A stretch of 64,000 nucleotides of DNA from Methanobacteriota archaeon. Its GTDB lineage: Archaea; Thermoplasmatota; Thermoplasmata; SG8-5; DAIRED01. Both the position numbers and the translations under genes were made by a program. The stretch's first letter is position 1, and every line of letters begins with the position of its first letter. Below the pieces are notes generated by a model. The model saw nothing but the letters and a program-made list of their open reading frames with translations. It was not told the origin of the DNA and ran no database searches. The DNA lies in the NCBI GenBank assembly GCA_043799545.1, contig JAZDNO010000006.1, forward strand, positions 157,868 through 221,867. Direction: 5' to 3'. Shown here in pieces: positions 1 through 64,000 of the stretch.

Positions 1-3000
1 GGTGCTGTCGTGGTTCCATTTCGACTCGCCGTTCTCCATGTCGTCGTAGAAGAAGTAGACGTAGGTCGGGTAGGAGATGAGATTGTTGAACCACTCGATT
101 ATCTCCCCGGTCTCGTTTATCGGGTCCACCAACACATACAGGGTGCGCTGCCCCGCGAAGAGCGGCGTCCAGATGACCTCCGCGGTCGTGAAGCCGGCGG
201 GCGACACGGTTATCGAGTCCGAGCCTATCTGGGTCGTCCCGTCCATGAAGCGCACCAGCGCGTTCCCGCTCGTTCCGCCGGTGTTCTGCACCTTCGCCTG
301 GAGCACGTACGAGTCGCCGAGCTGCGGGTTGACCGCGGCTCCGGACGCGACCTTGACGCCGTCTATGAAGAAGTCCGTGAGGGCCGTGCGAAGCTCCACC
401 CGGAGCTCCGGCAGGCCGAACCAGCGCAGCACCATCTGCGCGAGCTCGGCGCTCGCGTTCGCGTTGCCCGGGAACTCCGAGGAGCCGTTGAGGTCCTGGA
501 ACGAGAACGATGTAGTCACTGACTTGAAGCCGCCCGTCGAGATGTTTACGGCGTTGAACCAGGACCCGTTGTAGGGGAACATCCCCCTCGCCAAAAACGT
601 CGGGAAGATGGCCTGGCTGGTTCCGGCCTTCAGCCTGTACGACGTGCCGTGGGTGATGTTGTGGCCGTCCACCCCCGCTAGGGACGCGGGCGCGACCACC
701 GCCGCGGCCGATGCAACCCCCAGGTAGTTCTGCTGGAAGACGCTGGCCCCGGTGTTCAGGCAGTTCCTTCCGACCAGCCAGAGGCATCCACTGTTGTTCA
801 GGTAGGCGCCGAGGTTCGTCGTGTCAGCAGGCAGCAGCGGGTTCGCCGCGTTTCCCGTGGACCATATCACCACGTTGAAGTCCTTCATGTAATCAAAGAT
901 TGGTCCGGGCTGGCCCGGGAGGACGGACCACGACTCGTTGAAGTGGCCGAGGCGCGTGAGCGCGTTCCTGATGGCGGTCGTCTCGTTCCCTGGCGCAATG
1001 TCCGTCTCGTCGTCGTCTACGACAAGTATGCGGAACTGGACGTTGATTGTTCCCGAGGCGAGATAGTTAGACACTACGTTGTTGTTCTCGTTGGTCTCCG
1101 TAATCAGCTTGTCGGGGTCGACTTCGAGGACTATGGTGTGGTACCCGACCAGTACGGGCGTCCAGACGAACGGCCCGACAGAAATCCAGTTCGAGCCGAT
1201 CGTGTTGCTCACGGTAATCTGGATGTCCGGGATGATGCCCTGGTCGTTCAGGGGCATGCCGTTGTAGTAGATTGTGAGCCTCACGGACGAAGTTTCGAGC
1301 TGCATTCCGTTGTTGCGGACTATGCCGGAGATTTGGACGGGCTGGCGGTAGTAGACGACGTCTTTATCTATGGTCTGTTCGGATATGGCGAGGTCCCGCC
1401 CGAAGGAGGTGTTGATGTTGCCGAGCCAGCGTATCACCTGGTAGGCGAGCTGAGCCTGGTCTGACGTGTCTTTAATCCTGGAGAACGCCCAGGGAGTGAA
1501 GTACGTTCTGGTGTTGTTGTTGATGTCGAATCCGACTCCGTAGCAGTCGCCGGTCGAGGTGTTGACCAGGGAGTTGAACGACCTGGGGTCTGCCCCCTTG
1601 TTGATCGCCCAGCCGTTCGTGAAACCCGTCTTGCGCGTGACGATGTCTATGCCGCCCCCGTTGAGGTATCCTGTCACGTTGTCCGACGGGCTCCCGCACG
1701 TGAGGTAGGTAGCCATCGAAGTCCTGTTTATCGCCCCGCCGCCTATGCTGAGGTTGGACTGCAAGAACGCGTTGATGCCCGGGTTGGCGGTGTCTGCGAG
1801 GATTCCCTGGCCTATCAGCCAGAGGCTGCCGGGGTTTAGACCGACTCCGAGGAACCTCTTGAGGTTGGTAACATCGTTGCTCGTGAGGGTGTTCCTCGTC
1901 GAGTAGCCAGTCATCCACACGACGACGTCGTAGTTGACCATCTTGAAGTCCCCTGTGCTATACCCCGGCCCGTCGCCCACGGCGACGCTGGTGAAGTCGT
2001 AGTCGAAGTTGCCCGCGGACAGCGCCGCCCTCATGAAGCTCGACGTGTCCTGGTCGGTTTTGTCGTTCGGGTAGCCGTCGTCGTCGACCACCAGTATCGT
2101 CGGCTGCACTGTGACCGTGATGTTTGCCTCGTGGTTGGTGAGGTCCTCATCCGGCACGCCCGGGTCTGGGATGAGTTCGACGACCAGCCTGTGCTCCCCG
2201 CCGTACGCTGGAATCCAATCGTGCGCGGTCACATCCGTGCTGCCGCCGTTCGGCGGAACCTGGACGAAGCTGATGTTGTCTATGATGTTCTTCGGGTTTG
2301 ACCTGAAATTCGCCTCCGTCGTGTTGTCCCAGAATACGACGGATATCATCGCCCCCTCTGCTCCCCAGTTGTATATCGTTGCAGTGATCTCGGCCTTCTT
2401 GTTGTGGACTAGCGAGCCGTACCCGAATGTGATGTTGGTGTCGTTGTACCAGCCAGGCGGTCCGGTCGGCCTCTGCACTATCGCCAGCTCGGACTGCCCG
2501 GTGAAGTCCCCGCCCAGGGGGAGGTAGACGACCTTGCTGGAATGGGCTCCGTCGATATCTGTGGCATTGAATGTGGCCGGGTGCATCCCGCGCTGGTAAA
2601 GGGCGCTGTCATACGGACCGGTCGCGGTGCCGGTGAATGTTCCGTCCTGGTCCGGGTCGCTGAGATGGACCTCGCCAGCTCCAAAATAAGTCATGTCAGC
2701 CCAAACGGTCGAGGGGTTCAGGTTGCCGTCGAAGTCGACGACCCTGACCGAGATTGTGAATTCCGCACCGTACTGGATGAAATTGTGGTCGAGGTCGTCG
2801 AACCTGGATGTGACGCTCGCCGACATTATCACCGGCGGGTAGTTGCGCGCGCCGGTCGGCTTCAGATCGGCCTGCCAGACGATTGCGCTCCTGTCCTCGG
2901 CGACTATCAGGACCGAAACTCGGGAGGAGGCGTCGATTACCCCGGCCCCGATTGTGTAATGCCAGGTCTCGCCAGTTTCCCAGTCCTCGTCCCCGTCGCC

Positions 3001-3327
3001 GTCGATGCCGGGCGTGGTCCTGTGCGAGCTGGATGTGTCGCCGATGATGAGCACGATGTCCGTCCACGTACCCATGAGGACTATTCCTCCCTTGTTGGTG
3101 ACGTTGACGTAGGCCCCCTGGGTCCAGTCCCCGGGGGAGACCTCCTCAAGGGTCCCCTCCAGGGACGTGTTCACGCTCGCCGTGGGCGTCGGGATGTTCC
3201 CGACCATGAATATGACCCCCGAGAACAGGACCACGGTTATCGCCAATATCAGCAAGGTCCCTACGACTTCCGAGACACCCTTCTTGTTCCACATGCGCTT
3301 GTTGTCAAAATGCCCGCTCATCGGCAT
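1..3327 (-). CDS. Large secreted surface protein with an archaeal class III (prepilin-type) signal peptide and CARDB-like repeats; the C-terminus runs off the left window edge
   Basis: The minus frame ending at nt 1 is consistent with one open reading frame across all 1109 codons (spot-translated at both ends). It is missing from the ORF track only because no stop lies in the window, and the + ORFs 10..3336 are antisense shadows. N-terminus MPMSGHFDNKRMWNKKG|VSEVVGTLLILAITVVLFSGV has a basic n-region, a G|VSE junction and a hydrophobic helix. Internal EVDPDKLITETNENNN and VDPINETGEIIEWFNN resemble CARDB domain ends. AGGGGTGA lies just upstream of ATG 3327/3321. Confidence 0.75.
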   Translation of the reverse strand, partial: MPMSGHFDNKRMWNKKGVSEVVGTLLILAITVVLFSGVIFMVGNIPTPTASVNTSLEGTLEEVSPGDWTQGAYVNVTNKGGIVLMGTWTDIVLIIGDTSSSHRTTPGIDGDGDEDWETGETWHYTIGAGVIDASSRVSVLIVAEDRSAIVWQADLKPTGARNYPPVIMSASVTSRFDDLDHNFIQYGAEFTISVRVVDFDGNLNPSTVWADMTYFGAGEVHLSDPDQDGTFTGTATGPYDSALYQRGMHPATFNATDIDGAHSSKVVYLPLGGDFTGQSELAIVQRPTGPPGWYNDTNITFGYGSLVHNKKAEITATIYNWGAEGAMISVVFWDNTTEANFRSNPKNIIDNISFVQVPPNGGSTDVTAHDWIPAYGGEHRLVVELIPDPGVPDEDLTNHEANITVTVQPTILVVDDDGYPNDKTDQDTSSFMRAALSAGNFDYDFTSVAVGDGPGYSTGDFKMVNYDVVVWMTGYSTRNTLTSNDVTNLKRFLGVGLNPGSLWLIGQGILADTANPGINAFLQSNLSIGGGAINRTSMATYLTCGSPSDNVTGYLNGGGIDIVTRKTGFTNGWAINKGADPRSFNSLVNTSTGDCYGVGFDINNNTRTYFTPWAFSRIKDTSDQAQLAYQVIRWLGNINTSFGRDLAISEQTIDKDVVYYRQPVQISGIVRNNGMQLETSSVRLTIYYNGMPLNDQGIIPDIQITVSNTIGSNWISVGPFVWTPVLVGYHTIVLEVDPDKLITETNENNNVVSNYLASGTINVQFRILVVDDDETDIAPGNETTAIRNALTRLGHFNESWSVLPGQPGPIFDYMKDFNVVIWSTGNAANPLLPADTTNLGAYLNNSGCLWLVGRNCLNTGASVFQQNYLGVASAAAVVAPASLAGVDGHNITHGTSYRLKAGTSQAIFPTFLARGMFPYNGSWFNAVNISTGGFKSVTTSFSFQDLNGSSEFPGNANASAELAQMVLRWFGLPELRVELRTALTDFFIDGVKVASGAAVNPQLGDSYVLQAKVQNTGGTSGNALVRFMDGTTQIGSDSITVSPAGFTTAEVIWTPLFAGQRTLYVLVDPINETGEIIEWFNNLISYPTYVYFFYDDMENGESKWNHDST

Positions 3328-3356
3328 CACCCCTAGCTATGGTACTCAAATCGGGC

Positions 3357-3372
3357 TCTATATATAAATATG
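3357..3372 (-). promoter_or_regulatory. TATA-box-like element upstream of the giant surface-protein gene
   Basis: The minus strand reads ACATATTTATATATAGAG about 30-45 nt upstream of ATG 3327, followed by a short leader carrying AGGGGTGA. Confidence 0.4.
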
Positions 3373-3421
3373 TAAGGTGGTTATAATCAAGCAATAATCA
3401 GGAAAAGGGGTTTATTAGGTC

Positions 3422-4621
3422 TTATATCACGCGCTTTTTCGACACCTTTTTCACGGACACTGGAGGGGAGGATTCTATCTTCTCTCCGCAGGCGTAGCAC
3501 ATCACAGCGTCCTTGGCAATCATGGTCCCGCAGGACGGGCACGGTATCTCGTCGCCCTCGGGCGCCGCCTCCTCCTTCGGGGCCTCCTCGCCGCCCATCT
3601 TGGACCCGCAGGCGTAGCACATGACCGCATCCTTGGCGACCATCGTTCCGCAGGACGGGCAGGCTACCTCGTCGCCTGAAGCGGCAGCCTCCTCCTTGGC
3701 CGGCGCAGCGCCCATCTTCGCGCCGCAGGCGAAGCACATGACGGCGTCCTTGGCGACCATCGTTCCGCAGGACGGGCAGGCTATCTCGTCGGCGGACGGC
3801 TCCGGGGCCGGCGCGCTCTCCTCAAGCTTCACTTCGGGCTCTCTCTGACTTTCCGGCTCAGGCGCCCTCTTCGGAGCCGCTGCCGCCCCGCCGGCCTTAA
3901 GCTGCTCCTCGCGCTCGAGAAGCTGGCGCTCCTTTTCCATGAGGCGCTTGCCGTCGGCGATGATCTTCTGCTTCGAATCGTTGAGGGCGGCCTCTTCCTT
4001 GGCCAGCATCTTCTCGCGCTCGACAAGCTCCTTGGCCTTGGCCACGTACTTGTCTATCGTCTCCTTGACCTCGCTCTCCCTTGCGAGGAGGCCTTCCTCC
4101 CTCGAGACGATGGCGTTGCGCTTCTTCTGGAAGTCGGCGTGGTCTGCGCGCGCCCCTTCCTGTAGGGTGAGGACTTCCTTCTCGCGGTTGGCGACGTCCT
4201 TCTCCTTTGCGACGACCTTTCCCCTCTCGACCTCAACAGACGCGAGCTTCTGGGCCGCGTCCTCTTCGCGGGCCTTCAGGCCCTTCTCTGTCTGGGAGAC
4301 CTTGAACTCGCGGTTTTTAATCTCGGTTTCCTTGGTCTGGATTGTGGACTTTTCTTTGGCCAGGGCTTCGGTGTCCTGGGCGAGCTTGCCCTGCTTGGAC
4401 GAGAGATCCTTTTCCTTTTCCTGAATCTTGCCTTCCTGGTCCTTCAGGCCGGCCTCCTTCGAGGCCAGCTGGCTCTTCTCGTTCTCGAGCGCCGCCCGCT
4501 CGGATTCCAATCGCGCTTCAGTGTCAGCGATAAACTGCTCTTTCTGGCGGAGCTCCTGGTCCTTCGCCTGAGCTGCTTCCGCCTGCTTCTTCATTATCTC
4601 CCAAATCGGTTCATCGGCCAA
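3422..4621 (-). CDS. Coiled-coil protein with three tandem C-terminal Cys4 zinc-ribbon units
   Basis: 399-aa ORF. About 250 aa are K/E/Q-rich heptad-like sequence, followed by an A/P/E-rich linker and then 3x CPSCGTM[VI]AKDAVMC[FY]ACG. Confidence 0.8.
   Translation of the reverse strand: MADEPIWEIMKKQAEAAQAKDQELRQKEQFIADTEARLESERAALENEKSQLASKEAGLKDQEGKIQEKEKDLSSKQGKLAQDTEALAKEKSTIQTKETEIKNREFKVSQTEKGLKAREEDAAQKLASVEVERGKVVAKEKDVANREKEVLTLQEGARADHADFQKKRNAIVSREEGLLARESEVKETIDKYVAKAKELVEREKMLAKEEAALNDSKQKIIADGKRLMEKERQLLEREEQLKAGGAAAAPKRAPEPESQREPEVKLEESAPAPEPSADEIACPSCGTMVAKDAVMCFACGAKMGAAPAKEEAAASGDEVACPSCGTMVAKDAVMCYACGSKMGGEEAPKEEAAPEGDEIPCPSCGTMIAKDAVMCYACGEKIESSPPVSVKKVSKKRVI
3425..3790. 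repeat. Three tandem coding repeats of 117-129 nt (zinc-ribbon units)
   Basis: Units at 3425..3553, 3554..3673 and 3674..3790 share long near-identical DNA runs, e.g. gcaggcgtagcacat...tccttggcgaccatcgttccgcaggacgggcagg. Confidence 0.9.
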
Positions 4622-4797
4622 GGAAATACCCCCGCGTTAACTAACTATACGCTGTCGCGAGGTATGAAACAGGCATTTAAGTATCTTATGGTTCAAGCCC
4701 GGTCTGCGGCATGAAATAATTTGTCACAGCTATCTATGGTGCAGGAGACTTGAACTTGCAGAACTTGTGATGGACGAAGGGCGAATCTTTCTGCGGT

Positions 4798-5511
4798 TCA
4801 AGCGTTGGAATCGAAGATTGGTCCGAGGACCACCATGCCTCCTTTCCCTATCTCCACCGCGTGGCGCTCCATGCTGTGCTGGCAGGCGCGCATCTTCTCG
4901 ACCTGGAGGTACCTGGTGAGCTTCCCGCGCGTCCTGTCCAGGCCCAGGAGCATGATGCCGTCGACGAGGAAACCCTCGTTGCCAAGCAGCTGCGACTCGC
5001 CGCCGGGCGAGCGCTCCATGACGATGAAGCAGACGAGGTTGTGGTCCCGCAGCATCTTGAAGAAGTAGAACATCCTCTTGCGCATGTTCGTGGCGTCCTC
5101 CATCAGGGAGTAGAGCGCGCCGAGCGAATCCAGCGTGAAAATGGTGAATCGGTCGCCGTGCTTCTTCTTGAAATGGACTATCATCTTCTCCAGGAAGGCC
5201 AGGTAATCGGTCTGCTCAACGGCGTCGGCCATCCGGTCAATCTCGCGCAGGTCCGTGAGATCGGAAATCTGCATGTTCTTCGTCAGGTGGATGCCGAGGC
5301 TCTCCATGTTGCGGACGTGGGAGTCGACCGTTTCCTCCATCGTGCAATAGAGGCCGAATTCGTTCGTCTTCTCCAGGTATTTGGACATCAGGGTGTAGCA
5401 GAAGCTGGTCTTCATCGAGCCCGGCGGACCGGTCACTAGAACGATTGACGGCGCCTTTATGTCGGTCCTGAAGACTTTGTCCAGTCCTTCGAGAGAGTCG
5501 CGGAACACCAT
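4798..5511 (-). CDS. KaiC/RecA-like single-domain ATPase with a deviant Walker A
   Basis: ORF 4798..5796 is trimmed to Met96 (ATG 5511) because the upstream 95 codons look non-coding. Motifs: VLVTGPPGSMKTSF (P-loop with M where G is expected before K), FTIFTLDSL (Walker B), LQVEKMRACQH. Domain order is as in KaiC/RadA-like ATPases. Confidence 0.8.
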   Translation of the reverse strand: MVFRDSLEGLDKVFRTDIKAPSIVLVTGPPGSMKTSFCYTLMSKYLEKTNEFGLYCTMEETVDSHVRNMESLGIHLTKNMQISDLTDLREIDRMADAVEQTDYLAFLEKMIVHFKKKHGDRFTIFTLDSLGALYSLMEDATNMRKRMFYFFKMLRDHNLVCFIVMERSPGGESQLLGNEGFLVDGIMLLGLDRTRGKLTRYLQVEKMRACQHSMERHAVEIGKGGMVVLGPIFDSNA

Positions 5512-5775
5512 AGGCTCCACCCCAAATCTTGGAAATGGGATATTGTTTGTCCCTCTTAATCTTATCGCCCCCGGCCCCAATACGGAAAATTTATGAAGGG
5601 GCGCACCATGGCAGTGATGCCACAGACTATACAGCACCGAGGTGACAGGAGCAACGAGGCAATCGTCAGGAAGCATTTTCTCGTTGCGACTGAACCTCGG
5701 CAGGGCAAATTGTATGGTGCCGAGGTGACAGAGTGGCCATGTGGCAGACTGCAGATCTGTACACGGGCGTTCAAA

Positions 5776-5873
5776 TCGCCCCCTCGGCCTTATCATTTTA
5801 TTGCATCCATGCGGCCGAGGGGAAATTAAAACTTAGCTGACATGAAGATGCAATTCGTTTTAGTTTTTCCCTC
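5776..5873. repeat. Structured repeat unit A1 (two abutting hairpins)
   Basis: Hairpin 1 pairs 5780-5789 with 5813-5822 (CCCCTCGGCC/GGCCGAGGGG) around a 23-nt loop. Hairpin 2 pairs 5817-5832 with 5857-5873 (16 bp, one bulge) around a 24-nt loop. Confidence 0.85.
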
Positions 5874-5908
5874 AGAAAGATGCAGTTCGGCACATGATAT
5901 TTCTTCGG

Positions 5909-6006
5909 TCGCCCCCTCGGCCTTATCATTTTATTGCATCCATGCGGCCGAGGGGAGACTAAATCTAAGATAACACTCTGATTTCATTCGATTTAGTCTT
6001 TCCCTC
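5909..6006. repeat. Structured repeat unit A2 (copy of A1 with compensatory stem changes)
   Basis: Hairpin 1 (5913-5922:5946-5955) is identical to that of A1, loop included. Hairpin 2 (5950-5965:5990-6006) differs in sequence but keeps its pairing. Confidence 0.85.
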
Positions 6007-6019
6007 GGCAAGAAATCCT

Positions 6020-6143
6020 AAATGGCTTCCTTGCCTCGGTCGCCCCCTCCTATGCCAGAGCATCCATCAGCAGGTTATCTCGGAATTGTGTTGGGAAATG
6101 GTTTCCTTGCCTCGGTCGCCCCCCTCCTATGCCAGAGCATCCA
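6020..6143. repeat. Two 47/48-nt direct repeats (B1 6020..6066, B2 6096..6143)
   Basis: Both copies read aaatgg[c/t]ttccttgcctcggtcgccccc(c)tcctatgccagagcatcca. They share the core TCGGTCGCCCCCTC with unit A2. Confidence 0.85.
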
Positions 6144-6167
6144 AACACAAGGAGTAGTCGAGGGCTC

Positions 6168-7565
6168 TCATTTGCCCGGCGGCTCGACGTGGATGATGAC
6201 GTGGTCGATTCCCCGGATTTCGTCGCGGATGACCCTCTCCAGCATGGTGGAAATCTCGTGCGCCATGTCCAAGGTTTCGTCCGCCAGCAGCTCGCAGTGC
6301 ATGTTCACGGAAAGCTTTCCCTCGGCCTTCCGGACTAGGATGTCGTGGCATCCCTTTATGCGCGGGTATCTCCCGACTATGTCTACCACTTCCTTGACGA
6401 CGTGCGCGTAATCCTCCGTCAAGTCCTGGCCTACTGAAATATCGCAAACGTGCGTCTCGATGTGGGTGTTTATCTCACCGATTCCTAGGGTCGCCCTGGC
6501 ATTCGTTTCGAACTCGTCGACGATGTCGTGCGCCTCCTTGACAGTATGCTTGGGGTCGAGCTCCAGGTGCAGGTCCACGGATATTAGCGAATCGATCTCG
6601 TGCATCTCGATGTTGTGGACCCCCTTGATGCCCTTCACCTTCAGGGCGATGAGGCTTACCTGGCTCGGCAAATCTTCGTCAGGGCTCTCGCGCGGCTCGA
6701 CCTGCACGACCACGTCCGCGCCCTCAAGCACCTCCCTCGCAGCATCCTCCACCATTTTGATTATTTCGCTGGAGGAATCGAGGGGCATGTTCCTGTCCAG
6801 GGATATCTTCACGTCCACGAATGCGTAGGGGCCGGAGGTCCTGGCCCTCACCCTCTCGCACCTGACGTTCTCTATGGCCTCGACATTGGACCGTATCGCG
6901 TCTATCTTGCCCTCCGGAGCCTTGTCCATCAGGTGGTCCATCGTTCGCTTGCCGAGCCTTATCGAGACGACAGTCACCAGCATCGCGACGCCCAGCGCCG
7001 CTATCGGGTCGCCGATGGGGAATCCCATCTTGACGAAAACCAGGCCGGCGATGACGACGGACGAGCTCAGTATGTCGCTGGAGAAATGAAGCGCGTCGGC
7101 TTCCAGCGCCTGAGAGTTGTACTTCTTTGCGGCGGCGTAGAGCGCGCGGGACCGGGAAACGTCGACGATGATGGATATCGACATCACGAGGAACGACGCC
7201 CAGCTTGCCTCGACGGCCGCTTCGTGGAAGAATATCCTGTTCATCGCCTCGTAGACAATCCAGAAACAGGTGAGGAGCAGGAGAATCGTCTCTATCAGGG
7301 CCGAAAAGTTCTCCACCTTGCCGTGGCCGAAAGGATGGTCGTCGTCCGCTGGCTTGACCGCAGAAATCACTGCCACCATCGTTATGGCCGCCGCGACGAA
7401 ATCCAGCCCCGAGTGCAGGGCCTCCGAGAGAATTCCAAGGCTGTTGGTGATTATCCCGACGTACAATTTGAAGAGGAGGAGAAATATCGCCGCCACTACG
7501 GAACTCAATGCGACTCGTTGCTTCGGGTCGTCCCAGATTTCTCGCATCTTTTGCGACATTCCCAT
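6168..7565 (-). CDS. Cation diffusion facilitator (CDF) metal efflux transporter with three tandem cytoplasmic C-terminal domains
   Basis: Six-helix TM region with HSGLDFVAAAI...DDDHPFGHGKVENFSALIE and HFSSDILSS. It is followed by three successive alpha/beta units, each ending like a CDF C-terminal domain (...VVVQVEP, ...INTHIE, ...VIIHVEPPGK). Total length is 465 aa against the usual ~300. Confidence 0.9.
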   Translation of the reverse strand: MGMSQKMREIWDDPKQRVALSSVVAAIFLLLFKLYVGIITNSLGILSEALHSGLDFVAAAITMVAVISAVKPADDDHPFGHGKVENFSALIETILLLLTCFWIVYEAMNRIFFHEAAVEASWASFLVMSISIIVDVSRSRALYAAAKKYNSQALEADALHFSSDILSSSVVIAGLVFVKMGFPIGDPIAALGVAMLVTVVSIRLGKRTMDHLMDKAPEGKIDAIRSNVEAIENVRCERVRARTSGPYAFVDVKISLDRNMPLDSSSEIIKMVEDAAREVLEGADVVVQVEPRESPDEDLPSQVSLIALKVKGIKGVHNIEMHEIDSLISVDLHLELDPKHTVKEAHDIVDEFETNARATLGIGEINTHIETHVCDISVGQDLTEDYAHVVKEVVDIVGRYPRIKGCHDILVRKAEGKLSVNMHCELLADETLDMAHEISTMLERVIRDEIRGIDHVIIHVEPPGK

Positions 7566-7679
7566 TTGAGGGTCCTCAGGCTACGAGCGCCGAACCCCCA
7601 ACAAAGTCCAGAGATATAGGGATTACCGTTGGAATTCCGCAGAAACGCATATTAGGCACAATGTTTCTCAGGAGGTTGC

Positions 7680-8639
7680 ATGCCCGAACCCGTTATCAAA
7701 GTCAGGAACCTGGTCAAGAAGTACGGAGATCTGGTCGCAGTCGACGGCATATCGTTCGACGTCCATCAGGGGGAGGTCTTCGCATTCCTCGGCCCTAACG
7801 GCGCCGGCAAGACGACGACCGTGGAGATTATCGAAACGATACGGGCTCACACCTCGGGCGAAGTCCTGCTTCTGGGGATGGACGTCTCGAAGAACAAGAA
7901 GAACATCGTGCCCAGGATCGGAGTGCTTCCCCAGCAATTCTCATCGTTCGACAGGATAACCGTCGAGGAAACCGTCCATTATTACGGAAGGCTCTTCGGC
8001 ATGAAGAACGTGGACGTGGGCGGCCTCATCCATCTTGTCAATCTCGATGACAAAAAGAAGGAGATGTACAAGAACCTCTCCGGCGGACTGAAGCAGCGTC
8101 TCGGCATAGCCATCGCCCTGGTCAACGACCCGGAGATCGTGTTCCTGGACGAGCCGACCACGGGCTTGGACCCGCGCGCCAGGCACGAGGTGTGGGAAGT
8201 TCTGGAAGGACTGAAGAAGCAGGGCAAGACAATCTTCCTCACGACGCACTACATGGAGGAGGCCGAGCTTCTGGCGGACAACCTCGCGATAATATCCAAG
8301 GGCAAGATAATCGAGACTGGCTCGCCCGAGAAAGTGGTGCAGAAGAACGCCAAGTACCAGCTCCTGACCCTCAGGGGAGTCGATGACGCGGCATTCAATC
8401 TGATTGCCGGGATGGGCTTCGAGCCGAACAGGAACAACCACAAGAACATCTGCGTCAAGGTGGCGAAGACGGACGACGTCCTGGCGATTCTGGAGAAGCT
8501 CAAGGATTCGAAGGCCGGATACGTCAGCTTCGACGTGCGGATGCCGAATCTGGAGGAGGTCTTCCTAATGCTGACCGGGGAGGCGCTGGCGACCGAGGCG
8601 GACATCGTCGCGAAGGCGGGAAAGAAAGGGGGGAAATAG
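7680..8639 (+). CDS. ABC transporter ATP-binding protein (ABC-2/drug-exporter type)
   Basis: Walker A GPNGAGKTTT, signature LSGGLKQRLGIAIAL, Walker B IVFLDEPTTGLD. The stop abuts the start of the next gene. Confidence 0.95.
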   Translation: MPEPVIKVRNLVKKYGDLVAVDGISFDVHQGEVFAFLGPNGAGKTTTVEIIETIRAHTSGEVLLLGMDVSKNKKNIVPRIGVLPQQFSSFDRITVEETVHYYGRLFGMKNVDVGGLIHLVNLDDKKKEMYKNLSGGLKQRLGIAIALVNDPEIVFLDEPTTGLDPRARHEVWEVLEGLKKQGKTIFLTTHYMEEAELLADNLAIISKGKIIETGSPEKVVQKNAKYQLLTLRGVDDAAFNLIAGMGFEPNRNNHKNICVKVAKTDDVLAILEKLKDSKAGYVSFDVRMPNLEEVFLMLTGEALATEADIVAKAGKKGGK

Positions 8640-9752
8640 GTGCGGTTGCAAGTCATATGGGCCAACCTGATAGTCAACGTCAAGAGCTTCTACCGCGAGA
8701 AGGCCGCCGTCTTCTTCACCATCGCGTTCCCCATCATGCTCATCCTCCTCTTCGGGGCGATTTTCTCAAACACCAGCGAGATTGTCTTCGACCTTCACGT
8801 CCAGGACATGGACGGTACGAATTCGTCCGCTGAGCTTGTTAAATCCCTGGAGCTCGACGGGACGTTCATCATCACCTCCGTCGACCCGGGCGAGAACGCC
8901 ACGACATATGCAAACGACAACGGCGTGAATCTCGTTTTGATTATTCCGGATGGCTACGAGGACGCCCTGGTCCAGCGCACTGTCTACCACAACATGAGCT
9001 CATCCGTGCAGTTCACGTACATCCAGGACCCGAGCGCCAGCGCGGTCCAGACGAAGCTGCAGATTATCGATTCGGTCATCAACGGCATGAACCAGGGCTT
9101 GTCAGGGAGCGCGCCCTTCATCGTTGTCACAAGCGAATCGATATACACCAAGGAGTACAGCTACATCGACTTCTTCGCGCCCGGCATCATCGCCATGTCC
9201 GTCATGACGTCGAGCCTATTCGGGGCCGTGAACATAAACGCGGAGCTGCGGCAGAAGGGGGTGCTGAGAAAGCTCTCCACCACGCCGATAACGCAGACGG
9301 AGTGGATACTTTCCAACATCATGTACCAGATAATACTCGCCTTCATCTCGACGTCTGCGATTCTGCTTGTGGCGTACGGGGCATTCGGGGTGCACTTCAA
9401 CCTCAACGGCTGGCTGCTGGTTTTCGTCATCCTCGACGTCTTCGCCTTCGCCGGGATAGGGATGCTGCTGACAAGGCTCGCCAAGGAGGCCGAGAGCGCC
9501 GCCGCGGCCGCAAACGCCGTGATGTTTCCGATGATGTTCCTCAGTGGCTCGTTCTTCCAGCTCGAGATGATGCCCTCGTTCCTGCAAACACTGGCGAGAT
9601 TCCTCCCGCTGTATTACGTGAACGAGGGGCTGAGGGCGTCGATGGTGTCTTTGAAATGGGACTACGTGTACTCGCACGCGGCCGTCATCGCCGTATTCGC
9701 GGGAGTGATGTTCGTCCTCGGGATAATCTTCACGAGCTGGAAAGAGGACTGA
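8640..9752 (+). CDS. ABC-2 type transporter permease
   Basis: GTG start directly after the ATPase stop. The protein has an N-terminal TM helix, a large extracytoplasmic loop and a C-terminal cluster of about 5 TM helices, which is the typical ABC-2 permease layout. Confidence 0.85.
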   Translation: MRLQVIWANLIVNVKSFYREKAAVFFTIAFPIMLILLFGAIFSNTSEIVFDLHVQDMDGTNSSAELVKSLELDGTFIITSVDPGENATTYANDNGVNLVLIIPDGYEDALVQRTVYHNMSSSVQFTYIQDPSASAVQTKLQIIDSVINGMNQGLSGSAPFIVVTSESIYTKEYSYIDFFAPGIIAMSVMTSSLFGAVNINAELRQKGVLRKLSTTPITQTEWILSNIMYQIILAFISTSAILLVAYGAFGVHFNLNGWLLVFVILDVFAFAGIGMLLTRLAKEAESAAAAANAVMFPMMFLSGSFFQLEMMPSFLQTLARFLPLYYVNEGLRASMVSLKWDYVYSHAAVIAVFAGVMFVLGIIFTSWKED

Positions 9753-9777
9753 ATTCGCGCGGAGTGCTTTACCAATA

Positions 9778-10203
9778 TCAGACTATCTTCGCCTTGCGCC
9801 TGCTCTCCCTGGCCGCGCAATCGACCTTCTCCCCAAGCTCCAGCACCTGGAGCTTCGCGCCCTTCTCGACTCCCGGCGGCAAGCAGAGGCGGTAGTGCGC
9901 GCACGCGACCCGCTTGCAGTCGCTCATCGACAGAGTGATGGCCGAGCCCTCCACAAGGCCCTTGTCCGGTACGCAGGCCTCGAAGGGAATCTCCTCGACC
10001 TCCACGACCTGGACGCCTCCCTCGTGGACCTTGCAGGCGTGCCTGACCTTGCGCCCGCTCACCACTCGGTACCTCTTCCCCTTCACGAGGCCGAAGCACA
10101 CGTTCTTCACCTTGCATTCCTTGCACTCGGCCAGAGGACCCAGGTAGACGAACTCGTACCCCGGCTCCACGAGCCTCTCCCCCACGACTGTCAGAAGCAC
10201 CAT
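9778..10203 (-). CDS. UPF0179-family Cys-rich protein
   Basis: ORF trimmed to MVLLTVVGERLVEPGYEFVYLGPLAECKECKVKNVC.... Its ATG overlaps the egsA stop (TGATG at 10201-10205). Size and Cys pattern match my memory of archaeal UPF0179 proteins. Confidence 0.7.
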   Translation of the reverse strand: MVLLTVVGERLVEPGYEFVYLGPLAECKECKVKNVCFGLVKGKRYRVVSGRKVRHACKVHEGGVQVVEVEEIPFEACVPDKGLVEGSAITLSMSDCKRVACAHYRLCLPPGVEKGAKLQVLELGEKVDCAARESRRKAKIV

Positions 10204-11276
10204 CAAATCACCTTCGTCGATTTCGCCAGATTTTCTGCAGCGTCCAGAGTCAGGCCGTTGTCTCCGAGTATCGTGTACCTTTCGGGCCGCACTTCGTGCG
10301 CGTGGCAAAGCGCCTGCACGACTTCGTCGGGGGCGATGCCGATCTCCTTGGCCATCGTCGGGGCGCCGACGGCCTTGAGCGCGTTTCGGATTCCCTGCCA
10401 GTCACCGCCGTGGAGGTACATCATCATTATCGAGCCGACGCCGCACTGCTCGCCGTGGAGCGCTGGCGTCGCGGCAATCTCGTCCAATTTGTGGGAGAAC
10501 GCGTGCTCCGCCCCACTTGCGGGGCGCGAGGAGCCGGCGATGCTCATCGCAACGCCCGAGGAGACCAGGGCCTTGACGACGAACCACGCCGATTCCTCCA
10601 GCCCGGGCTTGATGCTCTCCGCCTGCTCGATGAGGAGCCTGGCGGTCATCTCCGAGAGCGAGGCGGCGTAGGACGAGAAGTACTCGTGCTTTATCCTGTG
10701 GGCCAGCTTCCAATCGAGGACCGCGGTGTAGTTGGAGATGATGTCCCCGCAGCCGGCGGCCAGCAGCCTCGCCGGCGCCCTGCATATTATGCCCGTGTCG
10801 GCGACGAGGGCGAGGGGCGGGTGCGCGCTGAGCGACTCCTTGCGCCCTTTGGCGTTTATCACGGACGCCCGCGACGAGACTATTCCGTCGTGCGAGGCCG
10901 CGGTCGGGACGCTGAGAAACGGCATCTTGAGGTTGAAGGAGGCGCACTTCGCGACGTCTATCGGGCGGCCTCCGCCGACCCCGAGCATGAACCTGGCGCC
11001 CGAGCTTTTGGCGGCTTCCATCGCGCCGTTGATGGACGGCTCGTCCGCCTCTGTAATCTGGAGGTGCTCGACGCAGTATCCAGCCTCGCGGAGCAGTTCC
11101 GAAACGCGGTCGCCAGCAATTTTTACTGTGACGCTGTCGCATATGACCAGCGCGGTGCCGTTGAGGCCGAGCGCCTTGCAGGTCCGGCCCACCTCGCCCA
11201 GGGCGTCGTGGCCCACGACCACGCTGCGCGGCAGCTCCATTACCTTGAACTTTTCGAATCCGTCCATCTGAGCCAT
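10203..11276 (-). CDS. egsA: sn-glycerol-1-phosphate dehydrogenase [NAD(P)+]
   Basis: Fe-ADH/DHQS-like fold motifs GVGGGRPIDVAKC, ...GAEHAFSHKLD, LHGEQCGVG. Length 357 aa. This is an archaeal lipid-backbone hallmark enzyme. Confidence 0.9.
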   Translation of the reverse strand: MAQMDGFEKFKVMELPRSVVVGHDALGEVGRTCKALGLNGTALVICDSVTVKIAGDRVSELLREAGYCVEHLQITEADEPSINGAMEAAKSSGARFMLGVGGGRPIDVAKCASFNLKMPFLSVPTAASHDGIVSSRASVINAKGRKESLSAHPPLALVADTGIICRAPARLLAAGCGDIISNYTAVLDWKLAHRIKHEYFSSYAASLSEMTARLLIEQAESIKPGLEESAWFVVKALVSSGVAMSIAGSSRPASGAEHAFSHKLDEIAATPALHGEQCGVGSIMMMYLHGGDWQGIRNALKAVGAPTMAKEIGIAPDEVVQALCHAHEVRPERYTILGDNGLTLDAAENLAKSTKVI

Positions 11277-11306
11277 TAACCTTCTCCCATCATTTCAAGC
11301 TATCGC

Positions 11307-12074
11307 CTACCGCTTTCCTATCACCATGCCGACCGGGTCGATGTCGCGAAGCTTCTTGAGCTCGTCGGCTTTCGGCTCCGGCGTCGTTTCCACGTTGGGG
11401 GCGACCCTCAGGGGGAAGCCGCTGTTCTGCCTCGCCTGCTCGACCGTCACTCCAGGATGGAGCGAAAGCAGGGTCATCTCCTTAGTCTCTGCGTCGAAGC
11501 CGTATATGCCCAGCTGGGTTATCACGCGGTAAGGCCCGCTGTCCTCCGGCAGCCCCGCGCGCTCCCTCGCCCCCGGCCCCGACAGGTAGCCTGGCGTAGT
11601 CAGGAAATCGACCTTCTCGACGAATTTGCGGGTGTCCTGGCGCATGACGACGATTGTCTTGTGGCACAGCGAGCCTACGTCGTTCGCGCCTCCGCTCCCA
11701 GGAAGCCTGGCCTTCGGCGCCGAGTGGGGGCCGATGACCGTGGTGTTGATGTTCCCGAAGCGGTCTATCTGAGCCGCCCCGAGGAAGCCGTAGTCTATGT
11801 GCCCAGCCTGGCCAGCGGACATGACGTCGTGCATGCTCGACGCCGCAACGGCGCGGTAGAAAGTCTTCGAGTCGCCCACCGATATCGGCAGCACTGGCAC
11901 AATCGGCCCCATACCGCCCGCCTCGAACACGATGAGGAGGTTCGGTGCGTGCGAGCGCTGCGCCAGCATCGCAGCAATCATCGGCAGGCCCGTTCCGACG
12001 AAGACGGACTTGCGGTCTTCCAGAACCCTCGACGCCGCGCAGGCCAGCAGCTCGGTCGAGTTATAGTTTGCCAT
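11307..12074 (-). CDS. CoA-transferase subunit B (glutaconate/3-oxoacid CoA-transferase family)
   Basis: N-terminus MANYNSTELLACAASRVLEDRKSVFVGTGLPMIAA...FEAGGMGP, 255 aa. It sits immediately downstream of the subunit A gene, 1 nt apart. Confidence 0.85.
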   Translation of the reverse strand: MANYNSTELLACAASRVLEDRKSVFVGTGLPMIAAMLAQRSHAPNLLIVFEAGGMGPIVPVLPISVGDSKTFYRAVAASSMHDVMSAGQAGHIDYGFLGAAQIDRFGNINTTVIGPHSAPKARLPGSGGANDVGSLCHKTIVVMRQDTRKFVEKVDFLTTPGYLSGPGARERAGLPEDSGPYRVITQLGIYGFDAETKEMTLLSLHPGVTVEQARQNSGFPLRVAPNVETTPEPKADELKKLRDIDPVGMVIGKR

Positions 12075-12075
12075 G

Positions 12076-13101
12076 TCATCCCTCCTTCAGCCAGGGGGCT
12101 TTCATCGGCTGCTTCATCAGCTCAACGTCGCGCAGGTAGCTCATCTGCTCGGCTCCACCGATCAGCTTCAGGTACTGGGCGAAGTCGTCAGAGCCGTGGA
12201 CGTATTTGTCAAAGTATTTTTGTGCGCCCTCGTCCGTTTTCGAGACCGAGAGCCACTCCCCTATGTGCTCCTCGTCGAAGAAATATTGCAGCGGCATCTG
12301 GCACGGGTGCGAGCCGAACTTCGATTCGACCACCGCGTCGACCAGGAAGTGGGGTATCGCCGTCTGCCAGGGCTTGGCGCGGATTTCCTCGGTGTCTATG
12401 ATTTTTTCGGTCGTTATTACGAGCCTCCGGGCCGCTCTGGCCAGCTCGAAGTCCTCTATCATGATTCCGTCGATTTGCGCGTTGCCGAAGATGTCGCATC
12501 GGGGGACGTGGATGAACGCGACGTCCGGGTAGCAGGCCGGGAGAAGGCAAATCGGCTTTCCGCTCCAAGGGTCCGTGACGACCTTCGCCGAGCTCTTGCG
12601 CAGAGTGTCCGTGCCGAGCATCGTCCTGGCCGGTACGAACGGCACGCCCATCGAGGCGGCGAGGAAGCGCCACTGGTATCCGGCGTTGCTGATTTCTCCG
12701 AGGACCTTGCATTTTCCGGTCTCCACTGCGCGGCGCGAAGCGGGAGACAGCCCCCTCAGCTCGTGCCCGAAGGAGTAGGCGACCTCGATTTGGTCGACGA
12801 CGCCCGCGCCGATGAGTATGTCGCAGTCGTGCACGGCCGTCTTGCCGGCGATGGTCAGGCCCTTTTTGTGCTGGCGTATCATCTCGTAAACGGCTTCCAT
12901 AGAGACCCTGATGTGGCCGAAGCCGCCCATCGCCAGGAACGAGCCGTCGGCGGCGAATTTCCTTACGGCCTCGGATATTGGCATGCGCTTGTCAACGAGG
13001 TCGCGGCGCTTGTTCTCCTGGACCCAGCGCCTCGCCTCGTCCGGGTCGTGCCAGCCGACGAGGGCGCCCTCGCCCTGCTCCAGGATTTCCATGGTAATCA
13101 C
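12076..13101 (-). CDS. CoA-transferase subunit A (glutaconate/3-oxoacid CoA-transferase family)
   Basis: 341 aa, with ...GSFLAMGGFGHIRVSMEAVYEMIR.. and the subunit pairing with 11307..12074. The start is GTG 13101 or ATG 13092. Confidence 0.85.
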   Translation of the reverse strand: MITMEILEQGEGALVGWHDPDEARRWVQENKRRDLVDKRMPISEAVRKFAADGSFLAMGGFGHIRVSMEAVYEMIRQHKKGLTIAGKTAVHDCDILIGAGVVDQIEVAYSFGHELRGLSPASRRAVETGKCKVLGEISNAGYQWRFLAASMGVPFVPARTMLGTDTLRKSSAKVVTDPWSGKPICLLPACYPDVAFIHVPRCDIFGNAQIDGIMIEDFELARAARRLVITTEKIIDTEEIRAKPWQTAIPHFLVDAVVESKFGSHPCQMPLQYFFDEEHIGEWLSVSKTDEGAQKYFDKYVHGSDDFAQYLKLIGGAEQMSYLRDVELMKQPMKAPWLKEG

Positions 13102-13192
13102 ACCATGAATGGGGGGGGGATATAATAAAATTAGGAGAGGTAGAAAGGGATTTTATCTTCGGCCTAGAAGCTCTATTACCTCTGCCCGTCGC

Positions 13193-13690
13193 TCACGAGC
13201 GTACCGGCAACGATCGGGTCCACGGTTCCCGTACCGCCGCAACATCCTTTGCTGTGGCCATCCTTCGCAACTGGATGCGAAGAAGGAGCTTATGCGTTTT
13301 TTCGAACTGAACGAGTTCCTGCAAGAGATTTTTTACTTTTTCATCCACGGCTAAGAGAAGCGCGTTGCCATAGGTGGCGAGAATTCTATCCTCCAGGCGT
13401 ATCGAGAACTCGATGATGTCTCTGGAATTGCCTTTGATGAGATCTTCGGCGTCGTCGAACAGGGGGTCTGTATCATCGGCACCATTTGAACCCCGAGGGG
13501 TGTACATCCCGAGGTAGCTGCCAAGGATGTTCACGTGGGACATCTCGTCCTTTGCAAGTTGCTCAAACAACGCCTTCCTCTCGGTATCGTCGGCCGTGCG
13601 CGAGAGCGCTCCATAGAAATCTGCGCCTCTGCGTTCGATGATATATGCAGTCCTAAGTATGGTCTTGATTTGCTGTTCTGGGTCTACCAT
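13193..13690 (-). CDS. Ferritin-like/rubrerythrin-type di-iron four-helix-bundle protein
   Basis: Two E-x-x-H motifs (AKDEMSH and FEKTH) are spaced as in rubrerythrin-like domains. GC is lower than in the flanks. Confidence 0.7.
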   Translation of the reverse strand: MVDPEQQIKTILRTAYIIERRGADFYGALSRTADDTERKALFEQLAKDEMSHVNILGSYLGMYTPRGSNGADDTDPLFDDAEDLIKGNSRDIIEFSIRLEDRILATYGNALLLAVDEKVKNLLQELVQFEKTHKLLLRIQLRRMATAKDVAAVREPWTRSLPVRS

Positions 13691-13906
13691 AGGGAATCTC
13701 CGGATGATTATTATGGAAGGCAGATATAAGGGACGCTCCGTGGTTATCTTCGGCGATAACAGGAGTCACCTGTTCGTGGTGGCGGGACCGGAGTTTGCAT
13801 TCAAATATGATGGCATGGGGTACATGTACTGGCAAACCTTTTGAACCATGCGCCGCCTGATTCCACCACCTACAAGGCAAAAGCGGTAGGCCGCGAAGTG
13901 AAAGCA

Positions 13907-14110
13907 ATGGCGAGAAACAACGAGAAAAACCCCTTAACAAATCCGTTACACAAGAAACCGTTGGAGCGAGACGAAATCGACGAAGTGATTGAGGTCGTGG
14001 CGAGGTTCGTGTCGCCAGGCGCGGACATCGAAATTCTAAGGGCCTCTCCGTTCTATCAACCAGTGAGAGAGCGTGTGGCAATTCTTATAGGGGGACGCAA
14101 GAAAAAATAG
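13907..14110 (+). CDS. Hypothetical small protein (67 aa)
   Basis: Only an ORF (MARNNEKNPL...). No recognisable motif; located in the low-GC islet. Confidence 0.25.
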   Translation: MARNNEKNPLTNPLHKKPLERDEIDEVIEVVARFVSPGADIEILRASPFYQPVRERVAILIGGRKKK

Positions 14111-14122
14111 CCGTCCAGCCCC

Positions 14123-14629
14123 TCAGATTGGAACGGGAACCAGTGCCTGCTTTAAAGTGGCGGCCTTGCTGGAATCGAGCCCGGTTCCATGCAACGAGAC
14201 TATGACGATTGCGTCGAAGTCCATTGCCTTGTCACCCAGACTATAGAGGAACCGCACCAGGTCTTTGAACTCTTTCTCGACTAGGATGTAATCCAGTCCT
14301 TCCAGGAAAATACCGGCTTTAGGATGTTCGTCGATGAAGTCGAAGATGACCTTCTGCAGCAGCCCGAGCTGGTCTGGCCTAAGGTTGCCTTTTCCCACGA
14401 GGGAACTCAATCTGAACGTTAGTTGGGGGGGCGCGTTGTCGACGAGAACCGGGGAGCGGCTCCGGGTTACGCATAATCCAGACCTGCCGCTATCTATGCA
14501 TTGTTTGTACAGACACAACCCCGCCTCGCGCTCCCCGTCTAGGAAGATATGGCACCGCCCGCCGTTTTTCGCATCCGTCAGTGAATCCTCTCCTATCAAA
14601 TTATACCGTTCGCTACAATATGATAGCAA
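14123..14629 (-). CDS. DUF835-like protein
   Basis: GLCVTRSRSPVL...RLSSLVG...LRPDQLGLLQKVIFDFIDEHPKAGIFLEGLDYILVEKEFKDLVRFLYSLGD matches my memory of the archaeal DUF835 pattern (..TR..P...wLs...i.P..L....i..F......v.ldgleYL...n.F..v..fl). Confidence 0.6.
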   Translation of the reverse strand: MLSYCSERYNLIGEDSLTDAKNGGRCHIFLDGEREAGLCLYKQCIDSGRSGLCVTRSRSPVLVDNAPPQLTFRLSSLVGKGNLRPDQLGLLQKVIFDFIDEHPKAGIFLEGLDYILVEKEFKDLVRFLYSLGDKAMDFDAIVIVSLHGTGLDSSKAATLKQALVPVPI

Positions 14630-14671
14630 AGATAGATAAAAAAGTTTGCCATCATACGGCTATCTGAATCT

Positions 14672-14980
14672 ATGGCTCCCGATTCAAGTAATAGGACAAG
14701 GCCGAAGCGGAAGAGCGACGAGGTGAAGATCGAGATACTGAAGGCCTTGGATGACGGAAAGGTATACACGTTCTCCAGTTTATCAAAGAAACTGGGCACG
14801 GGATACGTCACAATAACCAGCAATTGCGAATTTCTTGATATGCTGGGTTTCGTCTCGTTGGCGGTCGTACCCGAAGGGGAGACTGCCAGCGGACGGAACC
14901 GCGCGTCGGTGCGGATAACAAAGAAGGGGCGCGCGTGGCTGGAAGGCGTCAACCGGCGGCGCATATCTCTCTCGCGGTAA
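14672..14980 (+). CDS. Winged-helix DNA-binding protein (putative transcription regulator)
   Basis: KIEILKALDDGKVYTFSSLSKKLGTGYVTITSNCEFLDMLGFV...VRITKKGRAWL shows an HTH-plus-wing layout. The gene is divergent from the DUF835 gene. Confidence 0.55.
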   Translation: MAPDSSNRTRPKRKSDEVKIEILKALDDGKVYTFSSLSKKLGTGYVTITSNCEFLDMLGFVSLAVVPEGETASGRNRASVRITKKGRAWLEGVNRRRISLSR

Positions 14981-15144
14981 CTTCACGATGGCCCCCTCCG
15001 ATATTCATGCTGTCCACACCGTCAGGGGATAATAAAATTAGGAAAGGGAATAAAGGATTTTTGAGTTCCGGGGTCGAATCCTACTTCAAACCCGGACCTC
15101 TTGAAGTTCGTTCGCGAACTTTGAGTCTTGTGCGCAAGCCTCTT

Positions 15145-17130
15145 TTACTTCTGCCGTCCCGTCACGAGCGAGTCGACGACGCCCGGGTCCGCCAGCGTCG
15201 TGGTGTCTCCCAGGTCGACCTTGTCCGTCTGGCCGACTGCAATCTTCTTCAGAATGCGGCGCATGATTTTGCCGCTGCGGGTCTTGGGCAGGCCGTCCGC
15301 GAACTGGAGCTTCTCCGGCACCGCTATCGGTCCCATAGTCTTGCGCACGTGCAGGTTGAGCTCCTTCTTCAGCTCGTCGTTCTTCTCGACGCCGACCTTC
15401 AGGGTGACGTAGGCGTAGATGGCCTCGCCCTTGATGTCGTGCGGCATCGGGACGACCGCGGCCTCGGCGACCTTCGGGTGGGAGACCAGCGCGCTCTCGA
15501 CCTCGGCCGTTCCAATCCTGTGGCCCGAGACCTTGATGACGTCGTCGATGCGGCCCATTATCCAGAAGTAGCCGTCCTCGTCGCGCCTCGCGGAGTCGCC
15601 CGCGAGGTAGATGTGCTTGAACTTCGACCAGTACGTTTCGCGGAACCTGTCCGGCTGTCCGTAGACGCCCCTCATCAGGCCGGGCCATGGCTTCATTATG
15701 CAGAGGTAGCCGCCCTCGTTCGGGTTCGCCTCGGTCCCGTCCTCGCGGATGATTTTAGCCTCGATTCCGGGGAAAGGCAGGGTGCAGGAGCCTGGCTTCG
15801 TGGCGATTGCGCCCGGAAGCGGCGTGATGCATATTCCGCCTGTCTCGGTCTGCCACCACGTGTCCACAATCGGGCACTTCTCGTGGCCGATGTTCTTGTG
15901 GTACCACATCCACGCCTCGGGGTTGATGGGCTCTCCGACGGTTCCCAGAAGCCTGAGCGAGCTGAGGTCGTGCTTGGCGGGCCACTGCTCCCCCTCGCGC
16001 ATGAGGGCGCGGATGGCCGTCGGCGCGGTGTAGATGATGTTGCACTTGAACTTCTCGACGATGTGCCAGAAGCGGTCCGCGGCCGGGTAGGTCGGGACTC
16101 CCTCGAACATCACGGTGGTCGCTCCGGCGCTGAGCGGCCCGTACACGATGTACGAGTGGCCGGTGACCCAGCCAATGTCCGCCGTGCACCAGTAGGTGTC
16201 CTCTTCCTTGTTGTCGAAGATCCACTTGAACGTCGTGGTCACATAGAGCATGTAGCCTGCGGTGGTGTGCATGACGCCCTTCGGCTTTCCGGTGGAGCCG
16301 GATGTGTAGAGGAGGTAGAGCGGGTCCTCCGCGTCCATCTGCTCGCACTCGCACACAGTCGAGGCCTTGTCCATCTCCTCGTGGTACCACACGTCGCGTC
16401 CGGCCTTCATCTCGACCGGTATGGTCCCGAGGCGCTTGACTACGACGACCTTCTTTATCGACGGGCACTGGTCGGCCGCGGCGTCGGCGTTCTGCTTTCC
16501 GTTGATGGTCTTGCCGGAGCGGTAGTAACCGTCGGCGGTGATGAGGATGTTGCACTCGCTGTCCTGGATGCGGTCCCTGAGCGAGTCCGCGCTGAACCCG
16601 CCGAACACGATGGAGTGCATGGCGCCGATGTGGGCGCAGGCCAGCATTGCGATTGGCAGCTCCGGAATCATGGGCATGTAAATCGAGATGCGGTCGCCCT
16701 TCTTCGCGCCGAGGTTCTTCAGCACGTTGGCGAACTTGCTGACCTCGTAGTGGAGCTGCTGGTACGTCAGGGTGCGGACCTCGTTCTCGGGCTCGCCCTG
16801 CCATATGATTGCCGCCTTGTTCTTCCTGTGTGTCTTGAGGTGCCTGTCGACGCAGTTGTAGGAGGCGTTGAGCTTGCCGCCCTTGAACCACGTGAACTTG
16901 GCGTTGTCCTTGTCGTGCCAGTCGAAGACCTTGTCCCACTTCTTCGAGAACCATTCCAACTCGTCCGAATGTTTCTCCCAGAATTTCACCGGGTCCTTTA
17001 TGGACTCGGCGTAGATCTTCTTGTATTCCTTCATGTCCTTAATGTGGGCCGCCTTGGAAAACTCCTTGGTCGGCTCGAACTTGCGCTTCTCGTCCATCAT
17101 CGATGTGATGCCCTTTTCGTCTGTTGCCAT
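15145..17130 (-). CDS. acs: Acetyl-CoA synthetase (AMP-forming acetate--CoA ligase)
   Basis: 661 aa. Motifs include [58 protein letters not shown] and [13 protein letters not shown]. Confidence 0.97.
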
Positions 17131-17379
17131 GGTATGTCCCCCCTTGTCCAGAAAAGAACAAGGTCGTTGGGCGACAAAATAGTAAGATGCTACTTAACCG
17201 TTTCTGTGCAATCATCACGGCCAAATGGCTAAAAGACACGATGAGCGCATCCAGTTTTATGAGATGTAAGCTTGGTTTCCGAAAAACTGAACCAAAGAGC
17301 GCCACGTTTCAATTACAGGCGCCCTCTCTCAGGAAGCCGCACGCTGCATCATGCTCGTGGGCTGCTCCAGCTGACCCAT

Positions 17380-19152
17380 CTACCAAAGGACGTGCCAGTA
17401 TATTTGCGCGTAGACGAAGAAAGCCAACTCCCCCAGCACCACGAGCGCGAACGCGGCGTGCCTCGCGGCGTACCTCGACGTCAGCTGCGTCGGCGTCTCG
17501 CCGGCGTCAAGCACGTACGCCTTGGGGTTGCCCAGAGCCCAAACGTGGAACGTCTTGTCCCCGCCTTTCGAGGGATAGGCAATGTCCAGGTCGGTGATCG
17601 GGGAGAGGAGTAGCTCGTGTTTGTCTAAAACGACCCTGCCCTTCGCCCTGCCCTTCCATTTATTGTACGAATTTCTCGTGCTATCGACAATGACCTTGAT
17701 GAACGGCGTGGCAGCGGCGTCCTCGGACGGATAGGCAGGCGCGGGTTCGGAGCTGTCCAAGGAAGGCCCGGGTTGGAGCGTCCCGTCAATTTCGTCGAAC
17801 CTGTCCGGATTAATATTTTGCTCCTCGGGTCCGTGGAGCTGGCGGAGCTTCTCGTGTTTGTATCGCCAGACCTTGCAAGTCAAATGACGTGTCTGCTTGT
17901 CGCCTAGGCAAAGCGTGCAGGTCATCTTGCCTGTGCCGTCGCATTTTTCGCATGGGAAATAGCCGCGGCCATCGCAAGGCTGGCAACGCGCCTTCCCTTT
18001 CCCGTCGCACTTTTCGCATTTAATAGCGTGCGGCGTTCCGAACGATGCGCCCGTTGTCAGCCATTTCCCGCCAGGCTGGCTCGAAGGTGTGGTAGTGTAA
18101 TAACCGAATCCCCAGCACTTTTCGCATCGAGAGCGCCCCGTGCCTTGGCACACAGGGCACTGCTTTTTGGAGTCGCCCTTGCATTTGTCGCATGTAATAT
18201 GCCCCGTCGCCTTGCATCTGCCGCAACCGTCTATCTTCTCGCTAATCGGGAATGTCTGGACGTCGTCCTCCGAAGTGAACTTCGTTGGGACCACGGGCTT
18301 AGGATCCTCGTGAAGTTTGTATTTATCGCTGATGCGCTGTTCATTGACCTCGGTGGAGAAATATTCGACTTCCTCGTCCCCCCTTAAATAGCCGCCGTAA
18401 TGTTTGTTCACCTTCTCGACTTCGAACGATTTCAACAGCCTGTTCGTGATGAAGAGCTTCGACTCCTTATTTTCCCTGAGTCCTTCCTTGAAGCTCTTGA
18501 ATATCTCGTCGCCTTCCGGGTGTTTCATGGGGTCGGCGCCGCAATCCGGGTCCTCGACCTTTTTATTGAATCCCTTGAGCTTGGCATTCTCAAACCTCTT
18601 TTTGGTGGCCGAGGTGGAGCTGTACCAGCCTCCCAGCGTCACGGGTACGACAATCAGGCAGGCCATGAGGAAGCCGTACTTTTTCAGCGCATCGATGGGG
18701 TCGAATCCGCTTCCGGGTTCGTCGCCGAGCGCGATGTCCACGTATCCTGCCTCGGTCGGCCCCGTCTCTGCCTCGATAATCAGGTGCATCGGAGTGCCGT
18801 ATGTGGGTGTGTAGGTCGTTCTGACCGTGCCCGTGGCATCCGTCGTGCCGAGGCTGGAGCCGAATTGGGCTAACGTCCACGAATCGGCGACTGGGCCGTA
18901 GGCACTGACATCATATATGCCGAAATAAACCGAGGCTCCCGCAACCGGATTGCCCGAAAGGTCTCTGACGACTACCGTCACATCCGTCGGCGTATCTTGG
19001 TAGAACTTGTTCGGCGTCACTTCTAGCACCAGCTCGGCCCCATACGCCTTCGCGTTGTCCGACCAGACGCACACGGCGATTCCACCGAGAAGCGCAGCCG
19101 CAAGCCACAAGCAAACTACGCCCCTGAGCAATCCACTTGGCCTGTTAAACAT
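17380..19152 (-). CDS. Membrane protein with an extracellular Ig-like domain and two cytoplasmic DnaJ-type (CxxCxGxG) Cys-rich clusters
   Basis: N-terminal signal/anchor, then VTVVVRDLSGNPVAGASVYF...TDATGTVRTTYTP (Ig-like), then TM YGFLMACLIVVPVTLGGWY. Cys-rich clusters follow: CGRCKATG-CDKCKGDS-CPVCQGTG-CEKCWGFG and CEKCDGKG-CQPCDGRG-CEKCDGTG-CTLCLGD. A C-terminal TM helix closes the protein. Confidence 0.8.
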   Translation of the reverse strand: MFNRPSGLLRGVVCLWLAAALLGGIAVCVWSDNAKAYGAELVLEVTPNKFYQDTPTDVTVVVRDLSGNPVAGASVYFGIYDVSAYGPVADSWTLAQFGSSLGTTDATGTVRTTYTPTYGTPMHLIIEAETGPTEAGYVDIALGDEPGSGFDPIDALKKYGFLMACLIVVPVTLGGWYSSTSATKKRFENAKLKGFNKKVEDPDCGADPMKHPEGDEIFKSFKEGLRENKESKLFITNRLLKSFEVEKVNKHYGGYLRGDEEVEYFSTEVNEQRISDKYKLHEDPKPVVPTKFTSEDDVQTFPISEKIDGCGRCKATGHITCDKCKGDSKKQCPVCQGTGRSRCEKCWGFGYYTTTPSSQPGGKWLTTGASFGTPHAIKCEKCDGKGKARCQPCDGRGYFPCEKCDGTGKMTCTLCLGDKQTRHLTCKVWRYKHEKLRQLHGPEEQNINPDRFDEIDGTLQPGPSLDSSEPAPAYPSEDAAATPFIKVIVDSTRNSYNKWKGRAKGRVVLDKHELLLSPITDLDIAYPSKGGDKTFHVWALGNPKAYVLDAGETPTQLTSRYAARHAAFALVVLGELAFFVYAQIYWHVLW

Positions 19153-19291
19153 GGCAATCTTTCCTCCGCCTTTGACCCGGATGGTGAATATTCGTCGAAC
19201 GTAATAATATTTGCTTTTCGGTCAAGCGCTCTTTCATTTTCGGCAACCCCGGGCAAACCTTATTACCGCAAGCGCCGTACGCAAGTGGCTT

Positions 19292-22200
19292 ATGTCCAAG
19301 CACGCAGGCTCTGCAAAGATACTCTCGGGGATGGAACCCGAGGTCGGCGAGTGGTTCACTTCCAAGTTCGGCAAGATGACAGAGCCCCAGGAGCGCGCCA
19401 TCCCGCTCATCCGCGACGGGAAGAACGTCCTCATCTCGTCGCCGACCGGTTCCGGGAAAACTCTAACTGCTTTCCTGGCGATACTGAATGAGCTTCTCGC
19501 GCTGGAGAAGCGCGGCGAGCTTGAGAAGCGCATCTACTGCGTCTACGTCTCGCCTCTGAAGGCGCTGGCGAACGACATAGAGAAGAATTTGCTGTCTCCC
19601 CTTTCCGAGATTTCTGTCATCGCGGAAAACGAGCCTGGCATCAGGGTCGCCGTGCGCTCCGGAGACACGAGCAATTCGGACCGCCAGAAGATGCTCAGGA
19701 AACCCCCGCACATCCTCATCACAACGCCCGAGAGCCTTGGGATAATCCTCTCCGCGCCCAAGTTCAGGGAGCTTCTGGTAGGGGTGCGGTGGGCGATAGT
19801 GGACGAGATACACGAGATATGCTCGTCGAAGCGAGGAGTACAACTCGCACTCAACCTGGAGCGCCTCAGGGAACTTGCCGGCGTCAACTTCGTCCGAGTC
19901 GGGCTCTCGGCGACACAAGCCCCCATAGAGGAAATCGGGCTCTTCCTCGGCGGTCACGAAGGCGGCCATCCGCGCCCGATGCAAATCATCGAGGCCAAGA
20001 TGGGGAAGGACCTGGACGTCAGGGTCATGGCCCCGACGGACAGGATGAACGAGCTGCCTGTGGACGTTGTTAATGCAGCACTCTACGAGCGCCTGGAGGG
20101 GATGATTCGCTCCCACACGACGACGATAGTCTTCACCAACACACGCAGCGGGACGGAGCGCGTGGCCCTCAAGTTGAAGGAGATGGGAATCGAGAGCATG
20201 GCGGCGCACCACGGCTCGCTGAGCAAGGAGACGCGGCTTGAGGTCGAGGGGCAGTTGAGGGGCGGCCAGCTCCAGGCCGTCGTCACTTCGACCTCGCTGG
20301 AGTTGGGGATTGACATCGGAAGCGTGGACTTGGTGGCGCAGATTGGCTCTCCTAAATCCATCTCGAAAGGGTTGCAGCGCGTTGGGCGCTCGGGCCACGG
20401 CGTCGGCCGCACGAGCAAGGGCCGTCTAATCGCCTTCGACAACGACGACCTCATCGAATGCGCCGTGCTAGTGAAGAACGCCAAGCTCGGTCACATCGAC
20501 CGCGTTTCCATTCCGCGCAACTGCCTCGACGTGCTCTCCCAGGCGCTCGTAGGGATGAGCCTGGAGCGGGTCTGGAAGACGGACGACGCATACGAGATCG
20601 TTCGAAGGGCGCACCCGTATCGCGAGCTGACCCGCGACGACTTCGACTCGGTGATGCGCTACCTCGGAGGCCAGGAGATGGAGGACATCTATTCCAAGCT
20701 CTGGCACGACCCGGACAAGGGGGAGTTCGGCCGCAAGAAGGGCGGTCGTATGATTTACTACCTCAACTCCGGGACGATTCCGGACGAGGCTGACTACCAG
20801 GTCTTCAGCGACAAGGGGCGCCACCTTGGCAAGCTCTCCGAGAAGTTCGTGGAGCGCCTGAACAGTAGAGACGTGTTCGTGCTTGGCGGGCGCACGTACG
20901 AATACATGCGCGCCAGAGGGACGAAGGTCTTCGTCAAGGACGCGACTGGCCGAAGGCCAACGGTGCCTTCGTGGACCGGAGAGATGCTGCCGCGGAGCTT
21001 CGACCTCTCGATGCAGGTCGGCGCGTTCAGGGGCGAGCTGGACAGGGCGCTGCGCGATGGCTCGCGCGAAGAGGTCATCGAGTGGCTGGAAAAGGACTAC
21101 TTCCTGGACGCTGACGCCGCCGGGGACATCGCGGCCTACGCCTCCGAGCAGATGGCGATGGCAGGATTCCTGCCGTCTGACAGGACGCTCTGCGTCGAGG
21201 CATACTCTGATGACAAGGGCCAGCACCACGCTATTTTCCACTTCCCCTTCGGCAGGAGAGTGAATGATGCTTTGGCCAGGGGATACGCCTCGGCGCTTTC
21301 GAAGAAGCTCAAGGCGAACGTCAAGGTCTCCGTCATAGACGACGCGTTCATTGTGACCGCCGCGAAGCAGTTCGACATCCGCGCCCTGCCTGGGATTGTG
21401 AAAACCAAGGACTTCGAGTCCGACCTTCGCTCGGCCATCATGGGCACGGAGCTATACAAGCAGCGCTTCCGCCACGTCGCCGGGCGCAGCTTCCTGGTGC
21501 TGAGGAACTACATGGGCCGCGAAATCTCGGTGTCCAGGCAGCAGATGCGCTCCCAGAGGATACTGGAGGCGCTCGCGGACCATCCCGAGTTTCCGGTGGT
21601 CAAGGAGACGCTGTCGGAGATTTTCAACGAGGTGCTCGACGTTCCCCATGCCCTGAAGGTGATGGGCTGGATTGAGTCGGGAGATGTCGAGATACGGCAC
21701 ATCAAATCCGAGGAGGCTCCGACCCCCTTCGCGTACAACGTACTGGTCTCGGACATGGCCGACATCGTGCTCCTGGAGGACAAGGCCGCGCTGCTCCGGG
21801 AGATGCACAGCAAGGTCCTGAAGCGCATCCTGGGCGACGGGATGGAGCCGCTCTTCACGCCAGAGGCTGCGGAGAAGCATTTCCGCGAAAAGTTCCCCGC
21901 GGTGGCGAGCAAGGCGGACGTGCCCGCACTGATGAAGGCATCTGGACCCCTGAGGCTTTTCACAACGCGTGGCCGCAACATCTACGAGTGGAGCGGCGTT
22001 CCGCCCGAGGAGCTGAACGCCTGGTGCGAGGAGCTGATAGCCGAAGGCGACCTCGTCTCCGCAAGGGCCAGAGAAGTGGTCTGGGCCGTGCCCGAGGACG
22101 TGCCGAAGCTGGCGGCCCTTTTCGCAGACGCTGCGAAGACAAAGGCGAAGGAGAAAGAGCTCCTCTCTCTGCTGGCCGACGGCAAGGTGCACGTCAGCGC

Positions 22201-24688
22201 AGAGCTGGAGAAGGCTCTCAAGCTGGACAGAAAGAAACTCAAGGACGTCGCGACCGAGCTGGAACGGAAGTACCTGATTTCGCGCGCCGACGGGAGCGGA
22301 AAATCGTATCGCCGCCTCGAAGTGAAAACGGTGGACCGCGCCGCATCGATGCGCGACCTCGCCATCCGCATCCTCGGCTCTTCGGGGCCGATGCTGGCGG
22401 AGGAGCTGGCTCTCGAACTGGGGGCGGGCGTCTCCGAGACGAAGAACCTTCTGGGCTTGCTGGACGAGGAGGGGCTGCTGTTCTCCGGCGGAATCACATA
22501 CCTGGAGACGCAGTTCGCGCTCAAGGCGGACGTCGAGGCGCTGCGCGGCGCTGACGGAGACAGGGGCATAGGCGTCGAGGACGTGTACGGCCTTCTGCTG
22601 GACAAGCAGTTTAAGAAATATCCGTCCGTGGCCAGCTATTTCGAGGCGAATCCGGATGTCGGGCTGTCGATGGACCTCGCCTGGCGCGTGGACAATTACA
22701 ACCCCGCCCATCTTGACGCGATGTGGGCGTCCGGAGATGTCGTGGTCGGCCGCTTCGTTGGGGGGCGGGTCCGCTACGTGGCAAAGCGCGATGCCGAGCT
22801 TCTGCATTCCTTCAGGGGCCCGGGCAGGCTTTCTGAAAGGGAGAAAACCATCCTGGAGCTTATAGAGAAGCACCCTGGCATCGGAATCGAGGACGTGGTG
22901 AAGAAGACGGGGCTCGACAAGGAGGTCGCGAGGGAAGCCGTCTACATGCTCGACAGGGGGCTTTTCGTCTCCCGCGCGGTCGGCTCCAGCGCTGGCCGGA
23001 ACCACTATGTGAGATACGCGCCCGAGACAATCGATGAGAACCCCCTGCCGTCTTTGATCGAGCGCTACGTGCGCTCCTTCGGGCCCGCGACCGTCAGGCA
23101 GCTGGAGCGGCTGCTCCGGGCGGAGAGGATTTCCTTGGATGCGACGCTGAGCGCGCTCGTCGCGAGCGGCAAGGTCCGCTCCTTCGCGGTATCGGGTGAG
23201 AAGGAGTTGTATTACGTCGCGGAAGAGGACTTCGAGAGCCTTGGCAAGCTCAAGCCAGACGACGAGGTCCGGGTTCTCTCGATACTCGATCCATTCACGC
23301 TGCACTTTTCAAGGGAGATAGAGGCCAGGTGGGGCGAGGGCTGGTATTATCCCATATTCAAGGGAACGCGGCCGTGCGGAATCGTGGAGCTTTGGGAGAT
23401 GAGCGGGCGGGTGGAGGTGCGCAACGTCGAGCTCGAGCCTCCTGTCACGATGGCCGAGGTGCTGGCGGCCTTGGAAAAAATCTCAACGTACTTCGACGCC
23501 ATGCACATGGACACGATGACTGTCGCAGGCGCGCAAGGGAAGCTCGTCGTTGACATGACGGAAAAGGAAACGCAACCGTTTCTGGATGCAGGTTTCGCCA
23601 AAGCGCAGAGCTGGCTGGCAAAAGGCATCGACACAGAGCGCGTGCTGACGCTGGACGAGTTCGTCTCGTTCCTGCTATGGCGCCAGGGGCTCGCCCCCCA
23701 GACCAGGTTCTCCAGCATCGGAGAGCTGGACGAAACTTTGGTCGGGCTGCGCTCGGAGGACGAGGCCATGGCGAGGCTCTCTTCTCCGCCGCGCGGGCTC
23801 TCTTTCAAGACGGTGAACGGTCTCAACCTCGGTTTTGGAATACCTAACGTCATGATGTGGCTAACGGAGGAATCGGCGCGCAGGTACAGGGACGCGCTGC
23901 AGGAGCCAGAGACGCCGGCCGAGCGAACGGTCATTCGGGCGCTGCGTCGGTCCGGCGGGATGGGCCGGAAGGCGCTGGTGGAAGGATTGATGGGCGGCGC
24001 CAGCGGGCGGGAAGCCTTGAACAGGATGTTCCGCAAGTGCATGGTGATGCGCAACAGCTTCGGCCGCTACGTCGCAGTCCCGGGGCTGCCCGGTGACCGC
24101 GCCGAGGCGAGGAAGTGGCTCGTCGAGCGCATGGTCCGTAACTTCGTGGTTGCCTGCCCCGAGTCGATTTCAGTGTACACAGGCAGCGAAATCGGGGCTC
24201 CGGAGGCGCGGGGTCACCTTCACACGCTGCGCAGCGAGGGGAAGCTCGCTAAGGGATTCCTCCTCGGGGAGGACAGCGCGTCTCCATGGATGCCCAACTC
24301 CATTCCGTACTGGATGCCCGCCGAGTTCGCCTCGAAGCCGGTGCCGGGGGTTGAAGGGGATATGCTCATCGGGCCGGGCTGGAAGGACCGCGTCTCGCAT
24401 TACCTCCGGCCGTGGGTGCAGCAGAAGCTCGGACTCGGAAGTGCATACCTGGTGTTCACCGGCGGTCGGCTCGTGGGGGGTTTCGTCGGGCGCAAAGTGG
24501 GCGGCGGTGTGCGCGTGAAGAAGTTTTCCGGCAATGAGGAAGCCTGGCAGGTCGCGCGCAGGCAGGCGGCGATGCAGGGGCAGCGTCTCACCATGGCTGT
24601 AGAAGATGAGGCGGAGGAAGAGCGAGACGACGACAGCATAGACGAGTGGGCCAAGAAATTAATGCTGACGACGGTGAGAAAGAAATGA
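19292..24688 (+). CDS. lhr: Lhr-family DEAD/DEAH-box helicase, extra-long form (1798 aa) with two C-terminal AlkZ/YcaQ-like modules
   Basis: Start moved to ATG 19292 (MSKHAGS...). Helicase motifs: EWFTSKFGKMTEPQERAIP, SSPTGSGKTLTAFL, VDEIHE, LSATQ, HHGSLS, TSSLELGIDIG, QRVGRSGH. The C-terminal half carries wH repeats plus LIERYVRSFGPATVRQLERL...ILDPFTLHF...GIVELWEMSGRVEV, and again WLVERMVRNFVVACPESI...YLVFTGGRLVGGFVGRKVGGGVRV. Confidence 0.9.
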   Translation: MSKHAGSAKILSGMEPEVGEWFTSKFGKMTEPQERAIPLIRDGKNVLISSPTGSGKTLTAFLAILNELLALEKRGELEKRIYCVYVSPLKALANDIEKNLLSPLSEISVIAENEPGIRVAVRSGDTSNSDRQKMLRKPPHILITTPESLGIILSAPKFRELLVGVRWAIVDEIHEICSSKRGVQLALNLERLRELAGVNFVRVGLSATQAPIEEIGLFLGGHEGGHPRPMQIIEAKMGKDLDVRVMAPTDRMNELPVDVVNAALYERLEGMIRSHTTTIVFTNTRSGTERVALKLKEMGIESMAAHHGSLSKETRLEVEGQLRGGQLQAVVTSTSLELGIDIGSVDLVAQIGSPKSISKGLQRVGRSGHGVGRTSKGRLIAFDNDDLIECAVLVKNAKLGHIDRVSIPRNCLDVLSQALVGMSLERVWKTDDAYEIVRRAHPYRELTRDDFDSVMRYLGGQEMEDIYSKLWHDPDKGEFGRKKGGRMIYYLNSGTIPDEADYQVFSDKGRHLGKLSEKFVERLNSRDVFVLGGRTYEYMRARGTKVFVKDATGRRPTVPSWTGEMLPRSFDLSMQVGAFRGELDRALRDGSREEVIEWLEKDYFLDADAAGDIAAYASEQMAMAGFLPSDRTLCVEAYSDDKGQHHAIFHFPFGRRVNDALARGYASALSKKLKANVKVSVIDDAFIVTAAKQFDIRALPGIVKTKDFESDLRSAIMGTELYKQRFRHVAGRSFLVLRNYMGREISVSRQQMRSQRILEALADHPEFPVVKETLSEIFNEVLDVPHALKVMGWIESGDVEIRHIKSEEAPTPFAYNVLVSDMADIVLLEDKAALLREMHSKVLKRILGDGMEPLFTPEAAEKHFREKFPAVASKADVPALMKASGPLRLFTTRGRNIYEWSGVPPEELNAWCEELIAEGDLVSARAREVVWAVPEDVPKLAALFADAAKTKAKEKELLSLLADGKVHVSAELEKALKLDRKKLKDVATELERKYLISRADGSGKSYRRLEVKTVDRAASMRDLAIRILGSSGPMLAEELALELGAGVSETKNLLGLLDEEGLLFSGGITYLETQFALKADVEALRGADGDRGIGVEDVYGLLLDKQFKKYPSVASYFEANPDVGLSMDLAWRVDNYNPAHLDAMWASGDVVVGRFVGGRVRYVAKRDAELLHSFRGPGRLSEREKTILELIEKHPGIGIEDVVKKTGLDKEVAREAVYMLDRGLFVSRAVGSSAGRNHYVRYAPETIDENPLPSLIERYVRSFGPATVRQLERLLRAERISLDATLSALVASGKVRSFAVSGEKELYYVAEEDFESLGKLKPDDEVRVLSILDPFTLHFSREIEARWGEGWYYPIFKGTRPCGIVELWEMSGRVEVRNVELEPPVTMAEVLAALEKISTYFDAMHMDTMTVAGAQGKLVVDMTEKETQPFLDAGFAKAQSWLAKGIDTERVLTLDEFVSFLLWRQGLAPQTRFSSIGELDETLVGLRSEDEAMARLSSPPRGLSFKTVNGLNLGFGIPNVMMWLTEESARRYRDALQEPETPAERTVIRALRRSGGMGRKALVEGLMGGASGREALNRMFRKCMVMRNSFGRYVAVPGLPGDRAEARKWLVERMVRNFVVACPESISVYTGSEIGAPEARGHLHTLRSEGKLAKGFLLGEDSASPWMPNSIPYWMPAEFASKPVPGVEGDMLIGPGWKDRVSHYLRPWVQQKLGLGSAYLVFTGGRLVGGFVGRKVGGGVRVKKFSGNEEAWQVARRQAAMQGQRLTMAVEDEAEEERDDDSIDEWAKKLMLTTVRKK

Positions 24689-24843
24689 ATATGTATGCGC
24701 GCGCGCATAATTAGATAATACATAGACCGGAGGTTGATTAACAATCGTGTTTTAGACATTACATGTAGTCTGAGCCCGAAATATCCCTCCCCCGCAATCC
24801 GTGCTCCGTAACCGGCATAAGGCCGGGACAGAAGGCATGAAAA

Positions 24844-25842
24844 ATGCAGAACGAAAACAAGGACGGGGGCGCGGCGACCGTCGAGATGAACGCTGCGAAA
24901 GCGAACGCAAACGGGGCAACAGCTCCGACCGGAATATCCGTTCCGGCAGGGAACTCGACCCAAAACGGTGCGAGTCAGACCCAATCCACTAGCCTCCAGA
25001 CCGTAGTGGTCTCGGGGGAGTGCACCGGGTACTTCCGCTACGGCGATGTCGAGCGCGAGTTCAGCGGCAACCACGTCGTTTTGGTCAGGACCAACGGCGG
25101 GATAATCATCCACAGCGCGCAGAAGGGCATCAAGCCGGTCTGCTACATAGAGGAAGGGGCGGACATCGCCCTCGCCCGCAATATGGCGGACGCCGAGGTG
25201 GAAATTTCCGCAATCGCCGAGGATGGACGCGAGATTCTCGTGACCTTCAGCAAGGTGCGCTCCATAAGCGGCCTCGCAGCGACGGGCGGACCCGAGAGCG
25301 TGGACCGCGCCATCCTGATGTGCGTGCAGAACGCCAACGGGATGTACGGACGCCACACGGTGTCCAGGATACTCACGGGCTCGGCCTCGAAGAAGGTTTT
25401 GACGCTCAAGCTGAGCACGCTGGCGCTCTACGGCGCACTGGCGGACGTCCCGTTCAAGGACGTGCTGGACTCCGTGGACTCGCTCATCGAGCAGGGCCTC
25501 ATCGAAATCCGCGAGAGGGAGGAATTCAAAGTCCTCTGGCTCACGGAGAGCGGCGAGAAAGCCCTCGCTGATGCAGAGACTCCGGCGGAGCCTGAGCAGT
25601 CGGCGAACGCGGAGCTGCTCCAAGCGTTGAAGGACTGGCGCCGCGACGTCGCAAAAGCTCGGCACGTTCCGAGCTTCATGGTCTTGCAGAACAGGACTCT
25701 AGCTGACATCGCTGCAAGGAAGCCGACGACCGCCGAAGACCTTTCGAAGGTCTACGGCATCGGGCGCACGCGCCTGGCAAACTACGGCCCGGAACTGCTG
25801 GACATGGTCAGGCAGCACGCAGGGGCAAATCCGGCCGCGTGA
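24844..25842 (+). CDS. Helicase-less RQC + HRDC protein with a NucS-N-terminal-like domain
   Basis: A low-complexity N-terminus is followed by GECTGYFRYGDVEREFSGNHVVLVRTNGGIIIHSAQKGIKPVCY (NucS-N-like pattern). Next comes MCVQNANGMYGRHTVSRILTGSASKKV...LYGALADVPFKDVLDSVDSLIEQGLIEI (RecQ RQC winged helix). The C-terminus is LLQALKDWRRDVAKARHVPSFMVLQNRTLADIAARKPTTAEDLSKVYGIGRTRLANYGPELLDMV (HRDC). Confidence 0.8.
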   Translation: MQNENKDGGAATVEMNAAKANANGATAPTGISVPAGNSTQNGASQTQSTSLQTVVVSGECTGYFRYGDVEREFSGNHVVLVRTNGGIIIHSAQKGIKPVCYIEEGADIALARNMADAEVEISAIAEDGREILVTFSKVRSISGLAATGGPESVDRAILMCVQNANGMYGRHTVSRILTGSASKKVLTLKLSTLALYGALADVPFKDVLDSVDSLIEQGLIEIREREEFKVLWLTESGEKALADAETPAEPEQSANAELLQALKDWRRDVAKARHVPSFMVLQNRTLADIAARKPTTAEDLSKVYGIGRTRLANYGPELLDMVRQHAGANPAA

Positions 25843-25922
25843 AAACGCTCGGAATTCGCAAATCCTACCGCGCCTTTCCGGCGCGGGAACAAAACCTTTA
25901 ATCCACCTTTTCCATCCCTCCA

Positions 25923-26735
25923 TTGCGCAAAGGGGGTCAGGACACGGCAGATTCAGAAAAATGGGGCTCGTCGATAACTAAAACGGGGGAGAACGTCATA
26001 GTCACCAAGGGCTACCGCCAGGGCGACCTCATCGGCGACGTCTCGTTCGCTGGCGTTGTCTACCTCATTCTCAAAGGCGAACTGCCCACAAAAGAGCAGG
26101 AGCGCATGATGGACGCCATAATCGTCGCTTCCATAGACCACGGTGTAAACGCGCCCACCGCCCTCGCCTCTAGGATTGTTGCATCCGGGGGTGTTCCCCT
26201 TCCTACGGCGGTATCCGCCGGCCTGCTGGCAATCGGCGATTCCCACGGCGGTGCGATTGAGAAGTGCGCCAAGCTTCTTCTTGAAAATGTCACGAAGGCG
26301 CACGGGTCCAAAGCGCCGATTGCAGAAACCGCAAAGGCCATAGTCCGCGACGCCAAGGAGCGCAAACAGCGTCTCCCTGGCTTCGGCCACAGGGTTCACA
26401 CGGACGACCCGCGCACGACGAAGCTTCTCAAGCTCGCGAAGGAGCTAAAAATCGCGGGCGAGCACGTCGAGCTGGCCGAGGCAATCCAGAAGGAACTGTC
26501 AGTGGGCGGCAAGGCGCTGCCGATAAACGTGGACGGAGCCATCGCGGCGATAACCGCCGACATGGGGTTCGACTGGCGCATGGGGAAGGGGTTCTTCCTG
26601 ATGGGGCGCGCGGCCGGGCTCGTCGCCCAGGTTTACGAGGAGCAGTCTAGGTACAAGCCGATGCGGCATATCGCGAAGGCGGATTACGATTACGACGGTC
26701 CCGCGGAGCGGGACTTGCCGGAGGGGAGAAAATGA
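25923..26735 (+). CDS. Short citrate-synthase-fold protein, citryl-CoA lyase (Ccl)-like
   Basis: 270 aa. Motifs: VSFAGVVYLILKGELPT, IVASIDHG.NAPTA and the citrate-synthase signature region LPGFGHRVHTDDPRT. Non-ATG start (TTG 25923), so the exact start is uncertain. Confidence 0.8.
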   Translation: MRKGGQDTADSEKWGSSITKTGENVIVTKGYRQGDLIGDVSFAGVVYLILKGELPTKEQERMMDAIIVASIDHGVNAPTALASRIVASGGVPLPTAVSAGLLAIGDSHGGAIEKCAKLLLENVTKAHGSKAPIAETAKAIVRDAKERKQRLPGFGHRVHTDDPRTTKLLKLAKELKIAGEHVELAEAIQKELSVGGKALPINVDGAIAAITADMGFDWRMGKGFFLMGRAAGLVAQVYEEQSRYKPMRHIAKADYDYDGPAERDLPEGRK

Positions 26736-27259
26736 CGACAATTGAATACGTGGAGGAGCAGTTCCCAGAGATTGCCAGGATAAAGGACGCAAAGCTGAGG
26801 AAGCAGACGGCCGAAGTATGGGTCGAGGCCATGAAGCGCGGCGGGTGGAAGGATTTGGACGGCATCCCGTTCACCATGCTGGCCGGCGAGGTCGAGGCGA
26901 CCCTGGTGCAGCACACCCGCACCGTGACGAATCAGGCCATGGCCGTCGCGGAGCACCGCAAGGACCTGCGCTGGGATTTGGTCGTGTCGGGCGCCATATT
27001 GCACGACGTCGGCAAGCTGCTGGAATACGTCCGCAAGGACGGCAAGGTCGTCGTCAGCCCCGCGGGAAAGATGATTCGCCACCCCGTAAGCGGAGCGGGT
27101 CTGGCCATGGTCTGCGGCCTGCCGGACGAGATAGTCCACATCATCGCGGCGCACTCCAAAGAGGGAGATGCCGTGAAGCGAATCCCAGAAGCCGTGCTCA
27201 TCAACCACTGCGACTTCATAGACTTCGAAATCGTGAAGGCCAAGAAAGAATACAAGTGA
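26732..27259 (+). CDS. HD-domain protein
   Basis: VQHTRTV...AILHDVGKLLEY...HP..G...IIAAHS. The ATGA start/stop overlap with the upstream gene suggests an operon. Confidence 0.8.
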   Translation: MTTIEYVEEQFPEIARIKDAKLRKQTAEVWVEAMKRGGWKDLDGIPFTMLAGEVEATLVQHTRTVTNQAMAVAEHRKDLRWDLVVSGAILHDVGKLLEYVRKDGKVVVSPAGKMIRHPVSGAGLAMVCGLPDEIVHIIAAHSKEGDAVKRIPEAVLINHCDFIDFEIVKAKKEYK

Positions 27260-27268
27260 GGCGCAGAC

Positions 27269-28819
27269 ATGCCCAAGAACGCGGTCGGACGAGAGATACC
27301 GAATGAGGTCGATGGCAGGAAGCTGAAGCCTTTCAACGGCGCGTACGCGCATCTGGAGCGGGGCTTCTTCACGCCCCAGCCCAAGAAGCCGTGCGTCTGG
27401 GACGAGAGCAAGCTCCTTCCGACGCTGGACGAGGCCTTCGAGCGCGCCAAGATAGGCGACGGCGCATGCCTCTCGTTCCACCACCACCTCCGCAACGGCG
27501 ACCGCGTGCTCAACATGGTCATGTCAGTCGCTGAGAAGCGCGGCCTGAAGAACCTCAAGCTCGCCCAGAGCGCCATCTTCCCGGTCCACGAGCCAGTGTG
27601 CAAGATGATTGAGAACGGCACGATAACTAGCATCGAGGGCTCCACGAACGGCCCCGTCGGGCGCCTGATTTCCGAGGGGAAGATGAAAGGAGTCGCGATA
27701 ATGCGCTCCCACGGCGGGCGCGTCAGGGCAATCATGGCCGGGCACATCAAAATCGACGCCGCTTTCATCGCGGCGCCGTGCGCGGACGAGTACGGCAACG
27801 CGAACGGCCGTAGCGGTCCGGCGGCGTGCGGCCCCATGGGCTACGCGATGGCAGACTCGAAGTACGCCAGCAACGTCGTTCTGGTCACGGACAACTTACA
27901 ACCCTACCCCGTCCTCCCGCCGGTCATCAACCAGGCGGACACCGATTTCGTCGTAAAGGTCGACTCCATCGGCAACCCCCAGGAAATCGCATCCGGGACG
28001 ACCGAGGTCGCCACGGACGAGCAGTCGCTGAAGATTGCCAGGGGCGCGGCAGACCTCGTGGACGGGCTCGGCCTGGTCAAGGACGGCATGGGCTTTCAGG
28101 CTGGAGCGGGCGGGGCGTCTCTCGCGGCGAACAACATGATTGGCGAGATGCTCAGGAAGCGGAAGATTCGCGCCAGGTTCGCCAACGGCGGAGTCACGAT
28201 TCACCTCGTGAACATGATGAAGGAAGGCCTCATAGACTACCTCATGGACGGCCAGAGCTTCGACGCAGACAGCGCCAAGTCTCTCCTGGTCAATCCGAAG
28301 CACGTCGAGATAACCCCCGATATGTACGCCAACCCGTTCAACAAAGGCCAGGTCGTGAACATGCTCGACTTCGCCTACCTGGGCGCGACCGAGGTCGACG
28401 TAGACTTCAACGTGAATGTGAACACCCACTCGGACGGCACGCTCCTCCACGGAATTGGAGGACACCAGGACGTCGCCGCGGGGGCGAAGCACTGCATCGT
28501 AGTCTGCCCGACCAGGCGCAAGACGTTCCCAATCGTGATGGACCGCGTGACGAACGTCACAACGCCCGGCGAGACTGTGGACGCCATCGTGACAGAAGAG
28601 GGCATAGCCATCAACCCGCTGCGCAAGGACATGCTCGACGCGGTGCACGGCAAGGGCTTGCCAATAGTCGACATCCAGGACCTCGCCAAGACGGCGCTGA
28701 AGAAGGCCGGGGGGGTCCCGCCGCCGAAGCCCGAGTACCTCGACAGGGTCGTGGGGATAATAGAGTGGCGCGACGGGACGGTCATCGACGTCGTGAGGCA
28801 GCTCAAGCCGAAGGCGTGA
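27269..28819 (+). CDS. citF: Citrate lyase alpha subunit / citrate CoA-transferase
   Basis: 516 aa, collinear with my memory of E. coli CitF. Shared motifs: SFHHHLRNGDRVLNMVM, HGGRVRAI, DEYGNANG, GAGGASLA, FNVNVNTHSDG, and the C-terminus DRVVGIIEWRDGTVIDVVRQLK. Confidence 0.92.
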   Translation: MPKNAVGREIPNEVDGRKLKPFNGAYAHLERGFFTPQPKKPCVWDESKLLPTLDEAFERAKIGDGACLSFHHHLRNGDRVLNMVMSVAEKRGLKNLKLAQSAIFPVHEPVCKMIENGTITSIEGSTNGPVGRLISEGKMKGVAIMRSHGGRVRAIMAGHIKIDAAFIAAPCADEYGNANGRSGPAACGPMGYAMADSKYASNVVLVTDNLQPYPVLPPVINQADTDFVVKVDSIGNPQEIASGTTEVATDEQSLKIARGAADLVDGLGLVKDGMGFQAGAGGASLAANNMIGEMLRKRKIRARFANGGVTIHLVNMMKEGLIDYLMDGQSFDADSAKSLLVNPKHVEITPDMYANPFNKGQVVNMLDFAYLGATEVDVDFNVNVNTHSDGTLLHGIGGHQDVAAGAKHCIVVCPTRRKTFPIVMDRVTNVTTPGETVDAIVTEEGIAINPLRKDMLDAVHGKGLPIVDIQDLAKTALKKAGGVPPPKPEYLDRVVGIIEWRDGTVIDVVRQLKPKA

Positions 28820-28824
28820 TTTCG

Positions 28825-29445
28825 ATGGCAAAGAAGAAGGCGACGAGGGAACGCATGGGCAAGGACGACTCGCTGCTCATCGATGTGCGCTCCCGCGAGG
28901 AGTACGTCAAGGAGCACGCCGACGGGTCGCTGAACATACCGCTGTACGACCTAGTCCATTACGTCCACGTGCTCGAAGGACGTACGCTCAAGCTCTACTG
29001 CAACACGGAGCGGCGCGCCGGGCTGGCGAAGGATATTCTCAACGGGCTGGGATTGGACGGCGAAATCGTTCCTTACGGGCGTACTGGGAAGAAGGTACGC
29101 GCCCCGATGATATGCGCCATGAACTTCCTGGAGATTAGGCCGGAGCACGAGGCGAAGGTTCACGACATCCTTTTCCGCCTATGCAAGGCTGTAGATGCGT
29201 ACCCTGGATTCCTGGGTTCTAAGGTGATGAAGGTCACCGGCGCCTCGCCGATGGGAAGCATGCTCCCCGGAAAGGAAATGGACGAGGATTTCTCGCCGCT
29301 GCGCTACGTCCTCATCACATACTGGGCGAGCAAGGAAATCCACGAAGCCTCGCACCGCCACCCCGAGTTCCAGCGCGCCTTCACGGAGCTGCCAGCCTAC
29401 CTATCTAAGATGCCGTACGAGGAGTTCTGCGAAATACTGCGGTGA
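28825..29445 (+). CDS. Rhodanese-domain / ABM (antibiotic-biosynthesis-monooxygenase-like) fusion protein
   Basis: This is the last 206 codons of ORF 27826..29445, starting at ATG 28825, 6 nt after the citF stop. LLIDVRSREEYVKEHADGSLNIPL...LYCNTERRAG is rhodanese with a CxxxxR loop. The C-terminal half (FLEIRPEHE...FLGSKVMKV...YVLITYWASKEIHEASHRHPEFQ) is ABM-like. Confidence 0.7.
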   Translation: MAKKKATRERMGKDDSLLIDVRSREEYVKEHADGSLNIPLYDLVHYVHVLEGRTLKLYCNTERRAGLAKDILNGLGLDGEIVPYGRTGKKVRAPMICAMNFLEIRPEHEAKVHDILFRLCKAVDAYPGFLGSKVMKVTGASPMGSMLPGKEMDEDFSPLRYVLITYWASKEIHEASHRHPEFQRAFTELPAYLSKMPYEEFCEILR

Positions 29446-29530
29446 TTGGGCCATGCGACGGGCAATCAAAATCCAGAGGCACTCATCTGTCTGGATGTCG
29501 GGTGGGTCCGTGGCTCTTTCCCATCGTTAT

Positions 29531-29566
29531 TTCTGATTTATCAGAATAATCAGAAAATTATAAATA
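29531..29566 (+). promoter_or_regulatory. Palindromic operator candidate plus TATA box upstream of the AbrB-arsM pair
   Basis: TTCTGAT-TT-ATCAGAA (29531-29546), a third half-site ATCAGAA (29549-29555), then TTATAAATA (29558-29566) about 35-40 nt before ATG 29601. GAGG lies 8 nt upstream of the ATG. Confidence 0.5.
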
Positions 29567-29600
29567 CTCCGGGCGCTATGCCATTTCTGAGGCGACAAAG

Positions 29601-29870
29601 ATGCCAAAGAAGGTGAAAGGCAAGGAAACCTGCGGAGAGCAGTGCTGCTACCTGGTCTCAGCGGTCACAACTGTGGATGCAAGAGGCCAGACGGTCCTCC
29701 CCAAAGACGTTCGGGAGCGCCTCGGCTTAGCCGCCGGGGACAAGCTGGCCGTGATTATCCACGAGACCACGGGGAAGCCGTGCTGCTTTTCGATGATCAA
29801 GGTCGGCGACCTGTCGATGATGGTCAGCGGGCCTCTCGGCAGGGCGATAAGCGAGAAGGGCAAGAGGTGA
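29601..29870 (+). CDS. AbrB/SpoVT-family DNA-binding protein with vicinal cysteine pairs
   Basis: VDARGQTVLPKDVRERLGLAAGDKLAVII is a SpoVT-AbrB looped-hinge-helix motif. Cys11, Cys15-Cys16 and Cys61-Cys62 flank it. Confidence 0.75.
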   Translation: MPKKVKGKETCGEQCCYLVSAVTTVDARGQTVLPKDVRERLGLAAGDKLAVIIHETTGKPCCFSMIKVGDLSMMVSGPLGRAISEKGKR

Positions 29871-29874
29871 CGAA

Positions 29875-30708
29875 ATGGCAAAGAAAGTGAGCAAGCTTGA
29901 CGAGGCAGGCATAAAGAAAGCCGTTCGCAAGGGGTACGCCAATGTGGCGAAGTCCGGCGGCTGCGGTTGCGGCTGCGGGCCATCGGATTGCGCGGGCGAG
30001 ATGAGCAAGAGCGTCGGTTATTCCGAGAAGGAGATGGCGGAGGTGCCCGACGGCGCGAACCTCGGCCTCGGCTGCGGCAACCCAGTTGCGCTGGCCTCTT
30101 TGAAGAAAGGCGAGACAGTCATGGACCTCGGCTCAGGAGCGGGCTTCGACGCGTTCCTTGCTGCAAACCGCGTCGGAAATACCGGACGGGTCATCGGCGT
30201 GGACATGACCCCGGAGATGCTTGACAAGGCACGGGCGAACGCCAAGAAGGGGAAGTACGCGAACGTCGAGTTCCGGTTGGGCGAAATTGAGAACTTGCCG
30301 GCGGCCGACAACTCCGTGGACGTGATTATCTCGAACTGCGTTATCAACCTGGCCCCTGACAAGGACAGGGTGTTCTGCGAGGCCGCGAGGGTCTTGAAAA
30401 AGGGCGGCCGCCTGATGGTCTCGGACATCGTGCTCCTGAAGCCGCTTCCGAAGCCTGTGATGGATTCCATGCGAGCGTACGTCGGATGCCTCTCGGGCGC
30501 GATCATGAAGGACGGCTACATCAAATCAATCGGGAAGGCCGGGTTCAAGAACGTAAAAGTGCTGGAAGAGAACCATTATCCAGTGGAATACGTCATGGAC
30601 GACGCCACGGCGAAGGAGCTCGGCGAGGCCGTGAAGCTGACGAAAAAGGACGCCGATGCCTTGGCCAAGGCCATCGTCAGCGTGAAGGTCAGCGCGGTGA
30701 AGAAATAA
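29875..30708 (+). CDS. arsM: Arsenite S-adenosylmethionine methyltransferase
   Basis: VRKGYANVAKSGGCGCGCGPSDC (N-terminal Cys cluster), the SAM motif VMDLGSGAGFDAFLAA, and ISNCVINLAPDK with a conserved Cys. 277 aa. Confidence 0.9.
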   Translation: MAKKVSKLDEAGIKKAVRKGYANVAKSGGCGCGCGPSDCAGEMSKSVGYSEKEMAEVPDGANLGLGCGNPVALASLKKGETVMDLGSGAGFDAFLAANRVGNTGRVIGVDMTPEMLDKARANAKKGKYANVEFRLGEIENLPAADNSVDVIISNCVINLAPDKDRVFCEAARVLKKGGRLMVSDIVLLKPLPKPVMDSMRAYVGCLSGAIMKDGYIKSIGKAGFKNVKVLEENHYPVEYVMDDATAKELGEAVKLTKKDADALAKAIVSVKVSAVKK

Positions 30709-30742
30709 CGCTGGCGCACTCAAAATCCTTCGCACAATCTTA

Positions 30743-32083
30743 CTATTTCCCCTTGACCTTCAGCGCCCGCTCCACTATCTCAACGGAGCTCCCGATGTAG
30801 CTCGTGGGGTCCAGGACCTTGTCCAGCTCCTTCGCCGGGAGGAGCCTCTTGATTTTCGGGTTGCGCAGCAGCGCCTCCCGATACAGGATACCCTTGTCAA
30901 CAGCCAGCATCGCCGCCTGGCGCGTGGCCTCGTGCGCGTCCTGCCGGCCCATGCCTTTGGAAGTCAATGCAATCATCACGCTCTCGGCCATCATCAGCCC
31001 GCCAGCCGACTCGATGTTCGCGCGCATCCTCTCCGGGAAGACCTCAAGGCCGCGGAAGACCTTGTCCGTCTTCACGACTATGTCGTCCGTCAAAATCGCC
31101 ACGTGCGGGAGGATGAACCTCTCCGCGGACGAGTTGGTCAGGTCGCGCTCGTGCCACGAAACGATGTTCTCCAGCGCTGGAGACACGAATCCCCGGACAA
31201 CTCTGGCGAGCCCGCACACGTTCTCCGACGTGATAGGATTTCGCTTGTGCGCCATCGTCGACGAGCCCACCTGCTTCTTGGCGTTGAATGCCTCGGCCAC
31301 TTCGCCGATTTCGCTCCTCTGGAGGTTGCGGACTTCCGTGCCGAAGCGCTCGATTGATGCGGCGATGTTCGCGCAGAGCATCACGAACTCGGCGTATCGG
31401 TCCCGGCCGACGAGCTGGGTAGCGGCCTCTTCAGCCTCCAGACCGAGCTCCCTCATGAGCAAATCCTGGACTTTGAGTGCGTCCTTGCCCAGGGCTGCGC
31501 CCGTTCCGACCGCTCCGGCCAGCTTCCCGACGCAGACGCGTGGCTCCGCCTCGCTCAGCCGCTTGGCGTGCCGGTCCATCTCCATCGCGAAGACGGCCAT
31601 CTTGAGACCGAACGTCACCGGGACTGCGAACTGGCCGTGCGTGCGCCCGACCATGGGCGTGCGCTTGTGCCTCGCGGCCAGCGCGAGCAGAGTGTCTCGC
31701 AGGTCCATGCAATCCTTCTCAAGAATCTTCATCGCGGCTTTTAGCTGGAGCGCCGTTGCCGTGTCGATTATGTCGTTGCTCGTGGCGCCGAGGTGCACGT
31801 ATCCGCCCGCGCCGCCGCACTGCTCCGAGAGCCCGCGCACGACCGCCATGATATCATGGCTTATTTCGCGCTCGATTGCGCTGACGCGCTCGACCTTCAC
31901 TATGCTGGTCTTCGCCTTGGCGGAAATCGTCTTCGCGGCGAAGGCGGGGACGCGCCCGGCTTTGGCGAGAGCCCGAACCAGCGCGGCCTCCACATCCAGC
32001 ATCGCCTGGAGCTTCGCCTCCTCTGAGAAAATCCTCTTCATCTCTTCTCGACCGTATCTGTACTCGAGCGGGCAGACGGGCAT
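30743..32083 (-). CDS. purB: Adenylosuccinate lyase
   Basis: N-terminus CPLEYRYGREEMKRIFSEE and the fumarate-lyase signature GSSTMAHKRNP. 446 aa. Confidence 0.95.
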   Translation of the reverse strand: MPVCPLEYRYGREEMKRIFSEEAKLQAMLDVEAALVRALAKAGRVPAFAAKTISAKAKTSIVKVERVSAIEREISHDIMAVVRGLSEQCGGAGGYVHLGATSNDIIDTATALQLKAAMKILEKDCMDLRDTLLALAARHKRTPMVGRTHGQFAVPVTFGLKMAVFAMEMDRHAKRLSEAEPRVCVGKLAGAVGTGAALGKDALKVQDLLMRELGLEAEEAATQLVGRDRYAEFVMLCANIAASIERFGTEVRNLQRSEIGEVAEAFNAKKQVGSSTMAHKRNPITSENVCGLARVVRGFVSPALENIVSWHERDLTNSSAERFILPHVAILTDDIVVKTDKVFRGLEVFPERMRANIESAGGLMMAESVMIALTSKGMGRQDAHEATRQAAMLAVDKGILYREALLRNPKIKRLLPAKELDKVLDPTSYIGSSVEIVERALKVKGK

Positions 32084-32145
32084 TTTGACACCCCGACCAG
32101 GGATAGCCCTCTGGGGTTATGGGCTTTTCCGTCCTGATGGGCGCT

Positions 32146-32952
32146 TCACATGAATTCCTGGTGGATTCTCATCTGGTACAGCGCCCCCAGCCCGAACAAG
32201 AGGTAGCTGGCAATCCACGCGAGCTCGATGAAGTTGCCGTCGAAGTAGATGCCCTGCCAGTCCAGCGCGGCGTACCCTATGTCCGCGACGGTCATCAGCA
32301 GTATCGCGGCCGAAATGATGTGCCAGCCTTTCGAGACCTGCGCCCCCCAGTACAGCGTGATGATGGCCCCTAGCCCCAGGAGGACTATGTCCAGGGCCAC
32401 GTAGGCGAGGTTCACGAACTTTTGGAAGCCGGAAAGGTCCTCCGAATCCATGGTCGGCCCGGCGACCCAGATGCCCGCCGGAATCGCGAAGGCCAGGACG
32501 ACGACGGCGGCGATGGCGATCTTTCGCGTGTCGAAGGCCAGCTTTGCGTACATCGCCTTGTAGGCGAACGCGAGTACGACGAAGACGTACCCTACCAGGA
32601 ACAGGTAGTCCGTGACCTTGAACGCCTCGTCAGAAAGCCCATCGGAACCCAGGGCCATCGCCAGCTGGTCGAACCCCGACACCAGCTCAGCCGAGAGCCA
32701 AAGGGCCATGCCGATGCCGAGAAGGAGCCACACTCTTCCCTCGAACCCCTTGACGCCGTAGAATTTGACCACCATGAGGACGATTACCGTGGCGATGACT
32801 ATCGAGCCGTCGTACGGTATGTATGTGGCGTTGACGGCCCAGTCCTCTCCGTTCCAGAGCGCCCACATGATGAGATAGAAGCCGACCGCGAACACAATCC
32901 ACGCGAGCATGAGTGCCGTCCTGGGGTCGCGGGCGAATTCCCTCGCGTTCAT
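32146..32952 (-). CDS. Polytopic membrane protein, function unknown
   Basis: 268 aa with about 7-8 hydrophobic helices. Its start overlaps the stop of the upstream small ORF (ATGA). Confidence 0.7.
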   Translation of the reverse strand: MNAREFARDPRTALMLAWIVFAVGFYLIMWALWNGEDWAVNATYIPYDGSIVIATVIVLMVVKFYGVKGFEGRVWLLLGIGMALWLSAELVSGFDQLAMALGSDGLSDEAFKVTDYLFLVGYVFVVLAFAYKAMYAKLAFDTRKIAIAAVVVLAFAIPAGIWVAGPTMDSEDLSGFQKFVNLAYVALDIVLLGLGAIITLYWGAQVSKGWHIISAAILLMTVADIGYAALDWQGIYFDGNFIELAWIASYLLFGLGALYQMRIHQEFM

Positions 32953-33206
32953 GACGCGCCGTCACCTCCCTGCTTGGACATCATCGACTTTATCTTGATG
33001 ACCCTCTGCCTGGCCTCAGACGGGCCGACGAAGCTGACGAGCGCCGCCTCTATGTGGATGTCGAGCGCTTTCGTCAGATCCGCGGGCGTTGCGATGTCGG
33101 GTATCGACCCGACCTTCTCCAGACCTTTCTTGACGATGCCGTAGCAAAGGATGTCCCCGAGGAACATCAGCTCTTCCTGGACTATCTTGCACGCTTCCGT
33201 GGGCAT
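32949..33206 (-). CDS. Hypothetical small protein (85 aa), translationally coupled to the membrane protein
   Basis: 4-nt ATGA overlap with 32146..32952. Composition looks coding. No recognised motif. Confidence 0.5.
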   Translation of the reverse strand: MPTEACKIVQEELMFLGDILCYGIVKKGLEKVGSIPDIATPADLTKALDIHIEAALVSFVGPSEARQRVIKIKSMMSKQGGDGAS

Positions 33207-33270
33207 TGGATTGTCTGGCTCCTGTGCAGGGATATCTGCTTAATGATATATAATCATTTTGAAATGCAAT

Positions 33271-34194
33271 CTAGAACTTGGCCTTGCACCCTTTGCAGGC
33301 CAGCCCGCCGCCCGACCGTTGCAGCGCGCCCCCGCACCGCGGGCACCGGGTCAAATCCAGGGCCCTCTCCAGCCACGCCCCGCGGACGTCGTCGATTTCC
33401 TCCCGCGCAGCGGCATCGACCGCATCCCTGGCCTCCGAGGTCGGAGCAAGCCTGCGAAGGGTATCCAGGACTTTTTTATCGGCCTCAAGCCCTTTCTTGC
33501 CGGACGGCTTCGCGCCGACCCTCACGAACAGCGGGGCGAGGCAGATGCCTGCCACCAGCCCTACCACGTGGGCGGAATGGGCGACGTTGTCGCTCTGACC
33601 GTTGGCGACCATCATCATGGTCAGCAAAACCTCCATGCCGAAGAAGACCCCGACGGCGATCCAGACTGGCACGCGCCTGAGGAATATCGGCCCGACGATC
33701 ATGGGGATTTCGTCCCTGGGATATAGGACAAGTATGGCGCCCATCAGGCCCGAGACGGCCCCCGAGGCCCCGACGAGCCTGAAATCCTGTCCCCAGCGCA
33801 GCAGGGCGTAGCCTACCGTGGCGAGCAGTCCGGTGAGGACGTATATTGCCATCGTCCTGCGGGTGCCGATGCGCTCCTCCAGGGAGACGCCTATGAAATA
33901 GAGCACCAGCATGTTCCCGAGAAGGTGGAGGATGTCCGCGTGGACGAACATCGAGGCCAGCAGCCCAACGTCCAGCGGCCTGGAGGAGTTGAAGACGACC
34001 TGATTGTCCAGCGCCAGCCATGCCGCGGGCGATGCGAATTCCAGAACCCACATGTACCCGAAAATCAGCATGTTGGCGACTATGAGCCATTGGGAAATCC
34101 AGCCCCTCTTGGCCAGCGCTACGGCGAATGGCATCGCGGCCAAAACGATGAAAGGGACGAGGGCGAGTTCCAGTTCGGACCACCGCCACCTCAA
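33271..34194 (-). CDS. Rhomboid-family intramembrane serine protease with a C-terminal zinc ribbon
   Basis: HADILHLLGNMLVLYFIG (H..xH...N) and GASGAVSGLMGA (GxSG). The C-terminus carries CPRCGG...CKGCKAKF. The ORF extends to 34407, but that part is antisense to the 34258 gene, so a TTG start near 34194 is proposed and the start remains uncertain. Confidence 0.8.
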   Translation of the reverse strand: MRWRWSELELALVPFIVLAAMPFAVALAKRGWISQWLIVANMLIFGYMWVLEFASPAAWLALDNQVVFNSSRPLDVGLLASMFVHADILHLLGNMLVLYFIGVSLEERIGTRRTMAIYVLTGLLATVGYALLRWGQDFRLVGASGAVSGLMGAILVLYPRDEIPMIVGPIFLRRVPVWIAVGVFFGMEVLLTMMMVANGQSDNVAHSAHVVGLVAGICLAPLFVRVGAKPSGKKGLEADKKVLDTLRRLAPTSEARDAVDAAAREEIDDVRGAWLERALDLTRCPRCGGALQRSGGGLACKGCKAKF

Positions 34195-34257
34195 TCGCGG
34201 CCCGCCACTTAAGCCCTGCGGCCTCGGTATCAAATAACCGTTCGCGGATGTGGGTGC

Positions 34258-34836
34258 GTGAGGCGCGATCCGAAGATATCCATAGAAACCGCAGACGGGG
34301 TGTACGGTCCGGCCGAAGACTCGACGCTGCTCATCGAGAGCGCGGACCCGAAGCCAGGCCATCGTGTGCTGGAGGTTGGTACCGGGAGCGGAATCGCCGC
34401 CCTCCATTGCGCCGCCGCGGGCGCGTGCGTGATAGCGACCGACCGAAATCCGGATGCGGCGAGGTGCGCGCTCGGAAACGCGCGTGCCAACGGCCTGGAC
34501 CGAGAGCGCGATTTCTCGGTGTTGGTCTGCGACCTGGCTGGCGCTTTGAGAGGGCCGTTCGACCTGGTCATTTTCAACCCGCCTTACCTGCCGGGAAGGG
34601 TGGGCCAGCTCGCAGCGGACGGCGGAACGGGGGGAATCGAGGTCGTTTCAAGGCTGCTTCAGGACCTATCCAGGCTTCTTTCTCCGGAGGGAAAATGCAT
34701 AATCGTGATGTCGAGCCATTCGGACATGGAGTTGCTCATGCGTCACTTTCCCTCGTTAGCGTTCCAGCGGCTTCGTGCGAAGGAGCTGTTCTTCGAGGTG
34801 TTAACATCTTACGAGATTCGAGTTACAAAAAAATAA
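34258..34836 (+). CDS. N5-glutamine methyltransferase, HemK/Mtq2-like
   Basis: VYGPAEDSTLL, SAM motif VLEVGTGSGIAAL, catalytic NPPY (VIFNPPYLP). 192 aa, the small archaeal form. Confidence 0.8.
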   Translation: MRRDPKISIETADGVYGPAEDSTLLIESADPKPGHRVLEVGTGSGIAALHCAAAGACVIATDRNPDAARCALGNARANGLDRERDFSVLVCDLAGALRGPFDLVIFNPPYLPGRVGQLAADGGTGGIEVVSRLLQDLSRLLSPEGKCIIVMSSHSDMELLMRHFPSLAFQRLRAKELFFEVLTSYEIRVTKK

Positions 34837-35034
34837 TCGTATAAAATGGTTTCTGAATACTTTTAATAAGCCTTCCGCTCATACAACATATCCAGTTGCG
34901 GCCATGACAACCCAACTTGAAAGACCGGCGAGGATGACGCCAGATCTCATGGCATTCTGCAAGGGTTTTCTTCTCACGAGGGGAGATTGCGTCGAGCGGG
35001 CGTGTATCTTCTGCAGGGCGTTTCTCATAAGGCT

Positions 35035-36900
35035 CTACGGCCCCGGATGAGCCAGACTTTTTGCGATTTCATTCTTCAGGGCTTCGCTGACGAGCCTGCC
35101 GTCGGCTCTCCCCCTCAGGCGCTTCATCGCTTCGCCCATCAGCGGGCCAGAGGCAGCAGCGCCCCTGACAAGGATCGTGCCCGCGTTCTCTTCAACGATT
35201 TGGGCGACAACCTTGCGGACTTCGTCCATGCTTGCGAGGCTCAACCCGAGGCGTTCCACGATTGACTGGAGGCCCTCGGCAGGATGGGCCGCCCTCTCCG
35301 CGTAAATCGCGGCGATGGCCTCCTTCGCAAAATCCCCCCTTGCGAGCGACCGGAACACTTCGCGCTCGAACGGTTCGTCGACCGTTCCCGCATTAGGGTC
35401 GTAAAGTATCGTGGAGAGGATGGATGGGGCCAGCCTGTCCTCGTCAACAACTGACGCGATGCTCTCGAAACGCTCCTGCTGCCCCTCGTCGACCATCTGG
35501 GCAACCATCTGGTTGCTCAGAGACGGGAACTTTTTTCGATAGCCCTCGATGCGCTGCTCGCGCGTCCGAGGGAGCGATTTCCGCAGCCGCTCCAGCATTT
35601 CCACTGTCACTCGAATCGAAGGGACGTCCGTCTCCGGGTACATCCGCGACCCGCCTGGAAGCGGCCTGCTGTATGTCGTCGAGCAGTCTACGGCCGGGTC
35701 CCGCGTCTCCTCCGGCACGCCGGCGATTGCGGCGATGGCGCGGGCCCTTACGCGCTCCAGAGCCATCAGCGCCCTATCCGTTTCGGCGGCGACGATTACG
35801 AATGCATCCCCTTCGCCGCATCCGAGAGCCTTCTTCAACGCGTCCGTCTCGGCCTGGGTGATGCCGTATCCGGGAAGCTCGTCCGTGTGGAACAATCCTT
35901 TTAGCCCGACGGAGCGGGCCTGCTGGGCGAGCTCGGCTCCGAGCCTGTCCGGGTCCTGTTCAATCCCCTTCAGTAGCCCTGAAAACCCGCGGAGGACAAT
36001 GCCGCTCACCCGACCATTTTTCGAGAGGGCGCCCCTGATGACCTTCGACTCTGTGCGGGCGAGAACGTCTGTGACGTCCAGCGGAGGGTCCTCCGGAACG
36101 ATAGCCCCTCGCTTCCTCAGCTCGCCAGCTATGCCCACCAACCTCTCCTGCCTCGCAACCTCGCGCCTTACGTAGTCCGAGATGGAGTTCAGCTCCTGGA
36201 CCCCCTTTATCTCGACCCTCGCCCCGCCAGTCACGGAGATGTTAAGGTCCTCCCGGACCGTCCCTATCCCCCGCTTGGCCTTGCAGGTGTCCCGCAGCAG
36301 CCGGCCTATCGCCAGCGCCGCCTCGCGCGCCAGCTCCGGCGTGTCTATGTCCGGGCCAGTGGCAATCTCGATCAAGGGAATTCCCAGCCTGTCGAGCCTG
36401 TACACGACAATTCCTTCCTCGATCCCCACCTTTCTGGCCGCGTCCTCTTCCAGGCATATGGTGGGTATCGAAATCTCCCGCTCGCCGACCTTCAGCCTCC
36501 CGCCTGTGGCAACGAGCGCGGTCCTCTGGAAACCCGCGGTGTTCGAGCCGTCGACCACGAGCTTTCGCATGAAATGTATCTCGTCCACCGGTCTCGCATC
36601 CAGTAGGAGCGCCATCGTCAGGGCGACCTCCACTGCCTCCCCGTTCGCCTCACGCGGCGGCTCCTCGTCCGCCTCCACCGCGCAGGTCTGCGGCGTCATC
36701 TGGTATCTGAATCTGAGACCCTTGTCGTTTTCCAGGAGGGCGGCTGGGTCGATGTCGCCCATCTCGCCGCGCGCGAGCCTGAGCCCGCGCTCGAAGATTC
36801 GCACGACGCGCTCGTCCAGCTCCGACCTGCACCTGCAGAACAGCTTAGCGGTTTCGAGCTGCTGGTGAATCTCGAGCCCGACCCTGAGTCCCCCTGCCAT
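35035..36900 (-). CDS. gatE: Glutamyl-tRNA(Gln) amidotransferase subunit E
   Basis: N-terminus GLEIHQQLETAKLFCRC, 621 aa, with the archaea-specific GatE layout including a C-terminal GatB/YqeY-like tail. Confidence 0.95.
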   Translation of the reverse strand: MAGGLRVGLEIHQQLETAKLFCRCRSELDERVVRIFERGLRLARGEMGDIDPAALLENDKGLRFRYQMTPQTCAVEADEEPPREANGEAVEVALTMALLLDARPVDEIHFMRKLVVDGSNTAGFQRTALVATGGRLKVGEREISIPTICLEEDAARKVGIEEGIVVYRLDRLGIPLIEIATGPDIDTPELAREAALAIGRLLRDTCKAKRGIGTVREDLNISVTGGARVEIKGVQELNSISDYVRREVARQERLVGIAGELRKRGAIVPEDPPLDVTDVLARTESKVIRGALSKNGRVSGIVLRGFSGLLKGIEQDPDRLGAELAQQARSVGLKGLFHTDELPGYGITQAETDALKKALGCGEGDAFVIVAAETDRALMALERVRARAIAAIAGVPEETRDPAVDCSTTYSRPLPGGSRMYPETDVPSIRVTVEMLERLRKSLPRTREQRIEGYRKKFPSLSNQMVAQMVDEGQQERFESIASVVDEDRLAPSILSTILYDPNAGTVDEPFEREVFRSLARGDFAKEAIAAIYAERAAHPAEGLQSIVERLGLSLASMDEVRKVVAQIVEENAGTILVRGAAASGPLMGEAMKRLRGRADGRLVSEALKNEIAKSLAHPGP

Positions 36901-36972
36901 GCTGCCTGATATCCCCTCGGTCCCATAAACGGCTTTCGATTCGCAACAGTTATCTATCCCCGTCGCGATGAA

Positions 36973-37854
36973 GTGCCGATGCCCGCCACGATAATTGACG
37001 GAAAGTCGATTTCAGAGCAGATAATGGCCGAGGTCGCAAGAGATGTTGCAGCCCTGAAGGCTAGGAACGTGACTCCTGGTTTGGCAGTCATCATCGTCGG
37101 GGACGACCCGGCATCCCTTTCGTACGTCTCGGGAAAGGAGAAGGCGTGCGCGCGGCTTGGCATGCAATCCGAGATTCTCAGGCTGCCAACAACGACCCAG
37201 ATGGCCGAGTTGCTCAAAGCGGTCGACGGCTTGAACCGGCGCCCGGAGATACACGGCCTGCTCGTTCAAAGCCCTCTTCCGGGTGGTCTGGACGAGGGGT
37301 GCGTAATCGAGGCAATCGACCCCCGAAAAGACGTCGACGGCTTCCACCCGCTCAACATCGGCAGGATGCTGGCCGGTCAGGATTCGCTTTTGCCTTGCAC
37401 GCCTGCCGGGATTGTCGAGATGCTCCTCCGAAGCGGCCACGACCCGTGCGGGAGACACGCGGTCATCGTCGGCCGAAGCAACATCGTCGGACGCCCGCTG
37501 GCGAACCTCCTTTCGAGAAAAGGCCGGGGCGGGGACGCGACGGTGACGCTGTGCCACTCGCGCACTCCGAACCTCGCCCACTTCACCACCCAGGCCGACA
37601 TCCTTGTAGCGGCCGTGGGAAAGCCAGGCGCAATTACGGCGGAGATGGTGAAGGAAGGCGCGGTCGTAATCGACGTCGGCGTCAACCGCATCCCAGACGC
37701 TTCAGCGAAGAAGGGCTACAGACTCGTGGGCGACGTGGATTTCGATGGGGTATCGATGAAGGCGGGGGCGATAACCCCCGTGCCGGGCGGAGTCGGCCTC
37801 ATGACGGTGGCGATGCTGATGAAGAACACGGCGAAGGCCGCGGCACCCGCCTGA
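36973..37854 (+). CDS. folD: Bifunctional methylenetetrahydrofolate dehydrogenase/cyclohydrolase
   Basis: [11 protein letters not shown]...[60 protein letters not shown]. Confidence 0.95.
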
Positions 37855-37905
37855 GAAAGCTTTTATAACCGCTGGGCATGCGCCATCCAATTCAGAGGGG
37901 CTTTT

Positions 37906-39300
37906 ATGCCAGAGCAAACAACCAATCAGGATGCTAGCCAGAAGAAGGTGATGAACCGCTGGGTAATCGTCATAGGGGCGATAATGATACAGCTGGCCCT
38001 GGGCGCGATATACGCCTGGTCGGCGTTCACGACGCCGTTGCAGGGCACTGCGGCGGCGCCGAGCGAGTACGGGTTCACGAAACTTGAAGTCCAGCTGATA
38101 TTCAGCGCCGGCCTCGCCGCGTTTGCAATCATGACCATTATCGGCGGACGCATGATGAAGAAGTACGGGCCGAGGACGATGGCCATGATGGGCGGCATCG
38201 TGCTGGGCCTGGGATACATCCTCGGGGGACTCGTCGGCGCGAGCTTCCCGGGCAAGCTGGCGACAATCGGCATAATCGGCGGAGCGGGCATTGGCCTCGC
38301 GTACGTCGTGCCGATAGCCACGGGCGTGAAATGGTTCCCCGACAAAAAAGGCCTGGTCAGCGGAATCGCCGTCGCGGGATTCGGCTTCGGCGCCTTCATC
38401 TGGATTCTCCTGGCGAACCCGCCGAGCATCCTGGGATTCGACGGGCTCATAGTCAAAGAGGCAATAACCGATCCGCTCACCCAGTTCGCCTACACCGTGG
38501 CCAATGTCGACGCGGTCTTCATGATTTACGGGGTTCTGTTCCTCGTGCTGGTCGTTCTTGGCTCGCTGGTGATGGTCAACCCCCCTGACGGATGGAAGCC
38601 CGCGGGTTGGAACCCGCCGGCTCCGGCGCCAGGAAAGGCGGCATTCAAGGGATTCTCGCCCAAGGAGATGCTCAAGACGCCGCAGTACTACATGCTGTGG
38701 ACGATGTTCATCTTCGGCGCACTAGCTGGTCTAATGGTGATAGGGAACGTGCAGAACTTCGCCAAGAACGCGACCGACGGTTTCGCCGGGCACGGCTTCA
38801 CTGCGGAGCAGGCGGCCGATTTCGCGGTCATAGGCGCGGCTGTCTGCCTTCCCATATTCAACGGAGCCGGGCGCATAGTTTGGGGCCTGGTATCGGACAA
38901 AATCGGGCGCAGGATGGCGCTCGTGTCCATGTTCCTGTTCCAGGGAATAATGATGGCCGCATTCTTCTACACGACGGGGAGCGAGTATCTGTTCTACGTC
39001 GTGGCGGCGCTCATCGGATTCAACTTCGGCGGCAACTTCGCCCTGTTCCCCGCGGCGACGGCGGACTCGTTCGGCTCCGACACAGTGGGCATCAACTACG
39101 GCTACGTTTTCACGGCTTACGGCATAGGCGGAATAGCCGGCCCGTTCATCGCTGGCTATGTGCAGGACAACGGGATGTCGTTCACGTACGCGTTCATCCC
39201 GGCGGCAATCTTGTGCTTCATCGCGATGGCGATGGCCCTCGCGTACAAACCGGAGGCTACGAGGAAGGAAACCGTGGTAGCTGAACCTTCGAAGCAGTGA
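37906..39300 (+). CDS. MFS transporter, oxalate/formate antiporter (OFA)-like
   Basis: 464 aa with 12 predicted TM helices. N-terminus NRWVIVIGAIMIQLALGAIYAWS, typical of OFA-family MFS proteins. Confidence 0.88.
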   Translation: MPEQTTNQDASQKKVMNRWVIVIGAIMIQLALGAIYAWSAFTTPLQGTAAAPSEYGFTKLEVQLIFSAGLAAFAIMTIIGGRMMKKYGPRTMAMMGGIVLGLGYILGGLVGASFPGKLATIGIIGGAGIGLAYVVPIATGVKWFPDKKGLVSGIAVAGFGFGAFIWILLANPPSILGFDGLIVKEAITDPLTQFAYTVANVDAVFMIYGVLFLVLVVLGSLVMVNPPDGWKPAGWNPPAPAPGKAAFKGFSPKEMLKTPQYYMLWTMFIFGALAGLMVIGNVQNFAKNATDGFAGHGFTAEQAADFAVIGAAVCLPIFNGAGRIVWGLVSDKIGRRMALVSMFLFQGIMMAAFFYTTGSEYLFYVVAALIGFNFGGNFALFPAATADSFGSDTVGINYGYVFTAYGIGGIAGPFIAGYVQDNGMSFTYAFIPAAILCFIAMAMALAYKPEATRKETVVAEPSKQ

Positions 39301-39333
39301 TGTCATCCTCAATAGCCTGACTCGATTGTGCGC

Positions 39334-39726
39334 TCAGTACGGCAGCCCCGCGGGCGTCAGCGCGTCCGCCATCAGGTGAGTCGCGAAGCCCCAGGGCACG
39401 AAGAGCACTGCGTGGTGGCGCCACAGGTCGTCGGGCATGAGGTAGAGCCCGATTCCGCTGATGATGAGGCAAGCCGCCAGCGCCCTCCAGCTGTGGAATC
39501 CGCCCCTGTGGTCGCTTCTCCCGCCGGGCTCGAGGATGTCGGGGAGCGCCGACAAAAAGACGGCCTCGCCGACGCCCAATGCCATGATGGCGTACGGCAG
39601 GTCGATGTAATATCTGTCGAGGGCGTAGATGGCAGCCGCTGTGAGGATTAGGGTGAAAAGGACGTGGCCCCGGCGGTTCATGCGAGGGTCATCGCGGTCC
39701 TGAGAAAAAGGGTTTGCCCCGCTCAA
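39334..39726 (-). CDS. Membrane-bound metal-dependent hydrolase, YdjM/DUF457-like
   Basis: GHVLFTL..., DHRGGFHSW and THLMADALTPAGLPY match the DUF457 pattern. The alternative start is Met16. Confidence 0.65.
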   Translation of the reverse strand: MSGANPFSQDRDDPRMNRRGHVLFTLILTAAAIYALDRYYIDLPYAIMALGVGEAVFLSALPDILEPGGRSDHRGGFHSWRALAACLIISGIGLYLMPDDLWRHHAVLFVPWGFATHLMADALTPAGLPY

Positions 39727-40346
39727 CCCTGCCCCAGGCCAAGCTTAAGCAGTACATCCAGGCCAGAGATGATGAACTGGATAGACATGGCGACCAGCAG
39801 CATCCCCATTATCTTCGATATCACGCTGATGACCTGCGGGCCTACGACCTTGTTTATGCGGTAGGACTGGCGCAGGATGACCCAGGTGATGAAAATCGAG
39901 AGGATGGCTGCGGCTACGGTGACGGCGTACCCGTAATCCGTGACGTAGACGATGGTCGTAGTTAGCACTCCTGGGCCCGTGATGAGCGGCGTGCCGATGA
40001 TGATGGCCGCTGCGTGGACGTCCTTGTGCTTCCCCTCGTCCTCCTTGGACCAAGAGAACCCCAGCACCAGCTCCAGCCCCAGGAGCATCAGGATGATGCC
40101 CCCGCCGACCTTGAGCGCATCGATGGTGATGTCGAGGCTGTCAAGAATGAGCACGCCGAAGAAGATGAAAACGAATATGAGGCCCCCGGCGACGGCAACG
40201 GCTTGGTCGGCGCTGCTCCTCATGACCGCCTCAGGCTCGTCCTTGGAGATTCCCAGGAGAACGGGGATGGACACGAAGGGGTCCATTATGACGAAGAGGC
40301 CGGTGAACGCGGCCGTGAAGTTTACCATGAATAGGGCGAGGTCCAT
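39723..40346 (-). CDS. MarC-family (UPF0056) integral membrane protein
   Basis: FTAAFTGLFVIMDPFVSIPVLLGI and six TM helices. 207 aa. Confidence 0.85.
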   Translation of the reverse strand: MDLALFMVNFTAAFTGLFVIMDPFVSIPVLLGISKDEPEAVMRSSADQAVAVAGGLIFVFIFFGVLILDSLDITIDALKVGGGIILMLLGLELVLGFSWSKEDEGKHKDVHAAAIIIGTPLITGPGVLTTTIVYVTDYGYAVTVAAAILSIFITWVILRQSYRINKVVGPQVISVISKIMGMLLVAMSIQFIISGLDVLLKLGLGQG

Positions 40347-40469
40347 GGCCTTGGAATCGGGGTCATGTTTAATACCCTTTCCCCGTTTGGGGAAACTGCA
40401 TGAAAATCGGGCTCGATAGAAAGGGATTTATCGGGGCAACACTTCCGCGATTAGCAGGTACGTGACGCA

Positions 40470-41312
40470 GTGAGCGACGAAACCATCAAGAAAAACATCA
40501 TCCTTCTCGGGGACGGGGCTGTCGGCAAGACCAGCCTCATCCGCAGGTTCGTCATCGACCAGTTCGACGACAAGTACCTCACGACCATCGGGACGAAGAT
40601 AACGAAGAAGGACGTCTACCTGAAGAACGGGGACGGCCCCACCCACATGGTCCTCCTCGTCTGGGACATCCTCGGACAGAAGGGCTACCGCTACACTCAG
40701 GCGCTATCGTTCGGAGGTATCGAGGGCGCAATCCTCGTCTGCGACATCACGCGCAAGGCGACGCTGGAGAGCCTGCGCGATTACTGGATGCCCTCGCTGA
40801 TAGGGGTCACCGGACCGGTCCCCATGATAATAATCGCCAACAAGGGCGATCTGGCCGATGAGGCTGAATTCGGAGAGAAGGACATCAGGAAGCTCGCAGA
40901 GGAAAATGGGGGACTGGGCGTGGACGAGAAATGCTACGTCACGAGCGCAAAAACGGGCAAGAACGTCGACCAGGCCTTCCACCACCTGGCCCAGATGGTC
41001 AAGGAGGTCAACGCCAGGGTGAAGGCCGAGATGCCAAAGGGTAATTTGGACCGAAAACGCATCAAAACGCTTACAGACGCGGCCGACCAGATAATGGCCG
41101 ATTTCAGCATGCAGCACGGCGGGCTGGAGAACGCGACGCCGATAATCAAACACCAAATCGAGGAGGTGGGGGTCGACATCAACAACCCGACCCGCAAATC
41201 TTTGGTGGAGCTGGTCAACGCCCTCGCCGTCGTGGAGAAGAACTTCAAGCCCCCGGAGGTCGTCAGCCTCAACCGGGCGAAGCGATTGTACATGATAAAT
41301 CTAGTGAAGTGA
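40470..41312 (+). CDS. Ras-superfamily (Rab/Ras-like) small GTPase with a ~100-aa C-terminal extension
   Basis: G1 GDGAVGKT, switch I YLTTIGT, G3 WDILGQ, G4 NKGD, G5 TSAK(TGKNVDQAF). GTG start. No CaaX/CC tail. Confidence 0.85.
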   Translation: MSDETIKKNIILLGDGAVGKTSLIRRFVIDQFDDKYLTTIGTKITKKDVYLKNGDGPTHMVLLVWDILGQKGYRYTQALSFGGIEGAILVCDITRKATLESLRDYWMPSLIGVTGPVPMIIIANKGDLADEAEFGEKDIRKLAEENGGLGVDEKCYVTSAKTGKNVDQAFHHLAQMVKEVNARVKAEMPKGNLDRKRIKTLTDAADQIMADFSMQHGGLENATPIIKHQIEEVGVDINNPTRKSLVELVNALAVVEKNFKPPEVVSLNRAKRLYMINLVK

Positions 41313-44300
41313 ACAAGTCTCATCGGAAGATTGCCATTCTCCGATGAGCCGATCGAGCATGGCGCCTATGGGCTCGAGGTCCCTGGAGCTCCCGTTCCAC
41401 TTCTCAAGGGATGGATAATCGAGTTCTATCTTTTCCACAAGCTCGCGTATCCGCGCGTTGAGCTTCCCGTTCATGTCGCCCGTGTAGATGACGGCCAGGT
41501 AAGTCCGTTTCCCCCGCTCGATGAGTATCTCCTTCTCCCCGAACTCCAGCTTCTTCACGTGGTCTGTGTCCTTCTCCGACAGCGAGTCGCTCACGAATTG
41601 CTGGACGGCCGTGAGCATGCTGCTGACGAGGTCCTCGTCGAGGTCGCGCCTCATCGAGCTGGCCGCCGACCTGTGGGATATCAGCCGTCCGTCCCTGTAG
41701 ATGAAGAAGACGTCCGTGATTCCGGGAGGGGTGGGCTTGTACAGCCACCACAGTCCGAGCGCCAGCGACGCAATCGCCGCGACCGCTCCGACGCCTGACC
41801 ATGGCCAGTATATCTTCTCCCAGATGGTCGGTACGCTCTCGATGGACAGCTCGATGTCTCCCTGCCCGACTGTGCCCATGTATCCCCCGACCTGGTCGAC
41901 CACGCTCATCTCGGCGTGCACGGAGGCGCTCGAAGCGCCCCTGCCCGTGTCCCGGGCTGTGAAAGTCACCGCGAAAGAATGCGGGCCGGGACCGACGTCC
42001 GAGAAGTTCCAGTATGCCATACGTCCTGACCTCTGGAAGACCTGGTTGCTGCCGTTGATGGCCAGGGAATCGGGGACGTTCAGCGAGATGTTGACCGCGG
42101 ACGCAGTGCCGTACCCGGTGTTGTTGTAGTAGGCGGTGGCAACAAAGTTGTCTCCTGGGTGAACAACAGTCGCCGCGCCCACGAATGAGAAGGCCATGCC
42201 CGAGGCCAGGGCGGCCACGACGCGCGGCTGGCCGGAGGCGGCGGACCTCACGTGGCCGGCGGTATCGGCGTAGTCGACCGAGAACTCTGTTTCCAGAAGC
42301 TCGCCGTGGGACACGCCCTCAAACAGGGTGGCGTTGCAAGATACGCTGACGTTGGCCAGGGGCTCAACTTGCCCCAGATTCCACAGGACCCTTCCGCCGT
42401 TGGCGCTCCCCTGCGTGGAGTCGGCGTATGACAGGCTCCCGTCAAGGGTGCAGTTGAGCCAGACCTTCGAGGCCGGGCCCTCGCCCCGGTTCTCTATGTG
42501 GACGACGTAGCGCGCGACTCCGCCTATGTCCAGCGCGTCGTCGAGGCATTCGGCCCAGAGGCCGACGACAGGCGCCCTCGGTATAATGCTGGAGGAGGCG
42601 GGAACAGATGACACAGAGACGTCCAGCGGGTCGGTGTAGGCGAGCGACGCCCCCGAAGCGTGGACCGTTCCGTTCTCGACGCCGGCCTTGACGACCGCAT
42701 CTATCCACATGTGGTATCTTCCCGGAGCCACGTCCGCGAACGCGAAGCGCGCGGTCGCCATCGAGGCGTTCACCTGCTGCGAAACAACCCTGAGCCCGAC
42801 GGAGTCGCTCCCCCAGGATGCGTAGTCCACGCAGGCGGTTGGGAGGGATATGTTCAGCCACGCGAAAGACGAATTCTGCCATGCCGTGTTGTTAATGAAG
42901 ACCTGGAGGCGGACGGGCTCGCCCGGTATCGGCCTTGCGTCGCTCCACCCGCAATCGAGGGTCAGCACCGGGTCTGCGCCGACGAAAACTAGACGTAGCC
43001 ATTCGACTTCCGGCGATACGGACGAGTCTCCCGAGTGCAGGACGGCGCGGAACCTGATTCTCGCTCCCGACGCCGCAGGTACGGTCCCGCGCATGTCCCC
43101 GTTCGCGGGCACAGGCGTCCAGATTGCCCCGCCGTCCATTGAGAATTCATAGAGGACGGCCTGCCCGTTCAAGTCTTCCGAATGCGTGAAAATCCCCCAG
43201 TCCGTCACCGATGACGGGGTGAAATCCCCCGTCTCGACCGAGCCGTTTTCGTGGTACTTCTCGTATGAGGCCGTGAAGCTGTCCAGAGTCGGCGTCCTGT
43301 TTGTGTAGGACGTGTCCAGGTCGGCCATGAACTGGAAATACCTCGTGGGCTGCAGGAACAGGCCGGAGCCGGACGGATCGGCCAGCTCGTTGGACCAGGG
43401 GGACCACGAGTTGTCGTAAGTGTTGTTCGAGTTGCCGGAGCGCACGCGGACCGTGACGTTCGAGCCGAAAGGCTCGCCCTCCAGCCAGCTGGCGCTATTC
43501 CAGAACGAGAGGGAGCCGGAGTCGAAGACCTCGGAGACGTACCTGCCAGTCGGATGGTATGCCCTGTACTTCACGGAGGCGTTGTCCCAGAGGTGGAAAA
43601 TCGAAGCGGATGCCGTATTGTAGGTTACGTCTCCGGTGCTGTCGGTCACGGTGGCGAGCGAAAGGTTGTATTGCCCTGCCTCGTTGAAGAATGTGGAGTC
43701 CAGGATGCCGCCGAGCCGGGCGTACGGCCTTGAAGCAGTCAACGTCCCGGTGTCGTTTAGGGAAACGCTGGCGTTCGTTCGGTTGTTGAACACATCCACA
43801 TGGGCTACAGCTCCGGGGGAGAAGGGCGCGTCTGTGTTGACAAACTCGTGCATCGCGGATGTTTCGACGCTGTAGGGCAAGCTCGGCAGGGAGAACGTCT
43901 GGTTGAGCCAGATCCACGTCGTTCCGCCTTCTGTGGCAAGAAAATCTTGAAACGAGTTGTTCCAGCATGTACCGTCATCCAGGTATCCGTATTGCATGAC
44001 TCTCGCCTGGCTGTTGGCGATGCACGACCCATCTTGTGGCGAGTAGGAGTCATAACGCCAATAATCCGCTGTAATTCCCAGGGTCGGCGCCGAGAAATTC
44101 CCGTTCTTGAGGAGTTCCACGGGGTTCGTCAAGCCCAGGCGCACGTCGCCGCTGGCGTTTCCCTCCGTTCGAGTGAAGTTGCCTCCCTGGAAATCCGCGG
44201 CGGAGTCCAGAGTCCACGACAATGACCGGAACGACAGCTCAGCGCCCTCCGGCCCCACCGTCGCGTTGGTCAGGGCGAAGCCTGTGGAGCCCGCGAAATT

Positions 44301-44528
44301 CCACTCTGCGGTCGTGGTGCCGTCCGGGTTCGCGGACAGCGCGGGTTCGGACGATGCCGCGGGCTGCGCGGACAGCGCTGCCAGGCTAAACAGCAGGCAA
44401 GCGGAGAGCAGCGTTGCCGGCCCGGCGGCTTTCAACCGTGGACAGACTCGGTCAGGCTTGGGGTTCAACGGGCGATAATACATGGATGCTGCATTTAAAT
44501 ATTGCGAAAGGGGGCTTCGCTTCAGCAT
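41301..44528 (-). CDS. Giant single-pass surface protein (Ig/CARDB/DUF11-like repeats) with a cytoplasmic Roadblock/longin-like tail
   Basis: The ORF extends to 44549, but the TATA-like ctatatataattaac (44551-44565) fits ATG 44528 better. Hydrophobic signal LLSACLLFSLAALSA, then a repeat pattern V.N.G...A..V.L...L...L, then TM WSGVGAVAAIASLALGLWWLY, then a 145-aa tail (41304..41738). Confidence 0.8.
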   Translation of the reverse strand: MLKRSPLSQYLNAASMYYRPLNPKPDRVCPRLKAAGPATLLSACLLFSLAALSAQPAASSEPALSANPDGTTTAEWNFAGSTGFALTNATVGPEGAELSFRSLSWTLDSAADFQGGNFTRTEGNASGDVRLGLTNPVELLKNGNFSAPTLGITADYWRYDSYSPQDGSCIANSQARVMQYGYLDDGTCWNNSFQDFLATEGGTTWIWLNQTFSLPSLPYSVETSAMHEFVNTDAPFSPGAVAHVDVFNNRTNASVSLNDTGTLTASRPYARLGGILDSTFFNEAGQYNLSLATVTDSTGDVTYNTASASIFHLWDNASVKYRAYHPTGRYVSEVFDSGSLSFWNSASWLEGEPFGSNVTVRVRSGNSNNTYDNSWSPWSNELADPSGSGLFLQPTRYFQFMADLDTSYTNRTPTLDSFTASYEKYHENGSVETGDFTPSSVTDWGIFTHSEDLNGQAVLYEFSMDGGAIWTPVPANGDMRGTVPAASGARIRFRAVLHSGDSSVSPEVEWLRLVFVGADPVLTLDCGWSDARPIPGEPVRLQVFINNTAWQNSSFAWLNISLPTACVDYASWGSDSVGLRVVSQQVNASMATARFAFADVAPGRYHMWIDAVVKAGVENGTVHASGASLAYTDPLDVSVSSVPASSSIIPRAPVVGLWAECLDDALDIGGVARYVVHIENRGEGPASKVWLNCTLDGSLSYADSTQGSANGGRVLWNLGQVEPLANVSVSCNATLFEGVSHGELLETEFSVDYADTAGHVRSAASGQPRVVAALASGMAFSFVGAATVVHPGDNFVATAYYNNTGYGTASAVNISLNVPDSLAINGSNQVFQRSGRMAYWNFSDVGPGPHSFAVTFTARDTGRGASSASVHAEMSVVDQVGGYMGTVGQGDIELSIESVPTIWEKIYWPWSGVGAVAAIASLALGLWWLYKPTPPGITDVFFIYRDGRLISHRSAASSMRRDLDEDLVSSMLTAVQQFVSDSLSEKDTDHVKKLEFGEKEILIERGKRTYLAVIYTGDMNGKLNARIRELVEKIELDYPSLEKWNGSSRDLEPIGAMLDRLIGEWQSSDETCSLH

Positions 44529-44611
44529 TGGCTCGTTGCGAAAATGCACAGTTAATTATATATAGGGTTAGCGATAAGGCTTAAATATCATCTTGTACAT
44601 CCATATACATA

Positions 44612-47431
44612 ATGGGAACCTCGATGAATCCCGCATCTTCGGCCATCCCGCGCGCGCGTATTTTAGCATCGTGCGCATTGGTGCTTGGTCTCATCTTTTC
44701 CTTTGCAGGCGTGCTAGCCATGGATACCTCCCATGACGATTTGAACCATGACGGGCCTGCCGACACGCCTTCGGGAGGTCCATGCGACGAGCCTCTCTCA
44801 GGCAACGACCCGCAGGTCCGCTGGGGGGCGCTCCCGACCCTGGATCCGACCGCGCCTGTCAATTGCACGAGGACGGCCGACGTCAACCTCGACGGATGCG
44901 TCGACATCCTGTCAACCCAGGACAACAGCGGCATCAAAATTTGGCTCGGCAACGGCACTGGCCAGTGGGCGGCAGCGACTTCGCCCGTGTCCAGCGGAGT
45001 CTACATGGACGTCGCGGTCGGCGACATCAACAACGACGGGGCTCCCGACATCGTCGCCGGCAAGAACAACGGCGGCATCTATGCATGGTGCAAAAACAAG
45101 ACCACGGGCGGCTGGAACTCAGCGAGCGCCGGGCTCCCTGCGACGAGGCCATACAAGACTGTGACGCTGACGGATTTCAACAACGACGGCAACCTCGACA
45201 TAGTCGCCGGCGGCTCCGCATCCGGCCCGAACAAGGGCGTTTCGGCATACAGGGGAAACGGGAGGGGGGCGTGGACAATCTCGGACACGGGCCTTCCAAT
45301 GTCAGGCGTATACGGAGCGGTGACGACCGCGGACCTGAACCGCGACGGCAACCCGGACATCGCTGCTACAAGCAACGCGGGTGTCGACACGTGGACAGGT
45401 GACGGAAAGGGCAACTGGACGCTCCGCGACAGCGGCCTGCCCTCGACCGGGACGTACTCGGATGTGGAATTCTGCGACTTCAACCTCGACGGCATGCTCG
45501 ACATAGTCGCCACGTCAGACCTGAATGCCGGAATGCGGGTATGGAGCGGCGACGGGATGGGGCTGTGGACGATGAAGCTCGGGCTGCCGACGGAAGGGAG
45601 CTATTCCGGGGTCCAGGTGGCGGACGTGAACCTCGACGGCTATCCCGACATTCTTGCATCGAGCACGGAAAACAACCAGACGATTTGGACTGGCGATGGC
45701 GACGACAACTGGTACCTCCAGACCGATGGCCTCCCGGCGGACTGCTTCTGCAAGGGGCTCTCAATAGCTGACATCGACAGAGACGGTCGGATAGATTTCT
45801 GCGGGCCGGGAGTGTCGGGCGGCATCAAGATTTGGAGTAGCGAGGTCCTCCGTTCCGTGAGCGAGTGGGCTCCGTACAGCGCCCCATCGACGACGGCCAC
45901 GGTGAACGACATCGCCGCCTTCGACATCAACATGGACGGGAAGCTGGACATATGCTACGCGACACAGGCGAACGGAATCCAGATTTATTCGGGGAACGGC
46001 GCTGGGTCTTGGGCCCCGTTCGCCTCTCCCACTTCGACCGGCACTTGTAACGCAGTGCGCTTGTGCGATTTCAGCAGGGACGGGAAACCTGACATTGTTG
46101 CCGCATCTTCGGCCGGCGTCCAGGCATGGACCGGAAACGGCGCCGGGACTTGGACCTCGAGGGCGAGCGGGTTGCCGGGCACGGGCTCGTGGTTTGCCCT
46201 TGGGGTCGGCGACTTCAACGACGACGGGATTCTTGACATCTCCGCGGGCTCGGGGCAAGGGAGCGGAATGAGGCTCTACAGCGGCGATGGGGCGGGCCTT
46301 TGGACGCTGAAGCTGGGCCTACCGCTGAGCGCGACCTTTTACGACATAGGGGTCGTGGATGAGAACAGGGACGGGGACCTGGATTTGGTCATGTCGTCCT
46401 CGACGGGGCTCAGGTGCTACCTCGGAAACGGGGCGTTCAACTGGACGCAGGCCTCGTCGGACTTCCCGGCGGCGACGACTTTCAGGAACGTCGAAATCGC
46501 TGACGTGAACAGGGACGGATACGCGGACGTCTTTGCCACGGCATCGGGAGCCGATGGCGCCAAGGCGTGGCTGGGAAACGGAGGCGTCACATGGGCGTAC
46601 GATTCCCAGTTGACGGCATCCTCCAGCGGCGGTCTTTTCCTGGGCGACGTGAGCCTCGATGGCGTGGTCGACGCTGTCGTGGGCGCGGACGGCTCGGCAA
46701 GCGGTGTGGCGTGCGAGACCAGGCAGGACGGCAACTGGTCTTCTCTATCATCTGGTCTGCCAGGTGTTGGGAATTACAGGGCGCTTAGGCTGGCGGACAT
46801 CAATGTCGACGGGCTGCTGGACATACTGGCCTCGAACGGCTCATCTCCGGGGGCGGCGATATGGGTGGGGGTGTACTCGGCTCCTTCGTCTCAGTGGTTC
46901 AACATCACGGTCGTGGATGGCTGGAACTTCGTTTCAGTGCCGCTGGCATCCTCGAACGAAAGCCTCCCGTTTTCATTGACGGACAAGGCCGACGGCGGCG
47001 GAGGGCTGGTCCAGTGGGACCGCGCAATGTGGCGCAACCCGTCGTCGCCGAACGACCCGTGGAAGCAGTACAATTCGGCATGGCCCGCGGAGATGAACGA
47101 CCTCAAGAGCGTCCAGTCGCACGTTGGAGTGTGGCTCCACGTCACGGTCGTCGGCGACGGGAAGATATGCCTCGGCGGCGCCGGGTACTCCGAATTCAGC
47201 GGAACCGCCGTTCCCCTGAAGGCAGGCTGGAACATGGTCGGGTATCCATCGGCGACAGGAGGCCAGACAATCGCGGACTTGAAGTCCGAATGCCCGTCCG
47301 TGGACTCTGTGGAGGCGTTCAGCGCGGTTGCCGTTTACAAGACATGGGCTCCCCCGGACAGCTACGCGCTCGTCCGTGGCGAGGGTTACTGGGTGCACTG
47401 CACCGCCGATGCGGTCTGGTACGTGCCGTGA
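44612..47431 (+). CDS. Secreted FG-GAP/VCBS (integrin-alpha-like) repeat protein, 14 repeats, plus a C-terminal beta-rich domain
   Basis: N-terminal anchor/signal ILASCALVLGLIFSFAGVLA. 14 copies of the D-x-[NDS]-x-DG-x-x-D calcium-loop motif (DVNLDG, DINNDG, DFNNDG ... DINVDG) recur about every 55-60 aa. The C-terminal ~190 aa contain GWNFVSVPL / GWNMVGYPS. Confidence 0.9.
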   Translation: MGTSMNPASSAIPRARILASCALVLGLIFSFAGVLAMDTSHDDLNHDGPADTPSGGPCDEPLSGNDPQVRWGALPTLDPTAPVNCTRTADVNLDGCVDILSTQDNSGIKIWLGNGTGQWAAATSPVSSGVYMDVAVGDINNDGAPDIVAGKNNGGIYAWCKNKTTGGWNSASAGLPATRPYKTVTLTDFNNDGNLDIVAGGSASGPNKGVSAYRGNGRGAWTISDTGLPMSGVYGAVTTADLNRDGNPDIAATSNAGVDTWTGDGKGNWTLRDSGLPSTGTYSDVEFCDFNLDGMLDIVATSDLNAGMRVWSGDGMGLWTMKLGLPTEGSYSGVQVADVNLDGYPDILASSTENNQTIWTGDGDDNWYLQTDGLPADCFCKGLSIADIDRDGRIDFCGPGVSGGIKIWSSEVLRSVSEWAPYSAPSTTATVNDIAAFDINMDGKLDICYATQANGIQIYSGNGAGSWAPFASPTSTGTCNAVRLCDFSRDGKPDIVAASSAGVQAWTGNGAGTWTSRASGLPGTGSWFALGVGDFNDDGILDISAGSGQGSGMRLYSGDGAGLWTLKLGLPLSATFYDIGVVDENRDGDLDLVMSSSTGLRCYLGNGAFNWTQASSDFPAATTFRNVEIADVNRDGYADVFATASGADGAKAWLGNGGVTWAYDSQLTASSSGGLFLGDVSLDGVVDAVVGADGSASGVACETRQDGNWSSLSSGLPGVGNYRALRLADINVDGLLDILASNGSSPGAAIWVGVYSAPSSQWFNITVVDGWNFVSVPLASSNESLPFSLTDKADGGGGLVQWDRAMWRNPSSPNDPWKQYNSAWPAEMNDLKSVQSHVGVWLHVTVVGDGKICLGGAGYSEFSGTAVPLKAGWNMVGYPSATGGQTIADLKSECPSVDSVEAFSAVAVYKTWAPPDSYALVRGEGYWVHCTADAVWYVP

Positions 47432-47486
47432 CGCACGGCACCAAAGATTTATGCGATGCCGCCATGTCACGACTGGCGACAGCGCA

Positions 47487-49298
47487 ATGTTCGAACAGAA
47501 CCACCATGGGTTTCACATCAACGCCGACAAGCGCGCGTTGAGGCGCTTCGGGCTCCTATCGGGGCTCGCGGCCAGCGTCGGAATCCTCGTGGGCATCGGC
47601 GCCGTGCTGTTCAGGTATCTGCTGGCCTTTTTCAACAACATCTTCCTCGAGACGCGCTTCGCTTTGGACTACGACCCCTACGCGACCACGGTCAGCACCC
47701 TCGGGTGGCTCGTGATACTCGCCCCCGCAATCGGGGGACTTTTCGCAGGGCTCGTCACCTGGAAGTTCGCCCCGGAGGCCAAGGGACACGGCGTCCCCGA
47801 GGTCATGGAGTCGATGCTCACGAAGGAGGGGAAGATAAGGCCGCGCGTCGGGCTGGTGAAGGCCGTCGCATCGGCGCTGACCATCGGGTCGGGGGGCTCG
47901 GCGGGCAGGGAGGGGCCGATGGTGCAGATAGGCTCCGCGTCCGGGTCGGGAATAGCCCAGAAGCTCGGTTTGAGCGACGATGAGACCAAGGTGCTGCTGG
48001 CGTGCGGCGCGGCGAGCGGCGTGGCTGCGACGTTCAACACCCCGATAGGCGGCGTGCTCTTCGCCCTTGAGCTGGTGCTCCTCGAATTCAGGACTCGCTC
48101 CTTCGTTCCCATAGTCATCTCCACGATGATTGCGACGTTCGTGGCGCAGGCGTTCTTCGGAAACGAGGTCGCGCTGCCCATCAGGGACCTTTACGAGTTC
48201 AGCAGCCCGTACGAGATACCCCTGTACGTTCTGCTGGGCATCATCTGCGGCGTCATGGCCATCGTTTTCATCAAGATGCTCTACGGCATGGAATGGTGGG
48301 TCGAGAAGTGGCGCATGCGGCCGTATCTCAAGCCGATGATCGGCGGGCTGCTGGTCGGCGTCCTGGGCCTGGCGCTCTTCACAATCCAGGGCGACTACTA
48401 CGTCTTCGGCGTCAGCTACGGCGCGGTATATCCGGTCCTCAAGAGCGAGGTCGTCAGCGGAACGATGCTCCAGCTAATGCTGCTCCTGGCGCTCCTGGCC
48501 TTCCTCAAGATGCTGGCCACGACGCTGACCATCGGCACGGGCGGCTCGGGGGGGATATTCTCGCCTATGCTGATTTTCGGCGCGATGATTGGCGGCGCCT
48601 TCGGCATCGCGATGAACCTGCTGTTCCCAGGGACCACCGCGCCATTCGGCGCCTACGCCCTCGTGGGTATGGCCGCGCTTTTCGCGGGAGCGAGCCGCGC
48701 CACCCTCACGGCCATAGTCATCCTGTTCGAGATGACCTCTTCGTACTCCATCATCCTCCCCCTGATGCTGGCGTGCGTCGTGAGCGACGCCGTGAGCTCC
48801 GCGATAAGCGAGGACACGGTCTATACGCTGAAGCTCAAGCTGAGGGGTTTGCGCTACTCGGGCGACAGGGAGGTCAACATCATGGAGATTCACTCGGTCA
48901 GCGAGGTGATGGCGTGCCCGCCCGTGACAATCACCCCGGAGACGAAGGTCAGCGAGGTTTCGAGCAAGATAATCAAGACTGGGTATCAGGGATTCCCCGT
49001 CGTCGATGCGGAGGGGAAGCTCTGTGGCATTGTGACGCTCAGCGATGTCAGGGGGGCAATTAACGCCGGCAAGGGCGAGATGCGGATATGCGAGGCCATG
49101 CCGAAACGGGAGCCGGAGGTCGTGTACCCCGACCAGTCCGTCGAAGAGGTCCTAGAGATAATGTCCTCGAAAGGCTACGGGAGGATGCCCGTCGTGGACA
49201 GGGAAGACAAGACCAAGCTCCTGGGCCTCGTCACGCGCAGCCGCATCCTGATGCTGTACAAGGACAGGAAGAAGCACCAGCAGGGCGGCTGGACATAG
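47487..49298 (+). CDS. ClC-family chloride channel/transporter with a C-terminal CBS pair
   Basis: Start moved to MFEQNHH (ATG 47487). Motifs GSGGSAGREGP and GGSGGIFSP, then two CBS units (...GYQGFPVVDAEGKLCGIVT... and ...GYGRMPVVDREDKTKLLGLVT). Confidence 0.92.
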   Translation: MFEQNHHGFHINADKRALRRFGLLSGLAASVGILVGIGAVLFRYLLAFFNNIFLETRFALDYDPYATTVSTLGWLVILAPAIGGLFAGLVTWKFAPEAKGHGVPEVMESMLTKEGKIRPRVGLVKAVASALTIGSGGSAGREGPMVQIGSASGSGIAQKLGLSDDETKVLLACGAASGVAATFNTPIGGVLFALELVLLEFRTRSFVPIVISTMIATFVAQAFFGNEVALPIRDLYEFSSPYEIPLYVLLGIICGVMAIVFIKMLYGMEWWVEKWRMRPYLKPMIGGLLVGVLGLALFTIQGDYYVFGVSYGAVYPVLKSEVVSGTMLQLMLLLALLAFLKMLATTLTIGTGGSGGIFSPMLIFGAMIGGAFGIAMNLLFPGTTAPFGAYALVGMAALFAGASRATLTAIVILFEMTSSYSIILPLMLACVVSDAVSSAISEDTVYTLKLKLRGLRYSGDREVNIMEIHSVSEVMACPPVTITPETKVSEVSSKIIKTGYQGFPVVDAEGKLCGIVTLSDVRGAINAGKGEMRICEAMPKREPEVVYPDQSVEEVLEIMSSKGYGRMPVVDREDKTKLLGLVTRSRILMLYKDRKKHQQGGWT

Positions 49299-49334
49299 TC
49301 ATTGGTCGGCGTAGCGCTGCAATCGCGCGGGCGT

Positions 49335-50387
49335 TTACTGGGCTTTTATGGATTTCAGCTCTCCGGTCTTGTCCCAGTCGAACTTCAGGCTCTTGCGGCC
49401 CCGCCAGATTCCGCTCTGCATCAAATGCCCGACCAGCAGCGGCAAGCCGATTGTCGCCTCCACGTGCGCCATAGCCTTGGTGGCTTCCTTCGAGACCTTG
49501 CCCCAGGACTGCGCCTCCTTGAGGGTCGAGCCGCTGAGCCCGCCCCAGTGCGCCGAATCGGTCGTGAGCTGGATGGCGTACGAGTGGCCCTCTATCTCCC
49601 TGTCGGATGTGTAGTTGGCCATGACGACGCCGTCGTTGACCCAGTTCTTCGGCGTCCCGCCGCCGATGTACACCGCGGCGGTCTTCTTCGATTTGTAGAT
49701 GATGGAGAGCAGCTCGTAGTTGTCCTTTATCGAATCGAGCATCGCGTGCGGCTTGTGGCGGTTCTTCGCGTGGTATATCGTCAGACCGATACCGATGCTG
49801 CTGTCGTTCAGCGCCGGCGAGAAGACTGGCACCCCCATCTTGTACGCGGTCCCGAGGATCGAGTTGTTGTCCTTTTGGGCGGCTTTCCCGAGCAATGCCA
49901 GTATCTCCCGGGACGAATAGGCGCGCGCATCGAGCTTCTCAGTCATCCGGGCGATCTCTCTGTCAGTCTCCTCGAATTTTACCTCGTCCACGAGCGTGTC
50001 GTAGATGCGGTCTATCATGAACTTCCTGAGCTGGACGTCGTCCATTGCCGGGTCGCCCTTGAAGTGCTGGTGGCCCCGCGCCTAGTAGAAGTCCTGGTAC
50101 ACGACCGCGCCCGTCGTCGCGATTACGTCGACCAGCCTGTATTTTACCATATCTCGGATGACCTTTCGCATGCCTCCGGCAATCAGCGCTCCCGATAGGC
50201 CCAGTATTACTGTCGGCCTGTCCCTGTCCTTAAGCATGTTCTCGTACACGGTCGCGCATTCGCCGAGCGCCCGCGCCTGGATGGACGCGCCCTTGAACGC
50301 CTCCATCAGGTCGTGTATAGTCTCAGTCTTCTCCAGGTCTATCTGCCTTATGGGCTTCTTCAGCAGGTCTGTCCTCTTGACCATCAT
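49335..50387 (-). CDS. dys: Deoxyhypusine synthase interrupted by one in-frame TAG (50082..50084); possible pseudogene, split gene or recoding
   Basis: ORFs 50082..50387 and 49335..50045 are in the same frame. Together they give a collinear DHS: ...LGLSGALIAGGMRKVI..DVIATTGAVVYQDFY-TAG-ARGHQHFKGDPAMDD...VPVFSPALNDSSIG...IYIGGGTPKNW...WGGLSGSTLKEAQSWGK. Confidence 0.85.
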
Positions 50388-50430
50388 ATCGCTCCAAAGA
50401 CAGTAAGGAAAAATCGGTTAAATAACTATC

Positions 50431-51105
50431 TCAAGAATTCAAGAATTTTCGGACCGCGGCTGCGGCTCCAAAGCCGTTATCGATGTTCACCACCAATATT
50501 CCCGGAGAGCAGGAGTTCAACATCGTGCTCATCGCCGCCAGCCCGCCGAGGCCAGTCCCGTAACCCACGGACGTCGGCACGGCCACGATTGGTATCTTGA
50601 GAAGTCCGGCCAGCACCGACGGAAGCGTGCCCTCCATCCCCGCGACGGCGATTACCGCGCGGGCGCCCTTGCGCTCGCACTCCCTCGCGGCGTTCCTCGC
50701 CCTGTGGAGTCCGGCCACCCCCCTGTCGTAGAGCCGCAGGGCTTCGAGCCCTAGGTACTCGACGCAGAGCGCGGCCTCCTCGGCGATGCGGTGGTCGGAG
50801 CTTCCGGCGCTGACTATTGCGATGCAGGCATCGATGCGCTCCAGCGGCTTTCCGGCCCCTTTCACGACCGCCACACCGGAGTCGTCGGAGGATACGAGAA
50901 CCTTGGAGCCGAAAGCCCCGCAAATGACTTCAAGCTGATGCTGGCTGCACTTGGTCACGAGCACGTCGTGGTGTTTGGCGAGGCCGCGAATCGAGGCCAC
51001 GAGCGCCCTGTCGTTCTTCGACGGCGCGAAGACCACTTCAGGCAGCCCGGTGCGTTTGGCGCGGCCCCCGTCGAGCAGATGGTTCCCCGCCTTTTTAGGC
51101 TTCAT
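50431..51105 (-). CDS. larB: LarB-type NCAIR-mutase-like carboxylase/hydrolase (nickel-pincer cofactor biosynthesis)
   Basis: PurE-like core IAIVSAGSSDHRIAEEA...VIAVAGMEGTLPSVLAGLLKIPIVAVPTSVGYG, with an N-terminal extension as in LarB. Confidence 0.82.
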   Translation of the reverse strand: MKPKKAGNHLLDGGRAKRTGLPEVVFAPSKNDRALVASIRGLAKHHDVLVTKCSQHQLEVICGAFGSKVLVSSDDSGVAVVKGAGKPLERIDACIAIVSAGSSDHRIAEEAALCVEYLGLEALRLYDRGVAGLHRARNAARECERKGARAVIAVAGMEGTLPSVLAGLLKIPIVAVPTSVGYGTGLGGLAAMSTMLNSCSPGILVVNIDNGFGAAAAVRKFLNS

Positions 51106-51931
51106 TCATGCTCCCGCTCCTGTAACCCTCCAGGTCGAGCGTGACATGGGCGAACCCGAGCTTTTTTATCCGCTTGGCGATTGCCGCGAGCTTCCTGTGC
51201 GACAGCTTGCATCCTGCGCCAAGCTCGATTCTGGCGAGCGAGCCGTGGACACGCACCCTCACCTGCGCGCACCCCTCCATATGGAGCATGGACTCGGCCT
51301 CCCCGATCCTGGCCAGCAGCTCCGGCGTGAGTTCCATGCCGTACTCAATCCTCGATGCCAGGCAGGCGTTCGACGGCCTGTCCCAGGTCTTGAGCCCCAG
51401 CGCCTTCGAGAGCTTGCGCACGTCTTCTTTGGTCAATCCAGCCTCGGCCAACGGCGACCTCGCCCCCGCTTCCTTCATGGCCTTGCGCCCCGGCCTGAAA
51501 TCCCGCATGTCGCTCATGCTCTCGCCGTACAGAACGGCCTTACATCCGTGCTCCCCGGCAAGGCCGCTGAGCTCCTCCAGCATCGCTTTCTTGCAGTGGT
51601 AGCACCTGTCCCGCGGATTGGCGCGGAACTTCGGGTCCTTGAGCTCCCGCGTCGCTACGCGCTCGTGCCTGAGGCCATGCTCGCGCGCGAACTCCTCGGC
51701 GGACGCCAGCTCCCCCGGGGTATAGGTCTCCGAGACCGCGGTGGCGCACAGGGTCTTAGGGTCGACCGCCGAGGCGACGTAGGCAAGAAGGGCGCTGTCC
51801 GCGCCTCCGGAGAACGCGACTACCGCCGGCGAGGACTTGCTCAAAATCTCCACCAGCCGTGAAAGTTTGCCAGCCAGCCCCGGAGCGCGTTTGGAGACAG
51901 CGCTCTCGAGCGCATCGGTTTTTTTTGACAC
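51095..51931 (-). CDS. larE: LarE-type PP-loop ATP pyrophosphatase (sulfur transferase)
   Basis: PP-loop VVAFSGGADSALL, CYHCKK, and the C-terminal ARIE...VTLDLEGYRSGS. Overlaps the larB start by 11 nt. Confidence 0.82.
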   Translation of the reverse strand: MSKKTDALESAVSKRAPGLAGKLSRLVEILSKSSPAVVAFSGGADSALLAYVASAVDPKTLCATAVSETYTPGELASAEEFAREHGLRHERVATRELKDPKFRANPRDRCYHCKKAMLEELSGLAGEHGCKAVLYGESMSDMRDFRPGRKAMKEAGARSPLAEAGLTKEDVRKLSKALGLKTWDRPSNACLASRIEYGMELTPELLARIGEAESMLHMEGCAQVRVRVHGSLARIELGAGCKLSHRKLAAIAKRIKKLGFAHVTLDLEGYRSGSMNEA

Positions 51932-52152
51932 GGAGGGATGATGGATGGCATAGGATATAGAAATGACGCTTCAACTCTGGGCACTTTCACCGCCCCGCTG
52001 TTACGAAAAACGGTCGAGCGAGCAGGACGACCCGAGTTTTCTTTCCACCCAGAGCTTTCTTTGGCGAGGGTCGGCCAGCGCAGCGAGACACAAAGAAAGG
52101 GCTGCGGGGGAACCCTTTTCTACCAGCGGTCCCATTCACGGCCGTCAGGGGT

Positions 52153-54150
52153 ATGCGGATGGGAACGCCTAGCATCGCTGAAAGGATGGCGAAGCAGCAG
52201 AAGGAGATAGCCGTCTCGGAGTTCTTCGAGAGGAACAAGCAGGTGCTCGGTTTCGACTCGATGATAAAGAGCCTCATCGTGGCCGTGAAGGAAGCAGTTG
52301 ATAACTCTCTGGACGCCTGCGAGGAGGCGGGCATCCTTCCCGAGCTTTACGTCCGAATCGACCAGATAGAGAAGAACGAGTACAAAATCACAGTCGAAGA
52401 CAACGGCCCTGGCATAGTCGAACGCAACATCGCCAACGTCTTCGCGCGCCTGCTCTACGGCTCGAGGTTTCATGCGGTGCGACAGTCCAGGGGGCAGCAG
52501 GGAATCGGAATATCCGCCGTCGTGATGTACGGCCAGCTGACAACCGGCAAGCCTGCGACCGTCCGCTCGAAAATCGCGGACAAGGACGTCGCCGTCGAGA
52601 TGGACCTCATCCTGGACACGAAGTCCAACTCGCCGAAGGTCATGCGCACAGATTACGTGATTTGGGAGGGAAAGCCCCACGGCTCCAGGGTGGCGGTCGC
52701 GATAAAGGCCCGCTACATCTCGGGGAAGCAGTCGGTATTCGAATACCTCAAGGGCACGGCCCTGGTGAACCCGCACGCCCAGATAACCTTCGTCGACCCG
52801 TCGGGCAAGCAGTTCGTCTTCAAGCGCGCGACGGACGTCCCGCCCGCGTCTGTCATGGAGATAAAACCCCACCCAGAGGGGCTGGAAATCGGGGCCCTCA
52901 TGGGGATGGCCAAGATAACCAAGTCCAACAGGATGGGCGCCTTCCTCAAGACCGACTTCTCGAGAATCAGCGACCGGGTCGCCAAGGACATCCTGGAGAA
53001 GGCCTCCGTGCCGCCGGAGAAGAAGCCGCAGACCATGACAATCGACGACGCCAAGCGCATCATCGAGGCAATCGGCCAGGTCAAGATAATGGCCCCCCAG
53101 ACGGACTGCCTATCGCCGATTGGCGAGGTGCTCATCAAGAAGGGACTGAAGAACGTCCTGGAGGAGCTGAAGCCGTCGTTCTACGTGCAGCCAGTGACCA
53201 GGAAGCCGAAGGTGCAGTCGGGCCACCCGTTCGTGGTCGAGGTGGGCATGGTCTTCGGCGGCCAGATTCCGCCAGACTCTCAGGTCGATATCCTCAGGTT
53301 CGCGAACCGCGTACCATTACTGTACCAGCAGGGGGCGTGCGCCGTCTCAGCCGCGGTGGAGAACGTCGACTGGCGCAAGTACGGCCTCGAGCAGCGCGGA
53401 GGGAAGGGGATACCGTTCGGGCCGGCCATCATCATAGTCCACCTGGCCTCTACCAAGATACCGTTCACCTCGGAGGCGAAGGAGGCCATCGCCAACGTGC
53501 CGGAGATACGGGAAGAGATGGAGCTGGCCCTTCGGGTCGTGGGGAACTCGCTCCGCAGCCATCTGGCAAAGGGCGTACGCCGCTCGAAGATAAGGGAGAA
53601 GTTCGACATAGTCCAGGTCGTGCTGCCCAAGATAGCAGAGAAGGCTTCAGGAATAGTGGACAAGCCCCTGCCGGACCTCGGTCCAACGATAACGAAGATT
53701 ATGGACGTCGTCTGGATCGACGACAAGGTCGAGTTCGAGAAGAAGCGCCACACGATAACCATAGACATCTACAACTACACTCCGACCGGGAAGGCGTTCA
53801 CCCTGTATGCGGTCGTGCCGGAGGAGAACCTCGTGCTGGGGGGAATCACCCCCAGGCCATCGGAGGTAAAGGACGGGCGCATCAAATGGGACCTCAAGCG
53901 CATCCCGTCCACGGAGAAGGCCACGCTGAAGATAGAGATGCAGGGGTTGGACAAGGACGCATATGACGAGAACGAGCTTTATGCATCGGGCATCGATTCG
54001 GAGCGCATCGTGGGGGCGGAGCCGCTGCCGGGGGACTGGGGAATAGCCGCAGCCGTCGTCGAGAGCGATGAGGAGAAAGCTCCGGCCGAGGAAGAGGAGA
54101 ACGGCGTGGACTACGACGAGGCGAAGGAGGACGTTTCCAATGACGAATGA
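52153..54150 (+). CDS. top6B: DNA topoisomerase VI subunit B
   Basis: [16 protein letters not shown] and the GHKL ATPase motifs [27 protein letters not shown]. Acidic C-terminal tail. An internal Met (52186) is an alternative start. Confidence 0.95.
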
Positions 54151-55237
54151 CGACAGGCACCAGGCCGCCATAGACGAGCTTTACAAGATTGCGGAGCAGA
54201 TTTACTCCCAACTGGATGGCGGAAAGATTCCCGGGATGAAGATACCGCTCAGGACGAAGGGCAACATCAAATTCCATCCGCGCTCGATGGTATGGAAGTA
54301 CGGAGACCAGATGGGCGCGCGCACCGCGAAGAAGCTGCAAGGGGCCTACATGCTCCTGCGCACGATGTACATGCTGGAGTTCATCCAGAAGATGATAAAG
54401 GACAACAAATCGTCGACCCTGAGGGAGATGTACTACATCAGCGAGGGCTGGGACCTGGCAAAGTTCCACGCGCAGGACGAGTCCAATAATCTGGCAGAGG
54501 ATTTGGAAATCGTGACTAAGTGCCTGCGCGAGGATTTCAAGCTGCGACCGGAGGAGAACGGGGCCAGCGTCATAGGCAACATCACGTTGACGGAGTACAA
54601 CCGCAAAGGACAGAAGAAGAGGATAAACTGCCAGGACGATGTCGGCGACTCGGGATACGGCATTCCCTTCAACGTCGAGAAGGAGAAGATTGAATTGATA
54701 TCTCATGACGCGGATTTCGTTCTGGCTCTTGAGACCGGCGGCATGTTCGACAGGCTTGTGGAGAACGGCTTTGCCGAAGATTCGCGTGCGATTCTGGTTC
54801 ACCTGAAAGGACAGCCGGCTCGCTCCACCCGCCGCTTCATCAAGCGCATGAACGAGGAGCTGAAATTGCCCGTCGTCCTATTCACAGACGGAGACCCGTG
54901 GTCCTTCAGGATTTACGCGAGCGTGGCCTTCGGCGCGATAAAGACCGCGCACATCTCCGAATACCTGGCCACCCCGACGGCGATGTACTGCGGCATCACC
55001 GCCTCTGACATCTTGAACTACGATTTGCCCACCGACAAGCTGAACGACAAGGACGTCAAGGCGCTAAATGCGGAGCTCTCGGACCCGCGCTTCAACGACC
55101 GCTTCTGGAAGGACGAGATAGAGCTGATGCTGAAAATCAACAAGAAGGCGGAGCAGCAGGCGCTCGCGAAGTACGGCTTGGACTACGTCACGGACAAGTA
55201 TCTCCCTGAGAAGCTGGGGGAGCTGGGAGTGCTATAG
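54140..55237 (+). CDS. top6A: DNA topoisomerase VI subunit A (Spo11 homologue)
   Basis: Start moved to MTNDDRH (ATG 54140, overlapping the top6B stop). [11 protein letters not shown] carries the catalytic Tyr region. The Toprim region is [13 protein letters not shown]...[13 protein letters not shown]. Confidence 0.95.
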
Positions 55238-55720
55238 CAGCTTGGCTAGGGCTTTGGCGCCGTCTTTGCTCACATGAGTGTAGAGCATAGTCGTCCTGAG
55301 ATTCTTATGGCCCAGCAATTCCTGAATGTGGCGCATGTCCGCGCCGCCCTCCATCAGGTGCGTGGCGAAAGAGTGCCGCAGGGTATGGGGCGTGACATCC
55401 TTCTTGATGCCCGCCTTCCTCGCTGCCTTGTCCACGACGAGCTGGATGCTCCTCGGGCTGTACTTTCCGCCCCTGTTCGAGACGAGTATCAGGCCCCTCC
55501 CCTCGCCTAGGAGTCGCAAGCCCTCCGCGAGCTTGGGGTGGAGGAAGACCACGCGCTCCTTCCCTCCCTTGGCGACCCTCAGGTGGATCGTTCCCCTCTC
55601 GAAGCCCACGTCCTCCCAGCGCAGGCTCGTCGCCTCGTCGAGGCGCAGCCCGGCGGAATATAACAGCATCATGGCGACGCGGTGCTTGAGGTTGTGCGTC
55701 GAGCCGAGCATCCTACGCAC
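55232..55720 (-). CDS. Tyrosine recombinase, catalytic domain only (N-terminally truncated integrase remnant?)
   Basis: GLRLDEATSLRWEDV...VAKGGKERVV...TPHTLRHSFATHLME.G.D...IQELLGHKNLRTTMLYTHV gives the R..HxxR..Y set. The open frame stops at 55795 with no core-binding domain, and the first start is GTG 55720. Confidence 0.75.
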   Translation of the reverse strand: MRRMLGSTHNLKHRVAMMLLYSAGLRLDEATSLRWEDVGFERGTIHLRVAKGGKERVVFLHPKLAEGLRLLGEGRGLILVSNRGGKYSPRSIQLVVDKAARKAGIKKDVTPHTLRHSFATHLMEGGADMRHIQELLGHKNLRTTMLYTHVSKDGAKALAKLL

Positions 55721-55897
55721 CTCGTCCCTGCCGAGGACAGCCGGGAGCTTGCGCGCCTTCTTCGCCAGCGGGATGAATATATAAATCCCTGTGAGTTATT
55801 AAAGAATATAATTATCATGGATTCTAGATTGGACGCCTGAAACCGATTCCGCTTCTCCGCAAACCCTTTTCTGCTCCTGCACCATTACAAGGTGTAG

Positions 55898-56323
55898 ATG
55901 TCCAAGAGCGAATCTCGAGAAATCCTCTCCAAGTGCGCCTACCGCTGCGACCTTTGCCTGGCCTACGGCCCGAACGTCGCGGGGGAGGACCGCCGCGCCG
56001 AGCTGAGCGACGGCTGGCACGCCATCTTCGGCTTCAGGATACCGCCGGAGAATATTGTCTGCGACGGCTGCGCCTCGGGTGAGAACCCGCGCCTTATAGA
56101 CAAGGGCTGCCCCGTGAGGCCGTGCGTCGTCGCGAGGAAGCTGGACAACTGCGGACAATGCGGCGACTACCCATGTGTTAAGATTGGCGAGCGTATTGTG
56201 AGCCGAACGGAGCTGGAGAAGAAGCTCGGGCGGAAGCTGACGAGGCGGGAGCACGAGCTGTTCGTGAAGCCGTACGAATCTGGGAAGCGGCTAGAGAATA
56301 TCCAAAAGCAGCGTAAACGCTGA
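55898..56323 (+). CDS. DUF3795-like Cys-rich protein
   Basis: CAYRCDLCLAY...CDGC......DKGCPVRPCVVARKLDNCGQCGDYPC matches my memory of the DUF3795 cysteine pattern. Confidence 0.7.
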   Translation: MSKSESREILSKCAYRCDLCLAYGPNVAGEDRRAELSDGWHAIFGFRIPPENIVCDGCASGENPRLIDKGCPVRPCVVARKLDNCGQCGDYPCVKIGERIVSRTELEKKLGRKLTRREHELFVKPYESGKRLENIQKQRKR

Positions 56324-56366
56324 TCAATTGTCTACTAAATGCTCTATAAATGACCACGAGCAAGCA

Positions 56367-56891
56367 TCACTGGTACATCGAGGCATCGTATCCGCACGTC
56401 GGGCAGATGTTGTCCATCTCGTCCATGTGCCCGCCGCACAGCTCGCACTTGCGACCAGTATCTTCTGGCTCGCCTTCCGGCTCGGCGGCGAAGAGGGTCA
56501 TCACCATCTCCTGGCACCCCTCCCACTCGGACATGTCCCCCGTCCAGTTCTTGCACTGGAGCCAGTACCTCTCCTTGATGGCATTCATTGTGTTCTCTAC
56601 CCTGCTCTGCATCTTCGCGTCGGCCCTCCCGCTGTATATCACCGCGAGATAGAGGTGGTCTCCCAGTTCTATTAGGAGGTTCCTGTCCTCGAATTCCAGG
56701 CGCTTGAGGGACCACTGGCCAGCGCCGAACGCTTCCCGCACGAAGCTCTGGATGGCGGTCAGCATCCCGGCGACTATGTCCGAATCCTGCCCCCCCTCGT
56801 CCCGTGCGCTAGCATATGTGACGAGGCATCCGCTGTTGCTGTGAATCAGGAACGCTTGCAATATCTGCGGATTGTCTCCGGCCATACCCAT
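56367..56891 (-). CDS. Soluble Roadblock/longin-like domain protein with a C-terminal zinc ribbon (paralogue of the 41301 tail domain)
   Basis: AFLIHSNSGCLVTY...DSDIVAGMLTAIQSFVREAF...LKRLEFEDRNLLIELGDHLYLAVIYSG...KNWTGDMSEWE aligns with the tail of 41301..44528. The C-terminus carries CELCGG...CPTCG. Confidence 0.7.
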   Translation of the reverse strand: MGMAGDNPQILQAFLIHSNSGCLVTYASARDEGGQDSDIVAGMLTAIQSFVREAFGAGQWSLKRLEFEDRNLLIELGDHLYLAVIYSGRADAKMQSRVENTMNAIKERYWLQCKNWTGDMSEWEGCQEMVMTLFAAEPEGEPEDTGRKCELCGGHMDEMDNICPTCGYDASMYQ

Positions 56892-57042
56892 TGACGCCCT
56901 CGATGGTAAAAGCGAATGGCGCTTAGGGATATAACAGTTTTGTGATTGCCGCGAACGAGTGAATCAGTTCGCTGGCCTGAGATCCGGTCGCATGCGCGCG
57001 AAGGGCAAACTATTTTCTACCACGGTCACATAATCCAGCATC

Positions 57043-57909
57043 ATGAAAGTCCGCGCAGAGTGCGCCCCGTGCCTGCTCAAGCGCATACTCTACGAGACGA
57101 ACCAGGTCGACCCCCGGAAGGCGAAGGAGGTCATGACCGCCGCTATAGAGGAGCTCGCAAAGGCCTGGGACCCCGAGGAGACGTCCACGGTGATAGCCGC
57201 GAAGGTTCACAGGCGGGCATACGACGCAATCGGGAGCGACGACCCGTACGCGCGGATGAAATGGTTATCCAACGATATAGCCAGGAAGCTGCTTCCGAAG
57301 GCGAAACGCAAGGTGGCAAAATCAAAAGACAGGCTGCGCGATGCGGTCCTCGCCTCGATTATCGGGAACGTTCTGGATTTCGGCATCCGCTCGGCGGTCG
57401 ACCATCCAGACGGGCTCAAAGCCAGCTTCGACGGCCTCTGGGAGGAGGGGCTTCACCGTGATGACGTTGGAAAGATGGCCAAGCACATCAGGAAAGGGAC
57501 GAAGATTGTGTACTTGACAGACAACTGCGGAGAGATAATCTTCGACACGATTTTGCTGGACGAGCTACGTGCGAGGGGAGCGCACGTCACACTGGTCGTA
57601 AAGGGGCAGAAGATACTTACCGACGCTACTCTGGAGGATGTCGAGGCTCTCGGCATCAGAAAGCATGTGGACGCAGTTGCTACCACAGAGGGCTTCGCGG
57701 TTGGCCTGCCCATACGGCCAATACCGCCAAAACTGAAGAAGCTGCTGGCTGGCGCGGACCTGATTGTGGCCAAGGGGATGGGCAACTACGAAGCGTTATC
57801 GGACCAGCCTTTCAAACCTATCATCTACCTCATGCGCACGAAGTGTGACCCTGTGGCTGAGAGCATCGGCGAGCCGATGGATACGAATGTCGCGAAGCTC
57901 TTTGCGTGA
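57043..57909 (+). CDS. DUF89/ARMT1-like damage-control phosphatase
   Basis: N-terminus ECAPCLLKRILYE, then YLTDNCGEIIFDTILLDEL and AKGMGNYEAL. Confidence 0.85.
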   Translation: MKVRAECAPCLLKRILYETNQVDPRKAKEVMTAAIEELAKAWDPEETSTVIAAKVHRRAYDAIGSDDPYARMKWLSNDIARKLLPKAKRKVAKSKDRLRDAVLASIIGNVLDFGIRSAVDHPDGLKASFDGLWEEGLHRDDVGKMAKHIRKGTKIVYLTDNCGEIIFDTILLDELRARGAHVTLVVKGQKILTDATLEDVEALGIRKHVDAVATTEGFAVGLPIRPIPPKLKKLLAGADLIVAKGMGNYEALSDQPFKPIIYLMRTKCDPVAESIGEPMDTNVAKLFA

Positions 57910-59373
57910 GATTTTCATTTGACCGTCGGATTCTTTCAGCACGACGGCCAGAAAGATGAAGCAAAAGAACAACCCGCCAAGAAATGAGAAGAAAATGGAG
58001 GTCAGCATGGCTCCCGAGGCCATCGCAGGTACGAGCGCTTTCCTGTCCCGCTTGAAGATGTGAGCCATTCTCGCCAAAAGATAGCACACCCCCAACCAGA
58101 TAATCCAGAAGACCGCCAAAGCTTCCATGAACCCCAGGACTGCACGGTTGTCACTAATCCACAGAGCGGAACTCATAGTTTGGTCTGTCAGCCATTCTAC
58201 CAATCCAGCGTCGACGAGCTTCGCCTCGAGGTCGTAATCCGGAGCGGTTGGACCGTAGTCGAACAGGTAATACCTGCTGCCGTCCATCGTGATTACAGCA
58301 GTCGCCTTGTTGAAATTCAGGCCTTTGTCGGAAGGTATTTTAAAAGCGACCTTCACATCGCCCTGGCCAGACCAGGATGGCGATGTGCCGAGGGGAAAGA
58401 ACGCCTTGCCGTCGTCGAGAGGAAGGCTCGCTGTGAGCTCGAACCCCTCCGACGGGAGGAGGCCGTAGGTTGCGAGAATAATCTGTGTGAAAATGTCGTA
58501 CGATGATGGGTCATGAACTTGAGATAAAATGGCAGCCAACTGCTCGTCCAGGATATTGAGATTGAGATAACGGTATCGACCATCTGTAAAATATTCGGCG
58601 TCGAGCTTACCATAGCCCGCTATGGATATGTCCAAGGAATCGTGCTCCGCCACATACTCCTTAAATAACCCAAGCACCCCGGGGTACGAGGTTTCGAATT
58701 GCCGATACTTTATTTCGTCAATGGGCGGGCGCGTGGTGACGTTAATGATTGCCGCATTGTAGGCTCCGTACTCGTCAATGGTTTTTTGAAGATCGTCCGG
58801 CACGGGAATTCCCAGCGCGGCGAAGGTCGTGTTGACGGAGGCTACATCGCCGAAACTGGCAACGGATGCGCTGAGACCGTCGTCAACGTATATGGGCTCG
58901 CTGTAATAGCCGCCTCCGCCGGACATGTAACCAGCTGTCATCACATACAAGCCCATCGGCACAGCCGTCATTATCGCCAGTGTGCCCATGGAGTCAACGC
59001 AGCTATCGCACATATCGCCCAAGGCCGAGTCCGCCTTCTCCGCGATGGCCGAGAGCGCGCGCATGTGGTGACCACTCTCGAAGTGCGAATCGTTAGTTCG
59101 CGCCAGTCTGACCCAGTTTGGTGCTGTCTTCAACGGAACCAGCACCGTGGCTTTGTTCCCGGGCTCGAGGGAGGTTATAGAAATGTAGAGCGAAATCGTC
59201 TCATTGCCGTCGCCGCCTACATCCACCAGCGCAATCTGTCTGTTCTCCCTTAGAGTCCTGTGTACCGTAACGGTCGCCACAGGCATACCATCCCCACTCG
59301 CCAGACCGCTCAGTGCTGAGAGAACGATGCAGGCTGCGATTACCGAAACCAAGGCGTGTTTCATCTGTATCAC
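57796..59373 (-). CDS. Secreted/membrane-anchored protein of unknown function (low GC)
   Basis: Signal peptide MKHALVSVIAACIVLSALSGLASG and C-terminal TM helices (VFWIIWLGVCYLL, IFFSFLGGLFFCFIFLAVVL). About 47% GC. The last 38 codons overlap the DUF89 gene convergently. Confidence 0.65.
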   Translation of the reverse strand: MIQMKHALVSVIAACIVLSALSGLASGDGMPVATVTVHRTLRENRQIALVDVGGDGNETISLYISITSLEPGNKATVLVPLKTAPNWVRLARTNDSHFESGHHMRALSAIAEKADSALGDMCDSCVDSMGTLAIMTAVPMGLYVMTAGYMSGGGGYYSEPIYVDDGLSASVASFGDVASVNTTFAALGIPVPDDLQKTIDEYGAYNAAIINVTTRPPIDEIKYRQFETSYPGVLGLFKEYVAEHDSLDISIAGYGKLDAEYFTDGRYRYLNLNILDEQLAAILSQVHDPSSYDIFTQIILATYGLLPSEGFELTASLPLDDGKAFFPLGTSPSWSGQGDVKVAFKIPSDKGLNFNKATAVITMDGSRYYLFDYGPTAPDYDLEAKLVDAGLVEWLTDQTMSSALWISDNRAVLGFMEALAVFWIIWLGVCYLLARMAHIFKRDRKALVPAMASGAMLTSIFFSFLGGLFFCFIFLAVVLKESDGQMKISRKELRDIRIHRLADALSHRVTLRAHEVDDRFERLVR

Positions 59374-59480
59374 CTTCGATAACTTGATTCCTTGGTTTAA
59401 GTACTCTGAGCTCAGATGTGAGTCACATGTGACTGTAGAAACCTATTTCTCCCTGGCCCGGAATCCACCCTTGGACCACC

Positions 59481-60572
59481 ATGGACCCATTCGAGTACGC
59501 GCACCAGAGGGCGAAGGACATTGTCTGGATGAGCCAGAACACGAACCATCTGCCCAGCCACCCGGCCGTGGACGAGGCAATAATGGGCTCGGTGCGCGAC
59601 CACGAATACAATCTGTATCCGCACTCCAAGGGTGTCCAGGGCCTCCCCGAGGCGATTCTTAACGACTTGCATGCCCCGTCCGGCTATCACGCTCTGGTAA
59701 CGAACGGGGGCATCGAAGCCCTCTACATCATGACAAGGACGCTTCTCAAGCCAGGCGACACGGTCGTCGCAACGGACCCCAGTTTTTTGCCTATCCATGA
59801 CGAGATAAGGATGTGCGGGGCTATCCCGAAGGAATTGAACATCTACCGCCCGCCGTGGAAGCTCACTCCCGAGTGGGTGAACGAATCCATAGACGGTTCG
59901 ACCAGGATGCTGCTGCTCATCGACCCCATCAACCCCCTCGGAACGACATACACGAAGGACGAGGTCCGCGCCCTTTGCGAGATTGCCGAGGACAGGCAGC
60001 TCACGGTCATCGACGACCTCACTTACAGGGACTTCAACCCCAACCACGTGCCTGCATACCAGTTCCTGCCGGACTCCACAGTCGTCGCATACTCCTTCTC
60101 GAAGAGCTGCGGGATGGCCGGGATGCGCCTGGGCGCTCTCGTGGCTCCGGAAAAACTCATGGATAAGCTGAAGGTCTACAATACCAACGTGCTGTCCGCG
60201 AACGTGCTGGCTCAAAGGGCCGCGCTCGCGGCACTGAAGACCAAGCCCCAGTGGCTCGACGGCATGCGCAAGACCGTCCAGAGAAACCAGGAAATCATCA
60301 AGTCCGCGGTGGACAAGGTCAACGGCACATTCATCCCGGTCTATCCGTCCTGCGCGAACATGCTCGTGATTGACGTGGGCAACACCGGCGTCGACCCGGA
60401 CAAGGTCCAGGAGAAGATGCTCTACGAGCACCAGGTATTCGTGAGGTCTGGCAAGTACGTCTCCAAGGCGTACGGGGCGAGGTTCGTCCGCGTTTCGTTC
60501 ACGGTGCCGGAGGAGGGCGCGCAGAAGTTCGCTAAGGCCTTCGTCCAGGTCATGACAGAACTGACGAGGTGA
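59481..60572 (+). CDS. Class I/II PLP-dependent aminotransferase
   Basis: Fold-type I layout with LLIDPINPLGT, DDLTYRDF and the PLP-lysine motif YSFSKSCGMAGMRLG. 363 aa. Confidence 0.9.
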   Translation: MDPFEYAHQRAKDIVWMSQNTNHLPSHPAVDEAIMGSVRDHEYNLYPHSKGVQGLPEAILNDLHAPSGYHALVTNGGIEALYIMTRTLLKPGDTVVATDPSFLPIHDEIRMCGAIPKELNIYRPPWKLTPEWVNESIDGSTRMLLLIDPINPLGTTYTKDEVRALCEIAEDRQLTVIDDLTYRDFNPNHVPAYQFLPDSTVVAYSFSKSCGMAGMRLGALVAPEKLMDKLKVYNTNVLSANVLAQRAALAALKTKPQWLDGMRKTVQRNQEIIKSAVDKVNGTFIPVYPSCANMLVIDVGNTGVDPDKVQEKMLYEHQVFVRSGKYVSKAYGARFVRVSFTVPEEGAQKFAKAFVQVMTELTR

Positions 60573-60576
60573 GGAG

Positions 60577-60903
60577 GTGACGGCGGATGACCTGCTGCCA
60601 ATCGTGCTGCTCCTAGCTCTTGTGGCCGCCTTCGCGGCCATCCTGGCGTTCTGGGCGCTGTCCAGGATTGCGAAGTCCGTCCACAAGCTCGCCTGGATAA
60701 TGGAGGGCGGGGTGCCGACGTTCCAGCTCAAGGAGGAGCGCTGCCCCAAGTGCAAGACGGACAATCCCATAGGCTGGCGCTTCTGCGGCAAGTGCGGCAA
60801 GGATTCTCCGTACGGTTACACGTGCACTGACTGCGGCCAGCCATCGCTGGAGGATCAGAAGTTCTGCACATACTGCGGGAAGAAGTTCGAGGGGAAGGCG
60901 TAG
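60577..60903 (+). CDS. Membrane-anchored double zinc-ribbon protein
   Basis: N-terminal TM LLPIVLLLALVAAFAAILAFWAL, then CPKC...CGKCG and CTDCG...CTYCG. GTG start 4 nt after the aminotransferase stop. Confidence 0.6.
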   Translation: MTADDLLPIVLLLALVAAFAAILAFWALSRIAKSVHKLAWIMEGGVPTFQLKEERCPKCKTDNPIGWRFCGKCGKDSPYGYTCTDCGQPSLEDQKFCTYCGKKFEGKA

Positions 60904-61071
60904 GAACCAGCGCGGAACCAACCGGCAAAGGTTATATGGGGGATTGAATTACAGAAGATTGCCAAGGCGGGCCCCGGGCCATATCGGAAGAACTCGCTCC
61001 CGTAGGCGCTCGACGATGGCTGCGGCCGCGTCGGCGCACAACGGTCGCTCAGACGTTAAAAGCTTTTATTC

Positions 61072-61144
61072 GCTCCCGTAGTGTAGCGGCCAATCATCGG
61101 GGCCTTTCGAGCCTTGGACGTGGGTTCGAATCCCGCCGGGAGCA
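61072..61144 (+). tRNA. tRNA-Glu(UUC): tRNA-Glu (anticodon UUC), no encoded CCA
   Basis: Acceptor GCTCCCG/CGGGAGC plus discriminator A. Anticodon arm GGGGC-CTTTCGA-GCCTT (two G:U pairs). T arm GTGGG-TTCGAAT-CCCGC. The A/T-rich AAAGCTTTTATT lies within ~20 nt upstream. Confidence 0.95.
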
Positions 61145-61154
61145 CTTTTTTTTA
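61145..61154 (+). terminator. Oligo-T tract (archaeal-type terminator) after tRNA-Glu
   Basis: C followed by nine T directly after the discriminator base. Confidence 0.5.
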
Positions 61155-61159
61155 TCTGG

Positions 61160-62317
61160 CTAATTCTCAATCAGAGGGTTTTTCCTATCTGGCTGGATGC
61201 TGGCTATGGGGTTTTGGCCCCATGCGTTTTCCACCAAACTGAAGGCGTGCGAGTCCCTCATCCGGGCGTAGTGCCTCTCCGTGGTCTGCGTCGTGGCGTG
61301 GCCGAGGAGCTTCGAGATGGCTTCTATGGGCACGCCCCGGTCCTTGAGGTGCTGGCCGCACGTGTTCCTCAGTTTTCGCAGCTCGAACCTCACGCCTGAG
61401 CGCGCCTCCACCTCCCGCTTCATCTTCAGGATGGCGTTTCCCGTGTAGGGCTCTTCCGGCACCTTCTTCTTGCTCAGGTTGGGTATCAGGTTCTGGTTTC
61501 CGGCCATCCCTCGTTCTCTCAGCTTTCGTTCCCTGGCGTCCAGGTAATCGAGGACCACCGTCCTCAGGGGAGGGGGTATGGGTACAGTCCTCTTGTTCCC
61601 CCACGAACCCTCGCCCTTCGGGTGCCGGACCTTCAGCAACCACGTCTTCGTGTCAAGATCCTCGAGGTGCGCCTTTCTCAGCTCGCCGGGCCGCAGGCCG
61701 GTGTAGTAGTGCGCCGGGATGATGAATCCCATGACATCGCCCTGCCATCCGTCCAGCGTCTTGGCGACTTGTATTATCGTCGTCACCTCGTCCTCGGTCA
61801 GGCACGTCAGCTCCTTCATGTAGTTCGCCTTGGGGAGCTGCTTGCGCACCCGGAGCGACCCCATCAGGGGGTTACCGCTCCACATCGTCAGGTTCCTGAG
61901 GAACTGGAGGTACTTCACCTGCGTGTTCACGTCGAAGCCCTCACCTCGCATCCACATGACGAAGGCGCCCAGGTCATGCTCCCCGAGCTTCCCGGGGTCG
62001 GTGGTCGACACCTTCCCTGTCTGTTGTAGTTCTCCCAACGCCGTGTGTATGCGCCTCAAAGTCCTTCCCTCGTTCGCCAGGGTGCTCGCGGCCCTGTATG
62101 GCTCTATTTCCCTCAGGTAGGCCTTCAGGCGCGTCAGGAACGGATATCGTCCCATGGACCGCGCCCTCCTTGGTCTTCCCTGCCGCTTCCGCACCACGGA
62201 GCCGCACCTGCGCCCGCTAACGAAGTCCCGAGAGACTTCCGTGGACGCATGCGCATGCTTCCTGAAGCCTGTTACGGCCTCATTCACGGTATGTCCCCCG
62301 GGACTATTAATATTCAT
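61160..62317 (-). CDS. Tyrosine-type integrase of an integrated element
   Basis: ...GLRPGELRKAHLEDL..., HPKGEGSWGNKRTVPI, LRNTCGQHLKDRGVPIEAISKLLGHATTQTTERHYARM. The stop lies 16 nt from the tRNA-Glu 3' end. The start overlaps the upstream ORF (ATGA); an alternative Met is at 62155. Confidence 0.9.
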   Translation of the reverse strand: MNINSPGGHTVNEAVTGFRKHAHASTEVSRDFVSGRRCGSVVRKRQGRPRRARSMGRYPFLTRLKAYLREIEPYRAASTLANEGRTLRRIHTALGELQQTGKVSTTDPGKLGEHDLGAFVMWMRGEGFDVNTQVKYLQFLRNLTMWSGNPLMGSLRVRKQLPKANYMKELTCLTEDEVTTIIQVAKTLDGWQGDVMGFIIPAHYYTGLRPGELRKAHLEDLDTKTWLLKVRHPKGEGSWGNKRTVPIPPPLRTVVLDYLDARERKLRERGMAGNQNLIPNLSKKKVPEEPYTGNAILKMKREVEARSGVRFELRKLRNTCGQHLKDRGVPIEAISKLLGHATTQTTERHYARMRDSHAFSLVENAWGQNPIASIQPDRKNPLIEN

Positions 62318-63186
62318 CCCGGACCTCCCCGAACGTGCCTGTCGTCGTAGGCCAGTATCGTGGGTTCCGGGCTCATGTCGTGCAGTATCTCGATGAAGCG
62401 AGTGAGCATCACCCGCGTGCGCCTGTTGTCGCTGGAGAGGGCGCGTATGCCCTTTTCCAGGGCGTTCACCTGCTCTCTGAGGTCCGAGACGCCTAACGGG
62501 GCGTTACCGCGCAGGAAGCTCACGACCTCGTCCAGGCCGAGGTTCGTGTACATGTGAACTTCTTGTCTTACTCCGATGCCCTGCTTGTTGTACCATCTGG
62601 CGATGTAGCCCCTGGCGTCCTTCATCGTGATCGAGTTGCATCCCTCTATCCAGTACCCGGCGCGGTCAACGTTGATGCCGATGGAGCGGAACACCCAGGC
62701 GTAGGAGTAGAAGTCCGGGTAGAAAAGCCCCTCCAGATAGCTCAGGTAGGCGTCCAGCTCGGGGACTGTCAGCGAGTTCTCGGAGGTGGTCAGGCTCGCC
62801 TCCAATGTCGAAGGTGCGTGCATGATTCGTACTCGACGCTGGCGCCACGAAGCCTCGAAGACGCGCTTGTTGCCTTCTAGCACCCACTCCGGGGCTTTTT
62901 CTACACCGGTGATAGAAGTTGATAGAAGGGGAGACCCTCCCTCCAATTTTGATAGATTCGCCACCATTTGGATTCCGTGGAAGGAGACATGCCCTTCCGA
63001 CAGTTCGACCGGCTTCTTCCGCTCCTCCTCCCGGTACTTATAGAACCCCCTGACCTCCCTAGTGACCTGGCCTTTTTTAAGCAATCTGGCCAGCGCCATG
63101 TTGACCGTGGCCTGCCTGATGCCCGTCGCCTTCGCTATGGTCGGGGCGTTGAACTCGTTCGGAGAGTTCTCGAACAGGTATGACAC
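62314..63186 (-). CDS. Element-encoded protein with an N-terminal winged-helix DNA-binding domain (regulator/Rep candidate)
   Basis: FNAPTIAKATGIRQATVNMALARLLKKGQVTREVRGFYKY is wHTH. The remaining ~220 aa have no motif I recognise. Confidence 0.65.
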   Translation of the reverse strand: MSYLFENSPNEFNAPTIAKATGIRQATVNMALARLLKKGQVTREVRGFYKYREEERKKPVELSEGHVSFHGIQMVANLSKLEGGSPLLSTSITGVEKAPEWVLEGNKRVFEASWRQRRVRIMHAPSTLEASLTTSENSLTVPELDAYLSYLEGLFYPDFYSYAWVFRSIGINVDRAGYWIEGCNSITMKDARGYIARWYNKQGIGVRQEVHMYTNLGLDEVVSFLRGNAPLGVSDLREQVNALEKGIRALSSDNRRTRVMLTRFIEILHDMSPEPTILAYDDRHVRGGPG

Positions 63187-63255
63187 TACTTTCTGCTCTA
63201 CCGGGATGACCCTTCCCCCCTGGTGATTCTATCTGATAGATTCGGGCGCATTTCC

Positions 63256-63546
63256 CTAGCTCGCGGCGTTCCCGGGCTTGTCGACGATCGGAGGCCTGCG
63301 ATCTTCGGTCCTATCCTCGCGGCGTCCGTAGCCTTCAGACGCTCTGTAGGCCTCGGCGCGGCGGTCCTTCAGGACCTCGCACTTCAGCTCGACCTTGCGC
63401 CTCAGCTCCTCGTAGAGCGCTTCCGCTACCTCATCGGCGTTGTTGTCCGTGACCACAGCGCATTCGGTCATCTCGACCCTCATGGACTCGAAATTACCCA
63501 GGTTGACGGTTCTCCCGAAGCTCACCTTGACCTCCTTCACGAACAT
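63256..63546 (-). CDS. Hypothetical protein (element)
   Basis: 96-aa ORF co-oriented with the integrase module, overlapping the next ORF by 10 nt. Confidence 0.45.
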   Translation of the reverse strand: MFVKEVKVSFGRTVNLGNFESMRVEMTECAVVTDNNADEVAEALYEELRRKVELKCEVLKDRRAEAYRASEGYGRREDRTEDRRPPIVDKPGNAAS

Positions 63547-63791
63547 ACGACACCTCCGAGCGCGCTGGCCTGCAGGCGCATCATTCGGCGATACTCGAGC
63601 AGCTCCCTCAGCGCCTCAGAGTGCCAGCACTTGCGCTTAAAGTAGAAGCCTGGGCATGTGCATCTGACCTGGCTGCCTTGGACCTCGACAGTGTGGCGCA
63701 CGTCGGGGTAGGTCGTGGATTGGACACGGAGCTTCATGATGCTGCCCCCTGGACTCGGTGGAGCCTTCCAAACTTGTCTCGGTACAACCAT
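63537..63791 (-). CDS. SWIM zinc-finger protein (element)
   Basis: CTCPGFYFKRKCWH fits the CxCx(n)CxH SWIM signature. The likely true start is MKLRVQS (63737). Confidence 0.6.
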   Translation of the reverse strand: MVVPRQVWKAPPSPGGSIMKLRVQSTTYPDVRHTVEVQGSQVRCTCPGFYFKRKCWHSEALRELLEYRRMMRLQASALGGVVCS

Positions 63792-63991
63792 CCCTGGTCT
63801 AGCATGATCTCCAGGTACTCGTTCAGCACTCCCGCGCTCGTCCCGTCTAGCCCGACGTCGTGCCTAATCTGCGCAACCACGTCGGCTAATGGCCTCCCCT
63901 CGCACCTCTCGAACAGCCAAGCCCGAAACTTGACCACACTTGGAGCCTGAGAAAACATCAGGTCCAGCTCGCTCCTAATCGCCTGGCGCAC
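63734..63991 (-). CDS. Hypothetical protein (element), may extend beyond the window
   Basis: 85-aa ORF co-oriented with the module. It overlaps the SWIM ORF and lies close to the window edge. Confidence 0.4.
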   Translation of the reverse strand: MRQAIRSELDLMFSQAPSVVKFRAWLFERCEGRPLADVVAQIRHDVGLDGTSAGVLNEYLEIMLDQGWLYRDKFGRLHRVQGAAS

Positions 63992-64000
63992 TTCGTTCGA

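Follow-up and report, generated by a model that had tools for sequence, protein, structure and literature searches.

A Rab-like small GTPase gene and its recurrent neighbour, a membrane-anchored domain of predicted Roadblock/longin fold, in Thermoplasmatota

The GTPase and receptor genes

The window, meaning the whole 64,000-nucleotide stretch of contig JAZDNO010000006.1 that was analysed, contains a small GTPase gene that meets tail to tail the gene of a large surface receptor, followed by a beta-propeller gene and, at a distance, by a second protein related to the receptor tail. The features, in window positions, are:

40470 to 41312, forward strand: Rab-like small GTPase, 280 aa, GTG start, recognised by open reading frame, motifs and Pfam Ras; its G domain spans roughly aa 1-187
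about 41067 to 41300, forward strand: conserved four-helix C-terminal extension of the GTPase (aa ~200-277)
41301 to 44549, reverse strand: receptor gene in full, 1082 aa if started at the first GTG; the start is probably an internal TTG, which gives about 1044 aa
41304 to 41738, reverse strand: receptor cytoplasmic tail domain, 145 aa, predicted Roadblock/longin-type fold, unnamed domain family
41742 to 41813, reverse strand: single transmembrane (TM) helix of the receptor, hydropathy peak 1.71 over SGVGAVAAIASLALGLWWL
42312 to 42536, reverse strand: DUF11/CLIPPER Ig-like domain of the receptor (aa 672-746; Pfam PF01345, E 6.4e-7)
44612 to 47431, forward strand: FG-GAP/VCBS beta-propeller protein, 939 aa, N-terminal signal/anchor (Pfam FG-GAP_3, 5.8e-80, 13 stretches)
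56367 to 56891, reverse strand: second tail-family protein (tail HMM 115 bits over ORF aa 32-161)

The GTPase possesses all five G motifs, G1 to G5, read from the sequence as GDGAVGKT, YLTTIGT, WDILGQ, NKGD and TSAK, a set already pointed out in an earlier sequence-only reading of this DNA; WDI[LIM]GQ, NKxD and TSAK are kept in its relatives (19 long and 34 short), and the 280-aa form is retained across Thermoplasmata with 43-88% identity. Pfam Ras (PF00071) scores the protein at 105.1 bits (cut-off 21.6), and the best PDB sequence match is the Thorarchaeota Rab 7ezb (3e-23), others being Ypt7, Rab11 and Rab21; similarly, the top Foldseek matches of its AF2 model (pLDDT 85.5, pTM 0.76) are Rab8, Rab27, Rab1, Rab11 and Rab3 (TMt 0.79-0.85). 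Membership of the MglA family is ruled out, since G3 is WDILGQ (DxxGQ) and not TxxGQ/TVPGQ; in addition, BLASTP against Myxococcus xanthus MglA, whose query sequence was checked against PDB 6HJH, gave 21 bits, E 0.016 and 23% identity, and no MglA model was among the NCBIfam matches. The protein belongs to the Ras superfamily and is of Rab/Rup type, with Rabs as the closest solved structures, and is not an MglA, as the sequence-only reading had proposed.

The helical extension of ~100 aa that had been anticipated after the G domain appears in the AF2 model as four helices (201-215, 219-233, 242-256 and 262-277), and the expected lack of a lipidation motif holds as well, the C-terminus (...RLYMINLVK) having neither a Cys nor a basic tail for membrane binding. 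The protein differs from a eukaryotic Rab proper by the folded four-helix extension in place of a prenylatable Cys and hypervariable tail; it is not a Rag/Gtr, given that the extension has four helices, zero strands and no Roadblock domain, while Pfam Gtr1_RagA reaches just 13.5 bits, in the G domain. The puzzle of how lipid-free archaeal Rab-like proteins bind membranes has already been raised (Surkont & Pereira-Leal 2016, PMC4915359).

The reading-frame coordinates and the 12-nt overlap previously noted between the 3' ends of the GTPase and receptor genes are exact (41301-41312); the pair is convergent and not an operon, so that co-transcription is not implied. The receptor, earlier put at ~1075 aa, is 1082 aa long if counted from the first GTG. 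Its start is uncertain; the true one is probably a TTG further in, which would give about 1044 aa and a cleaner signal peptide. The gene call of the closest ortholog comes to 1031 aa, and orthologs of 1031-1163 aa bear the same tail. The protein shows the topology foreseen by the sequence-only reading, namely a signal peptide (N-terminal hydrophobic segment), a sequon-rich ectodomain, one TM helix and the 145-aa tail, with 27 N-x-S/T sequons in the ectodomain versus 1 in the tail. The description of some 870 aa of Ig/CARDB/DUF11 repeats stands in part: DUF11/CLIPPER is the sole significant Pfam domain of the ectodomain and is flanked by two weak copies at about aa 538-580 and 809-857 (internal phmmer iE 0.047 and 0.001, respectively), while its first ~460 aa match nothing. 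The TM helix is preceded by the conserved motif TIWEKIYWPWSG, kept in the orthologs of loci L001, L004 and L006, and the WPW-TM combination is found in L089 too; the helix ends just ahead of KPTPP at 41738, ~8 residues upstream of the first tail strand. The FG-GAP propeller gene is divergent from the receptor gene, from which it is separated by an AT-rich gap of 62-130 bp with visible TATA-like boxes, and it neighbours the receptor also in L001, L003, L004, L007-L010, L012, L013 and L015.

Fold and family of the tail domain

The AF2 model of the tail (pLDDT 83.6, pTM 0.78) reproduces by DSSP the strand-strand-helix-strand-strand-strand-helix order previously read from the sequence, with strands at 6-14, 19-24, 61-66, 69-75 and 79-86 and helices at 35-54, 91-107, 109-113 and 119-144; it thus contains the Roadblock/LC7 strand-strand-helix-strand-strand-strand core and has the longin order, strand-strand-helix-strand-strand-strand-helix-helix. 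The Roadblock/longin assignment had been suggested together with a structural search, and in Foldseek against the PDB the best 50 matches of the model are all Roadblock/longin proteins (MglB, LC7, LAMTOR, AP sigma, COP zeta), with E-values of 7e-5 to 7e-4 against LC7, MglB, LAMTOR2 and a Thor roadblock. The TM-scores are moderate overall (0.4-0.6); in particular, MglB in its complex with MglA gives 0.52-0.61 at an rmsd of 3.5 A, and AP sigma, COP zeta 1 and Ykt6, also among the top matches, give 0.40-0.58 with rmsd up to 12 A. LAMTOR2 and the RagA C-terminal domain are likewise in the best 50.

The receptor tail has no match among Pfam and NCBIfam models (for Pfam Robl_LC7, none at E<=10), and hhalign against MglB gives a probability of 14.5%, a marginal similarity. 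Among 40 tail-family members, the commonest sub-threshold Pfam matches are Robl_LC7 (PF03259; 5/40, best E 0.005) and then a longin family, Fuz_longin_1 (3/40). The N-terminal helix alpha-1 that precedes strand 1 in Roadblock domains is absent from the tail, and no invariant Arg or Gln that could serve as a catalytic finger is present in the family. As modelled, the tail folds confidently as a Roadblock/longin-type domain.

The family is large, with 3089 clusters at E<=1e-3 and 867 at <=1e-10 in a library of 1.84 billion proteins, and the domain is usually C-terminal, directly after a TM helix. It sits on many different ectodomains, ranging from none (ORFs of about 180-360 aa with 1-2 TM helices and the tail) to more than 2600 aa; the emphasis of the sequence-only reading on a giant receptor calls for correction, the conserved core being the membrane-anchored tail with the GTPase. 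Tandem tail domains inside one protein also occur, consistent with a dimeric working unit, as do soluble fusions with zinc ribbons and DUF835. The second tail-family protein of the window is in fact soluble, about 174 aa long and composed of the tail domain and a C-terminal CxxC...CxxC zinc ribbon, without TM helix, adjacent GTPase or Pfam match.

Linkage and gene arrangements

A small GTPase lies within 300 bp of the tail gene in 40 of 80 tail-centred genome loci, a raw count which, as the other linkage counts, overstates independent events because orthologous loci are not independent observations. In the same 80 loci, the 751 kb lying beyond 1 kb of the tail gene hold 8 GTPase matches (0.1 per 10 kb), a background over which GTPases are enriched roughly 15-fold beside tail genes; 22 of the 80 loci, with 1 kb or more of sequence to either side of the tail gene, show no GTPase nearby. 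Seen from the GTPase side, an adjacent tail gene was found in 7 of 10 contigs examined, and a different collection, of metagenomes, replicated the linkage with 31/45 evaluable GTPase-centred loci. Two long-type GTPase loci, L005 and L090, are without a tail gene over 8-10 kb. The neighbourhood that the sequence-only reading wished to see checked in relatives is thus present. The pairs are repeatedly operon-like in order, with gaps of 4-100 bp, and at least five arrangements bear the pairing:

arrangement 1 (window type): GTPase convergent with a DUF11 receptor of ~1050 aa
arrangement 2: short GTPase, then a receptor of ~1420 aa on the same strand
arrangement 3: long GTPase preceded by a 1540-aa protein that has two tail domains and DUF5915
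arrangement 4: long GTPase preceded by a giant FG-GAP/LamG protein (2658 aa or more)
arrangement 5: long GTPase preceded by small proteins with 1-2 TM helices and a tail, or by 3-4 tail genes in an array

The far-side flank of the GTPase varies by locus, with MarC in some and Ogg in others, indicating that the adjacency is not merely a frozen block. Relatives retain GTPase and tail genes as neighbours, in several arrangements that are independent of one another. L099 and L118 hold arrays with several receptors per GTPase, and in L005 the long-type GTPase adjoins a gene of the exosortase/archaeosortase family, with large surface-protein genes about 4 kb upstream. No motility genes are conserved around the GTPase, and neither its surroundings in the window nor the related loci contain a kinase or DUF742 gene.

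A probable membrane-anchored GTPase module and its alternatives

With the GTPase identity, the tail fold, the membrane topology and the linkage over many genomes and arrangements established, the window locus is best explained, with a probability of roughly 0.6, as one form of a conserved membrane-anchored GTPase module of Thermoplasmatota, whose core most likely pairs a soluble, lipid-free Rab-like GTPase with a Roadblock/longin-fold domain that a TM helix keeps directly beneath the membrane. The tail, probably dimeric like other Roadblock/longin platforms, would bind the GTPase and hold it at the membrane, at the site of the receptor, and probably would also tune the GTP cycle, in a GAP-like manner (as MglB) or a GEF-like manner (as longin platforms). 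Physical binding is reasonably probable, with indirect support from gene linkage and from the members with tandem domains; the individual effects on the GTPase are each tentative, a GAP-like action and a role as pure anchor or effector being possible to the same limited degree and a GEF-like action being more doubtful. Literature searches found no prior description or characterised example of such a module, as the sequence-only reading had supposed for archaea.

Known systems offer partial parallels. The bacterial and archaeal MglA-MglB pair (PDB 3T12, 6H5B), with the Roadblock/LC7 GAP MglB, likewise couples a small Ras-superfamily GTPase genomically to a Roadblock-fold partner, and the structures closest to the tail include M. 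xanthus MglB; in contrast, the GTPase described here is of Rab/Rup type (WDILGQ), not of MglA type (TVPGQ), and its partner, a TM-anchored tail borne by a membrane or surface protein, is devoid of the N-terminal helix and below the Pfam Robl_LC7 threshold. MglB coupling was reported in 0 of 121 Rup-clade GTPases (Wuichet & Sogaard-Andersen 2014, PMC4316618). Actinobacterial conservons (CvnA-D, Mfp), in which membrane sensor, Roadblock and small GTPase form one signalling unit (PMC13343842, PMC13621833), resemble the locus in bringing these three elements together in a prokaryote, but they comprise a histidine-kinase-like sensor, a separate soluble Roadblock, a DUF742 GEF-like protein and an MglA-type GTPase, whereas here sensor and Roadblock-like domain are one polypeptide with no conserved kinase or CvnC homolog nearby; that the locus is itself a conservon is ruled out by the lack of kinase and DUF742 genes in the window neighbourhood and related loci and by the GTPase type. 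The Rab-like and Rag-like GTPases of Asgard archaea also co-occur with Roadblock/longin-fold proteins (PMC10933270), and the tail and GTPase match Thor roadblock 7f8m in fold and the above-mentioned 7ezb in sequence, respectively; the Asgard roadblock proteins are small, soluble and from a different phylum, unlike the TM-anchored tail, and the word "transmembrane" is absent from the text of that paper.

On the lysosome, the membrane-tethered Roadblock domains of Ragulator (LAMTOR) dock lipid-free Rag GTPases, a role similar to that proposed here and performed by proteins represented among the tail fold matches (LAMTOR2, RagA C-terminal domain); however, Rags dock via their own C-terminal Roadblock domains, in place of which the present GTPase has an all-helical extension, and Ragulator is anchored by lipid through LAMTOR1 and not by a TM helix. 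In the SRP receptor, the SRX (longin) domain of SR-alpha binds the GTPase SR-beta at a membrane receptor, the GTPase being the TM-anchored partner and the longin domain the soluble one; the anchoring is reversed here, where the longin-like tail is TM-anchored and the GTPase soluble.

Among other explanations, the tail could be a Roadblock/longin-fold oligomerisation or sorting module of membrane and surface proteins, clustering them or marking them for insertion, glycosylation or turnover, with a GTPase that acts in their biogenesis or positioning without being regulated by the tail; the two would then share a pathway (inside-out), with no receptor-to-GTPase switch. The very large family on diverse ectodomains or none, the many members without adjacent GTPase, the soluble zinc-ribbon and DUF835 fusions, the exosortase-like neighbour in L005 and the lack of a conserved catalytic-finger residue all agree with this possibility, which is nevertheless rather unlikely, because tight and repeated operon-like adjacency with one GTPase family is typical of direct partners and the structural neighbours of the tail with a known partner all bind a GTPase or form a GTPase-regulating platform.

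A polarity or motility system similar to MglA/MglB, in which tail proteins are adhesins and the GTPase sets their cellular site, would account for the structural match to MglA-bound MglB, for the adhesin-like FG-GAP and DUF11/CARDB ectodomains and for the several receptors per GTPase in L099 and L118; it is improbable given the DxxGQ G3 and the low BLASTP score against MglA, as well as the absence of conserved motility genes. Inherited synteny or chance, combined with a tail likeness reflecting a generic alpha/beta sandwich, is the least credible reading and is already largely refuted: the convergent order in the window, the orthology of the group-a loci, which leaves few independent events, and the moderate TM-scores with a Pfam-blind tail speak for it, but the same domain pairing in five gene orders or architectures, the enrichment over local background, the replication from the GTPase side in metagenomes and the restriction of all 50 top fold matches to one superfamily are contrary to it.

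In the form of the membrane-anchored module found in the window, the tail is part of a putatively glycosylated surface protein of DUF11 type, about 1050 aa long. The direction in which information flows between surface and GTPase, outside-in according to the sequence-only reading, is a matter of inference; since the DUF11 receptor is co-conserved with the FG-GAP propeller, the GTP switch in the cytoplasm would be linked to the state of an adhesin-like surface complex or to its location.

The Rab-like GTPase and the adjoining receptor

The locus comprises the following features of the window:

40470-41312 (+), Rab-like GTPase of the long type, 280 aa
41301-44549 (-), surface receptor, 1082 aa counted from the first GTG
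41304-41738 (-), tail, the 145-aa cytoplasmic domain at the C-terminus of the receptor
44612-47431 (+), FG-GAP/VCBS propeller protein, 939 aa, divergent from the receptor

Both reading frames and the 12-nt overlap of the GTPase and receptor 3' ends were found as proposed in the sequence-only reading, which had also described the GTPase as distinct from MglA and devoid of a lipidation motif. In agreement with this description, the five G motifs are all present and kept in relatives, G3 is WDILGQ, a BLASTP comparison with M. xanthus MglA (whose sequence was verified against PDB) gives only 21 bits, and neither a Cys nor a basic tail is found. The protein scores 105 bits against Pfam Ras and, among proteins of solved structure, is nearest in sequence to Thorarchaeota Rab, Ypt7, Rab11, and Rab21; its AF2 model (pLDDT 85.5, pTM 0.76) superposes best on Rab8, Rab27, Rab1, Rab11, and Rab3, and resolves the helical C-terminal extension that had been claimed into four confidently predicted helices (residues ~200-277). 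The all-helical nature of this extension rules out a Rag-like organization with a Roadblock domain at the GTPase C-terminus; a J-domain, suggested by a fold match to the Rab-J-domain protein Rbj, was also rejected (no HPD motif, rmsd 12.8 Å). The 280-aa form is a conserved Thermoplasmata family with 43-88% full-length identity.

A second small-GTPase pair (~270-280 aa and ~180 aa) recurs in the related loci L012 (2791-4313, -), L010 (3369-4217, -), and L003 (1201-2636, +), whose genomes each contain several paralogous Rab-like GTPases. The pair of L012 and the longer GTPase of L010 are directly downstream of an FG-GAP gene on the same strand; the pair of L003 comes after a KaiC/RecA-like ATPase (PF06745 and DUF7125).

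The start of the receptor is uncertain, since an internal TTG would give ~1044 aa, beginning MKAAGPATLLSACLLFSLAALSAQPAAS, and gene prediction gives 1031 aa for the nearest ortholog. The predicted signal peptide and single TM helix are both seen in hydropathy, the helix ...YWPWSGVGAVAAIASLALGLWWLY standing directly before KPTPP, and the distribution of N-x-S/T sequons, 27 in the ectodomain versus one in the tail, fits an external ectodomain and an internal tail. The Ig/CARDB/DUF11 repeats attributed to the ectodomain were recovered in part, as one significant Pfam domain (DUF11/CLIPPER, aa 672-746) and no other; two weak internal repeats are located on either side of it, and the N-terminal ~460 aa of the ectodomain have no match. 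An aromatic motif, TIWEKIYWPWSG (41799-41834, -; MLPWPW in L089), is located on the outer side, directly before the TM helix, and is kept in L004, L006, and L089 in otherwise different receptors.

The gap between the receptor and FG-GAP genes in the window is AT-rich with TATA-like boxes. A divergent FG-GAP/VCBS gene (930-1000 aa) is also found beside a DUF11 receptor in the related loci L001, L003, L004, L007-L010, L012, L013, and L015; in L003 this pairing is kept although the pair has moved away from the GTPase. The FG-GAP/VCBS protein is a possible partner of the receptor outside the cell.

The G+C content of the window is ~60%, the neighbours of the locus are archaeal housekeeping genes (GatE, FolD, an MFS transporter, YdjM, MarC, a CLC channel, deoxyhypusine synthase, and Topo VI B), and the nearest related contigs all come from MAGs of Thermoplasmatota or Methanomassiliicoccales. 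Elsewhere, an Lhr-type helicase of 1825 aa (DEAD, Helicase_C, WH_Lhr, DEAD_assoc) fused to an AlkZ-like DNA glycosylase domain (19211-24688, +) is followed by an RQC/HRDC protein (24844-25842); these look like ordinary DNA-repair content with no relation to the GTPase and the tail.

Family and predicted fold of the tail

The tail has no match in Pfam or NCBIfam, and nothing above noise was obtained when its family profile was run against the sequences in PDB. When 1.84 billion representative proteins were searched exhaustively with HMMER, 3089 clusters were recovered at E ≤ 1e-3, of which 867 at E ≤ 1e-10, so that the few matches of a word-indexed search (2 proteins with the tail, 12 with the profile) reflect a limit of sensitivity and not rarity; almost no taxonomy was retrieved for these clusters beyond Methanomassiliicoccales. 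Among the best 150 HMMER matches, the distance between the end of the domain and the C-terminus has a median of 17 residues, and the domain is preceded by a strongly hydrophobic 19-mer in 89 of 147 cases, with further cases borderline; some proteins have two or three copies, and some are small and soluble with a zinc ribbon or DUF835 domain.

In the AF2 model of the tail, built from a 40-sequence alignment (pLDDT 83.6, pTM 0.78), the predicted order is strand-strand-helix-strand-strand-strand-helix-helix-helix, which bears out the succession of elements read from the sequence. The best 50 of 68 Foldseek matches in PDB (E ≤ 1e-3) are all Roadblock/longin proteins. They include MglB of T. thermophilus and M. 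xanthus, with chains from MglA complexes (TM 0.52-0.61, rmsd ~3.5 Å), as well as dynein LC7, LAMTOR2/p14-MP1, the RagA C-terminal domain, Ego3, and a Thorarchaeota roadblock protein, and, on the longin side, AP-1/AP-2 sigma, COP zeta 1, and Ykt6. When 40 family members were scanned against Pfam at E ≤ 10, the commonest match was Robl_LC7 (5 members, best E 0.005), followed by Fuz_longin_1 (3 members); the hhalign comparison with M. xanthus MglB is weak (probability 14.5%) and in the correct topological register. A predicted Roadblock/longin-type fold is thereby supported, unlike an assignment of the tail to the Pfam family Robl_LC7. The modelled topology is nearer to longin, due to the absence of the N-terminal helix and the presence of C-terminal helices. 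A few positions are specific to GTPase-coupled as opposed to uncoupled tails (for example K-x-E in the 'KKLEFG' strand); being inseparable from phylogeny, they were given no weight.

The window contains a second member of the family (56367-56891, -), a soluble protein with no TM helix, a C-terminal CxxC...CxxC zinc ribbon, and no adjacent GTPase. It is flanked by a shortened phage-integrase-family gene (55232-55720) and unannotated ORFs, another integrase gene being located at 61160-62317; this tail gene may lie in or beside an integrated element.

Genomic linkage of tail and GTPase genes

The linkage was evaluated from both sides. When 185,579 species genomes were scanned with two tail motifs, derived from a 12-sequence alignment subset, 379 sites were confirmed, the best 80 of which are all from Thermoplasmatota. 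In 40 of these 80 loci, local HMM searches placed a small GTPase no further than 300 bp from the tail gene, extending to related genomes the adjacency that the sequence-only reading had pointed out; as background, the 751 kb of these loci situated beyond 1 kb of the tail gene contained 8 GTPase matches, or 0.11 per 10 kb. No GTPase was found by HMM search in 22 further loci of the 80 with a flank of at least 1 kb on both sides. From the GTPase side, ten contigs with long-type GTPases were examined for neighbouring tail genes.

Arrangements of tail genes and small GTPase genes
Class (a), 11 of 40 positive loci: receptor orthologs (1040-1160 aa; 50-80% identity in the tail) in convergent orientation to the 280-aa GTPase; usually also with a divergent FG-GAP gene
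Class (b), 28 of 40: paralogous GTPase of ~180 aa (WDIMGQ) directly upstream, on the same strand, of a ~1420-aa receptor with no Pfam match
Remaining positive locus, 1 of 40: short GTPase directly downstream of the tail gene, same strand
L001, L002, L004, L006: convergent receptor adjoining the long-type GTPase
L003: receptor/FG-GAP pair ~2-5 kb from the long-type GTPase, inverted
L087, L088: long-type GTPase immediately preceded, on the same strand, by a 1540-aa protein that combines two tail domains with DUF5915
L089: long-type GTPase immediately preceded by an FG-GAP/LamG giant (2658 aa or more) that has a WPW-TM and a tail

The other two of the ten contigs, L005 and L090, have no tail gene near the long-type GTPase. 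In L005 (8592-10834) the GTPase is just downstream of an exosortase/archaeosortase-family gene, with large surface-protein genes (968 and 1213 aa) ~4 kb upstream and a tubulin-family gene 2 kb downstream. The DUF5915 proteins of L087 (3319-7944) and L088 (3315-7913), which show no clear TM helix in hydropathy, belong with the family members P0126, P0130, P0134, and P0135 to a sub-family whose members (1100-2400 aa) have two or three copies of the tail domain together with CARDB, in some cases TPR, and DUF5915 at the C-terminus.

As an independent replication, metagenome contigs were scanned with the GTPase alignment and then with tail and GTPase HMMs, and long-type GTPases of 34-45% identity were considered. 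A tail gene is adjacent to the GTPase in 31 loci (upstream and co-oriented in 30, convergent in 1) and elsewhere in the flank in 2; none was found in 12 loci with flanks of at least 1.5 kb, and 20 loci with too short a flank were set aside. Many of the upstream genes encode small proteins in which one or two TM helices are followed at once by the tail. In L099 (1836-8828) and L118 (650-8703), three or four successive tail-domain genes, from 218-aa minimal forms to 1035-aa DUF11-like receptors, precede a single long-type GTPase, which suggests that several receptors may share one GTPase. These small proteins and arrays point to a membrane-anchored tail and a Rab-like GTPase as the conserved core; the giant receptor noted beside the GTPase holds for the window, its ectodomain being variable among relatives.

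Candidate mechanism and known systems

The established pieces are a lipid-free Rab-like GTPase, a domain of predicted Roadblock/longin fold ~8 residues below a TM helix, and a strong, repeated gene linkage. To our knowledge, every characterised structural neighbour of the tail is a small-GTPase binder or a GAP/GEF platform (MglB, Ragulator, longin GEFs/GAPs, SRX). By analogy, the tail, probably dimeric, would dock the GTPase at the membrane and modulate its cycle. No Arg or Gln is invariant across the 40-sequence family alignment, which makes a finger-type GAP less plausible than a scaffold, a GEF, or an MglB-like mode in which the tail would re-orient the catalytic residues of the GTPase itself.

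The number of independent arrangements largely excludes an adjacency devoid of functional link, and several roles can be considered for the linked genes. They might constitute a widespread transmembrane G-protein signalling of Thermoplasmatota, in which surface receptors directly gate a Rab-like GTPase via the TM-anchored domain and ectodomains would be interchangeable, some receptors having none and others being adhesin-like giants with FG-GAP partners; this is tentative and rather unlikely (probability of about 0.3). The explanations that compete with docking and modulation by the tail assign tail proteins and GTPase to the biogenesis or sorting of surface proteins, or to an MglAB-like role in polarity and adhesion.

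Membrane identity in eukaryotes depends on small GTPases paired with Roadblock/longin platforms (Rag-Ragulator, TRAPP, Mon1-Ccz1, SRP receptor), as does, in the form of MglAB, polarity in bacteria; among prokaryotes the pairing has so far been associated with GTPases of the MglA type and soluble MglB. The Rup/Rab-like clade was reported never to be coupled to MglB homologs (0/121; PMC4316618), and Surkont and Pereira-Leal (2016) listed a Rab-like protein in Thermoplasmatales with no known membrane-association signal, leaving open how archaeal Rab-like proteins attach to membranes without lipidation (PMC4915359). The closest known systems are MglA-MglB, from which the locus differs in its Rup/Rab-type GTPase; the actinobacterial conservons, with a membrane sensor, Roadblock protein, and GTPase; Rag-Ragulator; and the Asgard Rab-like GTPases with roadblock/longin proteins (PMC10933270), the module described here being in Thermoplasmatota, outside Asgard. 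In contrast to all four, the Roadblock-like domain is here TM-anchored and fused to surface proteins. Full-text literature searches found no description of such a module and no characterised archaeal example, as the sequence-only reading had stated; its interpretation is supported as regards fold and linkage.

These data show that GTPase and longin/Roadblock membrane modules are not restricted to Asgard archaea. With the locus and its relatives, a domain family is delimited that exceeds 3000 sequence clusters and is outside Pfam and NCBIfam coverage; it would give a handle on the function of many giant Thermoplasmatota surface proteins. A TM-anchored Roadblock/longin domain encoded next door offers a concrete, testable answer to the membrane targeting of archaeal Rab-like GTPases. 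If the transmembrane G-protein signalling proposed here is true, it would represent in prokaryotes an equivalent of outside-in signalling of the integrin or GPCR type, and possibly an ancestral way to put lipid-free Rab-like GTPases on membranes.
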